From the NCBI GenBank assembly GCA_949283785.1, contig CASDTR010000003.1, positions 2,852-66,851 on the forward strand: 64,000 bases of DNA. Reading direction: 5' to 3'. The position numbers and the translations under genes were made by a program. The notes under the pieces are model-generated. The model saw only the letters and a program-made list of their open reading frames with translations, made no database searches and was not told where the DNA came from. Source of the DNA: an uncultured Oscillospiraceae bacterium. Its GTDB lineage: Bacteria; Bacillota; Clostridia; Oscillospirales; Acutalibacteraceae. This document shows positions 1 through 64,000 of the stretch, in pieces; within the stretch, counting starts at the first letter, position 1; every line of letters begins with the position of its first letter.

Positions 1-39
1 TTTGTACATTTGCAAATAATAAAGAAAGAGGTTATAAAA

Positions 40-168
40 ATGGGGTTCAGATTCAGAAAGAGCTTTAAAATTGCTCCCGGAGTAAGACTTAACTTAAACA
101 AGAAAAGCACAAGTCTGACCTTTGGGGGGAAAGGTTTACACTATACAATCAGAGGAGGATGTTTATGA
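40..168 (+). CDS. small DUF4236-like protein (42 aa, below the ORF-track size cutoff)
   Basis: My own translation is MGFRFRKSFKIAPGVRLNLNKKSTSLTFGGKGLHYTIRGGCL*. This resembles the N-terminal DUF4236 signature (MGFRFRKS.K..PGVRLNL.K). The TGA stop at 166-168 overlaps the ATG at 165-167 (ATGA junction). Confidence 0.5.
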   Translation: MGFRFRKSFKIAPGVRLNLNKKSTSLTFGGKGLHYTIRGGCL

Positions 169-926
169 AAAAGTGCAAAAAATGCGGAGCGGAGCTTACA
201 GATGGCGCTAAAGAATGTCCTAGCTGTTCTGCTAAAGTAAGTAAAACCGGAATGAGCAAAAATATTTTGGCTGTTATTTTTATTGCAATTATCCTTATAG
301 CTGTTATCAACGCTTTTAGCAATAGGGACAAAAAAGAAGAAGAGCCCACTGAAACAAGTCCCAGTGGCATTCAGCTTTTAATTAACGAGGGCCTTTCCGA
401 ATCCGAAGCAAGTGCAGTAATGACTGACCTGAATTCTGTAGGAATTAAAGAACTTACGAGCTTAGGAAACCCTACCGGACAAGGAGTTGATAAAGTTCAG
501 TCTTACGCTTTTTCAAGCGAAGAGATTGCAGGAATACTCACTATAGAGAATAGAAAAACATATTATATCGCATCCGGCGATATTGAGTTGTTCAACGCTA
601 CCAAAGGCGGTAAAGTTGATGATATATCTCGTTATATCCTTACTCAGACCGAAGAAGTTGAGTTTATGTTGGATGCGGAGGATTATGTTAAAAAGGGACT
701 GAAAGCGCCATCAACCGCTGAGTTTCCGAGTCGTGTTTTTGATAGTGAAGATTGGAAGGTCAGGCGAAAAGATGATGTTGTTACAGTGTCATCTTATGTA
801 GATGCTCAGAATGATTTCGGTGCTATGATAAGAAGCAATTTTGTAGTACAAATAAGCTATTCCACAAGCTCTTGCTTGTATTTAGAGATTGACGGACAAG
901 CAATGTACGGAGAATATCATTCGTAA
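165..926 (+). CDS. zinc-ribbon, single-pass membrane protein of unknown function
   Basis: The ORF track gives 159..926; GGAGG at 154-158 favours the ATG at 165. It has an N-terminal CxxC..CxxC motif (KKCKKCGAELTDGAKECPSCS), one TM helix (ILAVIFIAIILIAVINAF), then a ~200-aa extracytoplasmic region. Confidence 0.6.
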   Translation: MKKCKKCGAELTDGAKECPSCSAKVSKTGMSKNILAVIFIAIILIAVINAFSNRDKKEEEPTETSPSGIQLLINEGLSESEASAVMTDLNSVGIKELTSLGNPTGQGVDKVQSYAFSSEEIAGILTIENRKTYYIASGDIELFNATKGGKVDDISRYILTQTEEVEFMLDAEDYVKKGLKAPSTAEFPSRVFDSEDWKVRRKDDVVTVSSYVDAQNDFGAMIRSNFVVQISYSTSSCLYLEIDGQAMYGEYHS

Positions 927-1027
927 CGTATTTTTTAAAAATAAAAACGCCCTACCCTGCGCCAACAGGATAGAGCGTCGTGACAGCCCGAAGGCGGTCA
1001 TATTGTGTGTGAATTAATATTACCATA

Positions 1028-1063
1028 CCTTCGGCTGAATTACAATAGCCGAGGGTATTTTTA
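1028..1063 (+). terminator. candidate intrinsic terminator downstream of the zinc-ribbon gene
   Basis: A 9-bp stem (ccttcggct / agccgaggg, one G-U pair) is followed by tattttta. Confidence 0.4.
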
Positions 1064-1105
1064 TACCCTTTTAAAATCTGCACTATAGTATTTGGAGGTA
1101 ATATT

Positions 1106-2500
1106 ATGGCTAACATAACGCCGTATAAGAATAAAGACGGTAAGATAGTGTCTTACCGCATTAAGGTATTCAGAGGAAGAGATTGTGAGGGCAAGCAGCT
1201 CAAGCCATACATGATGACCTGGAAGGTCCCCGACGGATTAACCAAAAAACAGATTGAAAAAGAGCTCAATAAACAAGCTGTATTATTTGAGGAACAGTGT
1301 CAACGCGGAACGGCTGCTGTCAGCTCCCAAACGTTTGCGCAATATGCTGAGTATGCTATGGCTCAAAAGGAACGCAGCGGGCTTAAACACTCAACTCTGG
1401 TTGGATACCGCGTACTTCTCAAGCGAATTAATCAAGGCATCGGACATCTGAAGCTCACCGAAATTCGTCCGCAGCATCTTAATGCGTTCTATCAGCAATT
1501 GGAGCAGGAAGGCGTTAAGAGTTACCGCTCTGTGCATATTAAGGGTAATGTAGACTTACAGGGATTGATTAAAAATAAGTATGGTTTGTTCAGTTCTTTT
1601 GCAGCTAAAACCGGAATTGCCGATACAGTTCGTAGAAGCGCAAGCAAAGATAATATATCTTTTGCCACCGCCGAAAAAATAGCAGCTGCACTCGGCTGCA
1701 AGGTCGAGGATCTGTTCGATGCTGTGGACAGAGATACCAAGCTGTCTAATAAAACAGTAATAGAACATCACAGGCTCATATCTTCGATTCTGCATCAAGC
1801 AGAAAAGGAAATGCTTATTCCCTTGAATCCCGCACAGCGTGCAACTCTGCCAAAGCTGCAAAAGAAAGAAGTCAACTATTTTGAACCTGGGGAATTAGAG
1901 AATATACTCAAAGCAGCTGACTGTGAACCTATAATGTGGCGCACTATAACTTATGTTTTAGCGTTCTCCGGAATCCGAAGAGGAGAACTTTGCGGCCTCA
2001 AATGGAATGCGATCGATTTCAAAAATAACATTTTGCACATTGAAAACAATCTGCTGTACGCTGCCGACCGTGGGATATACGAGGATACGCCCAAGACTCA
2101 GACGTCAGTCCGTGACATATCCATGCCGCAACAGGTTGTAGACTTGCTTAAGAAGTTAAAGGCGCACCAAGCGGAGTTAGCATTATCTCTTGGAGACTAT
2201 AGACAGCGAACGGATTTTGTTTTCGCTCGGGATAACGGTCTGCCGATACATCCCGATTCTGTGAGCTCATGGTTTTCTGATTTTTCAGTTCGTCACGGGC
2301 TGCCGCACATTAATCCTCACGCATTTCGGCACACAATGGCCTCTACCCTGCTCTATGCAGGCATGGATATAGTCAGCACATCCAAGCGCCTGGGGCACGC
2401 CAAGGTGTCAACGACCAGTGATGTTTACGCCCATGCAATTAAGCGAGCGGATGAAAAGGCCAGCGAGACGCTGGAAGATTTATTTTTGAAGAAGGCGTAA
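1106..2500 (+). CDS. tyrosine-type site-specific integrase with an internal XRE-like HTH insertion
   Basis: It has the C-terminal catalytic motifs of tyrosine recombinases (GIRRGELCGLKW; HAFRHTMASTLL; LGHAKVSTTSDVYAH). A GGAGG lies 8 nt upstream of the ATG. The gene is adjacent to a tRNA 3' end. Confidence 0.9.
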   Translation: MANITPYKNKDGKIVSYRIKVFRGRDCEGKQLKPYMMTWKVPDGLTKKQIEKELNKQAVLFEEQCQRGTAAVSSQTFAQYAEYAMAQKERSGLKHSTLVGYRVLLKRINQGIGHLKLTEIRPQHLNAFYQQLEQEGVKSYRSVHIKGNVDLQGLIKNKYGLFSSFAAKTGIADTVRRSASKDNISFATAEKIAAALGCKVEDLFDAVDRDTKLSNKTVIEHHRLISSILHQAEKEMLIPLNPAQRATLPKLQKKEVNYFEPGELENILKAADCEPIMWRTITYVLAFSGIRRGELCGLKWNAIDFKNNILHIENNLLYAADRGIYEDTPKTQTSVRDISMPQQVVDLLKKLKAHQAELALSLGDYRQRTDFVFARDNGLPIHPDSVSSWFSDFSVRHGLPHINPHAFRHTMASTLLYAGMDIVSTSKRLGHAKVSTTSDVYAHAIKRADEKASETLEDLFLKKA

Positions 2501-2509
2501 ACATAAAAT

Positions 2510-2529
2510 GTTGACAAATAGTTGACAAA
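2510..2529 (+). repeat. tandem direct repeat GTTGACAAA-ta-GTTGACAAA (candidate integrase arm-type sites, or tandem -35 boxes)
   Basis: Two exact 9-mers sit at 2510-2518 and 2521-2529, between the integrase stop codon and the tRNA 3' end. Confidence 0.4.
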
Positions 2530-2560
2530 AGTAATTTTATGCACAGAAAAAGGAAAAACA

Positions 2561-2596
2561 AAAAAACCTTGAAACAACGTGGTTTCAAGGTTTTTT
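2561..2596. terminator. bidirectional intrinsic terminator (integrase on +, tRNA-Arg on -)
   Basis: The stem is ccttgaaac (2567-2575) / gtttcaagg (2582-2590). It is flanked by an A6 run (2561-2566) and a T6 run (2591-2596). Confidence 0.7.
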
Positions 2597-2597
2597 G

Positions 2598-2674
2598 TGG
2601 TACGGCGTAAGGGATTCGAACCCCCGACCTTTTGGTTCGTAGCCAAACACTCTATCCAGCTGAGCTAACGCCGC
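2598..2674 (-). tRNA. tRNA-Arg (anticodon ACG), with encoded CCA
   Basis: The reverse complement folds as a cloverleaf: GCGGCGT-TA-GCTC-AGCTGGATA-GAGT-G-TTTGG-CTACGAA-CCAAA-AGGTC-GGGGG-TTCGAAT-CCCTT-ACGCCGT-A-CCA. It is 77 nt, with a GTTCGAAT T-loop and anticodon loop CT-ACG-AA. Confidence 0.9.
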
Positions 2675-2718
2675 AAAAATCATGCAGAGGAACTTATCCG
2701 TTCCTTAACTGCCATGAT

Positions 2719-2747
2719 ATATTACCACAATCGAAAGGGAAAATCAA
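2719..2747 (-). promoter_or_regulatory. sigma-A-type promoter for tRNA-Arg
   Basis: The minus strand reads TTGATT-17 nt-TAATAT, with a TGn extension (tgGTAATAT), about 40 nt upstream of the tRNA 5' end. Confidence 0.5.
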
Positions 2748-2772
2748 GCCCTTTTTTAATTTTTTTACTTCT

Positions 2773-3558
2773 TTATTGCTCCTGCTCCGCTTTTCCCATA
2801 GCCGCCAAGGGATCTACAATCTTTGAATCAATTCTGATTTCAAGATGAAGATGATTTCCAAGCTTGCTCTCGCAGGGAATATCTCCCAAGACGCCTATTT
2901 CATCGCCCATTTTAACTTCCGTGCCCTTCTGTACGGCAACATCGGCTCCGAGACCGCAGTACTTCGCCACCAGATTTCCTCCGTGATCTATCTCCACTAC
3001 ATTTCCCCAAAGGGCGTCGCTGTAAACATTAGTAACGATGCCGTCGTTTATGGCCTTTACGGATACACCTTTCTCAGCCTTGAAATCCACGCCGTTATGA
3101 CTTCTCCAGTCGTCCATGGTCTCGGAATAAACCATTTCTCCGTTGCTGTAATCGTTTATAATCTCAGTACCGCAGGGCATCATATAAAAGCTCTGGTATG
3201 GCGTATTAAGTTCATTGCTCACCATCGAGGCAGGCTCCGTCACCGCTTCCTCGGTTTCAGGCTCTGTCCGATTTTCGGTTTCCGTTTCCTCTCGCTCGTC
3301 GGGAACATCGGTTTTATTGGCTCCCGCCTCTTCCCCTTCGGGAAGAGTTTCATCCCAGTTCTGAGTGTGCTCGGGAGCTTTTTCCGTCACGATTCCCGAA
3401 TCCGCACCGCTCTCCTGCACAGTATCAATATTACCCGTACCGAGATACCTCCACGCGGCGGTACCCGACGCCACAAGGCAGCAGGCAAGAGCTATATAAA
3501 GGCCGTTTTTCTGCAAAAAGAGTTTCACTCTCGATTCCTTTTTATTAAAATTAAGCAT
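2773..3558 (-). CDS. membrane-anchored M23/LytM family peptidoglycan metalloendopeptidase
   Basis: It has an N-terminal TM segment (LYIALACCLVASGTAAW), an acidic linker, and a C-terminal M23 domain with HxxxD (SHNGVDF) and HxH (NHLHLEI) zinc motifs. A GGAGG RBS is present. Confidence 0.85.
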   Translation of the reverse strand: MLNFNKKESRVKLFLQKNGLYIALACCLVASGTAAWRYLGTGNIDTVQESGADSGIVTEKAPEHTQNWDETLPEGEEAGANKTDVPDEREETETENRTEPETEEAVTEPASMVSNELNTPYQSFYMMPCGTEIINDYSNGEMVYSETMDDWRSHNGVDFKAEKGVSVKAINDGIVTNVYSDALWGNVVEIDHGGNLVAKYCGLGADVAVQKGTEVKMGDEIGVLGDIPCESKLGNHLHLEIRIDSKIVDPLAAMGKAEQEQ

Positions 3559-3637
3559 ATCCTATTACCTCCGCCTTTATATTGCTCCCATTTCGTCTCT
3601 TTTATTCAGCTTTGAGGTTATTATTTTATTGCCGCCG

Positions 3638-3666
3638 TTGTACGGAATTTATATTTGTGTTATAAT
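3638..3666 (+). promoter_or_regulatory. sigma-A-type promoter of fhs
   Basis: TTGTAC (3638-3643), 17 nt, then TATAAT (3661-3666) preceded by TGT (extended -10). It lies about 105 nt upstream of the fhs start. Confidence 0.55.
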
Positions 3667-3771
3667 GTGATAGAACTTTAACAGTACGCAAACCTTCGCA
3701 AATCCCGCCGTACTGTTTTCATCATTTATTATTTATCTATTTCTCAAATAAATTTTTGGAGGAGTGCTGTT

Positions 3772-5439
3772 TTGAAAACAGATATCGAAATTGCACAGGA
3801 AGCTAAAATGCTTCCCATAACTCAAATTGCAGAGCACGTCGGGATACTTGAAGACGAGCTCGTCCCCTACGGAAAGTACAAGGCGAAAATATCCCATGAT
3901 ATTATGTTCCGTCTTGCCTCAAAGCCGAACGGTAAGCTTGTGCTCGTAACGGCAGTAAATCCGACTCCCGCAGGAGAGGGAAAAACTACCACCACCGTGG
4001 GACTGGGTCAGGCAATGGCAAAAATCGGCAAAAATGCGGTTATCGCTCTGCGCGAGCCGTCTCTCGGACCTGTTTTCGGCATTAAAGGCGGCGCTGCGGG
4101 CGGCGGATACTCTCAGGCCGTTCCCATGGAGGACATAAACCTTCACTTTACAGGAGATATGCACGCCATTACCGCGGCGAATAATCTCCTCTGCGCCGTT
4201 ATAGACAACCACATCCATCAAGGCAACATCCTCCAGATAGACGAAAGGCGCATTTTATTTAAGCGCTGCATGGATATGAACGACCGAGCCTTGAGAAACG
4301 TCGTCGTAGGTCTCGGAGGAAAGGCCAACGGCTTCCCCCGTGAGGACGGATTTATTATAACCGTCGCCAGCGAGATAATGGCCATACTCTGCCTCTCCGA
4401 CGATATGGACGATTTAAAGAAGCGTCTCGGCGACATCCTTGTGGCTTACAATCTGGACGGCAAACCCGTATACGCCAGGGAACTGGGAGTTGTGGGTTCC
4501 ATGGCAGCGCTGCTGCGCGACGCCCTTATGCCTAACCTTGTGCAGACCCTTGAAAACACCCCTGCCATTATCCACGGCGGACCTTTTGCCAACATCGCCC
4601 ACGGCTGCAACTCCGTAATCGCCACGAAGCTTGCCCTTAAGCTGGGTGATTACTGCATTACGGAGGCGGGCTTCGGCTCAGACCTGGGGGCGGAGAAATT
4701 TCTCGACATAAAATGCCGCGCTGCGGGACTTGCGCCCGACGCAATCGTAATAGTCGCAACTCTTCGCGCTCTTAAATATAACGGAGGAGTTGCAAAAAGC
4801 GACACCTCAAAGGAAAACGTAGTGGCTCTCAAAAAGGGTATTGTGAACCTCGGAGCACACGTTGAAAACATGAAGAAATACGGCGTGCCCGTAGTTGTAG
4901 CCATAAACCGCTTTGGCACCGACACAGACGCCGAAATAGAAGCTCTTGCCGAGTACTGCCGCAGCATCGACGTTGAGTATTCACTGAGCGAATGTTTTGC
5001 AAAGGGCGGCGACGGAGCTACAGACCTTGCCGAAAAGGTAGTAAAGGCCTGCGAGAAGCCCTCCGATTTCCGCTTTATATATGATACTGCAAAGAGCATC
5101 AAAGAAAAGGTGGAGGCCGTCGCGAAGAACATATACGGAGCAGACGGAGTAAACTTTACTTCCAACGCCCTTAAAAGGATTCAGGAAATCGAGGCCCTTG
5201 GCAAGGATAAGCTGCCCGTATGCATTGCGAAAACCCAGTATTCCCTTTCAGATGACCCGAAGCGTCTGGGCAGGCCCACGGACTTCGACATAACTGTGCG
5301 TGACGTTAAGCTCTCCTCGGGAGCGGGATTCATAGTAGTGCTCACCGGCGACATAATGACAATGCCGGGACTTCCTAAAGTGCCCGCCGCAGAGAGCATC
5401 GACGTAGACGAAAGCGGAAACATAACGGGACTGTTTTAA
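3772..5439 (+). CDS. fhs: formate--tetrahydrofolate ligase
   Basis: This is a full-length (555 aa) FTHFS-family sequence with the nucleotide-binding segment [15 protein letters not shown]. It has a TTG start preceded by GGAGG. Confidence 0.95.
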
Positions 5440-5464
5440 AAGAGAATAGATTAAAAACATTAAT

Positions 5465-5497
5465 CCCCATGATTTCAGAAGTCATGGGGATTTGTTA
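5465..5497 (+). terminator. intrinsic terminator of fhs
   Basis: The stem ccccatga (5465-5472) / tcatgggg (5482-5489) is followed by atttgtt. Confidence 0.7.
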
Positions 5498-5592
5498 TAT
5501 TCTGTACTCTATTTAAATTTAAAGAAGGTTTGAGATTTTGGTATTTATGTGATATTATTGAACTCTATATATTAATTTTATTTGGAGGTTAT

Positions 5593-6258
5593 ATGGAAAA
5601 TACCGATTTATACAAAGAAACAGTTGAAAACCTAGAAAAATTGCGCTCTATATTTGAAAAAAGTCATATCATTGAAACTTTATATAAAATTAAAGTTTTA
5701 TCTTCGCAAATAGAGACATTCGACATGCATTCAGCAGTTTCTATACTTCAAAAACATCATTTAACAGGAATTACAGCAGTAATTGAAGCTGAAAACTTCC
5801 TACAGGATTTGCAATCACAATGGTTACAAGAAAGTCAAAAATTGCAAAATTATTTAAGCTCATCTGTATTAACTGCATTATCGTGTATAGATTTTAATAC
5901 ATTTAACGAGTTGCTATTATCTTTACCTAACTTGGAAATTTTTTCTAAAAACTTTGACACCGACTTATTCTTGCAGAGTCGAGATAATACTAATGTTACA
6001 AATGAAGATATTTCAGAAGAAATCTGTAATATCATTAATAATAAAACCTTTTCCCCAGTAGAGACGTGGAATAATTTTAAAAAAACGAAGTGGTTTATCG
6101 CAATGCAAATTATTATATACATTGTGTTATTTATAGGGAGTCCAGTAATTGAAAAATTAAAAGATAAAACATTAGATTATTTGGGAATAAATGAGTTTTG
6201 GGAAAAAACAGGAATTTATGAATTTATAGATAGCTTTGATACGAACAATGTCACATAA
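5593..6258 (+). CDS. AT-rich orphan protein with one C-proximal TM helix (no family recognised)
   Basis: The ORF track gives 5530..6258. I moved the start to ATG 5593 (GGAGG 5 nt upstream). There is a predicted TM helix (WFIAMQIIIYIVLFIGSPVI) and no motif I recognise. Confidence 0.5.
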   Translation: MENTDLYKETVENLEKLRSIFEKSHIIETLYKIKVLSSQIETFDMHSAVSILQKHHLTGITAVIEAENFLQDLQSQWLQESQKLQNYLSSSVLTALSCIDFNTFNELLLSLPNLEIFSKNFDTDLFLQSRDNTNVTNEDISEEICNIINNKTFSPVETWNNFKKTKWFIAMQIIIYIVLFIGSPVIEKLKDKTLDYLGINEFWEKTGIYEFIDSFDTNNVT

Positions 6259-6299
6259 GAAACAACTGTAAAAAATGAAAAGTGATATTAATGAAACTA

Positions 6300-6749
6300 T
6301 TATATATCCTTTTTAAAATAAACCATATCTTTCAGCTGCACACCGTCTTCATATATAGGTTTATTATAGTTCTCAGTAAAAAAATCTATGTCACGGCGAT
6401 ATTCTGTAAAACCGCAGATACTGTAAAAACTCATGGTACTGAAAGCTTCTCCTGTACCCACAATGAGGCTTTTCCCGCCTTTATGTTTTACATATTCAAA
6501 AGCAAAATTTAAAAGCTTTCTGCCCACTCCACACCTCTGAAATTCAGGATATACAGCTATATTTTTAATCTCATATACGCCGTTTCCGTTATCGGTAATT
6601 ACACATTCGCCCTGTACTTTCCCCTCATCTGACGCTACAAACATTTCTCCGTCATAAAGATATTTATCAACCATATCTTCCTGCTCGTCACCAAAAAGCA
6701 GTAAATCAAGGTATTTCTTTTTGTCTTTTGTTATATTTATAATTTCCAT
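6300..6749 (-). CDS. GNAT family N-acetyltransferase
   Basis: A 149-aa protein with acetyl-CoA-binding motif A (QRCGVGRKLLNFA) after the beta-strand IKNIAVYPEF. Confidence 0.85.
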   Translation of the reverse strand: MEIINITKDKKKYLDLLLFGDEQEDMVDKYLYDGEMFVASDEGKVQGECVITDNGNGVYEIKNIAVYPEFQRCGVGRKLLNFAFEYVKHKGGKSLIVGTGEAFSTMSFYSICGFTEYRRDIDFFTENYNKPIYEDGVQLKDMVYFKKDI

Positions 6750-6769
6750 ATTTTACATACTTTCTTATA

Positions 6770-6804
6770 ATAAAATACAGGAGGGAGTTTTTATGCTCCC
6801 TCCT
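6770..6804 (-). terminator. intrinsic terminator of purC-purB
   Basis: The stem is aggagggag (6779-6787) / ctccctcct (6796-6804). On the minus strand it is followed by a T-rich tract (tgtatttta). Confidence 0.65.
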
Positions 6805-6809
6805 TTTTC

Positions 6810-8240
6810 TTAAACGTTTATCTCAACCTCAAGTCCCAGTTCGTCGGCGTTGGCGTCGATAATGGGCCTGATGTACTCATTTACAAACTCCTCGGTCTGC
6901 TGCGGTGCTCTGCCTACAAAATTCTTGGGATGCATCATCGCACTGAGCTCTTCCATTGTTATGCCGAAAGCCTCATCCCCTGCTATTCTCTCAAGCAGGT
7001 CGTTGGCTCCGCCCTCTTCCTTGACAACTCTGCCCGCCGCCATGGAATGGACTCTGATCTTTTCGTGAAGCTCCTGACGGTCTCCGCCTCTCTTGACGGC
7101 CTCCATCATGATATTCTCAGTCGCCATAAAGGGAAGCTCCGCCAAAAGATGCTTTTCTATCATCTTGGGATATACCACAAGTCCGCTTACAACGTTTATA
7201 TAAAGCTCCAGTACGGCATCAGTTGCAAGAAATGCCTCCGCAACGCTTATGCGCTTATTTGCGGAATCGTCAAGGGTTCTCTCAAACCACTGGGTTGCTG
7301 CCGTTATCTGGGGATTTATTGTATCCGCCATAACGTATCTCGCAAGAGATGCTATTCTCTCGCTGCGCATGGGGTTGCGCTTATATGCCATTGCAGATGA
7401 ACCTATCTGATTCTTCTCAAAGGGCTCCTCAACCTCTTTAAGGTGCTGGAGAAGTCTAAGGTCGTTGGAGAACTTTGCCGCTGACTGAGCTACTCCGCTG
7501 AGAACGAACAGTACGCTGGAATCAAGCTTTCTCGGATACGTCTGTCCTGAAACGGGGAAGCAGCTCTTGTAGCCCATCTTTTCGGCTATCTTTCTGTCAA
7601 GCTCCTTTATCTTCTCCTGATCTCCGTCAAACAGCTCCATGAAGCTTGCCTGTGTGCCCGTTGTGCCCTTTGAGCCTAAAAGCTTCATCTGTGAAAGCTG
7701 GAACTCGATTGCCTCGTAGTCCATGAGCACTTCCTGAAGCCAAAGGGATGCTCTCTTGCCCAAGGTTGTGGGCTGCGCAGGCTGGAAATGGGTAAATGCA
7801 AGACAGGGAAGATCCTTGTACTCCAAAGCGAACTTTGAAAGAGCGTCCATAAGGTTGATGAGCTTTTTGCGGATAAGGCGAAGTCCTTCGGTCATGGTGA
7901 TGACGTCGGTGTTGTCGCCTACATAGCAGGATGTGGCTCCCAGATGGATTATTCCCTTTGCCTTGGGGCACTGTACGCCGTATGCGTAAACATGGGACAT
8001 AACGTCGTGGCGCACAAGCTTTTCACGCTCCGCCGCCACTTCATAATTTATATCGTCCTTATGGGCTTTGAGCTCGTCAATCTGCTCCTGGGTGATGTTG
8101 AGGCCCAGCTCGTGCTCCGCCTCAGCAAGGGCAATCCAAAGCTTTCTCCATGTTCTGAACTTAAAATCGGGAGAAAAGATGTATTTCATCTCTTTGCTGG
8201 AATATCTTGAATTAAGGGGACTTTCGTAAATATCTTTCAC
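6810..8240 (-). CDS. purB: adenylosuccinate lyase
   Basis: It carries the fumarate-lyase signature GSSAMAYKRNPMRSE and has purB-type length. I moved the start from 8306 to GTG 8240, which lies behind AGAGGAGGAAG. Confidence 0.93.
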   Translation of the reverse strand: MKDIYESPLNSRYSSKEMKYIFSPDFKFRTWRKLWIALAEAEHELGLNITQEQIDELKAHKDDINYEVAAEREKLVRHDVMSHVYAYGVQCPKAKGIIHLGATSCYVGDNTDVITMTEGLRLIRKKLINLMDALSKFALEYKDLPCLAFTHFQPAQPTTLGKRASLWLQEVLMDYEAIEFQLSQMKLLGSKGTTGTQASFMELFDGDQEKIKELDRKIAEKMGYKSCFPVSGQTYPRKLDSSVLFVLSGVAQSAAKFSNDLRLLQHLKEVEEPFEKNQIGSSAMAYKRNPMRSERIASLARYVMADTINPQITAATQWFERTLDDSANKRISVAEAFLATDAVLELYINVVSGLVVYPKMIEKHLLAELPFMATENIMMEAVKRGGDRQELHEKIRVHSMAAGRVVKEEGGANDLLERIAGDEAFGITMEELSAMMHPKNFVGRAPQQTEEFVNEYIRPIIDANADELGLEVEINV

Positions 8241-8319
8241 TTTGCTTCCTCCTCTGATATTTAAATAAAGGCGGGAAGGCAAGTCCCTCCCGCCCCGTTT
8301 AATCACGCTGAGTGGTTAA

Positions 8320-9027
8320 TTATTTAAGTCCGAGACGCTTTGCCATCTCTTCGTATGCCTCTTCTACGCTGCCCATATCTCTGCGGAAACGGTCCTTATC
8401 AAGTTTCTCATGAGTTGTCATATCCCAGAAACGGCAGGTATCAGGTGAAATCTCATCGGCAAGGATTATGTCGCCGTGGAAACGGCCGAACTCAAGCTTG
8501 AAGTCGATGAGCTCAACGTTCTTTGTTGCAAAGTACTCGCAAAGAATCTCATTGATCTTGAGAGCCATTGTCCTGATCTTCTCAATCTCCTCAGCTGTTG
8601 CAAAACCGCAGGCAAGAGCGTGTGAGTCGTTGATCATGGGATCGCCCAGAGCGTCGTCCTTGTAGCTGAACTCAAGAACGGGGCAGAGAAGCTTTGTTCC
8701 CTCTTCGAGGCCCAGGCGCTTTGCCATGCTTCCCGCCGCCTTATTGCGGATGATAACCTCAAGAGGTACTATCTCAACCTTGCGAACTGCGGTCTCTCTG
8801 TCACTGAGCTCTTCGATAAAGTGTGTTGCAATACCTTTTTCCTCAAGCATCTTGCAAAGGAAATTTGACATCTTGTTGTTGATAACGCCTTTACCGTAAA
8901 TTGTGCCCTTTTTAAGGCCGTTGAAAGCGGTAGCGTCGTCCTTATAGTCAACGATAACTACGTCGGGATCTTCCGTAAGGAAAACTTTCTTTGCCTTGCC
9001 CTCGTAAATCATTTCTTTCTTTTCCAT
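8320..9027 (-). CDS. purC: phosphoribosylaminoimidazole-succinocarboxamide (SAICAR) synthase
   Basis: It has the SAICAR synthetase pattern ([11 protein letters not shown]..., [15 protein letters not shown]). I moved the start to ATG 9027 behind GAAGGAG. Confidence 0.93.
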
Positions 9028-9178
9028 CTTTACTGCTCCTTCACTTTTCATAAACTGATTTCTCAGTGCAGCCTGACCGCACTATACTATTATAGTTATT
9101 ATATATCTTTACTCCCTCTTCAATCAATAGGCATAATGCGATTATACTTACGGATTGCAGGGCAAAAAAATAGTAATC

Positions 9179-9207
9179 TTGACGTAGAAATTTTATTGTG
9201 GTACTAT
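9179..9207 (+). promoter_or_regulatory. sigma-A-type promoter of the GH13 gene
   Basis: TTGACG (9179-9184), 17 nt, then TACTAT (9202-9207), with TGG immediately upstream of the -10. Confidence 0.5.
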
Positions 9208-9271
9208 TTATTTGTTTAAAATTGCGCATTTTATTGTTTGTAAATCTATTTTTTTGTACGAGGTGATTTAA

Positions 9272-10855
9272 ATGTCAAGCTGGCTCGACAAAGCGGTGCT
9301 CTATGAGATTTATCCGCAAAGCTTCTACGACACAAACTCCGACGGCATAGGAGATTTGCAGGGAATTATAGAAAGGCTCGACTATGTCGCTTCCCTGGGC
9401 TGCAACGGAATATGGCTCAATCCCTGCTTTGTATCCCCCTTCAGCGACGCGGGATACGACGTTTCAGATTACTGCTGCATAGCGCCCAGATACGGCACAA
9501 ACGATGACATGAAGCGTCTTATTGAAGCGGCAAAGGCAAGGGGAATCAAAATCATCCTTGACCTTGTTCCCGGCCACACTTCAATTGAGCATCCGTGGTT
9601 CAAGGAATCCATGAAGGCGAAAAATAACGAATATACAAACCGATACATATGGACCGAAACTGACGAGGACGCTGAGGACAAAACATTGCCTCAGAGCATT
9701 TCAGCGGCCCTTCATAAGGCAGAAGGAGCGGAGCGTGCGGGAAAATACATGTGCAACTTTTTCCCGTCCCAGCCCGCTTTAAATTTCGGCTTCGGAAAAG
9801 TTGAAAAGCCCTGGCAGCTTCCCTGGGATCATCCCGACTGCATCAAAACCAGAGAAGCAATAAAGGATATAATGCGTTACTGGCTCGATATGGGAGTCGC
9901 CGGCTTTCGTGTAGACATGGCTTTTTCCCTTGTCAAAAATGACACAGACGACAAGAAATACACAAAGGAAGTGTGGAAGGATATAAGGAAGATGCTCGAT
10001 GAGGAGTATCCCGACACGGTGATGATTTCCGAATGGTTTAATCCCACCCAGGCCATTGAGGCGGGCTTCGACGCCGACTTTTACCTTCAGGCCTGCCCGG
10101 GATATATGTCCCTGATGCTCATGGGCGACTCCAGCTTCTTCCACCCCGACGGCGACGGAACCTGCGAGCCCTTCGCCGCGGAATACAGCGAACACGTTAA
10201 AAATGCCGCCGCATTGGGCGGAATGACAAGCACTCCCACGGGAAACCATGACATTGTGCGCATGTCCTACGGCAGAACAAAAGAGCAGATAAAAATGATA
10301 CTCACCTTCGTCTTTTCACTGCCCGGCCTTCCCATAGTTTATTACGGCGACGAAATCGGCATGAAGTATCTTGACCTTGAGAGCAAGGAGGGCGGAATGT
10401 ACCGCACGGGTTCACGCACGCCCATGCAGTGGAACGATGAAGAAAACGCAGGCTTTTCCTCCGCCGACTCCTCAAAGCTCTACCTGCCGATTGACCCTGA
10501 TGAAAACCGTCCCACAGTGGAAAATCAGGACAATGACCCCGACTCCATTCTCAACTATACGAGACATCTTATCGCCATGCGCAAGGTAAACCCGGCCCTG
10601 GGAAACAGAGCCGACTTTAAAATACTCTATGCCGAGGATGAAAAATATCCCCTTGTCTTTTCGAGGTACTGCTCACAGCAGAAGCTGGCCGTATGCTTTA
10701 ACCCCGCCGACAGAGAGTGCGAGGTATGCCTGCCCGTAAAGCCGGGGGACAACGCCCTTATCATGCACGGGGATATTAAATTTGAACCCTGCCAAAGCGG
10801 CACAAAGATTTCCATGCCTGCTCAAAGCTACTGCATAGTACCCTACAGCGATTAA
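9272..10855 (+). CDS. GH13 alpha-amylase-family glycosidase (alpha-glucosidase / oligo-1,6-glucosidase-like), cytoplasmic
   Basis: The GH13 conserved regions are present: DLVPGHTS, GFRVDMA (nucleophile Asp), ISEW (acid/base Glu), GNHD. The N-terminus YEIYPQSFYDTNSDGIGDLQGI is typical. There is no signal peptide. Confidence 0.88.
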   Translation: MSSWLDKAVLYEIYPQSFYDTNSDGIGDLQGIIERLDYVASLGCNGIWLNPCFVSPFSDAGYDVSDYCCIAPRYGTNDDMKRLIEAAKARGIKIILDLVPGHTSIEHPWFKESMKAKNNEYTNRYIWTETDEDAEDKTLPQSISAALHKAEGAERAGKYMCNFFPSQPALNFGFGKVEKPWQLPWDHPDCIKTREAIKDIMRYWLDMGVAGFRVDMAFSLVKNDTDDKKYTKEVWKDIRKMLDEEYPDTVMISEWFNPTQAIEAGFDADFYLQACPGYMSLMLMGDSSFFHPDGDGTCEPFAAEYSEHVKNAAALGGMTSTPTGNHDIVRMSYGRTKEQIKMILTFVFSLPGLPIVYYGDEIGMKYLDLESKEGGMYRTGSRTPMQWNDEENAGFSSADSSKLYLPIDPDENRPTVENQDNDPDSILNYTRHLIAMRKVNPALGNRADFKILYAEDEKYPLVFSRYCSQQKLAVCFNPADRECEVCLPVKPGDNALIMHGDIKFEPCQSGTKISMPAQSYCIVPYSD

Positions 10856-10882
10856 CAGATATTGTATGCCATACATATAATC

Positions 10883-10913
10883 AGCCCCGACTCTCGTTGA
10901 GTCGGGGCTTTTT
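10883..10913 (+). terminator. intrinsic terminator of the GH13 gene
   Basis: The stem agccccgac (10883-10891) / gtcggggct (10901-10909) is followed by ttttt. Confidence 0.75.
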
Positions 10914-10955
10914 ACTGACTAATCACTTCACCTTTCAGCAGGCTGCTTTATCTAT

Positions 10956-12008
10956 TTATTTTGCCGTTCCCACCACAGCCGTATTTGTAAATCTGTGGCG
11001 GACAACAGGCGCAACCGTAAAGGAGCCGTCACGCTTTATCTCTATGAGTTTGCCTCCTCTGAACGGGACAAAATAGATGTTGTGGTCACAGGAATTGCCG
11101 TATGTAAGCCTTATTCCCTTGTAATTTACTGAGTAGTTATTCATATGGTCATGTCCCACAAAGACGCCCTTGGTGCTGCCCATTTCAATCATTGCCTCAA
11201 ACATGCCGTCATCTTCATAGGGAATATATTCCTTTTCAAAGCGCCATCCGCCGATAATTTCACCGTTTTCCTTGGCCTGAGCATATCCCTGCGCAAATTC
11301 ATAAATAGGAATGTGAAAGAAAGCGAGAGACGGCACGACCTTTGTCTCGTTGCCGTTTTCCGTGAGGGCAATTTCCTTTATAGTATCCCTGTACCACTGA
11401 ACCTGATCGTCGTGGAATTTATCGTAGCCCTCGGCGCCCGTCGACTCGTCGGGATACATATTGCTGTCCATCATAATAAGGCTCATTACGGCGCCGCCGT
11501 TTTCATCACGGACGGTGTAATAATAATGCCCCATGCCTGTGATGCTTTCGTCTCCGCGCTCATAGATACAGTATTCAAGGGTTTCAAGATAGTCGTTTAT
11601 CTCCTGCTTTGAAGCGACTCCTTCTGCATCATGATTTCCGAATGTAAAGGCCCACAGGATTTTCTTTTTCTCAATATACTCACAGAATTTTTTTATGGCC
11701 GTAAGATTATCATGTTCGCTGGTAATGTCTCCAGTGACGACTATCATGTCGGGACGGGTTTCCTCAATCATGGCGTCTATGGTTTTAAAAGCCTTAGCGT
11801 CCTTTTTCTCATCGTTTACGATATGAACGTCAGTTATCTGTAAAACAGAAAACAAGGTGTCCTCATCCCTTTCATAGCTGCCGCCGTATAAAGTAAACAT
11901 AACAAAACCCAATGCCGCGACTGCAACAACAGCACAAAGAACAATTATGATTTTCGGCCATTTACTTTCTGTTTTTCTTTTCTGCTCTGACTTTTTCCTT
12001 GAGTTCAT
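10956..12008 (-). CDS. membrane-anchored calcineurin-like metallophosphoesterase (copy 1, last gene of the operon)
   Basis: It has an N-terminal TM segment (IIIVLCAVVAVAALGFVMF) and the metallophosphoesterase motifs ITDVH, VTGD, GNHD, GHDH. Its first 47 nt overlap the upstream transporter gene. Confidence 0.85.
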   Translation of the reverse strand: MNSRKKSEQKRKTESKWPKIIIVLCAVVAVAALGFVMFTLYGGSYERDEDTLFSVLQITDVHIVNDEKKDAKAFKTIDAMIEETRPDMIVVTGDITSEHDNLTAIKKFCEYIEKKKILWAFTFGNHDAEGVASKQEINDYLETLEYCIYERGDESITGMGHYYYTVRDENGGAVMSLIMMDSNMYPDESTGAEGYDKFHDDQVQWYRDTIKEIALTENGNETKVVPSLAFFHIPIYEFAQGYAQAKENGEIIGGWRFEKEYIPYEDDGMFEAMIEMGSTKGVFVGHDHMNNYSVNYKGIRLTYGNSCDHNIYFVPFRGGKLIEIKRDGSFTVAPVVRHRFTNTAVVGTAK

Positions 12009-13737
12009 TTTCTCTCTCCTGCACTTCCATCTTTTCTCTTTCTTCCTTTTCCTTTATCCTCTGAGCGGCTTCATCATATTTTGCGCTGATTTCGCCGAGG
12101 AAGCTATATTTTTTCATCTCCTCCAGCACAAAGAAATTGTTGTCCCTGACGGCTTCTTCCGTTATTTCCTTTACGTTTACGATATCTTCATCTTGGAGTT
12201 CATTGGATTTATAGTTATCGGTTGCTGCTCGAAGCTTAAGCACACGGACATAGTTTGTGTGTTTTGTCTCCGTAAGGTCATAGAAAAACATGGGAACAGC
12301 CGAGAGCACGGCACCTATAAGGGCCAGAACAGTAGTATATTTAAAAGCTCCCACCATAAGCTCATGGTTCTGAAGAGCGACGTTTATATCATCCCCGAAG
12401 CCGATGCCGCCGAAGGAGAGGAAGAGCGGCGCCAGCATACCCGTAAACAGGCCGATGAGGGTAGAGATAAAGGCCGTGTAATTCTGCCAGAAGCCTTCCA
12501 GACGTTTGCCCGTTTTCCACTGCTGATAGTCGAGAACGTCGGAAACCATGACGGTTGAAATATAATAGAATCCTCCGCAGAGATTCTGGAAGAAAATGCA
12601 TACCAGAATAAGATACGGGTTATTTACGGCGGCAAGCTGCACAGCTACCATTGCCACAAAAAGAGTATTGGCGACAAGCAGACAGTTTCGCTTTCCGAAT
12701 TTTTTTATAAGCAGCGGTCCGAATACCATTCCGGGAACCAGTGCGTTATTCAAAACGATATTGCATATGGCCATTGCGGTATCTCCAGCTTTTCCGCCTA
12801 TGCCGTAGGTACACACCCAGAGATAAATATTCGCCTGTGCCCTTATGCCCACAACAACCGTAAGTATGGTGATAATCCAGAAATACTTGTTTGAAGAAAG
12901 CTCCTTTGCGCCCTCCCAGAACTTGACCTTCGCTACATACTTTTTGTTTACCACAACTCTTTCTTTTGTACCGAAATAAGCAAAAAGAACGAACAAAACG
13001 CCTCCTACGGAGCACAAGGGAAAGAAAATACGATAGAGCCATATATTGTTCATTCCCGTAACGGCTCCCGCTGAAAAGAACAGACCCGCCGCTGCCGGCA
13101 TCACTACATTCACCACAGAGCTGGGGATATTGCAAATAAGTCCTCTCAGGGCCCCTATATTCGCCCTTTCCTGAGCGACGCTTGAAATGGTCTGCTCTAT
13201 TCCCGCCATGGCCTGATTGAGGAGGGTACTGAAAAAGGTTCCTATCTGAAGCAATACGAACATCACAACAACTGCCGTACTGAGACTTACATTAGACGCC
13301 GCAACACCCAAAATGGGGATTTCGGGAATTGAAAAGCTTATAACTATATTTTCGGTCCAGCTCTGCGGGATATACGGAATGAGCCCGAAAGAAACCGCCG
13401 TCAATATTGCCGACCAGATGAGAAAGGGCTTAAATTTGCCCTTTTCGGAGTTTGAGTTGTCAATAATCATCGACAGTATGGGTGACCTTACAAGAGCAAT
13501 AAGTGAACCCAGCATCGTCAAAACGAATACCATGCCCGATGTAACCTTGAAATAGGTTATCATCAGGGGGATGTTCATGGCAATTGTAGTCCAGGTTATG
13601 AGCACGCTTAAAAATGAAATTCCGCCGTAACCCATGGAGAGATTCACAAACTCCTTATAGGATACCTGATATCCCTTAGGTGGCGTTTTCCAGTATGTTT
13701 TAAGCTTCAAGAAAAGGGGCGTGATTTTTTCTTTCAT
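11962..13737 (-). CDS. GPH/MFS_2-type glycoside:cation symporter with a ~105-aa charged C-terminal tail
   Basis: A multi-TM protein with the GPH-like loop SPILSMIIDNSNSEKGKFKPFLIWS. I moved the start to ATG 13737 (AGGAG 7 nt upstream). The tail after the last TM is rich in K/E (KEKEEREKMEVQERENELKEKVRAEKKNRK). Confidence 0.75.
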   Translation of the reverse strand: MKEKITPLFLKLKTYWKTPPKGYQVSYKEFVNLSMGYGGISFLSVLITWTTIAMNIPLMITYFKVTSGMVFVLTMLGSLIALVRSPILSMIIDNSNSEKGKFKPFLIWSAILTAVSFGLIPYIPQSWTENIVISFSIPEIPILGVAASNVSLSTAVVVMFVLLQIGTFFSTLLNQAMAGIEQTISSVAQERANIGALRGLICNIPSSVVNVVMPAAAGLFFSAGAVTGMNNIWLYRIFFPLCSVGGVLFVLFAYFGTKERVVVNKKYVAKVKFWEGAKELSSNKYFWIITILTVVVGIRAQANIYLWVCTYGIGGKAGDTAMAICNIVLNNALVPGMVFGPLLIKKFGKRNCLLVANTLFVAMVAVQLAAVNNPYLILVCIFFQNLCGGFYYISTVMVSDVLDYQQWKTGKRLEGFWQNYTAFISTLIGLFTGMLAPLFLSFGGIGFGDDINVALQNHELMVGAFKYTTVLALIGAVLSAVPMFFYDLTETKHTNYVRVLKLRAATDNYKSNELQDEDIVNVKEITEEAVRDNNFFVLEEMKKYSFLGEISAKYDEAAQRIKEKEEREKMEVQERENELKEKVRAEKKNRK

Positions 13738-13755
13738 AAATATTCTCCTGTTCAA

Positions 13756-15975
13756 TCAGAATTTTTCCGTAAGAACTATTTCTTTTGATACGGAGCATTT
13801 ATCGCTTATATTTCTGTTTAGGACCTTCAGCGGTTTGGAGGAAGAAAGCTCAGTGACCTTTCCTCTTTCCCATTTAAATGAAACCTCGGCGCCGTTTACC
13901 ACCATTCCCTTTACGCTGCCCTTTTTCCACTTTTCGGGAATCGCAGGCAGCAATTCGCAGACACCGTCCTCACAGTAGATAAGCATTTCGTTTATTCCCC
14001 CTATGAAGCCCATGTTTCCGTCTATCTGAAACAGGAACGGGGGGTGGACACAGAAAAGATTTTTAAAAACCGAGTGGCCGAGCATACTCTCTATCACTTC
14101 CAGCGCTTTTTCCCCTCTGTGGAGCCTTGCAGCAAGACAAATAGCCCAAGCGGCACTCCAGCCGATATAACTGGAGGAATTGGCGGTGCGGTAATCAAAC
14201 AGCTTTTCCACCCATTTTCTCTCTTCGGGATTGCCGTAATATTTTATCACCCTGCCGGGATAAAAGCCATAAAGAGGTGAGAAATGTCTGTGGCCCTTTT
14301 CAGAAATGGGCACGTCGTCATGCCATTCGCATATTCCCGTGGAGCCCACTCTAAAGGGATAGAGCTTTGAAAGACGTTCATTAAGCTCTTCAATAAGCTG
14401 CCTGTCCTCGGTAAACTCGAGGCAGTTTTTCATGGCCTGCTTTGAAAGAGCGATTTCAAAGGCGGAGGCATAATCGAGAGAACATTCGGAGCCGTTTTTA
14501 TTAAAGCAGGCCTCAGGAGACGCCGAAGGGCAGGTAACGTAATATCCGTCGTACATAACGAGATAATCCCTTACGAACTTTGCGGCCTCACCGGCTATTT
14601 CCTGAATTTTTTCGCGGTATTCCTCAAGGCCGCCGTTTTTCATATGCCCGTACAGCTCGTTGGAAAGCCATACTCCGCACAAGGGCGCATACATGTAACT
14701 GGGGCTTCCCTGAACGGGAGAGGTCTTTCGCCAAATATCCACGTTGTGGTTACAGGCAAAGCCCTCGCAGCCGTAATTTGCTTTCGCCGTCTTTTTTCCG
14801 TTCTCCATAGCCTCATAGACAAGATTTATATAAGGCTCCATACAGTCGGCAAGATTTGCGGAAACCGCTCCCCAGTAATTCATCTCCGTGTTGATGTTCA
14901 CGGTATAGTTGCTGCTCCAGGGCGGGCGCAGGGAATCGTTCCACTGTCCCTGAAGGTTCAGTGCCTGTCCACCCTTTCTGCTGCCCTGAATGGTCATATA
15001 TTTTCCGAATTTATAGAAAAGCTCCGCAAGGGCAGTTTGGACATCTCCCTTTTTCGCTTTTTTCACAAGCTTATCCGTATCTTCGCCGCTCTCCTCCCCC
15101 AGGGAAATGCTTTGGCGGGAATACAGCGAAGCGTAATCCTCAATATGGCGTTCTTTTATTGTCTCATAGGAATCCCTTATGCCTTCTAAAAGCTCCTTAC
15201 AGCGTAAAGACGGTACCTTTCTGTCGATTTCGGGCATTTTGTCGTATCCCTTAAAGCCTGTTGCCGTGGAGACATATATCACCGCTTCTTTGGCACCGCG
15301 AATAAAAATATACTTATCGGTAATCTTTATTTTGCCGTCCGTCACCGCTTTGACTCCCATGGCAAAGGCCATTCCCTTGCCTTCGTTGTAGCGAATGGGG
15401 TTCGTCTCCGTCCTCAGATAATTGGGGGCGGCATAGTCGGGAGCATTCCCCGCAAGATAGAGCATTCCGTCACTGAAGGTTTCGCTTCGCAGCTTGCTTT
15501 TTAAGGTGATTTTAAGCGAAAACGGTCTTTCACTTTCGATTCTGTAAACTCCCGCTTTATGGGGATATGACACAAAGGCCTCCCTTTTAAAGCCTCCGCT
15601 TTTTACCGTATGTACTGCCCTTTGAAGATCCAGCTCACGGGAATACCTGCCGAAGGGCAGAGCCCTGTCAAAGGAGATGTCGATTTCCCCCAGAGGCATA
15701 TAGGCCTCACTGTAAAAACCACAGAGTTTTTGCTCCGTAAGAGCGTCGGCTTCCTTGTTTTTACCCTCGAAAACCAGCTTTCTGACCTGAGGCAAATACT
15801 CAAGACTTTCCGAACTGTCATAGTTTTTCGGATATCCCGACCACAGGGTACAGTCGTTTACGCAGATTTTCTCGGTGCGTCTGCCGCCGTAAACCATGAA
15901 GCCGATAGTTCCGTTTCCCATAGGCAGAGCGTTTCTCCAGGCTCTCGCCGGAGACGAATACTTTAATTTTTCCAT
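13756..15975 (-). CDS. GH95 family alpha-L-fucosidase / alpha-L-galactosidase, cytoplasmic
   Basis: It has the N-terminal GH95 signature (WRNALPMGNGTIGFMVYGG..EKICVNDCTLWSG) and is 739 aa. There is no signal peptide. Confidence 0.85.
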   Translation of the reverse strand: MEKLKYSSPARAWRNALPMGNGTIGFMVYGGRRTEKICVNDCTLWSGYPKNYDSSESLEYLPQVRKLVFEGKNKEADALTEQKLCGFYSEAYMPLGEIDISFDRALPFGRYSRELDLQRAVHTVKSGGFKREAFVSYPHKAGVYRIESERPFSLKITLKSKLRSETFSDGMLYLAGNAPDYAAPNYLRTETNPIRYNEGKGMAFAMGVKAVTDGKIKITDKYIFIRGAKEAVIYVSTATGFKGYDKMPEIDRKVPSLRCKELLEGIRDSYETIKERHIEDYASLYSRQSISLGEESGEDTDKLVKKAKKGDVQTALAELFYKFGKYMTIQGSRKGGQALNLQGQWNDSLRPPWSSNYTVNINTEMNYWGAVSANLADCMEPYINLVYEAMENGKKTAKANYGCEGFACNHNVDIWRKTSPVQGSPSYMYAPLCGVWLSNELYGHMKNGGLEEYREKIQEIAGEAAKFVRDYLVMYDGYYVTCPSASPEACFNKNGSECSLDYASAFEIALSKQAMKNCLEFTEDRQLIEELNERLSKLYPFRVGSTGICEWHDDVPISEKGHRHFSPLYGFYPGRVIKYYGNPEERKWVEKLFDYRTANSSSYIGWSAAWAICLAARLHRGEKALEVIESMLGHSVFKNLFCVHPPFLFQIDGNMGFIGGINEMLIYCEDGVCELLPAIPEKWKKGSVKGMVVNGAEVSFKWERGKVTELSSSKPLKVLNRNISDKCSVSKEIVLTEKF

Positions 15976-15989
15976 TTCGCTTTCCCGTC

Positions 15990-17903
15990 CTATTCTTCAC
16001 AAGAAATATAGTAAGTGTTTTTATCAAAATCCACGGTTATCGTGGAACCGTCCGAATATACAGTCCTCTGCTGCCTTCCGTCCTCACTCAGGAATTCATG
16101 TCTGACAAGCTCCTTGCTGTAAAGCTTTTTCTGTATCTCGCATATTTCCAGAACCTTTCCGATGCGAGCTTTCACCTCCTCGTCCCCAAGGTCATTTCCC
16201 TTCTCGTCATAGGGAGTAAAGTAGGGGGTCTGTGCATTGAGGATGCAGTGAAGGAAGCCCGAGTCACCGTCAGGGATACCCCAGCCGCCCGTGCCGTCCG
16301 CAATCCACGGCACAAATATACAGTCGTGGTAAACAAGATTTAGCAAAGGCACGGGGACACCTACAGGAACTCCTCTCTCCTGAGGCCTGAGAGCATATGG
16401 GGCGTGGTGGACGAGGTCAAGATAATTCACCATCAGCGCACCCGGCTCCTCCGAAGAGACGATTATTCCCTTTTCTCTCAGATAATCGAAGCACTCCCCC
16501 CGATACTTTATGCTTTCTTCTCTCGTAGCGGGATGCTCAGGATCAAAGCACTCATCACCCCACATAATCGAAAACACATCGAGATATACGCCCTTAACGA
16601 AAATACCGTGCTCTTCGAGCTCCTTATGGGTGAATTTAAGGTAGTCCTTTGCCTTTGAGGCGCAAAGCCAGGTATGAGGACCTCCCGCCCAGATGCTGCA
16701 ATAGGGATTGCTGCCGTCAATATTCCGCACCGCAAGGCTCATGTCAAATTTTTTGCAGCTGTAATAAAAATCCCTGTACTGATCATGAATACCGAATATG
16801 TAGCCGAGGCTGCCGCATTTATCGCAAAGGCGCTTCATTCCCTCAAAGCCTCCCGCCTGCGGACAGGGGGGCAGCACATAAGGATGATTGTTGTCGTACC
16901 CCATTTCTCCCCAGCCGTCGGTATGGATATACAGCCTTTCAAGCCCTAAGTTTTTATATTTTTCATACTGAGCGCACCTGCCGTCAAAAGTGGAAATGAG
17001 CTTTTGATTGTTTTCGGGATGCTTTTTATCGTAAAACTTTGATTTCGGATGAACGGAGGTATATATGCCAGTGTGCAGAACGGGGGTTCCGATAAGCTTT
17101 TTTACGTTCTCGTTTTTTCGTATCTTTTCTTCCGTTGTGACAAGCTCGCCTCTATCTTTAAGGTATTTTCTAAATCCCTTGCAGATTGTGTTGTAATCGC
17201 AGCTGTCGTAAAACTCCATTTTTATCCGCCGCTCATAAGAAAGCTTTCCCAGTGACGACATCCAGTTGACGCCGCTTAAAACAGCTTTACCTTTGCCGCG
17301 GGCCGAAAAAATCGTGGAATCATAAGGGGTATCAATTATCGAAAGAAAGCCTTTTCTTCCGTTCACTCTGCCCCAAAAAGGCATATAGCAGTCCCCTGTA
17401 TTTACCTTTCGCCAATACTTTGTGAGAAGCGAAAGTGAAAGCCTGTTTTGATTCCGGCCGTCGGGAATAAGCATCCCCTGACGCATGGTGTCCACCGTAT
17501 AGCATTTGCCTGCCTTTTCCCTCCCGTCAAAAGGCGCCGGATAAGCCACCGCATGTATGTCGAGCCCCGTTTCGTTTTCCGCTCTTACGGAAAACTCCGC
17601 TCTGCCTTCTCCTGTTATTTTCGCCGTACAGACAAGGGTAAAATCGTACCTTTTGCCAAAGGCTGCAAATCCTCCGTATCGGCTCTCTATGGAGCTTTCA
17701 GTGACCCTGTGTATTTTTTCCGCCGCGAGAAAAAACGGACGATATGTATAAATATATTTCCTGCCCAATTTCTTTCTTAAAATAACATAGGGCTTTCTTC
17801 CCGTATTCACCCATACCCCGCCGCGGCTTTCAACCGTATAGCGGTCGCCGCGAGGAGTAAATTTTATCTTTGTATCAAATGCGCTGCATACATATTCCTT
17901 CAT
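15990..17903 (-). CDS. uncharacterised 637-aa protein, probable glycoside hydrolase (family not recognised)
   Basis: It lies between GH95 and GH29 with 1-14 nt junctions. Its central region, LYIHTDGWGEMGYDNNHPYVLP ... IFGIHDQYRDFY ... VYLDVF ... SSEEP, has the alternating strand/acid pattern of a TIM-barrel glycosidase. There is no signal peptide. Confidence 0.4.
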   Translation of the reverse strand: MKEYVCSAFDTKIKFTPRGDRYTVESRGGVWVNTGRKPYVILRKKLGRKYIYTYRPFFLAAEKIHRVTESSIESRYGGFAAFGKRYDFTLVCTAKITGEGRAEFSVRAENETGLDIHAVAYPAPFDGREKAGKCYTVDTMRQGMLIPDGRNQNRLSLSLLTKYWRKVNTGDCYMPFWGRVNGRKGFLSIIDTPYDSTIFSARGKGKAVLSGVNWMSSLGKLSYERRIKMEFYDSCDYNTICKGFRKYLKDRGELVTTEEKIRKNENVKKLIGTPVLHTGIYTSVHPKSKFYDKKHPENNQKLISTFDGRCAQYEKYKNLGLERLYIHTDGWGEMGYDNNHPYVLPPCPQAGGFEGMKRLCDKCGSLGYIFGIHDQYRDFYYSCKKFDMSLAVRNIDGSNPYCSIWAGGPHTWLCASKAKDYLKFTHKELEEHGIFVKGVYLDVFSIMWGDECFDPEHPATREESIKYRGECFDYLREKGIIVSSEEPGALMVNYLDLVHHAPYALRPQERGVPVGVPVPLLNLVYHDCIFVPWIADGTGGWGIPDGDSGFLHCILNAQTPYFTPYDEKGNDLGDEEVKARIGKVLEICEIQKKLYSKELVRHEFLSEDGRQQRTVYSDGSTITVDFDKNTYYISCEE

Positions 17904-19378
17904 CAGTCTACCTCAATCTTAAAACATATGGGCATGGTGTCAGTAATTTTTTCATCGGTTCTGATCGTAAGATATTTCTTTGAAAAATCATATTCTGCCT
18001 GTGTGCCGTCTCCGAGGACGGTTATGTTTTTAATAACAAAATTAAACATATCCATGCTGTGGGCAAGGGATTTGATTTTAAATTTCTTCCTGCCTGCGGG
18101 AACAAGGACAAAAGCATATATGACGCCGTTTCTGTATGTAAAACGGTAATCTTTTCGGGTGTAATGATAATTTTCCCTGAAGGAACCGTTTTTCTGAACC
18201 TTTCCCTCTCCGAACACCTTGTAGGGAGAAGTACCCCAGATGGCTTCGGCATTTTTCTTTGTCCATTTGCCCATTTCCGTGAGGATTCTCGTCTCCTCCT
18301 CACAGACAGTTCCGTCAGCCCTGGGGCCGATATTCAGAACATAGCATCCGTTTTTGGAAATGACGTCGGCCATGTTGCAGGCGATTTCCTTGGGAGATTT
18401 ATATTTATTAGTGGTACAGTATGACCATGCGTTTTTCGCCGCGGAAGTTTCGCTCTGCCATATATACGGGCTTATTCCCGGAAGCTGTCCGCGCTCCCTG
18501 TCAAAGACAGCGCAGTTATACATTACCGCGTCGGATTTGTAATAAACGCAGACTTCTTTTCCCCACTCCAGAGAACGGTTGTAGTAATAGGCAAGAAATT
18601 TTTTAAGGTACGGCCTGAACGCTTTATACGAAACCCACCAGTCAAAAAACAGCGAGGAGGGCTCATAGCGGTCAATAAGCTCACAGGAAGAGACAAGCCA
18701 GTCCTCCAGCCACTCCTTTGTAGGCTCTATGCCGTGTTCCTGCCTGAGGAGCGTGAAAAGATTGTTTCGCTTGTGAACGCCCTCACAGGGACCGTAAAAG
18801 GAACGGTATTCCTCGTGAAGCGTCTCGTTATCATAACCGACGGTCCTGCCTCCGTTCATGAACCAGAAATGCTCCGCCCTGTGGCTGGAGGCTGAAAATA
18901 TCATTGAGTTTTTTTCGCATGAGGATTTTATTTCGCCTAAAATATCCCTCTCGGGGCCCATGTTGACACTGTTCCATTCGCTCAGGGCACTGTTATACAT
19001 TTTAAAGCCGTCGTGGTGCTCTCCCACGGGCATTACAAATTTGGCTCCCGCGCTTTTTATAAGCTTTATCCAGCTGTCCGCATCGAACTTTTCTGCCCTG
19101 AACATGGGGATGAAATCACGGTAATTGAAGCTTTTTCCGTATCTCTTTCTGTGGTGCAGGTAAACGGGATTTCCTTTATAGTACATCAGGCGGCAATACC
19201 ATTCGCTGAAATAGGCGGGAACGGCATAGACTCCCCAATGTATGAAAACTCCGAACTTCGCCTCTCTGTACCAACGGGCAGCGGGATAGCGGGAGAGACT
19301 TTCCCAGTTATCCTTATATTTTCCGTTTTCTATGACCTCGTCTATTCTTACAAGATAATCTTTTATTAAACTGCTCAT
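17903..19378 (-). CDS. GH29 family alpha-L-fucosidase, cytoplasmic
   Basis: The GH29 N-terminal catalytic region is present (AKFGVFIHWGVYAVPAYFSEWY; HHDGFKMYNS). I moved the start to ATG 19378 (GGAG 8 nt upstream) rather than TTG 19399. Confidence 0.88.
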   Translation of the reverse strand: MSSLIKDYLVRIDEVIENGKYKDNWESLSRYPAARWYREAKFGVFIHWGVYAVPAYFSEWYCRLMYYKGNPVYLHHRKRYGKSFNYRDFIPMFRAEKFDADSWIKLIKSAGAKFVMPVGEHHDGFKMYNSALSEWNSVNMGPERDILGEIKSSCEKNSMIFSASSHRAEHFWFMNGGRTVGYDNETLHEEYRSFYGPCEGVHKRNNLFTLLRQEHGIEPTKEWLEDWLVSSCELIDRYEPSSLFFDWWVSYKAFRPYLKKFLAYYYNRSLEWGKEVCVYYKSDAVMYNCAVFDRERGQLPGISPYIWQSETSAAKNAWSYCTTNKYKSPKEIACNMADVISKNGCYVLNIGPRADGTVCEEETRILTEMGKWTKKNAEAIWGTSPYKVFGEGKVQKNGSFRENYHYTRKDYRFTYRNGVIYAFVLVPAGRKKFKIKSLAHSMDMFNFVIKNITVLGDGTQAEYDFSKKYLTIRTDEKITDTMPICFKIEVD

Positions 19379-19399
19379 CACACTGCTCCGAGAAATCAA

Positions 19400-21073
19400 T
19401 CATATGTCCGAAACAACATTTTCAACATTTTTAACGGTGATAAAATCCCCTTTGTTATGGACGACCTTATTATTTCTCACCGTCAGGCTTCTTGCTGATT
19501 TGGCGCTTATGCCTCCGTTTTCGGGGCTTGCAAATATATTTCCCTCAATGAGGAAATCACCGTGGACGCTGCCCTCGTTAACGGAGTTTTCAGGGAGTAT
19601 CCAGATATTTTTGCCGCTTCCGCAGGTAAGAAATTTGTTGTTCCTTATGGTTACGTCCCGCACCATTCCGCTTTCATACCAGCTTTTGGCGTCGTCGGAA
19701 AAAAGTATGCTGCTCATCTGAGTATCTGCAAAAATATTGTTTTCCACAACTACCTTGCCCCTCGTTGTAATGAGAAGCCCTCTTGTAATTATTCTCGTAA
19801 GCTCATTGCCTGCAAAATACAGGTTCGGGCAGGCTGTCACATCTTCTATGACCATGCCTTTTTTAGCGCCGTCCGCTGAATCCACCGAAAGCAAAATCGT
19901 ATATTCATCCGCAAGAGAGGATGAGATTATTTTTGCTTTGCCTTTACTTAGCATTGACTTTGTATCAATATACTCAATATCGTCGCCTGCCCTGAGGGGG
20001 TTGAAGCCGTGGGTCTGAGGATGCATGAACCTGACCTTAAGCACTCCGCCTTCTTTGCTCTTTTCTATACTTTCTATTTTAAAATGTATTCCGTGTACGT
20101 TCAGGCAGTCGTCTCCCGCTCCTTGATAAAAGCCGTCCGTTATATTGACATTGCCTCTGCACATACATATCTGCATAAAATCTGCAACGGAAGCCATAAG
20201 CCTTGCTCCTCCCTTTTCGGGAGAAAAATCAGCTTTTTCGATGTTTATGTTTTCGCAGTCCTGAGCTACAAAGGCAAGAGAATAATTAAATCTCTGGGCG
20301 ACGCTGCGCAGAGTGAGATTTTTGCACCTCTGAGCAAAAATGCCGGCGTATTTTCTCCTTACGTCAAAAAGGTAAAATCTATCGCCCTTTTTGATTTTCT
20401 TAGGCAAGGCAAAATAGGCTCTGAACAGGTGTGGGGAAAGCTCCTTTATTTTGCGGCATCCCAAAAGCGGATGATTTACCCGCTTTACACTGTCGGGTGC
20501 TGATTTTCTGATTCTGCCTATCCAATGGGCATTCAAAGCGCTGTCGGTAAAGCCTACGGTGTAATCCTTCCCTTTAAAAGCAAAGCCTTTTTCCGTTTTG
20601 ATATAATCGCTTTCCCTGTCCAAACTGAAATCAACGCAAAAAGGCATAACCCTTTCCGCTGTCAGCTCATGCATATCAGGGTTGACAGTCTTAAAAGTTA
20701 TGTCTTCAACGGTAATATTTTCACAGTCGCTTAAAGCCATATTGGTGCATTGTCCCTCAATTACAAATACGGCTCCCTCACCTTTTATATAAAGGTCATT
20801 AATGCCTTTGAGGTTCAAAGCGGCTCTGTTTTCATGAGGAATCTCCTCTTTTTTAAATTCTCCGTCCCCTACGGTGTTGGTTATGAAAAATAGCTCTTTT
20901 TCGCACTTTGAGGCGTCTATAAAATATTCGCCGTTTTCAAAAAGCAGCTCTTTTCGGCCCTTTGTATCGGCAAGGCTGCCGAAAAGCTCAGTAAGCTCTT
21001 TTTCCACTTCCCTGCCGGGAACAATGCCGAAATCGGAAGCGTAAATTTTTACGGTCTTATCGCAGTAATTCAT
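19400..21073 (-). CDS. right-handed parallel beta-helix protein, probable glycosidase (family unassigned)
   Basis: Repetitive beta-helix-type segments are present (NITVEDITF, NLTLRSV, NINIEKADF, VNITDGFY, VVVENNIF, VTIRNNKF, FLIEGNIF, LTVRNNKV). It sits inside the glycosidase operon. ATG 21073 is preferred over TTG 21082. Confidence 0.55.
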   Translation of the reverse strand: MNYCDKTVKIYASDFGIVPGREVEKELTELFGSLADTKGRKELLFENGEYFIDASKCEKELFFITNTVGDGEFKKEEIPHENRAALNLKGINDLYIKGEGAVFVIEGQCTNMALSDCENITVEDITFKTVNPDMHELTAERVMPFCVDFSLDRESDYIKTEKGFAFKGKDYTVGFTDSALNAHWIGRIRKSAPDSVKRVNHPLLGCRKIKELSPHLFRAYFALPKKIKKGDRFYLFDVRRKYAGIFAQRCKNLTLRSVAQRFNYSLAFVAQDCENINIEKADFSPEKGGARLMASVADFMQICMCRGNVNITDGFYQGAGDDCLNVHGIHFKIESIEKSKEGGVLKVRFMHPQTHGFNPLRAGDDIEYIDTKSMLSKGKAKIISSSLADEYTILLSVDSADGAKKGMVIEDVTACPNLYFAGNELTRIITRGLLITTRGKVVVENNIFADTQMSSILFSDDAKSWYESGMVRDVTIRNNKFLTCGSGKNIWILPENSVNEGSVHGDFLIEGNIFASPENGGISAKSARSLTVRNNKVVHNKGDFITVKNVENVVSDI

Positions 21074-21078
21074 AAAGC

Positions 21079-21954
21079 TCAATCCTCTACCATATTTTTG
21101 ATTTTTTCAGGCACGGTAAGATTTTTAAATCCGTAAAAGCTTTCGGCGTTTTTGCCGAAAAACAGTTCCTTTTCTTCGTCGCTGAGCTCCTTTGATCTTA
21201 AAATAAAATCAAAGCTCATTTTATATGTAATCGCGGTCATGGTTCTCGGATAATCGCTGCCCCACATGAGCTTTTCCATTCCGCAGATTTCAGCCGCTTC
21301 TTTTATAGCCTTCACAGCAGAGGGGAAGGGATAAAACTCACTGTTGAAAAGCCAGGTGATTCCGCCGCTTTCAATAAAGACGTTTTTATGCCTTGCAAGG
21401 CGTATCTGCTCCTTCCAGCCCTCGCGGGTCACCATGCCGAAATGGCCTATGGCAATTTTAAGGTCGGGCAGCTCGGCTATTATCTCATTCATGGCTCCCG
21501 TCTGGGCGTCGCCGTCGGCAAGGTCCACGGAAATATATTTTCCCTTTTCGGCAGCCTCTCTGAAAACTTCAAAATGCTTTGTAAGGTCCTTGGTTTTGAG
21601 CCTTCCCGCACAGAGTTTTATGCCGTCAAAACCCTCCAGAGTATAGGGCATACCCTCGCGGTAGAGAGAGCATACGCGGAACCTTTCGGGATACTTTGCT
21701 TTTACCTCCAAAAGGTAAGCGTCCTGATTGCCGTCGATTTCCTCCTGAGTTACGGCGCAGGCCGAAACTCCCGCGTAATCCATATTGGAGAGGAGCACCT
21801 CGGCGCTGTTTACTCCGTCTGTCATATAGGGCGGCAGCATCTGCTTTATCTCCCCGCCGAAATCACTGCGTCCGTTTTCAAGAGGTATAACCCTTCGGCC
21901 GTCCACAAGTCCGTCCTGCTTTTTCCAAAGATGAAGATGCGCATCTATAATCAA
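21079..21954 (-). CDS. amidohydrolase_2 (cog3618-like) family hydrolase, candidate sugar-acid lactonase
   Basis: It has the N-terminal metal motif IIDAHLHLW, a C-terminal WGSDYP and is 291 aa. This architecture matches L-fucono/L-galactono-1,5-lactonase-type amidohydrolases. Confidence 0.7.
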   Translation of the reverse strand: MIIDAHLHLWKKQDGLVDGRRVIPLENGRSDFGGEIKQMLPPYMTDGVNSAEVLLSNMDYAGVSACAVTQEEIDGNQDAYLLEVKAKYPERFRVCSLYREGMPYTLEGFDGIKLCAGRLKTKDLTKHFEVFREAAEKGKYISVDLADGDAQTGAMNEIIAELPDLKIAIGHFGMVTREGWKEQIRLARHKNVFIESGGITWLFNSEFYPFPSAVKAIKEAAEICGMEKLMWGSDYPRTMTAITYKMSFDFILRSKELSDEEKELFFGKNAESFYGFKNLTVPEKIKNMVED

Positions 21955-23339
21955 AGTGTAACACCGTCCTTAAAAATAGCTATCTCTCTGTATCCGTTCT
22001 TTTCGTTATTGGTTTCTTTGCCGCCTGCAACGTCAAAGACGTATCTGACAAACTCTTTCGACAAATCCGCTCCCGCAAGCATATCTCCCGCTCCGAAATC
22101 TATCCAGTGGGGCTTGTTTTCTTTAAGGAAGTTGTTGGTGGCAATCTTTATTGTGGGTACGGGCGCGCCGAGAGGAGTACCCCTGCCAGTTGTAAATAAA
22201 ATGATATGGCATCCCGAAGCGGCAAGGTTTGTGACCGCCACAATATCGTTGCCTGGGCCTTTCAGAAGGCTGAGGCCCTGCTTGACACATTTTTCGCCGA
22301 TGTCAAGGACGTCCACAACGTGAACACGTCCGCCCTTCTGAACACAGCCCAGGGATTTTTCCTCAAGGGTCGTGATTCCTCCCGCCTTGTTTCCGGGAGA
22401 GGGATTTTCATAAACGGGCTGACCGTGATCCATAAAGTATCTCTTGTAATCGTTTATAAGCTTTACGGTTTTATCGAACACCTCGCGGGAGACGCAGCGG
22501 TTCATGAGTATTGTCTCCGCTCCGAACATTTCGGGAACTTCTGACAGTACGGTGCAGCCCCCCATAGCTGTGAAAATATCGGTAAACTGACCCACCAGCG
22601 GATTTGCGGTGATTCCCGAAAAGCCGTCGCTTCCGCCGCATTTAAGACCCACTTTAAGCCGAGACGCTTTTACGGGCACTTTTTTATCCTCGGCGGCCTG
22701 AGCCTTCAGCTCTTCGATTATTCTTACGCCTTCCGCTATTTCGTCGCCGCACTCCTGCACCGAAAGAAAGCGCACTCTTTTTTCATCGTAATTCCCCAGT
22801 ACCTTTTTGAGCTCCGGGATATTGTTGTTTTCGCAGCCGAGACCCAGCACAAGCACGCCTCCCGCATTTGGATGCTTTATAAGTCCGCAGAGGATTTTCT
22901 GAGTAGTTTTGTGGTCGTCTCCCAGCTGGCTGCATCCGTAGGGGTGAGGAAATGCAAAGGCTCCCGTCTTTTCGCTGAGAATTGCCGCGGTTTTATTTAC
23001 GCAGCCCACGGTGTTTATTATCCAGATATCGTTCCTTATGCCGATTTCACCGTTTTTACGCTCATAGGCCATTATCTCGGGAGACTCCAGCGGCTTTATC
23101 CTGGGTATTTCGGGAGTATATTCATATTCGAGGATGTCGCTGAGTCCCGTTTTGAGATTATGGGAGTGTACCTGCTCGCCCTCCTCAATATCCTGAGAGG
23201 CGACGCCTATTGGAAAGCCGTACTTTATAACCCTTTCGCCCTCATTTATATGGCGAAGGGCTTTTTTGTGGCCTGTTTCAATGTTTACCGCAACATTGTC
23301 CTTTTCGTGTATTTTAATGAATCCCTTTAAATTGTCCAT
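21951..23339 (-). CDS. uxaA: UxaA-family sugar-acid dehydratase (altronate dehydratase-like)
   Basis: It has an N-terminal SAF domain (IKIHEKDNVAV...VIKYGFPIGVASQDIEEGEQVHSHNL) followed by the UxaA/GarD C-terminal body. It is 462 aa. The substrate is not proven. Confidence 0.8.
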   Translation of the reverse strand: MDNLKGFIKIHEKDNVAVNIETGHKKALRHINEGERVIKYGFPIGVASQDIEEGEQVHSHNLKTGLSDILEYEYTPEIPRIKPLESPEIMAYERKNGEIGIRNDIWIINTVGCVNKTAAILSEKTGAFAFPHPYGCSQLGDDHKTTQKILCGLIKHPNAGGVLVLGLGCENNNIPELKKVLGNYDEKRVRFLSVQECGDEIAEGVRIIEELKAQAAEDKKVPVKASRLKVGLKCGGSDGFSGITANPLVGQFTDIFTAMGGCTVLSEVPEMFGAETILMNRCVSREVFDKTVKLINDYKRYFMDHGQPVYENPSPGNKAGGITTLEEKSLGCVQKGGRVHVVDVLDIGEKCVKQGLSLLKGPGNDIVAVTNLAASGCHIILFTTGRGTPLGAPVPTIKIATNNFLKENKPHWIDFGAGDMLAGADLSKEFVRYVFDVAGGKETNNEKNGYREIAIFKDGVTL

Positions 23340-24649
23340 TCCATGGCCCTCTTCATGCCGAGAGTGTGAATTTTATCGAGACAGATTTCAACCTTTTCTT
23401 TCATATCTGAAATATCTTCTCCCCAAAGCTCACTGTTTTTGAGGATCTCGTCAACCGAAGCGTTTTTCATAAACTCCTCCACCTCGGGAAGATCCTGAGG
23501 CTTATCGGTCTTGTAGAATTCGATGAGAGCCGCCAGAGCCATTGTAAGCGAAAGGGGATATTCGCCTTTCTGCTCCTTATATTCGAGGATTGTGGGAAGC
23601 ACGCGGACAGAGAATTTGCTCACGCTGTTAAGGGCGATCGAGCGGAGCATATGCTTTATATAAGGATTGGCAAAGCGCTCCAAAACCGCGTTGGCGAAAT
23701 TCTCGTCCTCAGCGCTTCCGCCGAGAGTGGGAACTATTTCCTCAAAGAGACATTTTTTAAGGAAGCTGCCGACAACCTCGTCATTTACGCACTCACCGAC
23801 GGTTTCAAGACCCGAAAGCAGCGCTCCCGTCACCATTGAGGTGTGGCCGCCGTTGAGAATCCTTACCTTGCGCTTTTTGTAGGGAGCAACATCGTCCGTC
23901 CAGACGACGTTGAAGCCTGCTTTGCGAAGGGGAAGCTCATCCTCAAAATTGCCCTCGATCACCCAAAGGTGAAAAATCTCCGCCGTATCTAGAAGCTTAT
24001 CCTCATATCCCAGCTCCTCGCAGAGAGCCTGAGCCTCATCGGCAGGATAGCCCGTTACGATTCTGTCAACAAGAGTGTTGCAGAAGCTGTTTTCCTCAAG
24101 GAGCCATTTTTTGAAATCCTCGCCCAAATTCCACTTGTCGGCATATTTGAGCACGCACTTTTTAAGCTCGTCGCCGTTGTGGTCGATAAGCTCGCAGGAA
24201 AGGATGATGAAGCCTTTAAGCCCCGCCTTAAATCTTTCGTGAAGCAAAAGGGTAATCTTTGCGGGGAAGGATGAGGGCGGTGCGTCGGTTATTTCGCAGG
24301 AGTCGTCATAGGCGATACCCGCCTCGGTGGTATTTGAAACGATAAAGCGGAAATCGGGATCGCGCGCAAGGGCAAGATAAGCCTCAAAATCCTCATAAGG
24401 GTTTACGGCTCTCGAAACACTCCTGATTTTTGTGTGCTCACATATCTCTTTGCCGTCCTGTATTCCTCTGAGATAAAGGTTATATTCGCCCTTCTGGGCA
24501 TTGATAGTATCCGTAAGGCCCTTTGCGATAGGCTGAACTATAACAACGCTGCCGTCAAAGAGTCCCTTTTCATTGAGCTTATGTATAAAGTAATCCACAA
24601 AGCCTCTGAGGAAATTTCCCTCACCGAACTGAATTATCTTTTCTGTCAT
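23327..24649 (-). CDS. uxaB: mannitol-dehydrogenase-family tagaturonate reductase-like oxidoreductase
   Basis: Its N-terminus, IIQFGEGNFLRGFVDYFI, is typical of UxaB (altronate oxidoreductase). It is 440 aa and overlaps the uxaA-like start by 13 nt. Confidence 0.8.
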   Translation of the reverse strand: MTEKIIQFGEGNFLRGFVDYFIHKLNEKGLFDGSVVIVQPIAKGLTDTINAQKGEYNLYLRGIQDGKEICEHTKIRSVSRAVNPYEDFEAYLALARDPDFRFIVSNTTEAGIAYDDSCEITDAPPSSFPAKITLLLHERFKAGLKGFIILSCELIDHNGDELKKCVLKYADKWNLGEDFKKWLLEENSFCNTLVDRIVTGYPADEAQALCEELGYEDKLLDTAEIFHLWVIEGNFEDELPLRKAGFNVVWTDDVAPYKKRKVRILNGGHTSMVTGALLSGLETVGECVNDEVVGSFLKKCLFEEIVPTLGGSAEDENFANAVLERFANPYIKHMLRSIALNSVSKFSVRVLPTILEYKEQKGEYPLSLTMALAALIEFYKTDKPQDLPEVEEFMKNASVDEILKNSELWGEDISDMKEKVEICLDKIHTLGMKRAMEWTI

Positions 24650-24660
24650 TTTCCGTCACC

Positions 24661-25677
24661 TCAGCCTATTTTTACAAGGAGCTTTGCAAGGTCTCCCTTG
24701 TTGTTTGCAAGAGCCTTGAAGGCTTCCACGGCGTTATCCATTTCATAGACGCCGCTTACCATTTTCAGCACGTCAACCTTGCCCGCCGCCACCATGTCGA
24801 TAAGGGCAAGGAAATCACTGCCGTAGGAATTGCGGCTGCCGAAAACGTTGAGCTCCTTCTTTAAAAGAATTGAATGGCAGAAGGTGGTATCCTTTTTGCC
24901 GTTTCCTATGAGAATGATATTTGCGCCGAAGGCTGCCTGCTCAATGCAGGAAAGGAAGGTTACGGGAAGTCCGCAGGCCTCAACGCAAACGTCAAAGCCG
25001 TTTCCGTCGGTAAACTCGGCGCTCTTTTCGGAGAGATTTTCTTTGCCCGTATTTATAACCATATCCGCTCCGTACTCTTTTGCAAGGGCAAGGCGGTTAT
25101 CGAGAAGGTCCGCTATAGCAACCTTTGCACCCTTTTGTTTTGCGGAAATGAGGGCAAAAAGGCCTATGGGCCCCGAACCCATAATAAGGACGTTGTCCCC
25201 TTCCTTTACCTCGGCTCTGGAAAGGGCGTGATATCCGATTGAGAAAGGTTCTATGAGGGCAAGCTCCTTTGCCGAAAGCCCCTTGCCGCGATAAATTCTC
25301 TCAATGGGCATTGCAACATATTCTGCGAAGCTGCCGTCCCTCTGAACGCCCATGGTGCGGTTATCGGTGCAGGCGTTTACAAGGCCTCTCTTGCAGGAGT
25401 AGCAGGTTCCGCAGTTAAAATACGGGTTAGCTGTTACAATATCGCCCACTTTAAGTCCCCTGTCGTTTTCGCCTATCTGCGCGATTTCGGCGCTGAACTC
25501 ATGGCCGGGGATTCTGGGGTATGTGGTAAAGGGCTGATTGCCCGTAAAGCTTGCCACGTCTGCGCCGCAGATTCCGCAATAAAGTATTTTAAGAAGGGCC
25601 TCTCCCTCTTTTACCTCGGGCATTTCCGCCTCTCTGATTTCGATCTGACCCGGTTCAATAATCTGTACTGTTTTCAT
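24661..25677 (-). CDS. zinc-dependent MDR dehydrogenase (L-galactonate 5-dehydrogenase / sorbitol dehydrogenase class)
   Basis: It has the catalytic zinc motif GICGADV...GHE, the structural Cys cluster CGTCYSCKRGLVNAC, and the Rossmann motif GSGPIGL. The segment GNQPFTTYPRIPGHE resembles what I recall of E. coli LgoD. Confidence 0.75.
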   Translation of the reverse strand: MKTVQIIEPGQIEIREAEMPEVKEGEALLKILYCGICGADVASFTGNQPFTTYPRIPGHEFSAEIAQIGENDRGLKVGDIVTANPYFNCGTCYSCKRGLVNACTDNRTMGVQRDGSFAEYVAMPIERIYRGKGLSAKELALIEPFSIGYHALSRAEVKEGDNVLIMGSGPIGLFALISAKQKGAKVAIADLLDNRLALAKEYGADMVINTGKENLSEKSAEFTDGNGFDVCVEACGLPVTFLSCIEQAAFGANIILIGNGKKDTTFCHSILLKKELNVFGSRNSYGSDFLALIDMVAAGKVDVLKMVSGVYEMDNAVEAFKALANNKGDLAKLLVKIG

Positions 25678-26882
25678 TATTTATCCATCTCCATATAATT
25701 TTTGTTCCAGACAACGGCCGTTTTAAGGGGCGCCGCCTTTGAATATATTTTGTTTTCGTATGCGTCAATGGGGTCGGCGATAAACTCGTCCTTGTCGATA
25801 AGCTCCACTATTTCGTCAAAGCGGCTTTCGCTGAGGATTTCTATTGCCTTTTCCATATGTGCCTGAGTAAAGTTGATTGAGGCGAAAATCACATGGTTCT
25901 CAAATCCGAAGGGCATTGTGTCGAAGGTTATCTTCGGACCCAGAGAAAAACTGTTGTATATTCCGTTGCAGCCGAGAACCTTTCGCTCAAAGGCCACTCG
26001 GTGCTCAACGTTCGTGCCGCTTACGCCTACAAAAACGGTAGCTCTTCCGCCGAGCTTTTTAATTATATTCTCAGCCGTCTCCTCTTCGCTCATGGAATCG
26101 GTGCAGAGATAATCGGCCTTGACCACTTCCTCGGCAAATTTCACCTTAGGCGCCTCTTCAGAGCTTCTGCCCACAAAGAGGATTTTCGCCTTTTCATGGT
26201 TTCGTCTTATCTGGTCGCCTATGAAAAGTCCCGTTGTGCCGAGACCGAAAATCACAACTCTGTCAAAGGTGCTCTCCCTTGCGTACTCCATCGCCTCGGC
26301 TACGCTGCATTTTCTCTTGGCCATTTCCACTCGGAAATTCTGCGCCATACCTATATCCTCCATGCGCTCGTGCTGGAACACGGCGCAGGCGTAAGGGTCG
26401 GAGAACACAAGCTTTTTAGCAAGGGAAAGGGGAAGCTTTTCGAGTCCCTCATATTTTTCGGGAAAGTGCAGCAGCATCTGAGGGTTGAAATAGTTTTTGT
26501 CACAAAAGAGGCCGTCGGCGCCGTCGCAGCCGTACTCAAAATATGTCTCATCCTCCGTGTAGCGGGTGGGGTCCCAGCTGTCGCCGCCCCTTATGAGGAC
26601 AATGGCAAATCTGTTTTCCGAAGGAACCCACACTACGCCCTCATGGCCGTTTATGAGCCTTTTTTCACCCTCGGGGAATTTGGCGTCAAGGTTTCCCGCT
26701 CTGCCCATTTTCATAAGCTCAAAATCAGTGCCGCAGAAGCCGTTAAACACGGGGACCGCTTCAACTCCCTCAAGCTTTTCCTCGCCTCTGAGCCTCTGAC
26801 GGGGAGGATTGATGAGATTTACCTCTCCGTATTTTAAAGGCTCAGCCTCGCTGTTTTGAAAATATGTACCCATTGTTTTCAT
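25677..26882 (-). CDS. atypical MDR-superfamily dehydrogenase (glucose-1-dehydrogenase-like), candidate aldose 1-dehydrogenase
   Basis: It has GFCGTDFE ... INGHEGVVWV (MDR catalytic-zinc ligand pattern) and the Rossmann segment IFGLGTTGLFIG. It is 401 aa and lacks the structural-zinc Cys cluster. Confidence 0.55.
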   Translation of the reverse strand: MKTMGTYFQNSEAEPLKYGEVNLINPPRQRLRGEEKLEGVEAVPVFNGFCGTDFELMKMGRAGNLDAKFPEGEKRLINGHEGVVWVPSENRFAIVLIRGGDSWDPTRYTEDETYFEYGCDGADGLFCDKNYFNPQMLLHFPEKYEGLEKLPLSLAKKLVFSDPYACAVFQHERMEDIGMAQNFRVEMAKRKCSVAEAMEYARESTFDRVVIFGLGTTGLFIGDQIRRNHEKAKILFVGRSSEEAPKVKFAEEVVKADYLCTDSMSEEETAENIIKKLGGRATVFVGVSGTNVEHRVAFERKVLGCNGIYNSFSLGPKITFDTMPFGFENHVIFASINFTQAHMEKAIEILSESRFDEIVELIDKDEFIADPIDAYENKIYSKAAPLKTAVVWNKNYMEMDK

Positions 26883-26883
26883 T

Positions 26884-28182
26884 TTACCGTTCTCTCCTCG
26901 TCTTTTTTATAAGATAACCGCAGCCGCCCTCAAAGGGAACCGTAAGGCTGCCGCCGTCGGTTTTAAATCTTCCAGCGAAGGCGCCGCCTCCTACGGGAAT
27001 GACCTCAGCCTCGTCCCAGCCTATATTATAAGTGCGGCTGCACTTTTTATCGGAATAGGCAAACAGAGTATCTCTGAGCCACACGGCAGGCAGGCAGAAA
27101 GTGCCTTTTTCCTTTAAGATCTCGTTATCCTTTGTTATCTTTTCATCTTTTATATACGACTTTACATCTTGAGAAAAATGCGCCGTCCTGTTTGAAAACA
27201 GACCCGTAACTCTTTTTCTTTCAAAAGAATTAAGATAAAAGTAAGGCACGTTCACAAGGGCAAATTCCTTTAAAAGCTGCTTTTCCCAGTTTTCCTTTCC
27301 GAAAATATCCTCACCGTGGATATTGCCGTAAAACAGCTTTTCAAGGCCCATATCCCACTGAAGGCCCTTTGTAAGCCTGCCTCCCGCCAAAAGCGACGGC
27401 GGATACCTGAGAAAATCTTTTTGAGTCATCCTGAGATTCCAAACGGCAGGAATGTAACCTATAATGTCGCTTTTTCCCCACTGCGAACGCAAACCGAAGG
27501 CCCTCTCACGGTAGATAAATTCGGAAGTTATATCGACGCCCCGTTCCGCAAAATATTCTATCATTCTGCGCCTGTATTTTTTCTCTCGTCTTATCGAAAC
27601 TCCTTTTCCGTAATTTACGAAAAATGCGTCGGCGTGAAGGGTTCCGATTTCGTCAAAGGGCAAAAGGGAAAGAAGCCTGTCCGCTCTTCTTTGAAAATAT
27701 CCGCTCTCATATTCCCTGCTGAAAAGCACCTGGTAAGCCTTTCGCGAATTCCAGACTCCCGTGACCTTTGGCTCTCCCTTAAAATTTTTAACTATGAGAC
27801 CGTTTTTAATGTATTCCTCCCAAAGGCCGCTCTCCTCGTAGGCGTCGGAAAAGTTTACATGAAGGGAAACCACCGTGTGATACTTTTTCGCTTCCCTTAT
27901 AAGCCAAATAAGCTTCTCCCTCGCCTCCTCGGCCGTTTCGGTTCCTGCGGCAAATCGGTTTACTTCAAAAAACTCGGGATACCTGTCGTCGTGGCCCAAG
28001 TACTGCCAACCGACAAGATAGATTATTTTAGGCGCTCCCGCCGTAATAATATCGGTCCTCTTTATGATTTCAAGAATCTCATCAAAGGTGTTTATGACCT
28101 TTGAGCCGCCTTTGTTATCGGGAACCGCAACACCAATTTTCATCATCATCGTGCGGCTGTAATCGTAATTAAACTTCTTCAT
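26884..28182 (-). CDS. uncharacterised 432-aa putative glycoside hydrolase (GH101/GH129-like TIM barrel suspected)
   Basis: The segment KIIYLVGWQYLGHDDRYPEFFEVN followed by VSLHVNFSDAY is reminiscent of endo-alpha-N-acetylgalactosaminidase-type barrels. It sits in the operon with 1-9 nt junctions and has no signal peptide. Confidence 0.4.
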   Translation of the reverse strand: MKKFNYDYSRTMMMKIGVAVPDNKGGSKVINTFDEILEIIKRTDIITAGAPKIIYLVGWQYLGHDDRYPEFFEVNRFAAGTETAEEAREKLIWLIREAKKYHTVVSLHVNFSDAYEESGLWEEYIKNGLIVKNFKGEPKVTGVWNSRKAYQVLFSREYESGYFQRRADRLLSLLPFDEIGTLHADAFFVNYGKGVSIRREKKYRRRMIEYFAERGVDITSEFIYRERAFGLRSQWGKSDIIGYIPAVWNLRMTQKDFLRYPPSLLAGGRLTKGLQWDMGLEKLFYGNIHGEDIFGKENWEKQLLKEFALVNVPYFYLNSFERKRVTGLFSNRTAHFSQDVKSYIKDEKITKDNEILKEKGTFCLPAVWLRDTLFAYSDKKCSRTYNIGWDEAEVIPVGGGAFAGRFKTDGGSLTVPFEGGCGYLIKKTRRER

Positions 28183-28191
28183 TATAACCTC

Positions 28192-29247
28192 TTAAAATTC
28201 AACGTGATGTACTTCAGCCTCGCCGTTTGCTGCGATATCTATTACCGTTCCTCCCAGCATATCGAGATCAATATAGCAGTTGTAAGAGCTCTTCATAACA
28301 TAGCAGAGACCTACGCCCTTATATTCTCCGTAAAAATTATTTATGTGGTCATGGCCGGCAAATATATGCGTTCCGCCGTTGGCCTTAAATACATCGAAAA
28401 AGCCCGAGTCGGTTTCGGATATGGTAGGCTCCTCATTCTTCTCCCCGAACTCATAGTAGGTTTCGTCGAGCTCCTTAAATTCGGGAAGGGCTATGTGCAT
28501 GAACGCCATGTTTTTTACCGCAGCGCCCTCTTTTTCCGCAATTCCGTTCACTGCCCATTGATACCATTTGATCTGCTTTTCGTTTATTGTGCCGTATCCT
28601 TCTCCTATGGGCTCTCCGTTATCGAAGAGGAAAAGGGAATACACTGCTTTGCCGTCCTTTTCCAAACTTATTATGTAGTTGCCCGCTCCGTTAAGGCCGG
28701 AAGGACCGTACTGAAAGAGACAGTACTCGCCGGCAAGGTAAATATCGCAGAGCTTTGCTTTATCAGCCCTGCCCTCCATATCGTGATTGCCGAAAACGGG
28801 AGCCCACGGGATCTCAAAGGAATCCATAAAATCGACAAACTTCTGTGTGGCAATGTCGTTCCACTTTGTGAGAACCTGGTCGCCCGTGACGATGATAAGG
28901 TCGGGATTTTCACGTTTTATCATGTGCGAAAGGCGTATTCTTCCAAGGCCGTCAAGTATGTAATTTGTACCGATTGCAGCGCCGAACGTTGCATGATTTC
29001 GAAGATGCACATCAGTTATGACAAGGGCCTTAAAATTATCGCCCTTCATTTCAAGATTCTCGACAAATCTTTCGTCAAAGGCCGTGTCCTCGCTCCAGTC
29101 ATATCCCTTTGCTTTGCCTTTCTGCTCATTAGCGGCAACTGCATAAAAGACAATGTTACAGCTTACGGCAATGACGGTAAAAATGACAATCGGGGCAATA
29201 TAAATTCTAAACCCGGCCGATGTAAAAAATCTTTTCGTAACGGACAC
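28192..29247 (-). CDS. membrane-anchored calcineurin-like metallophosphoesterase (copy 2, first gene of the operon)
   Basis: It has an N-terminal TM segment (IYIAPIVIFTVIAVSCNIVFYAV) and the motifs ITDVH, VTGD, GNHD, GHDH. The start is uncertain: the only in-frame ATG/GTG/TTG is GTG 29247, which directly abuts AAGAGGA. Confidence 0.8.
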   Translation of the reverse strand: MSVTKRFFTSAGFRIYIAPIVIFTVIAVSCNIVFYAVAANEQKGKAKGYDWSEDTAFDERFVENLEMKGDNFKALVITDVHLRNHATFGAAIGTNYILDGLGRIRLSHMIKRENPDLIIVTGDQVLTKWNDIATQKFVDFMDSFEIPWAPVFGNHDMEGRADKAKLCDIYLAGEYCLFQYGPSGLNGAGNYIISLEKDGKAVYSLFLFDNGEPIGEGYGTINEKQIKWYQWAVNGIAEKEGAAVKNMAFMHIALPEFKELDETYYEFGEKNEEPTISETDSGFFDVFKANGGTHIFAGHDHINNFYGEYKGVGLCYVMKSSYNCYIDLDMLGGTVIDIAANGEAEVHHVEF

Positions 29248-29380
29248 TCCTCTTTTATCTGATTTTATCAGAACATGTTATTCGTCGCATTAAAATCAAA
29301 ACCTTATCTTTTTGTCTTGACTTTCAAAACGGTTTGGATTATTGTAAAGCTCGTAATGGCAGACAAAAGCTAAACCTTGT

Positions 29381-29409
29381 TTGACAATATTTTATTCATA
29401 TTATATAAT
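29381..29409 (+). promoter_or_regulatory. consensus sigma-A promoter of the AraC-family regulator
   Basis: TTGACA (29381-29386), 17 nt, then TATAAT (29404-29409). Confidence 0.65.
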
Positions 29410-29482
29410 CGTTGCGTAAAAAATAGTTTTGAAAATCGTCCAATTTTTTTAGAAATCCTATCATGAAAAAGAGTTGATTTTT

Positions 29483-30331
29483 ATGAAGTGCAGCGAAAAA
29501 GGCGTACTCAATAAATCAGACGTTTATTTCTTCTCACCTTCTCCCAAAGCCAGAACATATCTGTTTTACCCTCTTTCAATGGGCCATTTTTTCTGCGTAG
29601 ACGGATATCATCTCATCAGAGAGCGGTACGACAGTTTTCTTGTCACATATATTATCGAAGGAACCTTCAACGTATATCTCAACGGCGAAAAGGTGGCAGC
29701 TCCTGCCGGCTCAACGGTAATACTAAACTGCTATGAACCCCACGAATACGACACCGATTCCTTTTTTGAATCCATATGGCTGCACTTTGACGGTCCCGGA
29801 GCTCTTGAGCTGTACGAGTACATAACATCAAACGCCGGAAACATCATAAACTGCGCAAATCCTAAAGCGGTCAAAAAATCCATGAAGAATCTTTTTCAAA
29901 ATATAGGCGGTAAAAGAACCGCTTCTGAAAGCGCCATGTCATCGGAAATCTATTCATTACTGTGCGAGCTGCTCAACGTTACCGACACAAACATCAGGAA
30001 GAACGTTGCAAACGAAAAGAGCGTTGCAGAAGCTCAAAAATACATAAGTGAAAATCTGGGCGATCATCTGACGGTAGCCTCAATTGCCAAACAGGTACAC
30101 ATGAGCGTCTCACATTTTTCCCGCGTATTCAAGCAGCAGACAGGGTATTCCCCTTACGACTATGTTTTGGTAACAAGGCTCAACGTTGCGAAAAACTGTC
30201 TGAGAGAGACAAATATGAGCATCTCCGAAATAGCCTACAAAACAGGATTTAACAGTGAATCGAATTTTATATTTTTCTTCACATCAAATACGGGAATCTC
30301 TCCCGGAAAATTCAGAAAGCTCAACTTCTGA
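29483..30331 (+). CDS. AraC-family transcriptional regulator (cupin sensor + HTH)
   Basis: The C-terminal AraC double HTH is present (SIAKQVHMSVSHFSRVFKQQTGYSPYDYV...ISEIAYKTGFNSESNFIFFF). It is divergent from the 13-gene operon. ATG 29483 is preferred to TTG 29474. Confidence 0.88.
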   Translation: MKCSEKGVLNKSDVYFFSPSPKARTYLFYPLSMGHFFCVDGYHLIRERYDSFLVTYIIEGTFNVYLNGEKVAAPAGSTVILNCYEPHEYDTDSFFESIWLHFDGPGALELYEYITSNAGNIINCANPKAVKKSMKNLFQNIGGKRTASESAMSSEIYSLLCELLNVTDTNIRKNVANEKSVAEAQKYISENLGDHLTVASIAKQVHMSVSHFSRVFKQQTGYSPYDYVLVTRLNVAKNCLRETNMSISEIAYKTGFNSESNFIFFFTSNTGISPGKFRKLNF

Positions 30332-30337
30332 TTATAT

Positions 30338-30369
30338 GCGCCCCGTAAAGGAACTCTTTACGGGGCGCC
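30338..30369 (+). other. 13-bp perfect stem-loop between the araC-like gene and GH35 (no U-tract)
   Basis: gcgccccgtaaag-gaact-ctttacggggcgc. It is followed by cgcaataaaaac, so it is not a canonical intrinsic terminator. Confidence 0.5.
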
Positions 30370-30401
30370 GCAATAAAAACATATTCCGAAAGGAGCTCCA
30401 C

Positions 30402-32522
30402 ATGGAAAAAATTTTCGACTGCGGCAGTCTTGTTGAAATTAAAACAGGACACCTTAAAATCTCCGAAGCCGACTGCGACATCGGATTTACAAACCGATAT
30501 CTCACAAAGGACGGAAAACCGTGGGTCCCCGTTATGGGAGAATTCCATTTTTCAAGGTACCCAAATGAAGAATGGGAAACGGAAATACTGAAAATGAAAG
30601 CAGCCGGCATAAACATCATAAGCACATATCTTTTCTGGATTCACCACGAGGAAAAAGAGGGAAAATTCGATTTTTCAGGAGACAGAAATATTAAAAGCTT
30701 CCTGACTCTGTGCCAAAAGCACAATATGTATGTCCTTTTAAGGATAGGCCCATGGTGCCACGGAGAAGCAATTTACGGAGGCTTCCCGAAATTTATTCAA
30801 AAACGGGCCGACAAGAGAAGCAATTCCCCTAAATACCTTGAAAAGGTGGAAAAAATATATACTCAGTATTTCCTTCAAAGCCGCGAATTCTTTTATCCCA
30901 AAGGCTGCGTTATAGGCATTCAGCTCGAAAACGAATACGGCGGAAGAAATAAGGATCATATACAAGTTTTGCGTGCTCTTGCCCTTAAGGTCGGCTTTAA
31001 GCTCCCAATTAACACCTTTACGGCATGGCCGATAATTTCAGGCGCAAAAGATAATCTGCTGCCTATGTTCGGAGGATATCCCGAAAGGCCCTGGGTACAG
31101 AACAACAGACCCCTCGAAACAGACGGAAGATTTAAGATCATTGACTGCAAAACCGACGACGGCATCGGCTGCGATATATTAAAGCCCTCCTCGACGGGAG
31201 AGATAACGTATTTTGATTTTCCCTACGCCACATGCGAACTCGGCTGCGGAAACCAGGTGACGGAGCACCGCCGTCCCATTATCTCCTCTTCCGACGCGCT
31301 GGCAATGCTGATTGTCACCTTGGCAAAAGGGCTCAATTTCCCGGGCTACTATATGTTCCACGGTGGAAGGAACCCTTACGGCGGACTTTATCAGGAAAGC
31401 CGCAAGACCCTCTATCCCAACAACTGTCCCGTTATCAGCTATGATTTTCAGGCTCCCGTCTCGGAATACGGCTTCCTGCGGGAATCATATCATCGCCTGA
31501 AGCTAGTGCATTACTTTCTCGACTGCTTCGGTGAGAGTTTTGCCCTTACCCAGAGCGTTTTTGCCGAAAAAAACGGAGACGAAACAGACGAAAAAATTTC
31601 AGTGCGCATATCTCCTGAGGGCAGCGGATATGTGTTTATCAACAACTATCAGCGCCTTGAACCCTATAAAGACATAAATGACCTTTCGGTCAAAATACTT
31701 TTAGGCAGCAAGGAAATAAATCTGCCCGAAATATGTGTTAAATCGGGCGTGTCCTTCTTTTATCCCTTCAACCTGAAAATCGGAGACGCTTCCTTTGATT
31801 TTATTACCGCACAGCCCGTTTGCAAAACAACGGAAAAGTGCAGGGAAAAGTATTATTTCTTTTCTCCCGACTATGTCTCATGTCGCTTTAAAACAGGCGA
31901 AAAAGTAGAGACGCAGGCCAAAAAAGAAGGTGAAACTTATATCCTGACGGATTTTTCAGCAGATGTCCCGGCAGTTAAAACCGAAAACGCCGACATATTC
32001 ATTTTAAGTGAAGAACAGGCACAAAAGCTCTGGTATATTGACGGCAATGTGCTTTTCAGCGACGGAGCCGTAATCAGCAATTGCGGAAAGCTTTACGCCA
32101 TAAAGGAGTCCTCCCGCACGGCTCCCGACATCTTTCTTAAACCCATACATGGCAGAAGGGTAAACTATGAGCACTATCTTTACTCCCACGGCAAAAAGAA
32201 AACATATGAACTTCACATCCCTGCGCAAGCCGTAAATGATTTTTATGAGTGCAAAATCGAACTGGATATGAAGGGAAATGTCGCCCAGTGCTACTGCGGC
32301 GGACTGCTTATGGCCGATCTGTTCAACTACGACGGCATCCTTACAATCGGCACAAGACGTTTCAGTGAGGAAATCAAAAAGGGACTGCCCGTTATAATCA
32401 GGGTATCGCCCATTGATAAGCGCAGAAGGATCTATTTTGAGCATCCCATGGAGCGGGAAATCGCAGAGCTTAAAATAAAGGACATCACCTGCTTCGATAA
32501 AACCCCTTTGGAAAACATATAA
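30402..32522 (+). CDS. GH35 family beta-galactosidase, cytoplasmic
   Basis: The GH35 N-terminal domain is present (GEFHFSRYPNEEWETEILKMKAAGINIISTYLFWIHHE...; acid/base region QLENEYG). I moved the start to ATG 30402 behind AAGGAG. The track's 30255 start would overlap the araC-like gene. Confidence 0.88.
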   Translation: MEKIFDCGSLVEIKTGHLKISEADCDIGFTNRYLTKDGKPWVPVMGEFHFSRYPNEEWETEILKMKAAGINIISTYLFWIHHEEKEGKFDFSGDRNIKSFLTLCQKHNMYVLLRIGPWCHGEAIYGGFPKFIQKRADKRSNSPKYLEKVEKIYTQYFLQSREFFYPKGCVIGIQLENEYGGRNKDHIQVLRALALKVGFKLPINTFTAWPIISGAKDNLLPMFGGYPERPWVQNNRPLETDGRFKIIDCKTDDGIGCDILKPSSTGEITYFDFPYATCELGCGNQVTEHRRPIISSSDALAMLIVTLAKGLNFPGYYMFHGGRNPYGGLYQESRKTLYPNNCPVISYDFQAPVSEYGFLRESYHRLKLVHYFLDCFGESFALTQSVFAEKNGDETDEKISVRISPEGSGYVFINNYQRLEPYKDINDLSVKILLGSKEINLPEICVKSGVSFFYPFNLKIGDASFDFITAQPVCKTTEKCREKYYFFSPDYVSCRFKTGEKVETQAKKEGETYILTDFSADVPAVKTENADIFILSEEQAQKLWYIDGNVLFSDGAVISNCGKLYAIKESSRTAPDIFLKPIHGRRVNYEHYLYSHGKKKTYELHIPAQAVNDFYECKIELDMKGNVAQCYCGGLLMADLFNYDGILTIGTRRFSEEIKKGLPVIIRVSPIDKRRRIYFEHPMEREIAELKIKDITCFDKTPLENI

Positions 32523-32526
32523 TGAC

Positions 32527-32562
32527 AAATTCCCTGCGGACAGATGCCCGCAGGGAATTTTT
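32527..32562. terminator. bidirectional intrinsic terminator (GH35 on +, membrane protein on -)
   Basis: A 13-bp stem, aaattccctgcgg (32527-32539) / ccgcagggaattt (32548-32560), runs into ttttt. Confidence 0.75.
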
Positions 32563-32565
32563 ACA

Positions 32566-33174
32566 TCAGTTCTCTTTTTCCGCTCCGCTGCTTTCGGCGG
32601 GATTTTTTTCGTTATCCGGCTTTTTCTTAAAGGGGAAATTCAGATACCTGTTAACAAAAATCGAAATCACGATACCTATTCCCGTATCGAGGAGTCTGTT
32701 CACAGCATAGGTAATTGGGGATTTCTGCCCTATGCTGATCAATATTACGAGAAAAGTTATAACCGAAATCGAAACGGCGTTCTGGAGCTTTAAGAGGTTG
32801 CAGATATAAATGAGAAACACAACGCCTATAGCAATGAGCAGTATATTCAGCATCCTTACAGGTACCCTTAAATTTATCAGAAGGAAAAGCAGTCCCGCCG
32901 CCGCGCCTATGGCCGTGCCGTAAATACGGCTTTTGCCGCTGCTCACGGAATCCGCCACCGTAGACTGCATTACGACCACCGCCGCAATACAGGCGAACAT
33001 TGGGTCCTGACGGTTTACCAAAAATGTCAGAAACTCAAAAAACTCTCCTTCAAATTCGTTGGTTATCTCGGCCAAAAGGGGGAAAAGCACATAAACCACC
33101 AAGCATAAAAGCACCGATACGGCGGTTTTTATGTTGCGCATACCCGGCAAAGGAAGCTTTTTTGCATCTTTCAT
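32566..33174 (-). CDS. FUSC/aromatic-acid-exporter-like integral membrane protein (short form)
   Basis: A 202-aa protein with 5-6 TM helices. The N-terminus PGMRNIKTAVSVLLCLVVY resembles the ArAE/FUSC-family start. Confidence 0.5.
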   Translation of the reverse strand: MKDAKKLPLPGMRNIKTAVSVLLCLVVYVLFPLLAEITNEFEGEFFEFLTFLVNRQDPMFACIAAVVVMQSTVADSVSSGKSRIYGTAIGAAAGLLFLLINLRVPVRMLNILLIAIGVVFLIYICNLLKLQNAVSISVITFLVILISIGQKSPITYAVNRLLDTGIGIVISIFVNRYLNFPFKKKPDNEKNPAESSGAEKEN

Positions 33175-33219
33175 CAGAACATCCCCCTTTTAACTCATTT
33201 CTAATTTTCCGCTTTGCGG

Positions 33220-35622
33220 TTACATTATACCGTGAATTTTCAGTATTTCCTCAATGGGTCCTTTGTAATCTCCCGAACACGGAATTGTCTTTCCGGGATT
33301 TTTGACGAAATCGGTAAATCTTTCCGCCTTCCAAGCAACATGAGCCTGGAATTTTGTGATAAGCTCAATGAGCTCCTCAGTTATATTGCGGTTTTCGAGA
33401 GCTTTAACGCCCTTAACCCTGATTTCAAAAGCGCTGTCAGGGGTCACAGCCTGAACCTTGACTGAAATACCCATATTATTTTTTTCATAGGCAAAGCCTG
33501 CCGACTTTCCGTTTACAAAAACTCCCGCCGCGTCGGCAATATCTCTGAATGTGATTTTTGCCTCCCTGTTTTTCGGCAGGGATGAAGCATCCCCTTCGGC
33601 CGCGTTCCAGGAAAATACGACTTCGTCTTCCGTCTCCTTTACCTCAAGCTTCGTAACGGCAAATCCGCCTTTCTCAAATTCCTTCGTTTCGCCGTCGTCC
33701 TCGTAGAGATTGAAGCTGCCGTTTCCTCTGTAAACAAGAATTTCAAGGCTTTCCGGATTCTTCCAGTCGTTCTGCCTGTCCTGTGTTCCCATGGGAATTA
33801 CGGCTCCCTCTTTTGCCAGAACAGGGATGCTCTCTACGCCTCGGTACATATCGTAATATCTTCCGCCCTTATATATCCTTCCCGTAAATATGTCCGTAAA
33901 GCGTCCCTCGGGAAGCCATACTCCGGCGCAGGAAAGATTTGTGTCCGACGAAACGGGACTCGTAATAGGGGCCGCTATAAGCTCGCTTCCGAAGAAGTAT
34001 TCGTTTTTTACGTTATAAGCTTCCTCTCTTTCGGGATAAGAATAATATATGGGCTCGCAAAGGGCCGTTCCCTTTGAATAGGTCCTGTAATTCATCGAAT
34101 AGATGTAGGGGATAAGCCTGTGGCGTAAACGTAGGTTTTCCGTAGCGATTACACGGGCGTCCCAGCGGTATTTCCAAGGCTCCTTGCCCATAAACTCGTT
34201 GCTTGTTGAGTGAAGGCGCATTATGGGGCTGAACACTCCGAACTGGACCCACCTTATATAAAGCTCGTCGTCCTTTTTACATTTATGATGTCCGCCGATA
34301 TCATGACTCCACCAGCTGTATCCCACATTTGCCGCAGTAGCGGTGAAATATGGCTGGAACCTGAGGCATTCCCACGAGACGCTTGTGTCTCCCGAAAAGC
34401 CCAGAGGATAGCGGTGGCTGCCCTCTTCTGCGTACCTCGAAAGGATAAGGCCGCGCTTGTTCTTATCGGAGTTATCGAGATAATGGTAGTGGTTGAGCGC
34501 CCAAAGGGGATCGAGGCCTTTAAGGCGAGTGTTCTTTCCCTGCTGCCAGTCTATCCACCAGAAATCCACGCCGTCTTTTTCGTAGGGGTGGTGGAGATAT
34601 TTAAAATATGCCTCCACATACTTTTTATCGGTTATATCGAAGGGGATCTGCTCTTTCTTATCCCTGTCATAGCCGAGTTCGTCGGCCATTTCGTCATAGG
34701 CATCCTCAAACCATCTGACGCCCGTGGAAGGATGTATGTTAAGGGTGATTTTAAAGTTCATGTCCTTGAGCTGACGAAGGAAGCCCTTGTAATCGGGGAA
34801 GAGCTCGGTATTCCAGCTGTATCCCGTCCAGCCGTCGCTCACATACATCTCCTGAATGGTCTTGGGCGGGATTTTGTTTTTGGCGCTTTCTCCGAATTTT
34901 CCCACAACGTCTACCCAGTGCCAGTCCATATCTATGGTAGCAACGGTAATGGGGATCTCCTCATCCACAAAGCGCTGCATAAGGTCGAGATATTCCTGCT
35001 GTGTATAGGCCTTATAGCGGCTCCACCAGTTGCCGAGACACCAGCGGGGCACAAGAGGCGTTTTTCCCGTAAGGCGGTAAAAATCGTAAATACAGCCTCT
35101 GTAATCGTTTCCGTAGGCAAAATAATATAAATCCCTCTCACGATGCTTTCGTCTTGAAATGGTTCCGTCCTCTTCCAGCACAAGGGAATCGCTGTCATCA
35201 AAAACAGTTACTCCGCTGCGTGAAATAAGTCCGTCGCCTAAGGGAATCGCTCCCACCGTGGCGTCAAGGGTCCTGTATGTGCCCTTTAGATTTCCTGAAT
35301 GAAAATTCGTCACCTTTCTGCCGTCCGAAAGAACTGCGTAAAGCATTTTTTTAATCATAAGGTCATAGCAGAACTCACTGTGAGCGGTCTTAATATAGAC
35401 CCTTCCGCCTTTTTTCTCAAAGGTACACTTGGGCTTTTCAAAATCCCTGTACCAGACCTTCTGAGTAGGCTTATCCTCAAAATTCATTGTGGGACTGAAT
35501 TCCACACGCACCATTCTGCCCGCAAGAACGCTAATCCTGATATTTCCGTACTGCCTGACACAACTTCTGTCCGTCGCCGCGTGTGATTTAAAGGAAAATT
35601 TGTTTTCAAAAACACTCTCCAT
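33220..35622 (-). CDS. GH31 family alpha-glycosidase (alpha-xylosidase / alpha-glucosidase / alpha-galactosidase-type; specificity unknown), cytoplasmic
   Basis: GH31 catalytic regions are present: IPITVATIDMDWHWVD, GVDFWWIDWQQG (nucleophile region), RYPLGFSGD, WSHDIGGH (acid/base region). It is 800 aa with no signal peptide. Confidence 0.85.
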   Translation of the reverse strand: MESVFENKFSFKSHAATDRSCVRQYGNIRISVLAGRMVRVEFSPTMNFEDKPTQKVWYRDFEKPKCTFEKKGGRVYIKTAHSEFCYDLMIKKMLYAVLSDGRKVTNFHSGNLKGTYRTLDATVGAIPLGDGLISRSGVTVFDDSDSLVLEEDGTISRRKHRERDLYYFAYGNDYRGCIYDFYRLTGKTPLVPRWCLGNWWSRYKAYTQQEYLDLMQRFVDEEIPITVATIDMDWHWVDVVGKFGESAKNKIPPKTIQEMYVSDGWTGYSWNTELFPDYKGFLRQLKDMNFKITLNIHPSTGVRWFEDAYDEMADELGYDRDKKEQIPFDITDKKYVEAYFKYLHHPYEKDGVDFWWIDWQQGKNTRLKGLDPLWALNHYHYLDNSDKNKRGLILSRYAEEGSHRYPLGFSGDTSVSWECLRFQPYFTATAANVGYSWWSHDIGGHHKCKKDDELYIRWVQFGVFSPIMRLHSTSNEFMGKEPWKYRWDARVIATENLRLRHRLIPYIYSMNYRTYSKGTALCEPIYYSYPEREEAYNVKNEYFFGSELIAAPITSPVSSDTNLSCAGVWLPEGRFTDIFTGRIYKGGRYYDMYRGVESIPVLAKEGAVIPMGTQDRQNDWKNPESLEILVYRGNGSFNLYEDDGETKEFEKGGFAVTKLEVKETEDEVVFSWNAAEGDASSLPKNREAKITFRDIADAAGVFVNGKSAGFAYEKNNMGISVKVQAVTPDSAFEIRVKGVKALENRNITEELIELITKFQAHVAWKAERFTDFVKNPGKTIPCSGDYKGPIEEILKIHGIM

Positions 35623-35901
35623 AAAACTTCTCCTTACCCTGAGGTTTTAAAATGCGCCGATTCTGATATGCAAAAAGCATTTCCGCAGCCATATCATACC
35701 CTCGGCGTCCCGTTTTGCCTTTATTTTAGCATATGACAATTAATTTTTCACTGTTCACAATGACGAGAATACAGGGTTCATTTTTTACACTTTGACACCG
35801 GACAGACAAACATATACGACGAAAGAAATTATTATCCAAAAAAATTCATAATACAAATCCGAAGTCAACAAATATTCTCTGTTGAACCCCGGATTTCTTT
35901 A

Positions 35902-38142
35902 TCACTTTTTATGTAAAACTGTTTTCGCGTTTGCACGATATACGCAGACCGGTTTAAAGAACATATCCGCTGACGAAATATTTTTCAAATTTGCGCCGCA
36001 GGTTATTTCTTTGTTTCCAACGCTTAAAACAATATCACGTTCTCGAAATCCCGCCAGAAAAAGCAAACCTGTTCTTTTCACATATACTCCTGAAAATGAG
36101 GAAAATGCTGTAGAAGACTTTATTTCCTGAGTGATGTCGGAAATCCGAGCGCCTAAAATTGATGTTGTTTTTTTATCGGCCGGTCCGGCAGGTATATAAA
36201 AATACTCCTTCGGTTTTTTGCTGTTCTTTTTTCCGTAAATGCTTTCGTCAAAATCTTTTAAACCATATTTTTGCCTGAGCATGGTCAATATTTCCGATAC
36301 GGTTTTTTTATCCGAAAACTTTTCCGTTTTGTTCTGTGATGACAGGAACCTCTGTACTCCTTCGCCGTCCGGAGTAAGGAATATATTATTACAGATTTTC
36401 GACTCGGATTTTAAAAATCTTTTCCTGTCCCCTCCTGCAAACATCACCGGATTTCGGCACACGATAAAATTATCGTGAACTCCATCCCTGCTCATTGCAT
36501 AGGGCACATGAATATTAAGGGAACCGCCTATCAAAACATTTCCCCATACGCGGCGGTTAAATCCTTCACGAAGCTTTATGCCTATACCGACACAAAGGTT
36601 ATTGTATATGGCATAATTTGATGAACCGTCATCAAGGTCAATGCCCCAGCTGCGGGGAGAATCAGCGCTGTGACTGAATCGGTTATGGTGAATCGTGATT
36701 TCGCCTAAAGAATCGATTTTTGTAAGGTCATAGACTTTTCCGTTCTTTTTATACTGTCGGATTTTCTCTCCGTATTTGCCCCCTGCGTTATATTTCGGCA
36801 CACTCCAGAAACGGTCTCGGCCCCACGAATTAAAAGGACCGTGATCCTGAGTTTCACGCTGAGAATCGAATATATCGTTATAAGCTATCTCATGGCCGCC
36901 GAAAGTTCCGTCGTTTACGTTTATATTTGAGCGTGCGCTTTTGCAGATAGTATTGTGCAAAATTTTAACGTTATAGCACACAGACAGATTTATTCCTGAC
37001 GACTGTTTTTCATATATTCCCACATTTTCAATGAAGTTATTTTCTATAAAAACATCCCTCGGATATTCCTCTGAGGCAGGGCCTGTCTTTTCGGGATGCT
37101 CCACTTTGGTTCGATGCACGGGAAGATCGGCATGCATATCATTTTCCCAAAACGACGGTTCATAAACCGCTGAGGCTGAACCTGCAACCTGAATCGCCGT
37201 AGAACCGATATTCAAAAAGCGGCATCCTGTAATCCTGTGTCCTTTTCCGTAACCTCCTATATATATTCCGTTGGAACCGATATTTTTAAAAGAACAGTTT
37301 TCAAAGGTAATGTTTTCGCTGTCGGCAACAGATACCGCACCGACAGGCATAATGCACCAGTCACCTCTTAAAAGAGGACGGTACCGTTTATCTTTTTCAA
37401 ACATACTTCTCTTTGTTTCACAGAATATAACATTCTCAAATTTTATATCGTTTGCTCCCTTTATTTTAAAAAGCTCACTTAAAACTCCTAAATGAAATAC
37501 ACCGTTTAAATCATCTTCACTTGCCGGTTTAAAATAAAGATACCCCTCCTGTGCAGAATAGTACCATTCCTTTTCATGGTCCAGCTCTTCAAAAACATTC
37601 TCCACGACAAGTTCGTTTCCGAATCCGCTTCCCCTGTTGTTGTCACCTATCCACCGAAGTTTAAGTCCTACAGGTGAAGAACGGTCTTTTCCCTCGATAA
37701 AATAGGAATTACCGCCCCAGCCTGCTTCGTGCATGGCTCTTACAAAACCTCCGACGGGATCTTTGTAATTTTTTGTCCGCTCTCTTATTTCCTTTGCCGC
37801 AGCAGTTCCGCCGAGCGGCAGCACATTTTCACGATAATTTGGATACCTTGCAAGAATCATGGCTTCGCCGTTCAAAAACAGCATATCTGGATTTAAGCAT
37901 TTAAATGTCTCAGTACGGTATATGCCATTTCCGATTTGTTCCCAAAACGGGGAATCAATTTCTATACAGCCGCAAATTTCAGCTCCCTCTTCGCAGCATA
38001 TGGTAACGCCGCTGTTTTCCGCTCCCAATTCCACTGTTTTTTCTAAAAAATGAACGCCTTTCTTTAATATCACTTTTCCGTTTTCTGCTTTTCTTACGGC
38101 ACTTTTGATACTTTCACCCGGGACTACATAAATTTCAGCCAT
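35902..38142 (-). CDS. large right-handed beta-helix protein, probable carbohydrate-active enzyme (family unassigned)
   Basis: Beta-helix repeats are present (ITFENCSFKNIGSNGIYIGG, ITGCRFLNIGSTAIQV, VFIENNFIENVG, VKILHNTI). I moved the start to ATG 38142 behind AGAGGAAGAG. It looks lower in G+C than the neighbouring GH31 gene: I counted 24/60 on line 36901-36960. Confidence 0.55.
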   Translation of the reverse strand: MAEIYVVPGESIKSAVRKAENGKVILKKGVHFLEKTVELGAENSGVTICCEEGAEICGCIEIDSPFWEQIGNGIYRTETFKCLNPDMLFLNGEAMILARYPNYRENVLPLGGTAAAKEIRERTKNYKDPVGGFVRAMHEAGWGGNSYFIEGKDRSSPVGLKLRWIGDNNRGSGFGNELVVENVFEELDHEKEWYYSAQEGYLYFKPASEDDLNGVFHLGVLSELFKIKGANDIKFENVIFCETKRSMFEKDKRYRPLLRGDWCIMPVGAVSVADSENITFENCSFKNIGSNGIYIGGYGKGHRITGCRFLNIGSTAIQVAGSASAVYEPSFWENDMHADLPVHRTKVEHPEKTGPASEEYPRDVFIENNFIENVGIYEKQSSGINLSVCYNVKILHNTICKSARSNINVNDGTFGGHEIAYNDIFDSQRETQDHGPFNSWGRDRFWSVPKYNAGGKYGEKIRQYKKNGKVYDLTKIDSLGEITIHHNRFSHSADSPRSWGIDLDDGSSNYAIYNNLCVGIGIKLREGFNRRVWGNVLIGGSLNIHVPYAMSRDGVHDNFIVCRNPVMFAGGDRKRFLKSESKICNNIFLTPDGEGVQRFLSSQNKTEKFSDKKTVSEILTMLRQKYGLKDFDESIYGKKNSKKPKEYFYIPAGPADKKTTSILGARISDITQEIKSSTAFSSFSGVYVKRTGLLFLAGFRERDIVLSVGNKEITCGANLKNISSADMFFKPVCVYRANAKTVLHKK

Positions 38143-38159
38143 TTCTCTTCCTCTTTTCT

Positions 38160-39263
38160 TCACAATATCATTTCGCCTATAATCGCATTGGAGAGCAAAA
38201 AGCCGTCGGGAGAAAGATTTATTCCCTCATCTGTAATATTTAGAAGCCCCGTTTTTTCAAACTTTTCAGCGACCTCATATACTTTTTCGGGAATCCCGAA
38301 TCCAAAACGTCTGAGAGTTTCAGACTCTTTCAGTCCTTCTTTCAGCCGCAGGGCAAGCATGGCGTATTCCTCAAAATCGCCGCCCTCGCCGTCCGAAACG
38401 ATTTCAGGAGCACGGATAAATTTTTCCGTATCCCTCGGATAAAAGAACCTCTTTCCGTCCATGAACGAATGTGCTGAGGGACCGATGCCGAGATACTCCT
38501 CACATCTCCAGTATTTGAGATTGTGAAGGCTCTCTTTTCCCTTTACGGCAAAATTGGAAACCTCATACTGCTCTATGCCCGCTTTTCCGAAGGTCTCGCA
38601 CATTTGAAGATACATGTCGCACACGGCGTCCTCATCGGGCAGAGGAAGACTTTCCCTCATATTATAAAAAGGCGTACCCTCCTCTATTTTCAGCATATAT
38701 CCGCTGATATGGGGCACTCCCGCCTCAATACACGCACTCAGGCTCTGTGAAAAGCTTTGCATCGTCTGCAAAGGGATACCCAGCATCAAGTCGAGGGAAA
38801 CATTCTCGATGCCCGCTCTTTCCGCCTCTTCAACTCTTTTAAGTACATCTTTTCCGCTGCCGCGGCGTCCGAGTATTTTTCTCTCCCCGTCCACAAAAGA
38901 CTGCATACCCATAGAGATACGGTTAAATCCGCTTTCGGCAATATCGGAGAAAAACGCTCTGTCCGACGAGGAGGGATTGCATTCCGCCGTGATTTCTCCG
39001 TCGGCGGCAGGGCTGAAATATTTGCATATCTCCTCAAAAATCCTGTTCAGCCTTTTAGCTCCGAGAACCGACGGAGTTCCGCCGCCGAAATAAACCGTAT
39101 CTGCGCAGAAGCTGTAATCCTCGCTCTTCCTTTTTATCTCACGGCAGAGTGCGGAAACATAGGCATCCTTTCCCTCCTCGTCGGTGCGGAAAGAATAAAA
39201 ATCACAATACGGACATTTACCGTCACAAAAGGGAATGTGTATATAAAGTCCTGCCTTTTTCAC
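38160..39263 (-). CDS. hemW: radical SAM heme chaperone HemW (oxygen-independent coproporphyrinogen oxidase-like)
   Basis: It has the radical-SAM motif LYIHIPFCDGKCPYCDFYS, HemN-like length (367 aa) and a HemN_C-type tail. Confidence 0.88.
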   Translation of the reverse strand: MKKAGLYIHIPFCDGKCPYCDFYSFRTDEEGKDAYVSALCREIKRKSEDYSFCADTVYFGGGTPSVLGAKRLNRIFEEICKYFSPAADGEITAECNPSSSDRAFFSDIAESGFNRISMGMQSFVDGERKILGRRGSGKDVLKRVEEAERAGIENVSLDLMLGIPLQTMQSFSQSLSACIEAGVPHISGYMLKIEEGTPFYNMRESLPLPDEDAVCDMYLQMCETFGKAGIEQYEVSNFAVKGKESLHNLKYWRCEEYLGIGPSAHSFMDGKRFFYPRDTEKFIRAPEIVSDGEGGDFEEYAMLALRLKEGLKESETLRRFGFGIPEKVYEVAEKFEKTGLLNITDEGINLSPDGFLLSNAIIGEMIL

Positions 39264-39352
39264 CTGTTTGCTCCTTTACTTTAACTGTGAAATATTGTAT
39301 CATAACAGTGTTACGATTTAAAGAAAAAGGTGAAAATGTGAAAGATAAATCA

Positions 39353-40183
39353 ATGAAAATAGAAAAATACCGTATGTGGTTCAGCGACCTTAAAGGCACC
39401 GCCGAGCTGCTGCGGGAAAAATCCTGCGAAGGCTGGCATATAAGCGAAATAGATGTTTCGGAGGGAAAATTTACTTACAAAAAGTGGGAACCCAAAAATT
39501 ACTGCTATGAATTCTCCGTAAACGGTATTTGCGAAAATCTTGCAGTTTACGATGAAAATTCAGGCTTTGAGAAGGTCCTGGAGGACAGCGGACTTACCCT
39601 TTACAGGCGTGAGGAGGAAAGTCCCGAAAGCCTTGAAGCCGTAAAAAAGAGCTTCGGCTCCAACAGTACAGAAGAAGAGGAAAAATGGCTAAGCGAGCAG
39701 GCGGCGGAGGGATATTTCCTTTTAAGATGCAGCAGACCAGAATACACCTTCTTTATGTGCGAAAAGAGCACGGCGCAGTTTAAAGCCGACTACGCCCCGA
39801 AGGTCGAAAACCCCAAAGATTATCTTGAAAAATTTAAAAATGCAGGCTGGGAATATGTATGGGGCAGCAACGGATATCACTATTTCTGCACTGAGACCCC
39901 CGAAGCCGTGGATCCGTCGGTATTCAACAGCGAAAAAAATGCTGAGGATATTCTGAAGGATAAGAAAAGGCAGATAAGCGGTATTTTGGGCATGGCTCTT
40001 TTCGGTCTTGCCGCATCCTTTTTAAAGCTTTACCTTGACGTTTCCGCTTACTCCGAGGCTACTCAGGAGCTCCTCCAAAAGGTTGGCAGAAGCGTTGCCA
40101 TGGATCTTATCGCGGCCGCGATATGCGGAGTATTTGTAATCGGAAGCATAATCGCGTATCTGAAAGCAAAGCACAATAAATAA
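39353..40183 (+). CDS. DUF2812-like membrane protein (two DUF2812-type repeats + C-terminal TM helices)
   Basis: Two segments fit the DUF2812 pattern (LREKSCEGWHISEID; WLSEQAAEGYFLLRCS). The C-terminal TM helices are ILGMALFGLAASFLKLYL and LIAAAICGVFVIGSIIAYL. I moved the start to ATG 39353 (GTG 39338 is also possible). The track's 39149 start would overlap hemW. Confidence 0.55.
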   Translation: MKIEKYRMWFSDLKGTAELLREKSCEGWHISEIDVSEGKFTYKKWEPKNYCYEFSVNGICENLAVYDENSGFEKVLEDSGLTLYRREEESPESLEAVKKSFGSNSTEEEEKWLSEQAAEGYFLLRCSRPEYTFFMCEKSTAQFKADYAPKVENPKDYLEKFKNAGWEYVWGSNGYHYFCTETPEAVDPSVFNSEKNAEDILKDKKRQISGILGMALFGLAASFLKLYLDVSAYSEATQELLQKVGRSVAMDLIAAAICGVFVIGSIIAYLKAKHNK

Positions 40184-40188
40184 AGATA

Positions 40189-40221
40189 AAAGTCTCAAAT
40201 CCTCAGATTTGAGACTTTTTA
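40189..40221. terminator. bidirectional intrinsic terminator (DUF2812 gene on +, 83-aa gene on -)
   Basis: The stem agtctcaaatc (40191-40201) / gatttgagact (40206-40216) is flanked by A-rich and T-rich tracts. Confidence 0.75.
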
Positions 40222-40237
40222 ATTTGTATGTTCAGTT

Positions 40238-40489
40238 TTATCCTTTCAGGCCCTTTGCCTGTCTGCTCATATCTTCAATTACTATATCGTAAATTTCTCC
40301 GAGAGAGGCGCAGTATTCCAAAACCTTCCAAGGTTCATTAGTATGGAAATGTATCTTTATCAAGCTTTCATCTCCTACTGCAAGCAAACAGTCACCTTTA
40401 AAATTAGAAATAAAATAATCGTTTACAGCCTCTTCATCGAGGTTTTCTCCCTCAATAAGCAACTGGGTATCGTATTTATATTCCGCCAT
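40238..40489 (-). CDS. stand-alone 83-aa protein resembling the central domain of FakA/YloV (DAK2 fusion kinase)
   Basis: The segment GDCLLAVGDESLIKIHFHTNEPWKVLEYCASLGEIYDIVIEDMSRQ matches the pattern GDSlvvvgd..l.KvHvHTn.Pg.vl..a...G.l..i.i.NM..Q that I recall from YloV/FakA. It has its own promoter, RBS (AAGGAG) and terminator. Confidence 0.5.
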   Translation of the reverse strand: MAEYKYDTQLLIEGENLDEEAVNDYFISNFKGDCLLAVGDESLIKIHFHTNEPWKVLEYCASLGEIYDIVIEDMSRQAKGLKG

Positions 40490-40521
40490 TTTTTCTGCTC
40501 CTTTTTAATTTATGCCACTGA

Positions 40522-40550
40522 ATTATACCATTATTTTCTGCTGACAACAA
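40522..40550 (-). promoter_or_regulatory. sigma-A-type promoter of the 83-aa gene
   Basis: The minus strand reads TTGTTG-17 nt-TATAAT, with a TGG extension (tggTATAAT). Confidence 0.5.
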
Positions 40551-40652
40551 TCATAAACTACTAAACTGTAAAGCTGTGCTTATAATTTGAGCTCAGCTTT
40601 TTACCGTCACTCCGCTCCGATTTGCCTATCTTTTCGGAGACGAATCTTAAAC

Positions 40653-41597
40653 TTAATCAGAGTTTTCAGCTGAACCGTCAAATACGGTCTCCACCACCTT
40701 GGGGCAGCATTCCGGCGAATAAACCCAGCGGTCAATATGCTCCGCCTGCGTAAAATACGGGGTTTCCCGTTTCGGCATCTCACCGTCAAAGGCATCCACT
40801 ATTATGAGCTTTATCTTCATCTTCTCAGGTATCATGCTTTTAATGTAAACACCGGCGCATTGTCCCGGTTCGATATCCTCCGAATATTCGGCAAGTCCCG
40901 CAAGATTCGGGGCAAGCTCTACAAAAATACCGTATTTCTCTACGCTTCTCACGATTCCGGGAACCGTCTCTCCGGGTGAAAACATGCCGGCGTTCTGTTC
41001 CCATGTCCCGAGAAGTTCTTTATGGCTGAGTGTTATTCTGTAATTTTCATCAATGCTTTTTACAACGGCTTTGATGTTATCGCCGGGCGAAAATCGCTGT
41101 GAGGGATGTGGGATACGCGATACGGAGATACTGTCAACGGGAAGCAGAGCGCTTATTCCAGCTCCGATATCCACAAAAGCTCCGAAGCTTTCCATATGCG
41201 TCACTTTTGCATCTATGACGTCGCCGGATCTCAGATTCTTTATCTCTTCCATGCATCTTTCCTGTACCTGCCTTCGGCTCAAAACCGCATATGTTCTGCC
41301 GAGTTCGTCGTTTTCAAAACCTGTTATCACAAAGATAACGGGTTTATTTACTCTCGAAATAATCGCTATGTCCCTTACCGCTCCTTCAGCTATGCCTATG
41401 GCTCCTTCCTCTCTGGGAATGACGCCTTTCATAAGTCCCAAATCCACATGAAGATTGTGGTTCCTGTCGCACAGCACCGCTCTGGCCTCTATGGCTTTCC
41501 CCGTTCGAAAGCTTTCCTTAATGGCTGAAAGGCTTGAAAGCGCATTTTTGTTTTCCGAGGTGTTTAAAATCCACCCCTCAGGCTTATATGTTTTCAT
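40653..41597 (-). CDS. S1 RNA-binding-domain protein (three S1-like repeats)
   Basis: S1-type OB-fold repeats recur (GDVIDAKVTHMESFGAFVDIG; GETVPGIVRSVEKYGIFVELAPNLAGL). It is 314 aa. AGGAGG lies upstream of the ATG. Confidence 0.75.
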   Translation of the reverse strand: MKTYKPEGWILNTSENKNALSSLSAIKESFRTGKAIEARAVLCDRNHNLHVDLGLMKGVIPREEGAIGIAEGAVRDIAIISRVNKPVIFVITGFENDELGRTYAVLSRRQVQERCMEEIKNLRSGDVIDAKVTHMESFGAFVDIGAGISALLPVDSISVSRIPHPSQRFSPGDNIKAVVKSIDENYRITLSHKELLGTWEQNAGMFSPGETVPGIVRSVEKYGIFVELAPNLAGLAEYSEDIEPGQCAGVYIKSMIPEKMKIKLIIVDAFDGEMPKRETPYFTQAEHIDRWVYSPECCPKVVETVFDGSAENSD

Positions 41598-41681
41598 CTC
41601 TTGCCTCCTGTTTTTTCATCCTTAAACTATTATCGCTAAAAAATAATATGCGCATTTCTTCCGCCAAATACCACATAAAAG

Positions 41682-41714
41682 AAAAAACGATCGGATTTCT
41701 CCGATCGTTTTTTC
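41682..41714. terminator. symmetric intrinsic terminator in the S1-gene / putP intergenic region
   Basis: The stem acgatcgg (41687-41694) / ccgatcgt (41701-41708) is extended by A6/T6 runs on both sides. No annotated gene ends here. Confidence 0.65.
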
Positions 41715-41810
41715 TTAAATTGAGGGGTTGCTTTGAGGAGGGGTAAGAGCTGTACTCATTTTTACAGGATACTCGGTGCGGCTCCTTTCTCCCTGAGTAC
41801 ATATATATAA
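41715..41810 (-). ncRNA. candidate small RNA or 5' leader with C-rich (anti-SD-like) single-stranded motifs, ending at the 41682-41714 terminator
   Basis: The minus-strand RNA reads GUACUC-(20 nt)-GAGUAU, then CUGUA-AAAAUGAG-UACAG, then CUCUUACCCCUCCUCAAAGCAACCCCUCAAUUUAAG, then the terminator. I could not find a convincing promoter, and no known family was recognised. Confidence 0.3.
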
Positions 41811-41997
41811 TAACCGATGTTTATTTTTGTTTTGTTACTGTCATATGAACATTCCTTTAACTTTTGGAAACAAAATAGTGACAATAGGTTTCAATTCTAT
41901 TATCGCTTTAAAAACCCGCATAACTTAATATAATGTCACATACATAAGGATAATTTTGACAAAAAACCATTTTTTTCTTATTCTCTTTTGTTTGGTA

Positions 41998-42026
41998 TTG
42001 CGTTAAAGTGCGAAAAATAGTATAAT
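41998..42026 (+). promoter_or_regulatory. sigma-A-type promoter of putP
   Basis: TTGCGT (41998-42003), 17 nt, then TATAAT (42021-42026). A second candidate, TTGACA-17-TATTCT, lies at 41956-41984. Confidence 0.55.
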
Positions 42027-42063
42027 ATTTTTTATCATATTTTTACTTTGAGGAGTGTTTTTT

Positions 42064-43584
42064 TTGAGTAATAACCTTTGGATTTTACTGGCCTTCGGCG
42101 CTTACCTTGCGCTTATGATGGCAATCGGCGTATACTCAATGAAGAGATCAAAAACTTCCGAGGACTATTTCCTCGGCGGCAGAAGTCTCTCCGGCTGGGT
42201 CGCCGCAATGAGCGCCCAGGCTTCCGATATGAGCGGCTGGCTGCTCATGGGCCTTCCCGGAGCAATTTACGCTTTGGGAACAGGACAGATTTGGATAGCA
42301 GTAGGTCTCGCGATCGGTACTATTCTTAACTGGACACTGGTTTCTTCCCGCCTTCGCAGATACACCGAAAAGTGCGGAAACTCCCTTACCCTTCCCGAAT
42401 TTTTCGAAAACCGCTTCGAAGATAAGTCAAGGGTACTGCGTGTAGCATCTTCCATTTTCATCATGATTTTCTTTTTGGTCTACACAGCTTCCGGCTTCTC
42501 GGCAGGAGCTTCCCTTTTCTCCTCCGTTTTCGGAATCGACTATACGGTAGCCCTTCTCATAGGCGCAGCCGTAATCCTTATCTACACCTTTCTCGGCGGA
42601 TTCCTGGCTGTTTGCTGGACCGACTTCGTACAGGGCTTCATGATGATAATCTCCCTTATGGTCGTTCCCTTCATCGCTATAAAAATGATCGGCGGAATGG
42701 ATGCTACAACCGATATTCTTAACGGCATGGGCACCAACTTTCTCAACCCCGCATACAGCGGCGGAGAAAAGCTCGGCTTCATCGACATAATCTCTCAGAT
42801 AGCCTGGGCTCTCGGATACTTCGGAATGCCCCACATCCTTGTCCGCTTTATGGCTATCAAGGACAATAGAGAACTTAAAAAGTCAAGAATCATCGCCATA
42901 ATCTGGGTCATAATCTCCCTTTCCGTTGCCTGCTTCCTCGGAATTATCGGCAAAGCCTTCTTTGTTGATGCTCCTCTTACAGGCAATGAAACAGAAAACG
43001 TATTCATCGACATGATCACAGAAATATTCTCCTCACGTCTTGGCCTTCCCTTCATCGGCGGAATAATCCTCTGCGGTATCCTTGCCGCTATTATGTCCAC
43101 TGCCGACTCACAGCTTCTCGTTACCGCTTCTGCGATTTCCGAGGACCTTTACAAAGGCGTTATCAAGAAGGACGCAAGCGACAAGAGCATGCTCAGAGTG
43201 AGCCGAGTTGTAGTTATAGTTGTTTCGGTCGTCGCTTTCATAATTGCCCTCAATCCCGACAACGGCATTATGGATCTGGTTTCCAACGCCTGGTCAGGCT
43301 TCGGTTCCGCTTTCGGCCCCGTGGTGCTTATGGCCATCTTCTGGCGACGCACTACGAGAACAGGCGCTGCTGTCGGTATGATAGGCGGAGGCCTTACCGT
43401 GATCCTCTGGGACTACATCCCCTTCGGTGGACAGACCATTGCCGATATGACTGGCCTCTATTCTCTGGCCCCCGGATTCGCTATCGGACTGATCCTTATT
43501 ATCGTTGTAAGCCTCTTCACTGCAAAGCCCTCCGAGAAAATGCTTGAGCTCTTTGACGAGGTAGAAAAGAATAAGGAGTTTTAA
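42064..43584 (+). CDS. putP: sodium:proline symporter (SSS family)
   Basis: This is an SSS-family 13-TM protein with a PutP-like N-terminus (SEDYFLGGRSLSGWVAAMSAQASDMSGWLLMGLPG). I moved the start to TTG 42064, 8 nt after AGGAG (42051-42055). Confidence 0.88.
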   Translation: MSNNLWILLAFGAYLALMMAIGVYSMKRSKTSEDYFLGGRSLSGWVAAMSAQASDMSGWLLMGLPGAIYALGTGQIWIAVGLAIGTILNWTLVSSRLRRYTEKCGNSLTLPEFFENRFEDKSRVLRVASSIFIMIFFLVYTASGFSAGASLFSSVFGIDYTVALLIGAAVILIYTFLGGFLAVCWTDFVQGFMMIISLMVVPFIAIKMIGGMDATTDILNGMGTNFLNPAYSGGEKLGFIDIISQIAWALGYFGMPHILVRFMAIKDNRELKKSRIIAIIWVIISLSVACFLGIIGKAFFVDAPLTGNETENVFIDMITEIFSSRLGLPFIGGIILCGILAAIMSTADSQLLVTASAISEDLYKGVIKKDASDKSMLRVSRVVVIVVSVVAFIIALNPDNGIMDLVSNAWSGFGSAFGPVVLMAIFWRRTTRTGAAVGMIGGGLTVILWDYIPFGGQTIADMTGLYSLAPGFAIGLILIIVVSLFTAKPSEKMLELFDEVEKNKEF

Positions 43585-43840
43585 ACAAAACTGTTCACAA
43601 ACATAATTGCAGTAGGATTACATCAAAGCTATCTTTTACTGACGTTTTTGAAACCTCAACTGAAATTGTAGCGAATCGCATATACTTCTACCCGTAAACG
43701 GTTGCTATACCGTTATTTGTTAAATGTTTTCCTTCTCTTTCTTCAAACGGAAAGAATATTGCAGACTTTTTTGTCTTTCAAGTTTTGGCATTTTTCAAGT
43801 ACCAAACAGGCATAAACGGTTTTCATTTCTTTATTAAAAC

Positions 43841-43873
43841 ACAAAAGCGGGACTGGACTGTCCCGCTTTTGTG
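43841..43873. terminator. bidirectional intrinsic terminator (putP on +, M48 peptidase on -)
   Basis: The stem aaaagcgggac (43843-43853) / gtcccgctttt (43860-43870) has loop tggact. Confidence 0.75.
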
Positions 43874-43905
43874 TTAATCAAAATAAATTCGCTTTTATCT
43901 TTTAA

Positions 43906-44811
43906 TTAAAACGAATGAACGCTATTGTACTTACAGCCAAGTTGCTTAAGATAAGCAATTCTTTTATCGCTGTCAGGATGAGAAGAATTAAGAGCAGCCC
44001 ATAATCCTTTAGTCTTTGACGGTTCAAGTGTATCAAGGAATTCGCAGAGATATTCTCCATATCCAAGCTCATAAGAATATTGATCTGCAAGCTTTTCATT
44101 CTTTCTTGCAGAGTGGAGACAAAGAAGAACGCCGAGTTTAGTCCATATCTTCATCGCCAACACCAAAATGAAATCTATGCAAACACGATAAATCAAGCCT
44201 ACAACAACTCCCGCAATGCTATCAGAAACAATTCCTATAACAAACGACATAATTGTTGTAACTACATTAAATAAAAATCTCCAAACAACAAACATGCCTG
44301 TTACTAAAAGATTTCCTACCTCAATTATAAGTATTGCATCCGTATCTTTATGGGCGAGATGACCGAACTCATGAGCAAGCACTGCTTTTATTTCAGAATC
44401 AGAACATTCAAGAAGGCCCTCAGTTATACATACAGTTCTTCTGCCCGTTGCAAAAGCGTTTGGTTCATCTTCATAATTTATATAGAACTGCACATTATCG
44501 GGAATTTCCGGATTTTTCTTTTTGGCTTTTTCATAAACCTCTGTAAAAATCGGTGTAAGGCGATTCAAATATTCTTGATTCGTTATTTTTTTGCACTTAC
44601 ACTGATATCTGAGGATTGCTTCGCCAACAGGTGAAAGTGTAATAGCCAAAAGTAAAATGTAAACTACAAATCCCAAACAAAAAGACCACCACTCTTCACC
44701 AAAAAGTGAACCTAAAACAACAGTCACGATAAACGTATTCAAAATCAACCAAATTATTACTCCAATATTATTTTTTTTGAATACATTTTTAAAGAAATCA
44801 ATAAAGTACAT
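43906..44811 (-). CDS. M48-family (HtpX-like) integral membrane zinc metallopeptidase
   Basis: It has the HEXXH motif (LAHEFGHLAHKD), several TM helices and a C-terminal SHPDSDKRI motif typical of M48. I moved the start to ATG 44811 behind GAGGAGGG. The gene is AT-rich. Confidence 0.8.
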   Translation of the reverse strand: MYFIDFFKNVFKKNNIGVIIWLILNTFIVTVVLGSLFGEEWWSFCLGFVVYILLLAITLSPVGEAILRYQCKCKKITNQEYLNRLTPIFTEVYEKAKKKNPEIPDNVQFYINYEDEPNAFATGRRTVCITEGLLECSDSEIKAVLAHEFGHLAHKDTDAILIIEVGNLLVTGMFVVWRFLFNVVTTIMSFVIGIVSDSIAGVVVGLIYRVCIDFILVLAMKIWTKLGVLLCLHSARKNEKLADQYSYELGYGEYLCEFLDTLEPSKTKGLWAALNSSHPDSDKRIAYLKQLGCKYNSVHSF

Positions 44812-44949
44812 ATAACCCTCCTCTTGAAACAAAATCAAATTTGCATATAACATTACGCTGATTGATTTTACTTCATTTAAAATTCGCATTATTAATTATA
44901 CTATATATTACATCCGTGTCAATACTAATATTTAATAAATGTGTATTTT

Positions 44950-44998
44950 TTGCAAAACAAAAACCCATATAAACCCGCGAACAGGTTTATATGGGTTT
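44950..44998. terminator. intrinsic terminator of the amino-acid ABC transporter operon (bidirectional hairpin)
   Basis: A 15-bp stem, aaacccatataaacc (44961-44975) / ggtttatatgggttt (44984-44998). On the minus strand it is followed by ttttgttttg. Confidence 0.75.
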
Positions 44999-45016
44999 TA
45001 CAATATTGTAATTCTA

Positions 45017-45856
45017 TTAAAGTACCTTCGAAAGGAACTCCTTGAGTCTCGGATTCTGAGGATTCTCAAAAAAATCTTTGGGATTGTTCTCTTCGATTAT
45101 CCTGCCTTCATCCATGAATATTACTCTCGTTCCAACCTCACGGGCAAATCCCATTTCGTGAGTGACTACAACCATGGTCATGCCGCTGTCTGCAAGGTCT
45201 TTCATCAGTGAAAGTACCTCTCCGACCATTTCGGGGTCAAGGGCCGACGTAGGCTCATCGAAGAGTATCACGTCAGGATTCATAGCCATAGAGCGTATAA
45301 TGGCCACACGCTGCTTCTGGCCGCCCGAAAGCTGTGAGGGATAGACATTTGCCTTATCTTCAAGTCCGATTCTCTTGAGCAGATCCATTGCGGTCTTTTT
45401 AGCCTCTTCCTTTATTTGAGCCTTACTCTTTTTGGATTTTTTAATTTCCTTTTTTACCTCGGCAACACTTTTTCCCGTCTCCTTGGCTTTCTCTTTAAGC
45501 TCTGCTTTTGTCATCTCGAGTTTTTTGCGGTTCTTATTGCCAACATAAACGGGAGCAAGCATTATATTCTCAAGAACGGTTTTATTGTTAAAAAGGTTGA
45601 AATGCTGAAAAACCATTCCCATTTTCTGACGGTGAACGTTTATATCAACCTTCATATCGGCTATATCCACGCCTTTGAAAATGATGCTGCCGGAAGTGGG
45701 ATCTTCCATGCAGTTGAGACATCTGAGAAAGGTGCTTTTTCCCGAGCCCGAGGGTCCGATCACAACAACCTTTTCGCCCTTTTCGATATTGATATTTATA
45801 TTTTTAAGAACATGGAGCTTTCCGAAGCTTTTATTAAGATTAATGACCTCTATCAC
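45017..45856 (-). CDS. polar amino-acid ABC transporter ATP-binding protein with a ~40-aa Lys-rich insertion
   Basis: It has Walker A (GPSGSGKST), the ABC signature ([11 protein letters not shown]), Walker B ([11 protein letters not shown]) and the H-loop (VVTHEM). An extra K/E-rich segment lies between the Q-loop region and the signature motif. Confidence 0.9.
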
Positions 45857-46550
45857 TCTTCCTCAAACTCCTTTCCATAATCTTTATAAGCAGACTGATT
45901 ATAAGAACTATCGCTATATAAATAAGAGCCATTACAAGGTAAGGAACCATAAACTCGTAGTTGTTGGTACCGATATAATTAAAGGCAACATAAAGGTCCG
46001 TGGCGCCTACGAAGCTTACAACGGAGGTTTCCTTAATAAGTGCTATAAACTCATTGCCTAAAGTGGGGAGTATGTTCTTTACGGCCTGGGGTATAACTAT
46101 GCGCATCATTGTAGTGGCATAGCTCAGACCCAATGAGCGTCCGCCCTCCATCTGGCCTATATCCACCGACTGTATGCCGCTTCGCATAATTTCAGAAATA
46201 TACGCTCCGCTGTTCATGCCGAAAACCACTACAGAAACCGCTACGGAGCTGAGTCTCAATCCCATAATCGGAAGCATTACATAGTAGAAAACGAGAAGCT
46301 GTACCACAACGGGAGTGCCTCTGAACAAAGCTACATAAAAGCTGCATATTCCGTTGAGCACCTTCGGAAGTGTCTTGTATTTTGGCAGCACTCTTACGGT
46401 AGCAATGAGCGTACCTATGACAATGCCGATAAGCAAGCCGCAAACGGCGATTATCATGGTATTCTGCAATCCCGTCAATACGCTTCTGTATCCGCCGCCG
46501 TCAAGAAATGACCGCAGGAATGCATCCACTTTTACATCAAAATTTCCCAT
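45840..46550 (-). CDS. polar amino-acid ABC transporter permease (HisM/GlnP type)
   Basis: It has the EAA-type loop ([22 protein letters not shown]) and 5 TM helices. It overlaps the ATPase gene by 17 nt. Confidence 0.9.
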
Positions 46551-46571
46551 ATCACTTTTCCTTATTCATGC

Positions 46572-46604
46572 AACAAGCCTCACCTTGTTAGGGTGAGGTT
46601 TGTT
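46572..46604 (-). other. intercistronic stem-loop between the binding-protein and permease genes
   Basis: The minus-strand RNA is aacaaaCCUCACC-cuaacaa-GGUGAGGcuuguu (one A-C mismatch). There is no U-tract. Confidence 0.45.
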
Positions 46605-46633
46605 ATGGTTATTGTTCTGTCTGATATTAGGCC

Positions 46634-47488
46634 TTACGCCATTTCGTTGATTGCCTTTACAATCGCCTCGGCGGGGGCTTCGTCAACGATTACATAATTG
46701 ATGTTTCCGTTAACGAGATCCTGAATGGCAAGAGAGGCGTTCTTATAGCCGACGAAGGAAGCCTTAAGTCCGGGGAATCCGAAGCCTTCCATATCGCCCT
46801 GAACGTATGCGGCGCCTGTTGTGCCGTTCTGTCCGCCGATTTTGACTGTTGCGTCAAAGCCGTTGAGAATAGCCTCAACATCTTCCTTTGTCTTGCAGTT
46901 ATCAAATGTTGTATCGTCGCCCTTTACAACAACCTTCTGTGATGCCTGATAGTAGGAATCGGAGAATGTAACATACTTCTGACGTGTCTCGTTTACCGTA
47001 AGACCCGCCATTGCGATATCGCACTTCTGCTGGCCGACAGAAAGGCAAACAGCGTCAAAGTCCATGTTCTTTATAACAAGCTCTTTACCGAGTTTTTCGG
47101 CAAGGGCAGCAGCGATTTCCATATCTATTCCGAGATACTTGTCGCCGTCCATATACTCAAAGGGCTCAAAAGCCGCGTTTGTTGCAACTACAAGCTGATC
47201 CTTGGAAGAATCCTCTTCAGCTGACTCAACGGGTGTAGGTGTGCCCTCTGCGAAATACTTATTGCAGATCTCCTCAAAAGTGCCGTCCTCTTTGATTTCG
47301 GCGATAAAAGCATTTACCTGCTCGAGGAGCTCGGGCTGATTCTTGTCAACACCGAAAGCATAAACCTCATCGGTAAGCTTTATGTCGATTACCTTAACTT
47401 TTGCCGCATCTCCGCCACAGGCTGCGAAAGCCGCAACCATAAGTACGATTGCCATGAAAACCGAAAGAATTTTAACCGTTTTTTTCAT
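46634..47488 (-). CDS. amino-acid ABC transporter substrate-binding lipoprotein
   Basis: It has a signal peptide with a lipobox (MVAAFAACGG) and an SBP_bac_3-type body (LVVATNAAFEPFEYMDGDKYLGIDMEIA). Confidence 0.88.
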   Translation of the reverse strand: MKKTVKILSVFMAIVLMVAAFAACGGDAAKVKVIDIKLTDEVYAFGVDKNQPELLEQVNAFIAEIKEDGTFEEICNKYFAEGTPTPVESAEEDSSKDQLVVATNAAFEPFEYMDGDKYLGIDMEIAAALAEKLGKELVIKNMDFDAVCLSVGQQKCDIAMAGLTVNETRQKYVTFSDSYYQASQKVVVKGDDTTFDNCKTKEDVEAILNGFDATVKIGGQNGTTGAAYVQGDMEGFGFPGLKASFVGYKNASLAIQDLVNGNINYVIVDEAPAEAIVKAINEMA

Positions 47489-47521
47489 TACCTTGTCCTC
47501 CTTGGATTTCGTTATGTCAAT

Positions 47522-47549
47522 ATTATATCATTCTTTTCAATATAATCAA
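47522..47549 (-). promoter_or_regulatory. sigma-A-type promoter of the ABC transporter operon
   Basis: The minus strand reads TTGATT-16 nt-TATAAT, with a TGA extension (atgaTATAAT). Confidence 0.5.
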
Positions 47550-47574
47550 GTCCATTTTGCATATATCGCCCGAT

Positions 47575-48492
47575 TTAATGCATGAACATACATCTATGCC
47601 ATATAGTGTCGGCAAGCCTTTGCATATCCTGGGGAAGAGGCGACGTTATGCACATTTTTTCGCCTGTGACGGGATGCATGAATTCGAGTCTGCCGCAGTG
47701 AAGGGCGTGTCTTTTTATCATTTCACAGCTTCCGCCGTACATATCATCTCCCGCCAGAGGCGTCCCCAAATGGGAAAAATGAACCCTTATCTGATGCGTC
47801 CTGCCCGTTTCGAGATTTATCTCCAGCAGAGAAAGACCTTTTCCGCTTTTTATGCATTTCCAGTGAGTAACGGCCCTGTCGCCCTTTTCGCCTGCTGCGC
47901 GCAGGGTTTTCATTGGATCGGGGCGGTATATGGGCACATCTACGGTGCCCTCCCCTGAATATTCCCCCTGTACAACTGCGTAATAGGTCTTTTTTATCTC
48001 CCCCGCCCGGAGCTCGTCCGACAGTCTGGAGGCGGCGAAGGGATTGAGGGCGCACAAAACTATCCCCGAGGTATCTTTATCCAGCCGTCCGATGGAGCGG
48101 AAAGCCCCCGTGTCACCTTTTTCGCTCAGATAAAAAGCTACCGCATTGGCGAGGGTGTCTCCCTGATGATTGTGGGTGGGATGCATCGCAAGACCCGCTT
48201 GTTTATTTATAAGCAGGATATCCTCATCCTCATAAATAACGTCTATGGGTATATTTATAGGCTCAATGGAGGATTCCTCCTGAGGTATATTAATTTCGAT
48301 AATTTCTCCTGCTTTTACTTTATCCACAGTTCTTATTTTTTCACCGTTTCTCATCATTCCGTCGGGATACTGCTTTAAACTCATGGCAAGACGGTATGAC
48401 ATTTTAACATGACTTCTCAGAAAATGTATCAGCTTTGCCCCGTCCATTTCTTCGGGGACGGCAAATTCAAGTTTACGCTTCATTTTTATCAA
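47575..48492 (-). CDS. RluA-family pseudouridine synthase (RluD-like, with an N-terminal S4-like region)
   Basis: It has the catalytic motif GRLDKDTSGIVL and the conserved RTHQIRVH segment. It is 305 aa. Confidence 0.88.
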   Translation of the reverse strand: MIKMKRKLEFAVPEEMDGAKLIHFLRSHVKMSYRLAMSLKQYPDGMMRNGEKIRTVDKVKAGEIIEINIPQEESSIEPINIPIDVIYEDEDILLINKQAGLAMHPTHNHQGDTLANAVAFYLSEKGDTGAFRSIGRLDKDTSGIVLCALNPFAASRLSDELRAGEIKKTYYAVVQGEYSGEGTVDVPIYRPDPMKTLRAAGEKGDRAVTHWKCIKSGKGLSLLEINLETGRTHQIRVHFSHLGTPLAGDDMYGGSCEMIKRHALHCGRLEFMHPVTGEKMCITSPLPQDMQRLADTIWHRCMFMH

Positions 48493-48540
48493 CTCTTCGT
48501 CAGGCTTTTATTATTGATTCGCTTTATCAATCTATAGATA

Positions 48541-49611
48541 TTATATCTTCCCGTATATTCCTTTAATTTGTTCATAATACTGTTTTTCATCGCTGAATGA
48601 ACTTAAACCGCCGATTTGGCTGAAGGTTCCAATAAGCGGAATATTTTTTAACGGTGTACCGACAAGTTTTTCCGCTGCAGCTTCAGCAAATTTTTCAGCA
48701 AAAATAACTTTGATATCCCTGCCGAAATACGACTCTATTTTATAGTCTATGAATGGTGTTATTTCGCTTTTGTTATGTAAATCCGCTACCAGCGCTTGGG
48801 ATTGTACAAGCCAATCTTCACGCTGTTCTACAGTTTCAGCGTGAAGGGCTGCATATATGGATTTTTTAATGTCAATTTCTATATCCAATTTGTTAAACGC
48901 AGTACCAAACCATTTACTGTAAGGGGCATAAGTCTTTTGATATAAAAAACATAATCGCATGAGCCTTTCAGCTATTCTTGCACATATAATTATTGACCCC
49001 ATTTCATCGCCTGTTTCTCCGCATCTTTTAACAAAAGCTTGTTCGCAGGCAATAATATTCCAATTTGATGCGATTAAATAATTTCTGACATCATCAGGGT
49101 AATATTTTAATAACATCAATTTATCTGCAATATGTAATTTATCAACAAACATTTTTCCGGATACTAACGACAACAATCTATGTTCTGAAAAAGATAACCA
49201 ATCTGACGGATGCAGGTTTTCTAAATTTGATGTTCCCAATTCATCATATAAAAACTCGTCAAAAGTCTGTATGAAAATAAGCGGATTAACTTTTCCGCTG
49301 CTTATAAGCTCAGCATGCTGTACACCGTTATCATTGGGATCAGGCTTAGTAAAATTTACACTGTATCCTTTATACTGATAAGGCAAAAATTCGGATAGTG
49401 TTTCAAATATTTCCGCTTTCTTCTCAATATCATCACTTTTCAGAAACATATAAAATCTCGGCCCCCACATGTGATCTTGAGAAACTTCATCGTCATAACC
49501 CAAAACGTCGGAACCGTATCCTATAAGTCCCGCAGAATATTCTAAATCAGGGTAATTTTTTTCAATAATCGGCTGCGCAGCTTCAAAGAAAAATGATCTG
49601 CATAAATCCAA
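48541..49611 (-). CDS. DUF4037-like protein (nucleotidyltransferase-fold associated), AT-rich
   Basis: The N-terminal pattern LIGYGSDVLGYDDEVSQDHMWGPRFYMFL matches what I recall of DUF4037. It is 356 aa. Confidence 0.55.
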   Translation of the reverse strand: MDLCRSFFFEAAQPIIEKNYPDLEYSAGLIGYGSDVLGYDDEVSQDHMWGPRFYMFLKSDDIEKKAEIFETLSEFLPYQYKGYSVNFTKPDPNDNGVQHAELISSGKVNPLIFIQTFDEFLYDELGTSNLENLHPSDWLSFSEHRLLSLVSGKMFVDKLHIADKLMLLKYYPDDVRNYLIASNWNIIACEQAFVKRCGETGDEMGSIIICARIAERLMRLCFLYQKTYAPYSKWFGTAFNKLDIEIDIKKSIYAALHAETVEQREDWLVQSQALVADLHNKSEITPFIDYKIESYFGRDIKVIFAEKFAEAAAEKLVGTPLKNIPLIGTFSQIGGLSSFSDEKQYYEQIKGIYGKI

Positions 49612-49720
49612 TCCCTTAATAATCTCACCCCATTTTTATAAAGTGATTTATATTGTACCGTAATATCTTGTTAAATACAATGCGGCAGAATTTTAAACAT
49701 GCAAAACAAATTATTTTGTA

Positions 49721-49754
49721 AATACAAAATGCGGCATCCGTATTCGGATGCCGC
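49721..49754 (-). terminator. intrinsic terminator of the alpha operon (after rplQ)
   Basis: The stem gcggcatccg (49731-49740) / cggatgccgc (49745-49754) is followed on the minus strand by attttgtattt. Confidence 0.8.
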
Positions 49755-49782
49755 AAAGGTTACCATTTATATTATCAATTAA

Positions 49783-50133
49783 TCAGACAAGCTCGATGAT
49801 GCACATCTCCGCTGCGTCACCGCGGCGGGGGCCTGTTTTGATAATACGGCAATAACCGCCGTTCTTTTCTTTATACTTGGGGGCAATCTCTGTGAACAGC
49901 TTCTTGACTACATCTTCCTTTGTGATGTAAGCGAGAGCTGTACGCTTTGCCTGAAGGCTGTCGTCCTTGGCAACAGTAATCATTTTCTCTGCCATAGCAC
50001 GGACTTCCTTTGCCCTTGTAACGGTGGTTTCTATTCTGCCATTCTCCAAGAGATAGGTTACCATAGCTCTGAGCATTGCTCTTCTGTGGTCGGTTGTACG
50101 GCCAAGCTTTCTGGTACCGGGCATTAAAATCAC
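49783..50133 (-). CDS. rplQ: 50S ribosomal protein L17
   Basis: It has conserved L17 sequence ([16 protein letters not shown]...) and lies after rpoA. Confidence 0.97.
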
Positions 50134-50163
50134 TCCTTTACCGTTATTGGTATGAAATCGGTT

Positions 50164-51114
50164 TTATTCCTCTTCCTTGCGAAGACCGAAACCGAGGGTA
50201 TCAAGCTTAGCTACAACCTCATCAAGAGATTTACGGCCAAGGTTTCTAACCTTCATCATATCGTCTTCTGTTTTACCGATAAGGTCTTCAACCGTATTGA
50301 TGCCCGCCCTCTTAAGGCAATTGTAGGAGCGGACAGAAAGGTCAAGTTCCTCAATGGTCATCTCCAACACTTTCTCTTTACCGTTGTCATCCTTGACAAC
50401 CATAATTTCAGTGTCATAAGCCTCCTCAGAGAGGTCAACAAACAGGTTGAGGTGCTCGTTGAGGATCTTGGCTCCCAACGAAACGGCTTCCTTGGCGGAG
50501 ATTGTTCCGTTGGTCCACACTTCAAGCGTAAGCTTGTCATAGTCGGTAATCTGGCCTACGCGTGTGTTTTCAACTGTATAGTTCACCTTGAGAACAGGTG
50601 TGTAAATTGAATCAATCGCAATTACTCCGATTGCAGGCTGCATAAGCTGCTTATTGCGCTCGGCAGGCACATATCCTCTGCCCTTGTCAACAGTGAGCTC
50701 CATGCTTACATGAGCGTCGCTGTCAAGAGAGGCGATATGGTGGTCGGGGTTGAGGATCTCAACCTCGGAATCCGCCTTGATGCTGCCGGCAGTGATTTCG
50801 CCTTCACCGCTTGCCTCGATGTAAACGGTCTTGGGACCGTCACCGTGAATCTTGAGGATTACTCCCTTAAGGTTCAGAACTATCTCGGTTACGTCCTCCT
50901 TAACTCCGGGAAGAGTGGAGAATTCGTGAAGTGCGCCTTCAATCTTAACGGAAGTGATGGCGTAGCCCGGAAGTGAGGAAAGGATAACTCTTCTCAGGCT
51001 GTTGCCGAGAGTTGTTCCGTAGCCTCTCTCAAGGGGTTCAAGAGTGAACTTGCCGTAGGTTCCGTCAAGCGCTAAATCGGTAGCTTCGATTATGGGCTTT
51101 TCGATTTCAATCAT
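50164..51114 (-). CDS. rpoA: DNA-directed RNA polymerase subunit alpha
   Basis: It has conserved RpoA N-terminal and C-terminal domains ([20 protein letters not shown]-type; [13 protein letters not shown]). Confidence 0.97.
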
Positions 51115-51189
51115 TTCAAAACCCTCCTTATTTTTAGCAGCTTAAAGCTGCATGTGAGTAGTCCTTCACAATACTGTCAGGCGACACTA

Positions 51190-51816
51190 TTATTTAGAAT
51201 AGAACTCAACGATGAGATGCTCTTCAACGGGAACCTCAATCTGATCACGGGTGGGAAGATTGAGAACCTTTGCTGAGAAAGCTTCTCTGTCAAGGTCAAG
51301 CCACTGAGGAACGGGACGTGCGCCGTTTGTCTCAAGAACTGCCTTGAACTTTTCGCTGTCACGGCTCTTCTGGCGAATCGTTACAACGTCTCCGGCCTTG
51401 AGAAGGTAAGAGGGAATGTCAACTCTCTTGCCGTTGACCTCATAGTGACCGTGGTTTACAAGCTGTCTTGCCTCGATTCTGGAGCTTGCCCAGCCGAGAA
51501 GATAGACAACGTTGTCTATACGGCTTTCGCAAATCTGGAGCAGGTTGTCACCGGTAACGCCCTGTTTGCGCTCTGCCATAAGGAAATATTTATGGAACTG
51601 GCCTTCCTGAATACCGTAGTAACGTTTAGCCTGCTGCTTTGCGCGAAGCTGAAGACCATACTCGGAAGACTTTTTGCGGCCCTGACCATGCTGTCCGGGA
51701 GCATAAGCACGGCGTGCAAGAGCACACTTGTCTGTATAGCATCTTGAGCCTTTAAGGAAAAGCTTTTTGCCCTCACGGCGGCAAAGTTTACATACCGCGT
51801 CGGTATATCTTGCCAT
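51190..51816 (-). CDS. rpsD: 30S ribosomal protein S4
   Basis: It begins [16 protein letters not shown]... and sits in the canonical position. Confidence 0.97.
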
Positions 51817-51840
51817 GTGGTTACACCTCCAAAAATTAGG

Positions 51841-52248
51841 TTATACTCGTCTTCTTTTGGGCGGACGGCATCCGTTGTGGGGGATGGGAGTAACATCCTT
51901 GATCATGTTAACCTCAAGACCCGCGGTCTGAAGAGCTCTGATAGCTGCTTCACGTCCTGCTCCGGGACCCTTAACGTAAACTTCAACAGTCTTCATGCCA
52001 TGCTCCATAGCTGCCTTAGCTGCTGTTTCAGCGGCTGTCTGTGCAGCGTAGGGAGTTGACTTTCTTGAACCTCTGAAGCCCATTTCGCCGGCGCTTGCCC
52101 AGGAAACGGCATTACCCTGAGTATCCGTAATGGTAACAATTGTGTTGTTGAATGTGGACTGGATATGTGCAGCGCCACGCTCAATGTTTTTGCGTTCACG
52201 GCGGCGGCGTGTAGCAGCCGTCTTCTTAGCGGAACCCTTAGTAGCCAT
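51841..52248 (-). CDS. rpsK: 30S ribosomal protein S11
   Basis: It has conserved S11 sequence ([18 protein letters not shown]...). Confidence 0.97.
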
Positions 52249-52264
52249 TCGTATCCCTCCTAGC

Positions 52265-52633
52265 TTATTTCTTCTTGTTAGCTATCGTCTTCTTCGGACC
52301 CTTGCGTGTACGTGCGTTTGTCTTTGAACGCTGTCCTCTTACGGGCAGGCCCTTGCGGTGACGCACACCACGATAGCAACCGATTTCGATAAGCCTTTTG
52401 ATATCAAACGCTGTTTCACGGCGAAGGTCACCCTCTACCTTAACGTTGTGGTCTATATACTCACGAAGCTTTGAAACATCGTCCTCGCTTAAATCCTTAA
52501 CTCTTGTTTCGGGATTTACGCCTGTTGCTGCAATAATGTCGCCGGCTGTTTTACGACCGATGCCGAAGATGTAAGTAAGAGCAATCTCAACTTTCTTATC
52601 TCTGGGCAGGTCAACACCTGAAATACGCGCCAT
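52265..52633 (-). CDS. rpsM: 30S ribosomal protein S13
   Basis: It begins [26 protein letters not shown]... Confidence 0.97.
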
Positions 52634-52671
52634 TTGTCAGTTGCACCTCCATTTACTGGTTTGCGCCGGGA

Positions 52672-52785
52672 TCAGCCCTGACGCTGCTTGTGCTTGGGAT
52701 TCTCACAGATAACCATGACTTTTCCCTTGCGTTTAATTATCTTACACTTTTCGCAAATTTTCTTGACAGAAGGTCTGACTTTCAT
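52672..52785 (-). CDS. rpmJ: 50S ribosomal protein L36 (zinc-binding C+ form)
   Basis: It is absent from the ORF track (37 aa). My translation is [37 protein letters not shown]. Confidence 0.95.
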
Positions 52786-52810
52786 TATAGAATACCTCCT
52801 TAGCTGAAAG

Positions 52811-53029
52811 CTATTTAGAACGCCATGTTATACGCCCGCGTGTGAAGTCATATGGCGACATTTCGACTTTCACCTTATCTCCCGGAAGTATGCGTATATA
52901 ATTCATACGAAGCTTTCCGGAAATATGGGCTAAAATTCTGTGGCCGTTTTCCAGCTCAACCTTGAATGTTGCGTTGGGCAGGGACTCAACCACCGTACCC
53001 TCAATCTCGATCATTTCCTGTTTTGACAC
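52811..53029 (-). CDS. infA: translation initiation factor IF-1
   Basis: It begins [30 protein letters not shown]... (S1-like IF-1). Confidence 0.97.
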
Positions 53030-53041
53030 AACTAACCCTCC

Positions 53042-53296
53042 TTACAGTTTACTTTCTTTTTCAGCGAATTTCGCCAAAGCTTTTCTCAAGCTGCAATCGT
53101 TTGCCATCTCCAGCTCGGTTAAAACCGTTTTCGCAGCACATATATGCCGCAGGTTCTTAGCCTTCGGTCTCGCCAAAGGCCTTTGCTTTCCGTCGCAGAG
53201 CAAAACTCTGTTCGCCTGAAAGCCTACAACGGCAAGAAAGCTGCCGGCGTCTCTGCCGGACTTTGAAAAAACCACGCTGCCGACTTTAATCTCCAT
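53042..53296 (-). CDS. KOW-domain small RNA-binding protein (between map and infA)
   Basis: I moved the start to ATG 53296 behind AAGGAGG. The sequence MEIKVGSVVFSKSGRDAGSFLAVVG... has a KOW-like motif. Its position is conserved in Clostridia-type spc/alpha clusters. Confidence 0.7.
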   Translation of the reverse strand: MEIKVGSVVFSKSGRDAGSFLAVVGFQANRVLLCDGKQRPLARPKAKNLRHICAAKTVLTELEMANDCSLRKALAKFAEKESKL

Positions 53297-53306
53297 GACA
53301 GCCTCC

Positions 53307-54056
53307 TTATAATACTGTGAGTATCTGGGGACCGTCTGCCGTGATGGCGATTGTATGCTCAAAATGGGCTGAAAGCTTACCGTCAAGGGTTACGACTGTC
53401 CAGCCGTCCGCCAGGGTTTCCACCCTTTCCGTGCCCTGATTTATCATGGGCTCGATAGCTATAGTCATGCCCGGCAGAAGCCTTACGCCTCTGCCCGGTG
53501 TGCCGAAATTCGGTACACTGGGGTCTTCATGAAGTTTTGCGCCTACGCCGTGTCCGACAAACTGTCTTACTACGCCGTAGCCTCTCGCCTCGCAATAGCT
53601 TGATACCGCCGCTCCAATGTCGCCTATTCGTCCGCCAGCGACAGCAGCCCTGATGCCTTCGTAAAGGCTCTCGCGTGTAGTGTCGCACAGCCGCTTTGCC
53701 TCCGGTGAAATATCACCTACCGCAAATGTGGCGGCGTTGTCGCCATTGAAGCCGTCGATTTTAGCGCCAAGGTCGATGCTGACAATGTCGCCCGCCTTGA
53801 GCACCCGCTTCTTGCTGGGAATACCATGAATAACCTCGTTATTTATGGAAATGCATGCGGTAGCCGGAAAGCCGTACAAGTTAAGGAAATTCGGCTCAGC
53901 GCCGCATTTCTTAATGTAATCGTAGGCCACGCGGTCGATCTCGTAAGTTGTCACCCCGGGCTCAACCGCCTCGCCGGCTGCCTTTAATGCTCCCGCGGAA
54001 ATCCGGCATGCCTCTCGCATTAAAGCCAGTTCACGCTTTGTTTTCAGCACTATCAT
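53307..54056 (-). CDS. map: type I methionyl aminopeptidase
   Basis: It has the conserved MetAP-I metal-ligand pattern (DIVSIDLG, FVGHGVG, TIAIEPM, HFEHTI). Confidence 0.95.
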   Translation of the reverse strand: MIVLKTKRELALMREACRISAGALKAAGEAVEPGVTTYEIDRVAYDYIKKCGAEPNFLNLYGFPATACISINNEVIHGIPSKKRVLKAGDIVSIDLGAKIDGFNGDNAATFAVGDISPEAKRLCDTTRESLYEGIRAAVAGGRIGDIGAAVSSYCEARGYGVVRQFVGHGVGAKLHEDPSVPNFGTPGRGVRLLPGMTIAIEPMINQGTERVETLADGWTVVTLDGKLSAHFEHTIAITADGPQILTVL

Positions 54057-54058
54057 GC

Positions 54059-54691
54059 TTAATCCTCCAGTGCGCGGAAGGTTGCCGCCGTGGTATCCGC
54101 CACGTCTTCCTGTCCTTCCACTATGCGAAGCTTACCTTTCTTCGCATAAAAATCCTTCAGGGGCTCTGTCTGCTCATGGTAAACCTTGAGTCTGTCAAGC
54201 ACCGTATCAGGATGGTCATCCTTTCGCTGTACAAGCTCTCCGCCGCAAAGGTTGCATATTCCTTCCTTCTCCGGCTTTTTGTAAAGCAGATGATAGGAAG
54301 CTCCGCATTCCTTGCATACGCGGCGGCCTGACATTCTGGCCGTGATTTTCTCATCGGGCACTTCGATGTCGATGACCTTATCGATTTCCACGCCCATTTC
54401 ATCCAAAGCCTCAGCCTGGGGAATGGTGCGGGGGAAACCGTCTAAAATGAAGCCGTTTGCACAGTCATTCTGGGCAAGTCTGTCCTTAATTATACCGATT
54501 ACCACCTCGTCGGGGACGAGCTGACCGGCATCAATGTAGGATTTGGCTTTGAGGCCCATCTCAGTGCCGTTTTTAAGGGCTTCGCGGATTATATTACCCG
54601 TTGAGATTGCGGGGATTGAGAGCTTTTCGCAGATTTTTTCAGCCTGCGTGCCCTTCCCCGCACCGGGTGCGCCAAGAAGTATGAGTTTCAT
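54059..54691 (-). CDS. adk: adenylate kinase (zinc-finger lid)
   Basis: It starts MKLILLGAPGAGKGTQ at ATG 54691, behind AGAAGGAGAG. The lid has CKECG...CNLCGG. Confidence 0.96.
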   Translation of the reverse strand: MKLILLGAPGAGKGTQAEKICEKLSIPAISTGNIIREALKNGTEMGLKAKSYIDAGQLVPDEVVIGIIKDRLAQNDCANGFILDGFPRTIPQAEALDEMGVEIDKVIDIEVPDEKITARMSGRRVCKECGASYHLLYKKPEKEGICNLCGGELVQRKDDHPDTVLDRLKVYHEQTEPLKDFYAKKGKLRIVEGQEDVADTTAATFRALED

Positions 54692-54716
54692 CTTTATCTC
54701 TCCTTCTCTGACATTA

Positions 54717-56042
54717 TCAGTCAAGGAATCCCTTGTAGTGACGCATCATCATCTGTGACTCGAGCTGCTTTACGGTTTCAAGAGCAACACCGACAAGGAT
54801 GATGATTGAAGTACCGCCGAGAGCGATATTCATGGGAGAACCAGCGAGTGTTGTGACCTGTGAAAACACGATGGGGAACAACGCAACAACGCTGAGAAGA
54901 AGCGCGCCCATAAGGGTGATTCTTGAAAGTATCTTTGAGATATAGTTTGAAGTGGGCTGTCCGGGGCGGATGCCGGGGATAGCACCGCTCTGCTTACGGA
55001 TGTTGTTTGCCATTTCGATGGGATTGTACTGAATCTGCGCATAGAAATAAGCAAAGAAGATTATAAGCAGGAAGTAAATCAAACCGTAGACCCAGTGAGT
55101 ATTGTCAAACAGGTCGAAGAAGTACTTGTTCCAGTTTGACTCATCATCGATATCAATAAACATCTTTATCGTGGGCGGAAGTGAAAGAATTGAAGATGCG
55201 AAGATGATGGGCATAACACCTGACATATTGACCTTGATCGGAATATGTGTGCTCTGTCCGCCGTACATCTTGCGGCCCACAACTCTCTTTGCGTACTGAA
55301 CGGGGATTCTGCGCTCTGATCCGTCCATCCATACGATGTAAGCTATCATAAGGAGATAGAGTACAAGTACGAGGGGAACAAGTGCGTAGTAAACGCCGCC
55401 CTGCTGTTTGAAGTAGCCCTCATAGAGCTGGATAAGCATTGAGGGGATTCTTGAAACAATACCTGCAAAGAGGATAAGTGAAATACCGTTGCCGATACCC
55501 TGAGCATTGATCTGCTCGCCGAGCCACATGATAAGGGCCGTACCAGCTGTGAGTACAAGCACGATAACCACTGCCTGGAAAACTCCGAAGAAGCCTGTGA
55601 AAAGGGCGCCTGACTCGTCAAGCATAAGATGGTTTGTATTGCGAAGATAGAAGTAGTAAGCAACGCTCTGGATAAGTCCGAGAACGACAGCCACATAACG
55701 AGTTATGGAGGCTATCTTCTTACGTCCCTCTTCGCCTTCCTTCTGAAGCCTCTCCAGTGCGGGGATGGCTACGGTAAGGAGCTGCATGATAATTGAAGAG
55801 TTGATGTACGGGGTGATTGACATTGCGAAAATCGTACCGTAGTTGAACGCTTCACCAGTCATCATGCTGAGATAGGTCATAAAGTTCTGAGCTGTAGGAT
55901 CTGTGATAATACCGTCTGAGATATTAACAAAGGGAACCGGGATATTGGCGCCTATTCTGAAAAGAAGAAGGATAAGCGCAGTGAAGAGAATCTTCTTTCT
56001 GATATCTGGGATTTTCCAAGCGTTAATAAATGTGCGAAACAA
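54717..56042 (-). CDS. secY: preprotein translocase subunit SecY
   Basis: It has the 10-TM SecY sequence and sits in the canonical position after rplO. Confidence 0.97.
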   Translation of the reverse strand: MFRTFINAWKIPDIRKKILFTALILLLFRIGANIPVPFVNISDGIITDPTAQNFMTYLSMMTGEAFNYGTIFAMSITPYINSSIIMQLLTVAIPALERLQKEGEEGRKKIASITRYVAVVLGLIQSVAYYFYLRNTNHLMLDESGALFTGFFGVFQAVVIVLVLTAGTALIMWLGEQINAQGIGNGISLILFAGIVSRIPSMLIQLYEGYFKQQGGVYYALVPLVLVLYLLMIAYIVWMDGSERRIPVQYAKRVVGRKMYGGQSTHIPIKVNMSGVMPIIFASSILSLPPTIKMFIDIDDESNWNKYFFDLFDNTHWVYGLIYFLLIIFFAYFYAQIQYNPIEMANNIRKQSGAIPGIRPGQPTSNYISKILSRITLMGALLLSVVALFPIVFSQVTTLAGSPMNIALGGTSIIILVGVALETVKQLESQMMMRHYKGFLD

Positions 56043-56043
56043 C

Positions 56044-56487
56044 TCAGATCACCTCAGCCTTTCCGCCGGCTGCCTCAATTTTCTCCTTTGCAGAGCTTGA
56101 GAAGGCGTTTACCTGAACAGTAAGCTTCTTGGTGATTTCACCGTTACCCAAAACCTTTACTCCGTCAAGCTCGTTCTTAACAAGACCTGACTTTACAAGA
56201 GCTGCAACATCTACAACGTCACCGTCGTTGAAACGCTGATCGAGTGCCGCAACGTTAACAATCGCAATTTCCTTTGCAAAGATATTGTTGAAGCCCCTCT
56301 TGGGGATTCTTCTCTGAAGGGGCATCTGGCCGCCTTCAAAGCCCGGACGCATTCCTCTGCCGGCACGGGCCTTCTGACCCTTGTGTCCTTTACCGGCGGT
56401 TTTACCCTGTCCGGAACCTGCACCTCTACCGATACGCTTGACATCCTTCTTGGAGCCCGCTGCCGGTGTAAGTTCGTGCAATTTCAT
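56044..56487 (-). CDS. rplO: 50S ribosomal protein L15
   Basis: It begins [30 protein letters not shown]... Confidence 0.97.
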
Positions 56488-56506
56488 TATACTCGCACCT
56501 CCTTGC

Positions 56507-56686
56507 TTACGCTTCGGTTACCTCGATAAGGTGGTTAATTTTTCTTACCTTACCCAGTGTCTGGGGATTGTTGGGCTGTACCGCAACATCTCCTATTTTG
56601 TGAAGACCAAGTGCATGGGCGGTGGCAATCTGATCTTTTTTGCTTCCGATGAGGCTCTTAACGAGCTTTACCTGAATATCAGCCAT
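56507..56686 (-). CDS. rpmD: 50S ribosomal protein L30
   Basis: It is absent from the ORF track (59 aa). My translation is [59 protein letters not shown]. Confidence 0.93.
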
Positions 56687-56701
56687 TGTTATCCACCCTC
56701 C

Positions 56702-57202
56702 TTAACCTAAAATTTCCTTAGCTGACTTGCCGCGGATAGCAGCAACTTCGTCAGCAGAACGCAGCTTTGAAAGGCCGTCGATAGTGGCTCTTACAACGTT
56801 GCAGGGGTTATTGGAACGAAGTGCCTTGGTACGGATATCTTTAATGCCGACTGTCTCAACAACCGCACGGACGGGGCCGCCGGCGATAACGCCGGTACCG
56901 GGTGCGGCAGGCTTGAGAAGTACAACTCCGGCGCCGAATTTACCGATGATCTCGTGAGGAATTGTTGTACCCTTGAGAGAAACCTTGATAAGGTTCTTCT
57001 TGGCGTCTTCGATTCCCTTGCGGATTGCATCCGGAACTTCGCCTGATTTACCGAGACCGAAGCCTACCGTGCCGTTTCCGTCTCCGACAACTACAAGTGC
57101 GGCGAACTTGAAGATTCTGCCGCCCTTAACTGTCTTGGAAACACGGTTTATAGTAACTACGCGCTCCTGAAGCTCAACAGCCGATGTGTCAATCTTAGCC
57201 AA
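56702..57202 (-). CDS. rpsE: 30S ribosomal protein S5
   Basis: It has conserved S5 sequence ([25 protein letters not shown]). Confidence 0.97.
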
Positions 57203-57217
57203 AAGTATTCCTCCTTC

Positions 57218-57577
57218 TTAGAACTTGAGGCCACCCTCACGGGCGCCTTCGGCCAACGCTTGTACACGGCCGTGATAGATGTAGCCGCCGCGGTCGAAAA
57301 CAACGTCTGTTATCTCTTTAGCTGCGGCGCGCTCTGCGAGTAATTTGCCCACTTTGTGAGCAGCTGTTTTATTTCCGCCGTATTCCTTGAAATCCTTCTC
57401 AACAGTTGAAGCCGATACAAGCGTTACGCCTGCAACGTCGTCAATCAGCTGTGCATAGATATGGCTATTGGAGCGGAATACATTAAGGCGAGGACACTCA
57501 GCTGTGCCTGAAATCTTGCCGCGGACTCTCTTGTGACGGGCAAGTCTTGCCTTATTGCTGTCTGGTCTGCTAACCAT
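57218..57577 (-). CDS. rplR: 50S ribosomal protein L18
   Basis: It has conserved L18 sequence ([30 protein letters not shown]). Confidence 0.97.
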
Positions 57578-57601
57578 TTATTTTCACTCCTTCGATTAAG
57601 A

Positions 57602-58147
57602 TTACTTGCCGCCCTTACCGGCTTTACCTTCCTTGCGGCGGATGTGCTCATCAACGTACTTGATGCCCTTGCCCTTGTAAGGCTCGGGGGGACGCTTCTC
57701 GCGAATCTCAGCCGCTACCTGACCGACGAGCTGCTTATCAGCGCCCGAAACGATGATCTTGTTGGGGGCGGGTGTCTCAATCTTGATTCCCTCTACCTCA
57801 GGATAGATAACCTGATGGGAGTAACCGATGTTCATGACCAGATCTTTACCCTGCATAGCTACACGGTAACCTACGCCGTTAACCTCAAGCTCCTTTTTGA
57901 AGCCTGTGTGAACACCCTCGACCATGTTGGCGATAAGTGTGCGTGTAAGACCGTGAAGTGAGCGGTTTTCGCTCTCGTCATTGGGACGGGTGACAAGGAC
58001 TTCGCCGTTGTCAACCGCAACGCTCATGTTTTTGTGCACTGTTCTGGTAAGTGTGCCGAGAGGGCCTTTTACGGTAACAGTGCTTCCGTCAAGCGCTACT
58101 TCAACGCCTGCGGGAATGACGATTGGCTTTCTGCCTATACGTGACAT
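57602..58147 (-). CDS. rplF: 50S ribosomal protein L6
   Basis: It begins [17 protein letters not shown]... Confidence 0.97.
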
Positions 58148-58162
58148 TCTCTGTACCTCCTC

Positions 58163-58561
58163 TTACCATACGAATGCAAGGACTTCGCCGCCGACGTTGG
58201 CTTTGCGTGCGTCCTTATCAGTCATGATGCCTTTTGATGTGGAGAGGATCGCGATTCCGAGGCCCTTCATGACCTTAGGCATATCCTCACAGTTTGTATA
58301 AATACGAAGACCGGGCTTTGAAACGCGGCGAAGTCCTGTAAGGACCTGTGCCTTGTTGGGACCGTACTTAAGAGTGATACGGATTACGCCCTGCTTTCCG
58401 TCGTCGATGACCTGAAAGCTCTTTACATAGCCCTCATCAACAAGAATCTGAGCAATTGCCTTCTTCATGTTGGATGCGGGAACGTCCACCGAGTCATGCT
58501 TTGCCGAGTTCGCATTGCGGATTCTCGTAAGCATATCGGCGATAGAATCGGTTATTTGCAT
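58163..58561 (-). CDS. rpsH: 30S ribosomal protein S8
   Basis: It begins [17 protein letters not shown]... Confidence 0.97.
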
Positions 58562-58591
58562 GCCGTCAACCTCCTTTGCAATTGCTCGAAA

Positions 58592-58777
58592 TTACCAGCT
58601 GGCCTTCTTGACTCCGGGGATCTGGCCTGCATGGGCAAGCTCCCTGAAGCAGATACGGCAAACTCCGTACTTACGAAGATAAGCGTGGGGTCTACCACAG
58701 ATCTTGCATCTGTTGTATGCCCTTGTGGAATACTTAGCAGGTCTTGCCTGCTTTACTTTCATTGATTTCTTAGCCAC
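58592..58777 (-). CDS. rpsZ: 30S ribosomal protein S14, type Z (zinc-binding)
   Basis: It is 61 aa with CKICG...CRIC. Confidence 0.96.
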
Positions 58778-58789
58778 AACTGCTCCTCC

Positions 58790-59329
58790 TTACTTCGAGA
58801 ACGGAGCGCCCATAAGTGTGAGCAGCTCACGAGCTTCTTCGTCTGTGTTCGCTGTTGTGACAAAGCAGATGTCCATACCGCGAACCTTATCTATCTTATC
58901 GTATTCGATTTCAGGGAAAATAAGCTGTTCCTTAACGCCCATGGAGTAGTTTCCGCGTCCGTCGAAGGAGTTGGGGTTAATTCCTCTGAAGTCTCTTACT
59001 CTGGGCAGTGCAAGATTGAAAAATCTGTCGATGAATTCATACATTCTTGCGCCGCGGAGAGTAACCTTTGCACCGATTGTCATACCCTCACGGAGCTTGA
59101 AGTTAGCAACTGACTTCTTAGCCTTGCAGACTGTGGCCTTCTGACCTGTGATCTGAGCGAGGTCGCTCATAACAGAATCAATAACCTTAGCGTTGTCACG
59201 GGCTTCGCCGCAAGCTACGTTGATTACTACCTTGTCAAGCTTCGGGATTTGCATGACACTTTTGTAGCCGAACTTTTTCATCAGTGCAGGTGCAACCTCT
59301 TTAACATAGGTTTCCTGTAACCTTGCCAT
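58790..59329 (-). CDS. rplE: 50S ribosomal protein L5
   Basis: It has conserved L5 sequence. The ATG at 59329 (MARLQETY) is better spaced from GGGAGG than the ATG at 59335. Confidence 0.96.
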
Positions 59330-59348
59330 TGTCATGTTCCTCCCTTAA

Positions 59349-59669
59349 TTAAAATGTTGCTTTGCAATCGGAATGTTTGCAGACACGAACCTTTTTGCCG
59401 TCCTTAACGGTGTAGCCCACTCTTGTGGCCTTGCCGCACTTGGGGCAAACAGGAAGCACCTTGCAGGCATAGAGAGCACTTTCAGCCTTGATAAGGCCGC
59501 CGGGCTCACCCATCTTGCGGGGCTTGACGTGTTTTGTAACGTTCATAACGCCTTCTACGATAACCTTGCCTTCGGAGGGGCTTACCTGCATAACCTTGCC
59601 TGTCTTGCCCTTATCCTTACCGCTGATTACCATAACGACGTCACCGGTTTTAACATGAAGTTTGTTCAT
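59349..59669 (-). CDS. rplX: 50S ribosomal protein L24 (carries an unusual CxxC...CxxxxC cluster)
   Basis: It has the KOW motif (VKTGDVVMVISGKDKGKTGKV) and sits in the canonical position. The C-terminal Cys residues lie in VCPKCGKATRVGYTVKDGKKVRVCKHSDCK. Confidence 0.96.
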   Translation of the reverse strand: MNKLHVKTGDVVMVISGKDKGKTGKVMQVSPSEGKVIVEGVMNVTKHVKPRKMGEPGGLIKAESALYACKVLPVCPKCGKATRVGYTVKDGKKVRVCKHSDCKATF

Positions 59670-59686
59670 TATCCTACACCTCCCGA

Positions 59687-60055
59687 TTAAAGCACTTCAG
59701 GAGCCAGGGAGAGAATCTTGAGATAGCTCTTCTCACGAAGTTCTCTTGCCACAGGTCCAAAAATACGGGTGCCTCTGGGATTTTTATCATCCTTTATGAT
59801 AACGGCTGCATTCTCGTCGAAGCGAATGTATGTGCCGTCCTCACGGCGAACGCCGCTTGCAGTACGAACTACGACTGCTTTTACAACGTCGCCTTTTTTA
59901 ACAACGCCGCCGGGTGCTGCTTTTTTAACCGAAGCAACGATGACGTCGCCGATATTGGCATACCTCCTGCCGGAACCGCCAAGCACACGGATACACATGA
60001 TTTCCTTTGCGCCTGTGTTGTCGGCAACCTTGAGGTAACTCTGCTGCTGTATCAC
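59687..60055 (-). CDS. rplN: 50S ribosomal protein L14
   Basis: It begins [27 protein letters not shown]... Confidence 0.97.
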
Positions 60056-60085
60056 AGTGTTTTCCTCCTTGCGCTTACGCCAAAA

Positions 60086-60343
60086 TTATTTGGCTTTCTC
60101 TATGATTTCCGCTACACGCCATCTCTTGTCCTTTGACATGGGACGTGTTTCCATAACGAGAACTCTGTCGCCGATTCTGCACTCATTGTTTTCGTCATGT
60201 GCTTTAAGCTTAACGGTACGATTAATGATTTTTTTGTAAAGCGGATGCTTTACCCTGTCTTTAACAGAGACAACAACGGTCTTATCCATCTTGTCGCTGG
60301 TAACAATGCCTACCTGAGTTTTTCTGAGGTTTCTATCGCTCAT
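60086..60343 (-). CDS. rpsQ: 30S ribosomal protein S17
   Basis: It has conserved S17 sequence ([16 protein letters not shown]...). Confidence 0.97.
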
Positions 60344-60362
60344 TGCTTAAGCCTCCCTTCCC

Positions 60363-60563
60363 TTACGCCTTGGCGCCGATCTCGGCCTCGCGCTGTACTG
60401 TCTTGATACGTGCGATGTCCTTTTTTACGGCGCTTATACGCATTGGGTTATCGAGCTGGTTTATGGCTTGCTGGAAGCGCAGATTAAAAAGCTCGTCCTT
60501 CAACTCAAGGAGCTTGGCATCAAGCTCTGCGGCGGACAGTTTTCTGATTTCACTGGCTTTCAT
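60363..60563 (-). CDS. rpmC: 50S ribosomal protein L29
   Basis: It begins [31 protein letters not shown]... Confidence 0.97.
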
Positions 60564-60988
60564 TACTGCTCACCACCCGTTTCTTCCTTAGTTACAAATT
60601 TGCACTTGATCGGCAATTTGTTAGCCGCAAGACGCATAGCCTCGCGGGCAAGAGCCTCGTCAACGCCGGCGATTTCAAACATTACTCTGCCGGGCTTAAC
60701 TACGGCTACCCAATATTCGGGAGATCCTTTACCGGAACCCATTCGTGTTTCTGCAGGCTTCTCGGTGATCGGCTTGTCGGGGAAGATTTTGATCCAAACC
60801 TTACCGCCACGCTTGATGTAACGTGTCATAGCGATACGAGCTGCCTCAATCTGGTTTGAAGTGATCCATGCGGGCTCAAGAGCTACAAGTCCGAAATCAC
60901 CGTAATTTACTTTTGTTCCGCGTGTTGCAGCGCCGGTAAGACGGCCTCTCTGCACTCTGCGGTGTTTAACACGCTTCGGCAATAACAT
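60563..60988 (-). CDS. rplP: 50S ribosomal protein L16
   Basis: It begins [19 protein letters not shown]... Confidence 0.97.
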
Positions 60989-61656
60989 TATTTAGCTCCT
61001 CCTTCCCTGCGGGATGCCTTGCGGCTGTCGCGGAGAACCTCGCCTCTGTAAAGCCATACCTTAACGCCGATGCGGCCGTAGGTTGTCTTAGCCTCTGCAA
61101 AGCCGTAGTCGATGTCGGCTCTGATTGTCTGAAGCGGGATTGTTCCCTCGTGGTAAGTTTCTGTTCTTGCGATTTCAGCACCGCCGAGACGGCCGGAAAC
61201 CTGAGTTTTAATACCTCTTGCGCCAAGTTTCATTGCGCGTCCGATGGACTGCTTAAGGGCACGGCGGAAAGATACACGTCTCTCGAGCTGTGCTGCAATG
61301 TTTTCAGCGACAAGCTGTGCGTTAAGGTCGGGCTGCTTGATCTCAACGATGTTGAGGGCAACCTCTTTTCCGAGCATCTTTTCGCAAGTTGCCTTGAGCT
61401 TATCGATCTCGGAACCGCCGCGGCCGATTACCATGCCGGGCTTTGCACAGAAGATGTTGATGCGTACGCGCTTTGCGTCGCGCTCAATCTCGATTTTAGG
61501 AACACCGGCGGGCGCCAATGTTTTAAGGAGGAACTCACGGAGGTTATAGTCCTCAACGAGGGTATCGCCAAAGGTTTCAGCCTTTGAATACCAGCGAGAT
61601 TCCCAATCCTTAATAACGCCGATTCTCAAACCGGTGGGATTAATTTTCTGGCCCAT
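60988..61656 (-). CDS. rpsC: 30S ribosomal protein S3
   Basis: It begins [23 protein letters not shown]... Confidence 0.97.
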
Positions 61657-61675
61657 TATTTAACCTCCTCTTCGC

Positions 61676-62011
61676 TTATTCCATTTCCTTGAGTACAAGG
61701 GTGATGTGCGATGTTCTCTTATTGATGCGGAAAGCACGTCCCTGTGCTCTGGGTCTGATACGCTTGAGGATGGGTCCGGGACAAGCGTAGCACTCTGCAA
61801 CATAAAGTCTGTTGGGATCCATGTTATGGTTTGTTTCCGCATTTGACATTGCAGATTTTAAAAGTTTCTCAAGCACTTCACAAGCAGCCTTGGGCGTGTG
61901 CTTGAGTATTGCCATGGCTTTATCAGCAGGCTGATTGCGGATAAGGTCGAGAACTATCTGAACCTTACGGGGCGCAATTCTGACATTTGTCACTTTAGCC
62001 TTAGCTTCCAT
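61676..62011 (-). CDS. rplV: 50S ribosomal protein L22
   Basis: It has conserved L22 sequence ([21 protein letters not shown]). Confidence 0.97.
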
Positions 62012-62038
62012 AGTTTTTACACACTCCTTTCGACTGGT

Positions 62039-62320
62039 TTATTTGCCGTTGTTTGAAGTCTTTGAACCTGCATGACCTCTGAATGTTCTGGTCGGTGCAA
62101 ATTCACCCAGCTTGTGACCTACCATATCCTCTGTTACATATACCGGAACGTGCTTGCGTCCGTCATGAACAGCGAAGGTGTGGCCTACGAAATCCGGGAA
62201 AATTGTGGAGCTGCGGCTCCATGTTTTAAGAACGATTTTCTCGCCCTTATTGTTCATATCCTGAACTCTCTTGAGCAGTTTTTCCTGCACAAAAGGTCCC
62301 TTTTTAACGCTTCTGCCCAT
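62039..62320 (-). CDS. rpsS: 30S ribosomal protein S19
   Basis: It begins [19 protein letters not shown]... Confidence 0.97.
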
Positions 62321-62342
62321 ATTTCTTAGCTCCTTTCACCGA

Positions 62343-63176
62343 TTACTTGCCGTTACGGCGCTTCACGATAAACTTATCGGAGCGATTCTTCTTGGCACGT
62401 GTCTTATAACCGAGAGCAGGCTTGCCCCAAGGTGTAACAGGTCCGGGACGACCGATGGGAGCTTTACCTTCACCACCACCGTGGGGGTGATCGCAGGGGT
62501 TCATGACTGAACCGCGAACCGTAGGTCTCCAGCCCATGTGACGTTTACGTCCTGCCTTACCGATTTTAACGTTCTCGTGGTCAACGTTGCCGACCTGGCC
62601 GACTGTTGCCATGCAGTTAACCGAAACATTGCGAAGCTCGCCGGAGGGAAGGCGAAGAAGAGCGTAGCCGTTCTCCTTAGCCATGAGCTGAGCGGAGTTT
62701 CCTGCCGCACGGGCAAGCTGGCCGCCTCTGCCAGGGTTGAGCTCGATGTTGTGGAGGAATGTACCTGTGGGGATGTTTACAAGGGGAAGGGCGTTGCCGG
62801 GCTTGATGTCGGCGTTTGCGCCTGCCTCAACCTTATCGCCTACCTTAAGGCCTGCGGGAGCGAGGATGTATCTCTTCTCTCCGTCCTCATACTGAACGAG
62901 GGCAATGTGTGCCGAACGGTTGGGGTCATACTCAACGGTGAGTACTGTTGCGGGCATATCGAACTTATCGCGCTTAAAGTCGATGATACGATATTTCTTT
63001 CTGTTTCCGCCGCCTCTGTGACGGACTGTTATTCTACCGTAGCTGTTACGGCCTGACTTCTTGTTAAGAGGAGCAAGAAGGCTTCTTTCGGGGCCGCACT
63101 TTGAAAGCTCGGAATAATCTGTAACCGACATGTTGCGTCTCGCGTTTGTAGTCGGCTTATAGACCTTTATCGACAT
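62343..63176 (-). CDS. rplB: 50S ribosomal protein L2
   Basis: It has conserved L2 sequence. I moved the start to ATG 63176 ([14 protein letters not shown]). Confidence 0.97.
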
Positions 63177-63255
63177 TTGTTTCACTCTCCTCTGAGCGGC
63201 TTTGCGGAGCAATGTCATTCTCCATACGTTGCCGCCGGATTATTGTGGATTGGGA

Positions 63256-63549
63256 TTACATCATGCCATCGAAGAAATCGATAGTCTTGGAATCCTCTGT
63301 AAGTGTTACGACAGCTTTCTTCCATGAGGGGGTGTATCCCTCGAAACGGCCCTGTCTTCTGAGCTGACCGCGGACGTTAAGGGTGTTGACCTTAGCGACC
63401 TTAACTCCGAAGAGCTTCTCGACTGCCTTGGCAATCTCGATTTTGTTAGCGGTCTTTGCTACCTTGAAAGTATACTTTTTAAAAGCGGTACCCTGCATGC
63501 TCTCCTCGGTGATTACCGGGCGGAGGATAATGTCCTGTGCTGTTTTCAT
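63256..63549 (-). CDS. rplW: 50S ribosomal protein L23
   Basis: It has conserved L23 sequence ([13 protein letters not shown]...). Confidence 0.97.
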
Positions 63550-64000
63550 GCGTATACCTCCTCGATTTTTGCAACGGCATCCTTGACAACTACCATTGTG
63601 TCGCAGTTGAGGATATCGTAAACATTGAGTGTATTTACAAGAGTTGTCTGTACACCTGCAATGTTTCTTGCGCTTCTGTAAACGATGTCGTTCTTCTCAG
63701 GAAGTACGATAAGTACTTTCTTTCCTGTCTCAAGAGCGCCGAGAACCTTTACCATCTCTTTTGTCTTGATTGCCTCAAGCTGGAGGTTGTCGAGAACAAC
63801 AATCTCGCTTGCAGCAGCCTTAACTGAGAGAGCTGACTTCATTGCAAGTCTTCTGACCTTCTTGTTGATGGAGAAACCATACTCACGGGGCTTGGGTCCG
63901 TGTGCGATTCCGCCGTGTGTCCACTGGGGAGCACGGGTTGAACCCTGTCTTGCACGGCCTGTGCCCTTCTGACGCCACGGCTTTTTGCCGCCGCCGCTTA
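63546..64000 (-). CDS. rplD: 50S ribosomal protein L4 (5'-truncated by the window edge)
   Basis: The frame stays open to the window end. My translation upstream of the track's Met reads ...[56 protein letters not shown]..., which is the L4 signature. Confidence 0.95.

What the first reader, a model, noticed from the sequence alone, without database searches (positions are those of the whole stretch)
21079..26882. uxaB-uxaA without uxaC, joined to a lactonase and two MDR dehydrogenases: candidate L-galactose-to-KDG oxidative pathway inside a fucosidase-type operon
SEEN: five consecutive minus-strand genes with overlapping or nearly abutting junctions.
- a 401-aa glucose-dehydrogenase-like MDR (GFCGTDFE...NGHEG)
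- a 338-aa Zn-ADH (GICGADV...GNQPFTTYPRIPGHE)
- a 440-aa UxaB-like reductase (IIQFGEGNFLRGFVDYFI)
- a 462-aa UxaA-like dehydratase (SAF domain)
- a 291-aa amidohydrolase_2 protein (IIDAHLHLW...WGSDYP)
No uronate isomerase (uxaC) is present anywhere in the window. The module lies between GH95/GH29 genes and other glycosidase-like genes.

KNOWN (from memory): the Bacteroides vulgatus L-galactose pathway (Bvu0219/0220/0222, Raushel lab) has three steps before UxaB/UxaA. An L-galactose dehydrogenase acts first. An amidohydrolase-superfamily L-galactono-1,5-lactonase follows. A Zn-dependent L-galactonate 5-dehydrogenase then produces D-tagaturonate, which UxaB and UxaA convert to 2-keto-3-deoxygluconate. 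E. coli LgoD is the same MDR type. Some GH95 enzymes are alpha-L-galactosidases rather than fucosidases.

INFERENCE: this module supplies tagaturonate by oxidising a released L-sugar rather than by isomerising galacturonate. That would make the operon a self-contained system that imports, trims and oxidises L-galactose-bearing (or related) glycans in a Gram-positive organism. An alternative is a non-phosphorylative L-fucose route (fucose dehydrogenase, fuconolactonase, UxaA-family fuconate dehydratase), with the UxaB-like enzyme repurposed.
Basis: partly seen in the sequence, partly recalled or inferred. Interest (0 to 1): 0.72.

Follow-up and report, generated by a model that had tools for sequence, protein, structure and literature searches.

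The report
Probable L-galactose breakdown cassette, gut Clostridia
Five adjacent genes in an uncultured gut Oscillospiraceae bacterium most likely convert the rare plant sugar L-galactose into a standard central metabolite (KDG), using a first enzyme from a protein family that no database has yet named.

Summary
Five tightly packed minus-strand genes (21079-26882) encode a 401-aa divergent MDR, a 338-aa Zn-MDR, UxaB, UxaA and an Amidohydro_2 protein. They lie inside a 13-gene glycosidase/transporter operon (10956-29247).

UxaB and UxaA are clear orthologues of the E. coli enzymes (45% and 50% identity). The 338-aa MDR groups with LgoD/RspB, not with threonine dehydrogenase. The 401-aa protein's only detectable relatives are archaeal aldose 1-dehydrogenases. 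The amidohydrolase is closest in fold to cog3618 lactonases. No uxaC, kdgK or eda occurs in the window or within 10 kb of the module in 80 related species.

The cassette is conserved. Of 64 informative loci, 50 carry all five genes and 12 carry only MDR401-MDR338-amidohydrolase. GH29 is the joint commonest neighbour.

This logic is already known from Phocaeicola vulgatus and Luteolibacter. Here the first enzyme belongs to an isolated, unannotated family rather than the aldo-keto reductases.

Two corrections apply. The system is not self-contained, because KDG kinase and aldolase are absent. The glycosidase setting is also not conserved. Substrate identity remains inferred.

The parts
25677..26882 (-). 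MDR401: divergent Zn-MDR, predicted NAD(P)+-dependent L-galactose (aldose) 1-dehydrogenase. It is a member of an unannotated family.
   Evidence: Pfam gives only Glu_dehyd_C at 23 bits, below the 34.9 cutoff, and NCBIfam gives nothing. A family profile against PDB hits only archaeal glucose dehydrogenases (2cd9 at E=8e-8, 2b5w at 2e-5). Foldseek's top hits are the same enzymes. C50, H80 and E81 (the Zn ligands), T52 and the motif G213-x-G215-x-x-G218 are invariant. An exhaustive phmmer scan of 1.84e9 representatives returned only its own cluster plus three more distant full-length clusters (two at 38-39% identity, one shorter at 30%).
24661..25677 (-). MDR338: Zn-MDR of the LgoD/RspB subgroup, predicted NAD+-dependent L-galactonate 5-dehydrogenase that produces D-tagaturonate.
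   Evidence: It is 33% identical (181 bits) to E. coli LgoD and 32% (184 bits) to RspB. In an NJ tree it groups with LgoD+RspB at 76% bootstrap. It shares the motif GNQPF..YPR..GHE with LgoD. The catalytic residues C37/H59/E60 and the structural-Zn cysteines C89/C92/C95/C103 are present in the sequence.
23327..24649 (-). UxaB, tagaturonate reductase (D-tagaturonate to D-altronate).
   Evidence: It scores 567 bits on NCBIfam NF002969, above the cutoff of 359. It is 45% identical to E. coli UxaB over the full length.
21951..23339 (-). UxaA, altronate dehydratase (D-altronate to 2-keto-3-deoxy-D-gluconate).
   Evidence: It has the SAF, GD_AH_second and GD_AH_C domains. It is 50% identical to E. 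coli UxaA over the full length. On the GarD equivalog it scores only 224 against a cutoff of 731.
21079..21954 (-). Amidohydro_2 protein, predicted L-galactono-1,5-lactonase (cog3618-like).
   Evidence: Pfam PF04909 gives 115 bits. A family profile against PDB hits 4i6k at 1e-8 and 2ffi at 2e-4. The AF2 model has pLDDT 82. Foldseek's top hits are 4i6k, 6uvz, 2ffi, the L-fucono-1,5-lactonase 4do7/4dlf and LigI. D4, H6, H8, H171 and D234 are invariant.
10956..29247 (-). Whole 13-gene operon: Metallophos, GH101-like, the five-gene cassette, GH110-like, GH29, DUF5696, GH95, MFS_2/GPH transporter, Metallophos.
   Evidence: Pfam annotation supports each assignment. All junctions are tight. The only strong hairpin, at 10883-10909, follows the last gene, and there is no strong internal terminator.
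29474..30331 (+). Divergent AraC-family regulator, the probable activator of the operon.
   Evidence: It has AraC_binding and HTH_18 domains. A 12/12 sigma-70 promoter lies at 29381-29409. A divergent AraC gene also accompanies the cassette in L058 and L094-96. Luteolibacter LguR is analogous (PMC12632266).
13756..15975 (-). GH95 (alpha-L-fucosidase / alpha-L-galactosidase family), a candidate releaser of L-Gal.
   Evidence: Pfam gives the GH95 catalytic domain at 396 bits. The sequence reads T-V-N-I-N at the Thr370/His419 site. That site is not a reliable specificity marker (PMC8245568).
17903..19399 (-). GH29 alpha-L-fucosidase-family enzyme.
   Evidence: Pfam Alpha_L_fucos gives 296 bits. 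This family is the joint most frequent immediate neighbour of the cassette across species.

Best explanation
The five genes form an oxidative L-galactose catabolic cassette.

Proposed route:
- Free L-galactose is released in the cytoplasm from imported plant oligosaccharides by GH95/GH29-type enzymes.
- The 401-aa MDR oxidises it at C1 to L-galactono-1,5-lactone.
- The Amidohydro_2 lactonase opens the lactone to L-galactonate.
- The 338-aa LgoD-like MDR oxidises C5 to give D-tagaturonate.
- UxaB reduces this to D-altronate.
- UxaA dehydrates it to KDG.
- KDG kinase and KDPG aldolase, encoded elsewhere, finish the pathway.

The MDR338/UxaB pair therefore works as a redox epimerase that replaces uronate isomerase as the source of tagaturonate.

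What is shown and what is inferred:
- Shown by sequence: UxaB and UxaA orthology, the family placement of the other three proteins, the conservation of the cassette, and the absence of uxaC nearby.
- Inferred: the identity of the sugar, the order of the first three steps, and cofactor use. NADP+ is suggested for MDR401 by an invariant R239-S240 after the second beta-strand of the Rossmann fold. NAD+ is suggested for MDR338 by an Asp at the equivalent site.
For: - UxaB scores above the curated cutoff (567 vs 359) and is 45% identical to E. coli UxaB. UxaA is 50% identical to its E. coli counterpart.
- MDR338 clusters with LgoD and RspB (76% bootstrap, 0% with Tdh) and shares LgoD's GNQPF..YPR..GHE motif.
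- E. coli LgoD shows the same sub-threshold NCBIfam pattern as MDR338.
- MDR401's only detectable relatives are aldose 1-dehydrogenases, and the catalytic Cys-His-Glu are invariant.
- The amidohydrolase's nearest folds are cog3618 lactonases, including L-fucono-1,5-lactonase.
- Of 64 informative loci, 50 keep all five genes in order and 12 keep only MDR401-MDR338-AH2. The shorter form matches the three-gene upper pathway reported for P. vulgatus.
- No UxaC, KdgK or Eda is found within +-10 kb in 80 species.
- GH29 or GH95 lies within 10 kb in 15-16 of 80 loci, and GH29 is the joint top immediate neighbour. A prevalent species has the compact form GH29-cassette-DUF5696 with AraC and MFS_2.
- Luteolibacter's proven L-galactose cluster has the same logic: a divergent AraC-type activator, a sugar dehydrogenase, UxaA- and UxaB-type enzymes and an L-galactonate dehydrogenase. 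It has no uxaC, and its KDG kinase is encoded elsewhere (PMC12632266).
- L-Gal occurs in corn arabinoxylan side chains that are degraded by GH95+GH31+GH43 (PMC4491172, PMC7176698). These families recur next to the cassette.
Against: - There is no biochemical or expression evidence.
- MDR338 is equidistant from LgoD (L-galactonate) and RspB, so its substrate is not fixed by homology.
- MDR401 is only remotely related to aldose dehydrogenases (16% identity, TM 0.4-0.5, model pLDDT 66). It fails the Pfam Glu_dehyd_C cutoff, and its sister clusters sit in unrelated contexts.
- The lactonase fails the fuconolactonase equivalog model (25 vs 400 bits).
- The known L-galactose dehydrogenases belong to a different family, so step 1 has no orthology support.
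- The GH95 Thr marker is uninformative.
- Most GH29 enzymes release L-fucose, not L-galactose.
- I could not compare directly with BVU_0219/0220/0222.
Confidence: 0.62

Rival explanations
1. The enzymes act in the same order but on another L-fuco-configured sugar, chiefly L-fucose. Either MDR401 and the lactonase make L-fuconate and UxaA acts as an L-fuconate dehydratase, or the whole cassette processes 6-deoxy intermediates to a 2-keto-3,6-dideoxy acid.
For: GH29 is the joint commonest neighbour. L-fucose is far more abundant than L-galactose in gut glycans. The nearest characterised lactonase fold includes L-fucono-1,5-lactonase.
Against: This reading gives no role to MDR338 and UxaB unless both accept 6-deoxy substrates. 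UxaA and UxaB are 50% and 45% identical to the canonical E. coli enzymes. No L-KDF aldolase, KDF 4-dehydrogenase or diketo-hydrolase is present in the cassette or among recurrent neighbours (pathway requirements from PMC11199699). The lactonase scores 25 bits against a 400-bit cutoff on the fuconolactonase equivalog.
Confidence: 0.12
2. The cassette is an oxidative cyclitol (inositol-type) ring-opening route, as in Thermotoga maritima. Two successive dehydrogenations by MDR401 and MDR338 give a diketo-cyclitol. The amidohydrolase hydrolyses it to a keto-aldonate that enters as D-tagaturonate.
For: IolM is the top NCBIfam hit of MDR338 (236 bits). The MDR401 sister cluster P0124 lies beside a DHQ-synthase-like cyclase. 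The sister cluster P0128 lies in an MDR-hydrolase-MDR triad. The C-C hydrolase LigY is among the amidohydrolase's fold neighbours.
Against: The IolM score is below its cutoff (450) and is non-specific, because E. coli LgoD itself scores 193 on that model. MDR338 clusters with LgoD/RspB. MDR401's only relatives are aldose 1-dehydrogenases. There is no IolG-, IolO- or IolN-type gene among the neighbours. The neighbours are glycosidases of plant glycans.
Confidence: 0.05
3. The cassette is a UxaC-independent redox bypass for D-galacturonate. MDR401 reduces D-galacturonate to L-galactonate with NADPH, as fungal GAR1 does. MDR338 then re-oxidises L-galactonate to D-tagaturonate.
For: uxaC is absent next to uxaB/uxaA in all 80 species. 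MDR401 has an Arg-Ser signature compatible with NADP(H). MDR enzymes commonly reduce aldehydes.
Against: No pectinolytic or hexuronate-transport genes occur among 112 immediate neighbours. The route would not need a lactonase, yet the lactonase is kept even in the minimal three-gene form. It would be a costly three-step replacement for a cofactor-free isomerase.
Confidence: 0.05
4. The three upstream enzymes act on an unidentified substrate unrelated to tagaturonate, and their adjacency to uxaB/uxaA is only a shared-regulon effect.
For: In 12-14 species the triad occurs without uxaB/uxaA. MDR401 function is unproven.
Against: In 50 of 64 loci uxaB-uxaA are inserted between MDR338 and the amidohydrolase with overlapping junctions. 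This argues for a single pathway. A triad-only arrangement is what is expected when uxaBA reside in a hexuronate operon, as reported for P. vulgatus.
Confidence: 0.1

Closest known systems
Phocaeicola (Bacteroides) vulgatus L-galactose pathway, BVU_0219/0220/0222 feeding UxaB/UxaA (Hobbs et al. 2014; cited in PMC12632266)
   Same: The chemical logic is the same: L-Gal 1-dehydrogenase, then an amidohydrolase-superfamily lactonase, then a Zn-MDR L-galactonate 5-dehydrogenase, then D-tagaturonate, UxaB and UxaA. Both hosts are gut anaerobes. The three-gene upper module mirrors the triad-only variant seen in 12-14 species here.
   Different: In P. vulgatus step 1 is a BVU_0219/plant-GalDH-type enzyme, an aldo-keto reductase from general knowledge. 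Here it is an isolated MDR family with no Pfam or NCBIfam model. The lactonase here fails the fuconolactonase-type equivalog model. The host is a Gram-positive Oscillospirales bacterium. uxaB/uxaA are inserted inside the module. I could not obtain the BVU sequences for a direct comparison.
Luteolibacter sp. LG18 lguRABCDE dual L-glucose/L-galactose cluster (PMC12632266)
   Same: It has a divergent AraC-type activator. It encodes a sugar 1-dehydrogenase, a UxaA-type dehydratase, a UxaB-type reductase and an L-galactonate dehydrogenase in one cluster. It has no uxaC, and its KDG kinase is encoded elsewhere.
   Different: LguA groups with the known L-Gal dehydrogenases, not with MDR401. The lgu cluster has no lactonase but includes a KDPG aldolase. 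An extra epimerase extends that pathway to L-glucose. The organism is an aerobic soil verrucomicrobium, and the cluster is not embedded in glycosidase genes.
E. coli L-galactonate pathway, LgoD (YjjN) + UxaB + UxaA
   Same: The lower three steps are the same, and the enzymes are homologous (33%, 45% and 50% identity).
   Different: E. coli starts from imported L-galactonate (LgoT) and has no sugar dehydrogenase or lactonase. Its genes are dispersed, and it also has uxaC.
Archaeal MDR glucose/aldose 1-dehydrogenases (Sulfolobus 2cd9, Haloferax 2b5w, Thermoplasma 3wid)
   Same: These are the only detectable relatives of MDR401. They share the CGTD...GHE catalytic zinc motif, and a Rossmann GxGxxG motif is present.
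   Different: Identity is about 12-18%. MDR401 fails the Pfam Glu_dehyd_C cutoff. It has a highly conserved insert (residues ~96-130) in place of the structural-zinc lobe. It is bacterial and restricted to Oscillospirales.

Membership tests
Tagaturonate reductase UxaB (NCBIfam NF002969; mannitol dehydrogenase family) | Score above the curated family cutoff, and full-length similarity to E. coli UxaB rather than to fructuronate reductase UxuB | tested here: met
   It scores 567 bits against a cutoff of 359. The fructuronate reductase model gives only 106 bits against 603. It is 45% identical to E. coli UxaB over 464 aligned columns.
Altronate dehydratase UxaA (SAF + GD_AH_second + GD_AH_C) | Three-domain architecture, and closer to UxaA than to galactarate dehydratase GarD | tested here: met
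   All three Pfam domains are present. It is 50% identical to E. coli UxaA end to end. The GarD equivalog gives 224 bits against a cutoff of 731. A ~22-aa deletion in the SAF domain is noted.
LgoD-type L-galactonate 5-dehydrogenase (Zn-MDR) | Catalytic Zn ligands (Cys/His/Glu) and the four-Cys structural zinc site | tested here: met
   C37, H59 and E60, and C89/C92/C95/C103, are read directly from the translation and the alignment.
LgoD-type L-galactonate 5-dehydrogenase (Zn-MDR) | Phylogenetic grouping specifically with LgoD rather than with other polyol or aldonate MDRs | tested here: inconclusive
   The MDR338+LgoD+RspB clade has 76% bootstrap, and grouping with Tdh has 0%. Within the clade, LgoD as sister scores 43% and RspB 36%. 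NCBIfam has no LgoD-specific model. BVU_0222 was not available.
LgoD-type L-galactonate 5-dehydrogenase (Zn-MDR) | NAD+-dependent oxidation of L-galactonate to D-tagaturonate | not testable with these tools
   This needs an enzyme assay.
Archaeal-type glucose/aldose 1-dehydrogenase (Pfam Glu_dehyd_C PF16912, MDR) | Pfam gathering score reached | tested here: not met
   The score is 23.3 bits against a cutoff of 34.9. A few orthologues carry a precomputed PF16912 hit.
Archaeal-type glucose/aldose 1-dehydrogenase (Pfam Glu_dehyd_C PF16912, MDR) | Catalytic CGTD...GHE zinc motif, a Rossmann GxGxxG motif, and nearest solved structures being glucose dehydrogenases | tested here: met
   C50, T52, H80, E81 and G213/G215/G218 are invariant. 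Profile hits are 2cd9 at 8e-8 and 2b5w at 2e-5 only. The Foldseek top five are glucose dehydrogenases, though with TM only 0.41-0.50 from a model of pLDDT 66.
Known L-galactose dehydrogenases (BVU_0219 / plant GalDH / LguA cluster) | Homology to that enzyme family (aldo-keto reductase fold) | tested here: not met
   No protein in the cassette or operon has an aldo-keto reductase domain. MDR401 is an MDR. That the known enzymes form one cluster is taken from PMC12632266. Their AKR membership is from general knowledge.
cog3618 lactonases of the amidohydrolase superfamily (LigI, L-fucono-1,5-lactonase) | Amidohydro_2 TIM-barrel with an N-terminal HxH, a later His, and the strand-8 Asp | tested here: met
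   PF04909 gives 115 bits. D4, H6, H8, H171 and D234 are invariant in 23 sequences. Foldseek's top hits are 4i6k, 2ffi, 4do7/4dlf and LigI. Mapping of these residues onto LigI His31/His33/His180/Asp248 is from memory.
cog3618 lactonases of the amidohydrolase superfamily (LigI, L-fucono-1,5-lactonase) | Equivalog-level match to L-fucono-1,5-lactonase (NF052480) | tested here: not met
   The score is 25 bits against a cutoff of 400, over the C-terminal 60 residues only. The family profile against 4dlf gives E=0.25.
Oxidative L-galactose to KDG pathway (system level) | Sugar 1-dehydrogenase, L-galactonate 5-dehydrogenase, UxaB and UxaA co-localised, with no need for UxaC | tested here: met
   Gene content is met at family level. 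No UxaC is found in the window or in 80 loci. The arrangement is conserved in 50 of 64 loci.
Oxidative L-galactose to KDG pathway (system level) | KDG kinase and KDPG aldolase available in the genome | not testable with these tools
   They are absent from the window and from +-10 kb in 80 species. Whole genomes could not be searched.
Thermotoga-type inositol pathway (IolG/IolM/IolN/IolO) | IolM equivalog score, and presence of IolG- and IolO-type genes | tested here: not met
   IolM gives 236 bits against a cutoff of 450, and E. coli LgoD gives 193 on the same model. No Gfo/Idh/MocA or xylose-isomerase-like epimerase appears among neighbours.
Non-phosphorylative L-fucose pathway | L-KDF aldolase, or L-KDF 4-dehydrogenase (SDR) plus a diketo-hydrolase, downstream of the dehydratase | tested here: not met
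   None is present in the operon or among recurrent neighbours. The requirement is taken from PMC11199699.

The most novel reading that the evidence does not exclude
MDR401 founds a new bacterial enzyme family: an L-galactose-specific aldose 1-dehydrogenase related only distantly to archaeal glucose dehydrogenases. It is confined to Oscillospirales and currently annotated everywhere as 'hypothetical protein'. Together with GH29/GH95, DUF5696 and an MFS_2 importer, it would define the first L-galactose-glycan utilisation system in Gram-positive bacteria. That system would be present in hundreds of abundant, uncultured ruminant and human gut species, and would explain how they use the L-Gal caps of cereal arabinoxylan, xyloglucan or RG-II.
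Probability: 0.5. Interest if true: 0.62.

Novelty: new variant of a known kind. Interest (0 to 1): 0.55.

Why it matters
L-galactose caps the most recalcitrant side chains of cereal arabinoxylan, some xyloglucans and RG-II. Its bacterial catabolism has so far been shown only in one Bacteroidota species and one Verrucomicrobiota species.

If this reading is right, several things follow. An orphan protein family found in at least 500 species-level genomes of Acutalibacteraceae/Oscillospiraceae would gain a function. These bacteria are dominant and mostly uncultured fibre degraders of ruminant and human guts. The cassette would also become a genomic marker for L-Gal use in Firmicutes. It would add a non-orthologous replacement for the first pathway step. 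It would also suggest testable roles for the co-located DUF5696, GH110-like and GH101-like proteins. The practical relevance is to corn-fibre and bran valorisation and to prebiotic design.

Tried and rejected
1. GH95 specificity marker. The window's GH95 has Thr, the L-galactosidase type, at the Thr370/His419 site. I rejected this as evidence because XacAfc95 and Blon_2335 also have Thr yet are fucosidases (PMC8245568).

2. IolM as a clue to an inositol route. I rejected this because E. coli LgoD gives the same sub-threshold pattern.

3. Pairwise similarity to decide between LgoD and RspB. The two are equidistant and the tree is unresolved within the clade.

4. Primary papers. Hobbs 2013/2014 and Rodionova 2013 are not held in the library, so the BVU_0219-0222 and IolN families could not be checked directly.

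5. Source names for the exact proteins. There are none.

6. MDR401 structure prediction. The model is only moderate (pLDDT 66, with the catalytic lobe 96-130 unmodelled). It therefore cannot be used for substrate-pocket analysis.

7. Sister-cluster contexts of MDR401. They are suggestive of cyclitol or other chemistry, but at 38-39% identity they do not transfer.

8. Rfam and tRNA scans. No regulatory RNA lies near the operon.

9. Identity of PDB 6uvz as the bifidobacterial fuconolactonase. This could not be confirmed.

Full report
**Observation**

- 25677-26882 (401 aa)
- 24661-25677 (338 aa)
- 23327-24649 (440 aa)
- 21951-23339 (462 aa)
- 21079-21954 (291 aa)

The junctions are -1, +11, -13 and -4 nt. 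They sit inside a longer, equally compact minus-strand operon, 29247 to 10956. Its gene order is:
- a membrane-anchored Metallophos phosphoesterase
- a GH101-like protein
- the five genes
- a GH110-like beta-helix protein
- GH29
- DUF5696
- GH95
- an MFS_2/GPH transporter
- a second Metallophos

An AraC-family regulator is transcribed divergently from a perfect sigma-70 promoter and is followed by a GH35. A GH31 and another beta-helix protein lie further on. The only strong hairpin, at 10883-10909, follows the last gene. The rest of the window is housekeeping. tblastn with E. coli UxaC, KdgK and Eda finds nothing in the 64 kb.

**What the five proteins are**

UxaB. The 440-aa protein passes the curated tagaturonate-reductase model (567 bits against a cutoff of 359; the fructuronate reductase model gives only 106 bits). 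It is 45% identical to E. coli UxaB.

UxaA. The 462-aa protein has the SAF/GD_AH architecture. It is 50% identical to E. coli UxaA end to end and is far below the GarD cutoff.

MDR338. The 338-aa protein is a complete Zn-MDR with both zinc sites.
- It is 33% identical to E. coli LgoD and 32% identical to RspB.
- In a neighbour-joining tree with eight E. coli MDR paralogues, it groups with LgoD+RspB in 76% of bootstraps and never with threonine dehydrogenase.
- It shares LgoD's GNQPF..YPR..GHE signature.
- Its top NCBIfam hit, IolM, is uninformative, because E. coli LgoD shows the same pattern of sub-threshold scores and no LgoD model exists.

MDR401. The 401-aa protein is the unusual one.
- It has no NCBIfam hit and only a sub-threshold Pfam Glu_dehyd_C hit.
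- Every named homologue is called 'hypothetical protein'.
- An exhaustive HMMER scan of 1.84 billion representative proteins returns only its own cluster, two sister clusters at 38-39% identity, a shorter one at 30%, and fragments.
- A profile of the family hits only archaeal glucose 1-dehydrogenases in the PDB (2cd9 at E=8e-8, 2b5w at 2e-5). Foldseek ranks the same enzymes first, although the model is only moderate (pLDDT 66; TM 0.41-0.50).
- The catalytic Cys50/His80/Glu81 and the GxGxxG motif are invariant.

Amidohydrolase. The 291-aa protein is an Amidohydro_2 member.
- Its invariant residues are D4, H6, H8, H171 and D234.
- Its profile hits LigI-like proteins.
- Its good model (pLDDT 82) is closest to 4i6k, 2ffi, the Burkholderia L-fucono-1,5-lactonase and LigI.
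- It fails the fuconolactonase equivalog model.

**Comparative genomics**

At least 500 GTDB species representatives encode an MDR401 relative. Nearly all are uncultured Acutalibacteraceae, Oscillospiraceae or Ca. Fimenecus from ruminant and human guts. The window itself is 95-96% identical to uncultured Oscillospiraceae such as UMGS263.

Conservation of the module among the 64 loci with enough downstream sequence:
- 50 keep MDR401-MDR338-UxaB-UxaA-amidohydrolase in that order.
- 12 keep only MDR401-MDR338-amidohydrolase.
- Of the remaining two, L054 is an ORF-calling artefact: a tblastn search found all five genes there. The single real exception, L076, still has MDR401 beside two other Amidohydro_2 paralogues.

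None of the 80 loci has UxaC, KdgK or Eda within 10 kb.

Flanking genes are otherwise highly variable. GH29 is the joint most frequent immediate neighbour. GH29 or GH95 lies within 10 kb in 15-16 of 80 loci, and the other recurrent neighbours are GH31, GH43-like, BD-FAE esterase, GH16, GH78, GH5 and DUF2804. By my rough estimate, chance placement in a ~2.5 Mb genome with a handful of such genes would give a few per cent, so 15-16 of 80 looks several-fold enriched. This is inference, not a computed statistic.

A prevalent species carries a compact locus: Metallophos-MFS_2, a divergent AraC, then GH29-cassette-DUF5696. A second lineage (L058) repeats the window's arrangement with GH110-like, DUF5696 and GH95 at 50-56% identity.

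**Mechanism**

The simplest pathway that uses every gene is:
- L-galactose to L-galactono-1,5-lactone (MDR401)
- lactone to L-galactonate (amidohydrolase)
- L-galactonate to D-tagaturonate (MDR338)
- D-tagaturonate to D-altronate (UxaB)
- D-altronate to KDG (UxaA)

L-galactonate is the only aldonate whose 5-oxidation gives the UxaB substrate directly.
- L-gulonate would need UxuB/UxuA.
- L-gluconate would need a 4-epimerase, as in Luteolibacter (PMC12632266).

The scheme matches two characterised systems. One is the P. vulgatus pathway. The other is the Luteolibacter lgu cluster, which has a divergent AraC-type activator, a sugar dehydrogenase, UxaA- and UxaB-type enzymes and an L-galactonate dehydrogenase. 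It has no uxaC, and its KDG kinase is encoded elsewhere.

Likely sources of L-Gal are the alpha-L-Gal caps of corn glucuronoarabinoxylan, which need GH95+GH31+GH43 (PMC4491172, PMC7176698), and L-Gal-containing xyloglucan or RG-II. The window's GH95, GH29, GH35 and GH31 fit these substrates.

**Rivals**

- L-fucose. It is favoured by the GH29 linkage. However, it leaves MDR338 and UxaB without a role and lacks the required downstream enzymes.
- Thermotoga-type cyclitol route. It was suggested by the IolM hit and by the sister-cluster contexts. It is undermined and by the glycosidase neighbourhood.
- NADPH-dependent galacturonate-to-L-galactonate bypass of UxaC. It is not excluded. It makes the lactonase superfluous and has no pectin context.

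**What remains uncertain**

Substrate identity is inferred. MDR338 is not resolved as sister to LgoD rather than RspB. MDR401's link to aldose dehydrogenases is remote. The GH95 Thr marker is uninformative. The BVU proteins and whole genomes could not be examined.

**Verdict**

Two corrections apply: the system is not self-contained, and its glycosidase setting is lineage-specific.

This is a new variant of a known kind of pathway. The first step is carried out by an isolated, unannotated MDR family, and the lactonase is a remote member of the cog3618 lactonase-like clade. The cassette is widespread in uncultured Gram-positive gut fibre degraders.

Confidence is about 0.62 in L-galactose as the substrate. 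My estimate is roughly 0.8 for the more general statement that the cassette runs sugar 1-dehydrogenase, lactonase, aldonate 5-dehydrogenase, UxaB and UxaA.

Noticed in passing
window 28192-29247 (-) and 10956-12008 (-); L094 1-954: Two Metallophos (calcineurin-like) phosphoesterases bracket the operon. The first, at 28192-29247, has a hydrophobic N-terminal segment that looks like a membrane anchor; the N-terminus of the second was not examined. A Metallophos + MFS_2 pair also precedes the compact cassette locus of a prevalent species. The role of a phosphoesterase in a glycan-utilisation operon is unexplained; one possibility is a phosphorylated or phosphodiester-linked glycan.
   Followed up: partly
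window 15990-17903 (-); L094 10879-12795; L045 15778-16878: DUF5696 follows the cassette directly in several lineages (window relatives, L058, L094-96). DUF2804 follows it on the same strand in 6-8 other species. Both are of unknown function and are candidates for new glycosidases or accessory enzymes of the pathway.
   Followed up: partly
L088 8001-9224; L089 6259-9230: The only distant full-length relatives of MDR401 sit in very different contexts. P0124 (38%) lies next to PfkB, a DHQ-synthase-like cyclase, NTP_transferase, CDP-OH_P_transferase and B12-radical-SAM genes. P0128 (39%) lies in a Zn-MDR - Cyclase(PF04199) - MDR409 triad among URO-D-type methyltransferases and OMPdecase/RraA+SIS genes. 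The recurrence of an MDR-hydrolase-MDR triad with a different hydrolase fold is unexplained.
   Followed up: partly
L076 6398-14030: This is the one species in which MDR401 lacks MDR338, UxaB, UxaA and the usual amidohydrolase. It sits instead beside two other Amidohydro_2 paralogues, an HTH/HD regulator, a GH39-like protein and a BD-FAE esterase.
   Followed up: partly
L005 12234-13504: In one metagenome contig carrying the identical MDR401 (ERZ16268195), uxaB is split into 287-aa and 107-aa ORFs. This is either a frameshift (pseudogene) or an assembly error.
   Followed up: no
window 1106-2674: A phage-type integrase with an HTH domain (1106-2500, +) lies next to the window's only tRNA, tRNA-Arg(ACG) at 2598-2674 (-). 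This may be the edge of an integrated element.
   Followed up: no
window 26884-28182 (-) and 19400-21082 (-): A 432-aa protein matches the GH101 catalytic domain only weakly (40 bits). A 560-aa protein has a GH110-type GLAA-B barrel plus a beta-helix. Both flank the cassette directly, and no signal peptide was noticed on either (not formally tested). Their substrates are unknown.
   Followed up: no
window 21951-23339 (-): The UxaA orthologue lacks about 22 residues of the N-terminal SAF domain relative to E. coli UxaA. The family median length is ~457 aa, so the shorter form appears to be conserved.
   Followed up: no
window 30255-32522 (+), 33220-35622 (-), 35902-38163 (-): GH35, GH31 and a 753-aa beta-helix protein lie just beyond the AraC gene. 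Together with GH95 and GH29, this is the enzyme set needed to strip Fuc/L-Gal-Gal-Xyl side chains of xyloglucan or the complex side chains of corn arabinoxylan. The mechanically listed GH35 ORF overlaps the AraC gene, and gene calls in related contigs use a start further downstream (728 aa).
   Followed up: partly
window 25677-26882 (-), residues ~96-130: The most strongly conserved stretch of MDR401 (IRGGDSxDPTRYTEDETYFEYGCDGADGLFCD) replaces the structural-zinc lobe of canonical MDRs. AlphaFold2 cannot model it (pLDDT 31-50). It is likely the substrate-binding lobe that defines the family.
   Followed up: partly
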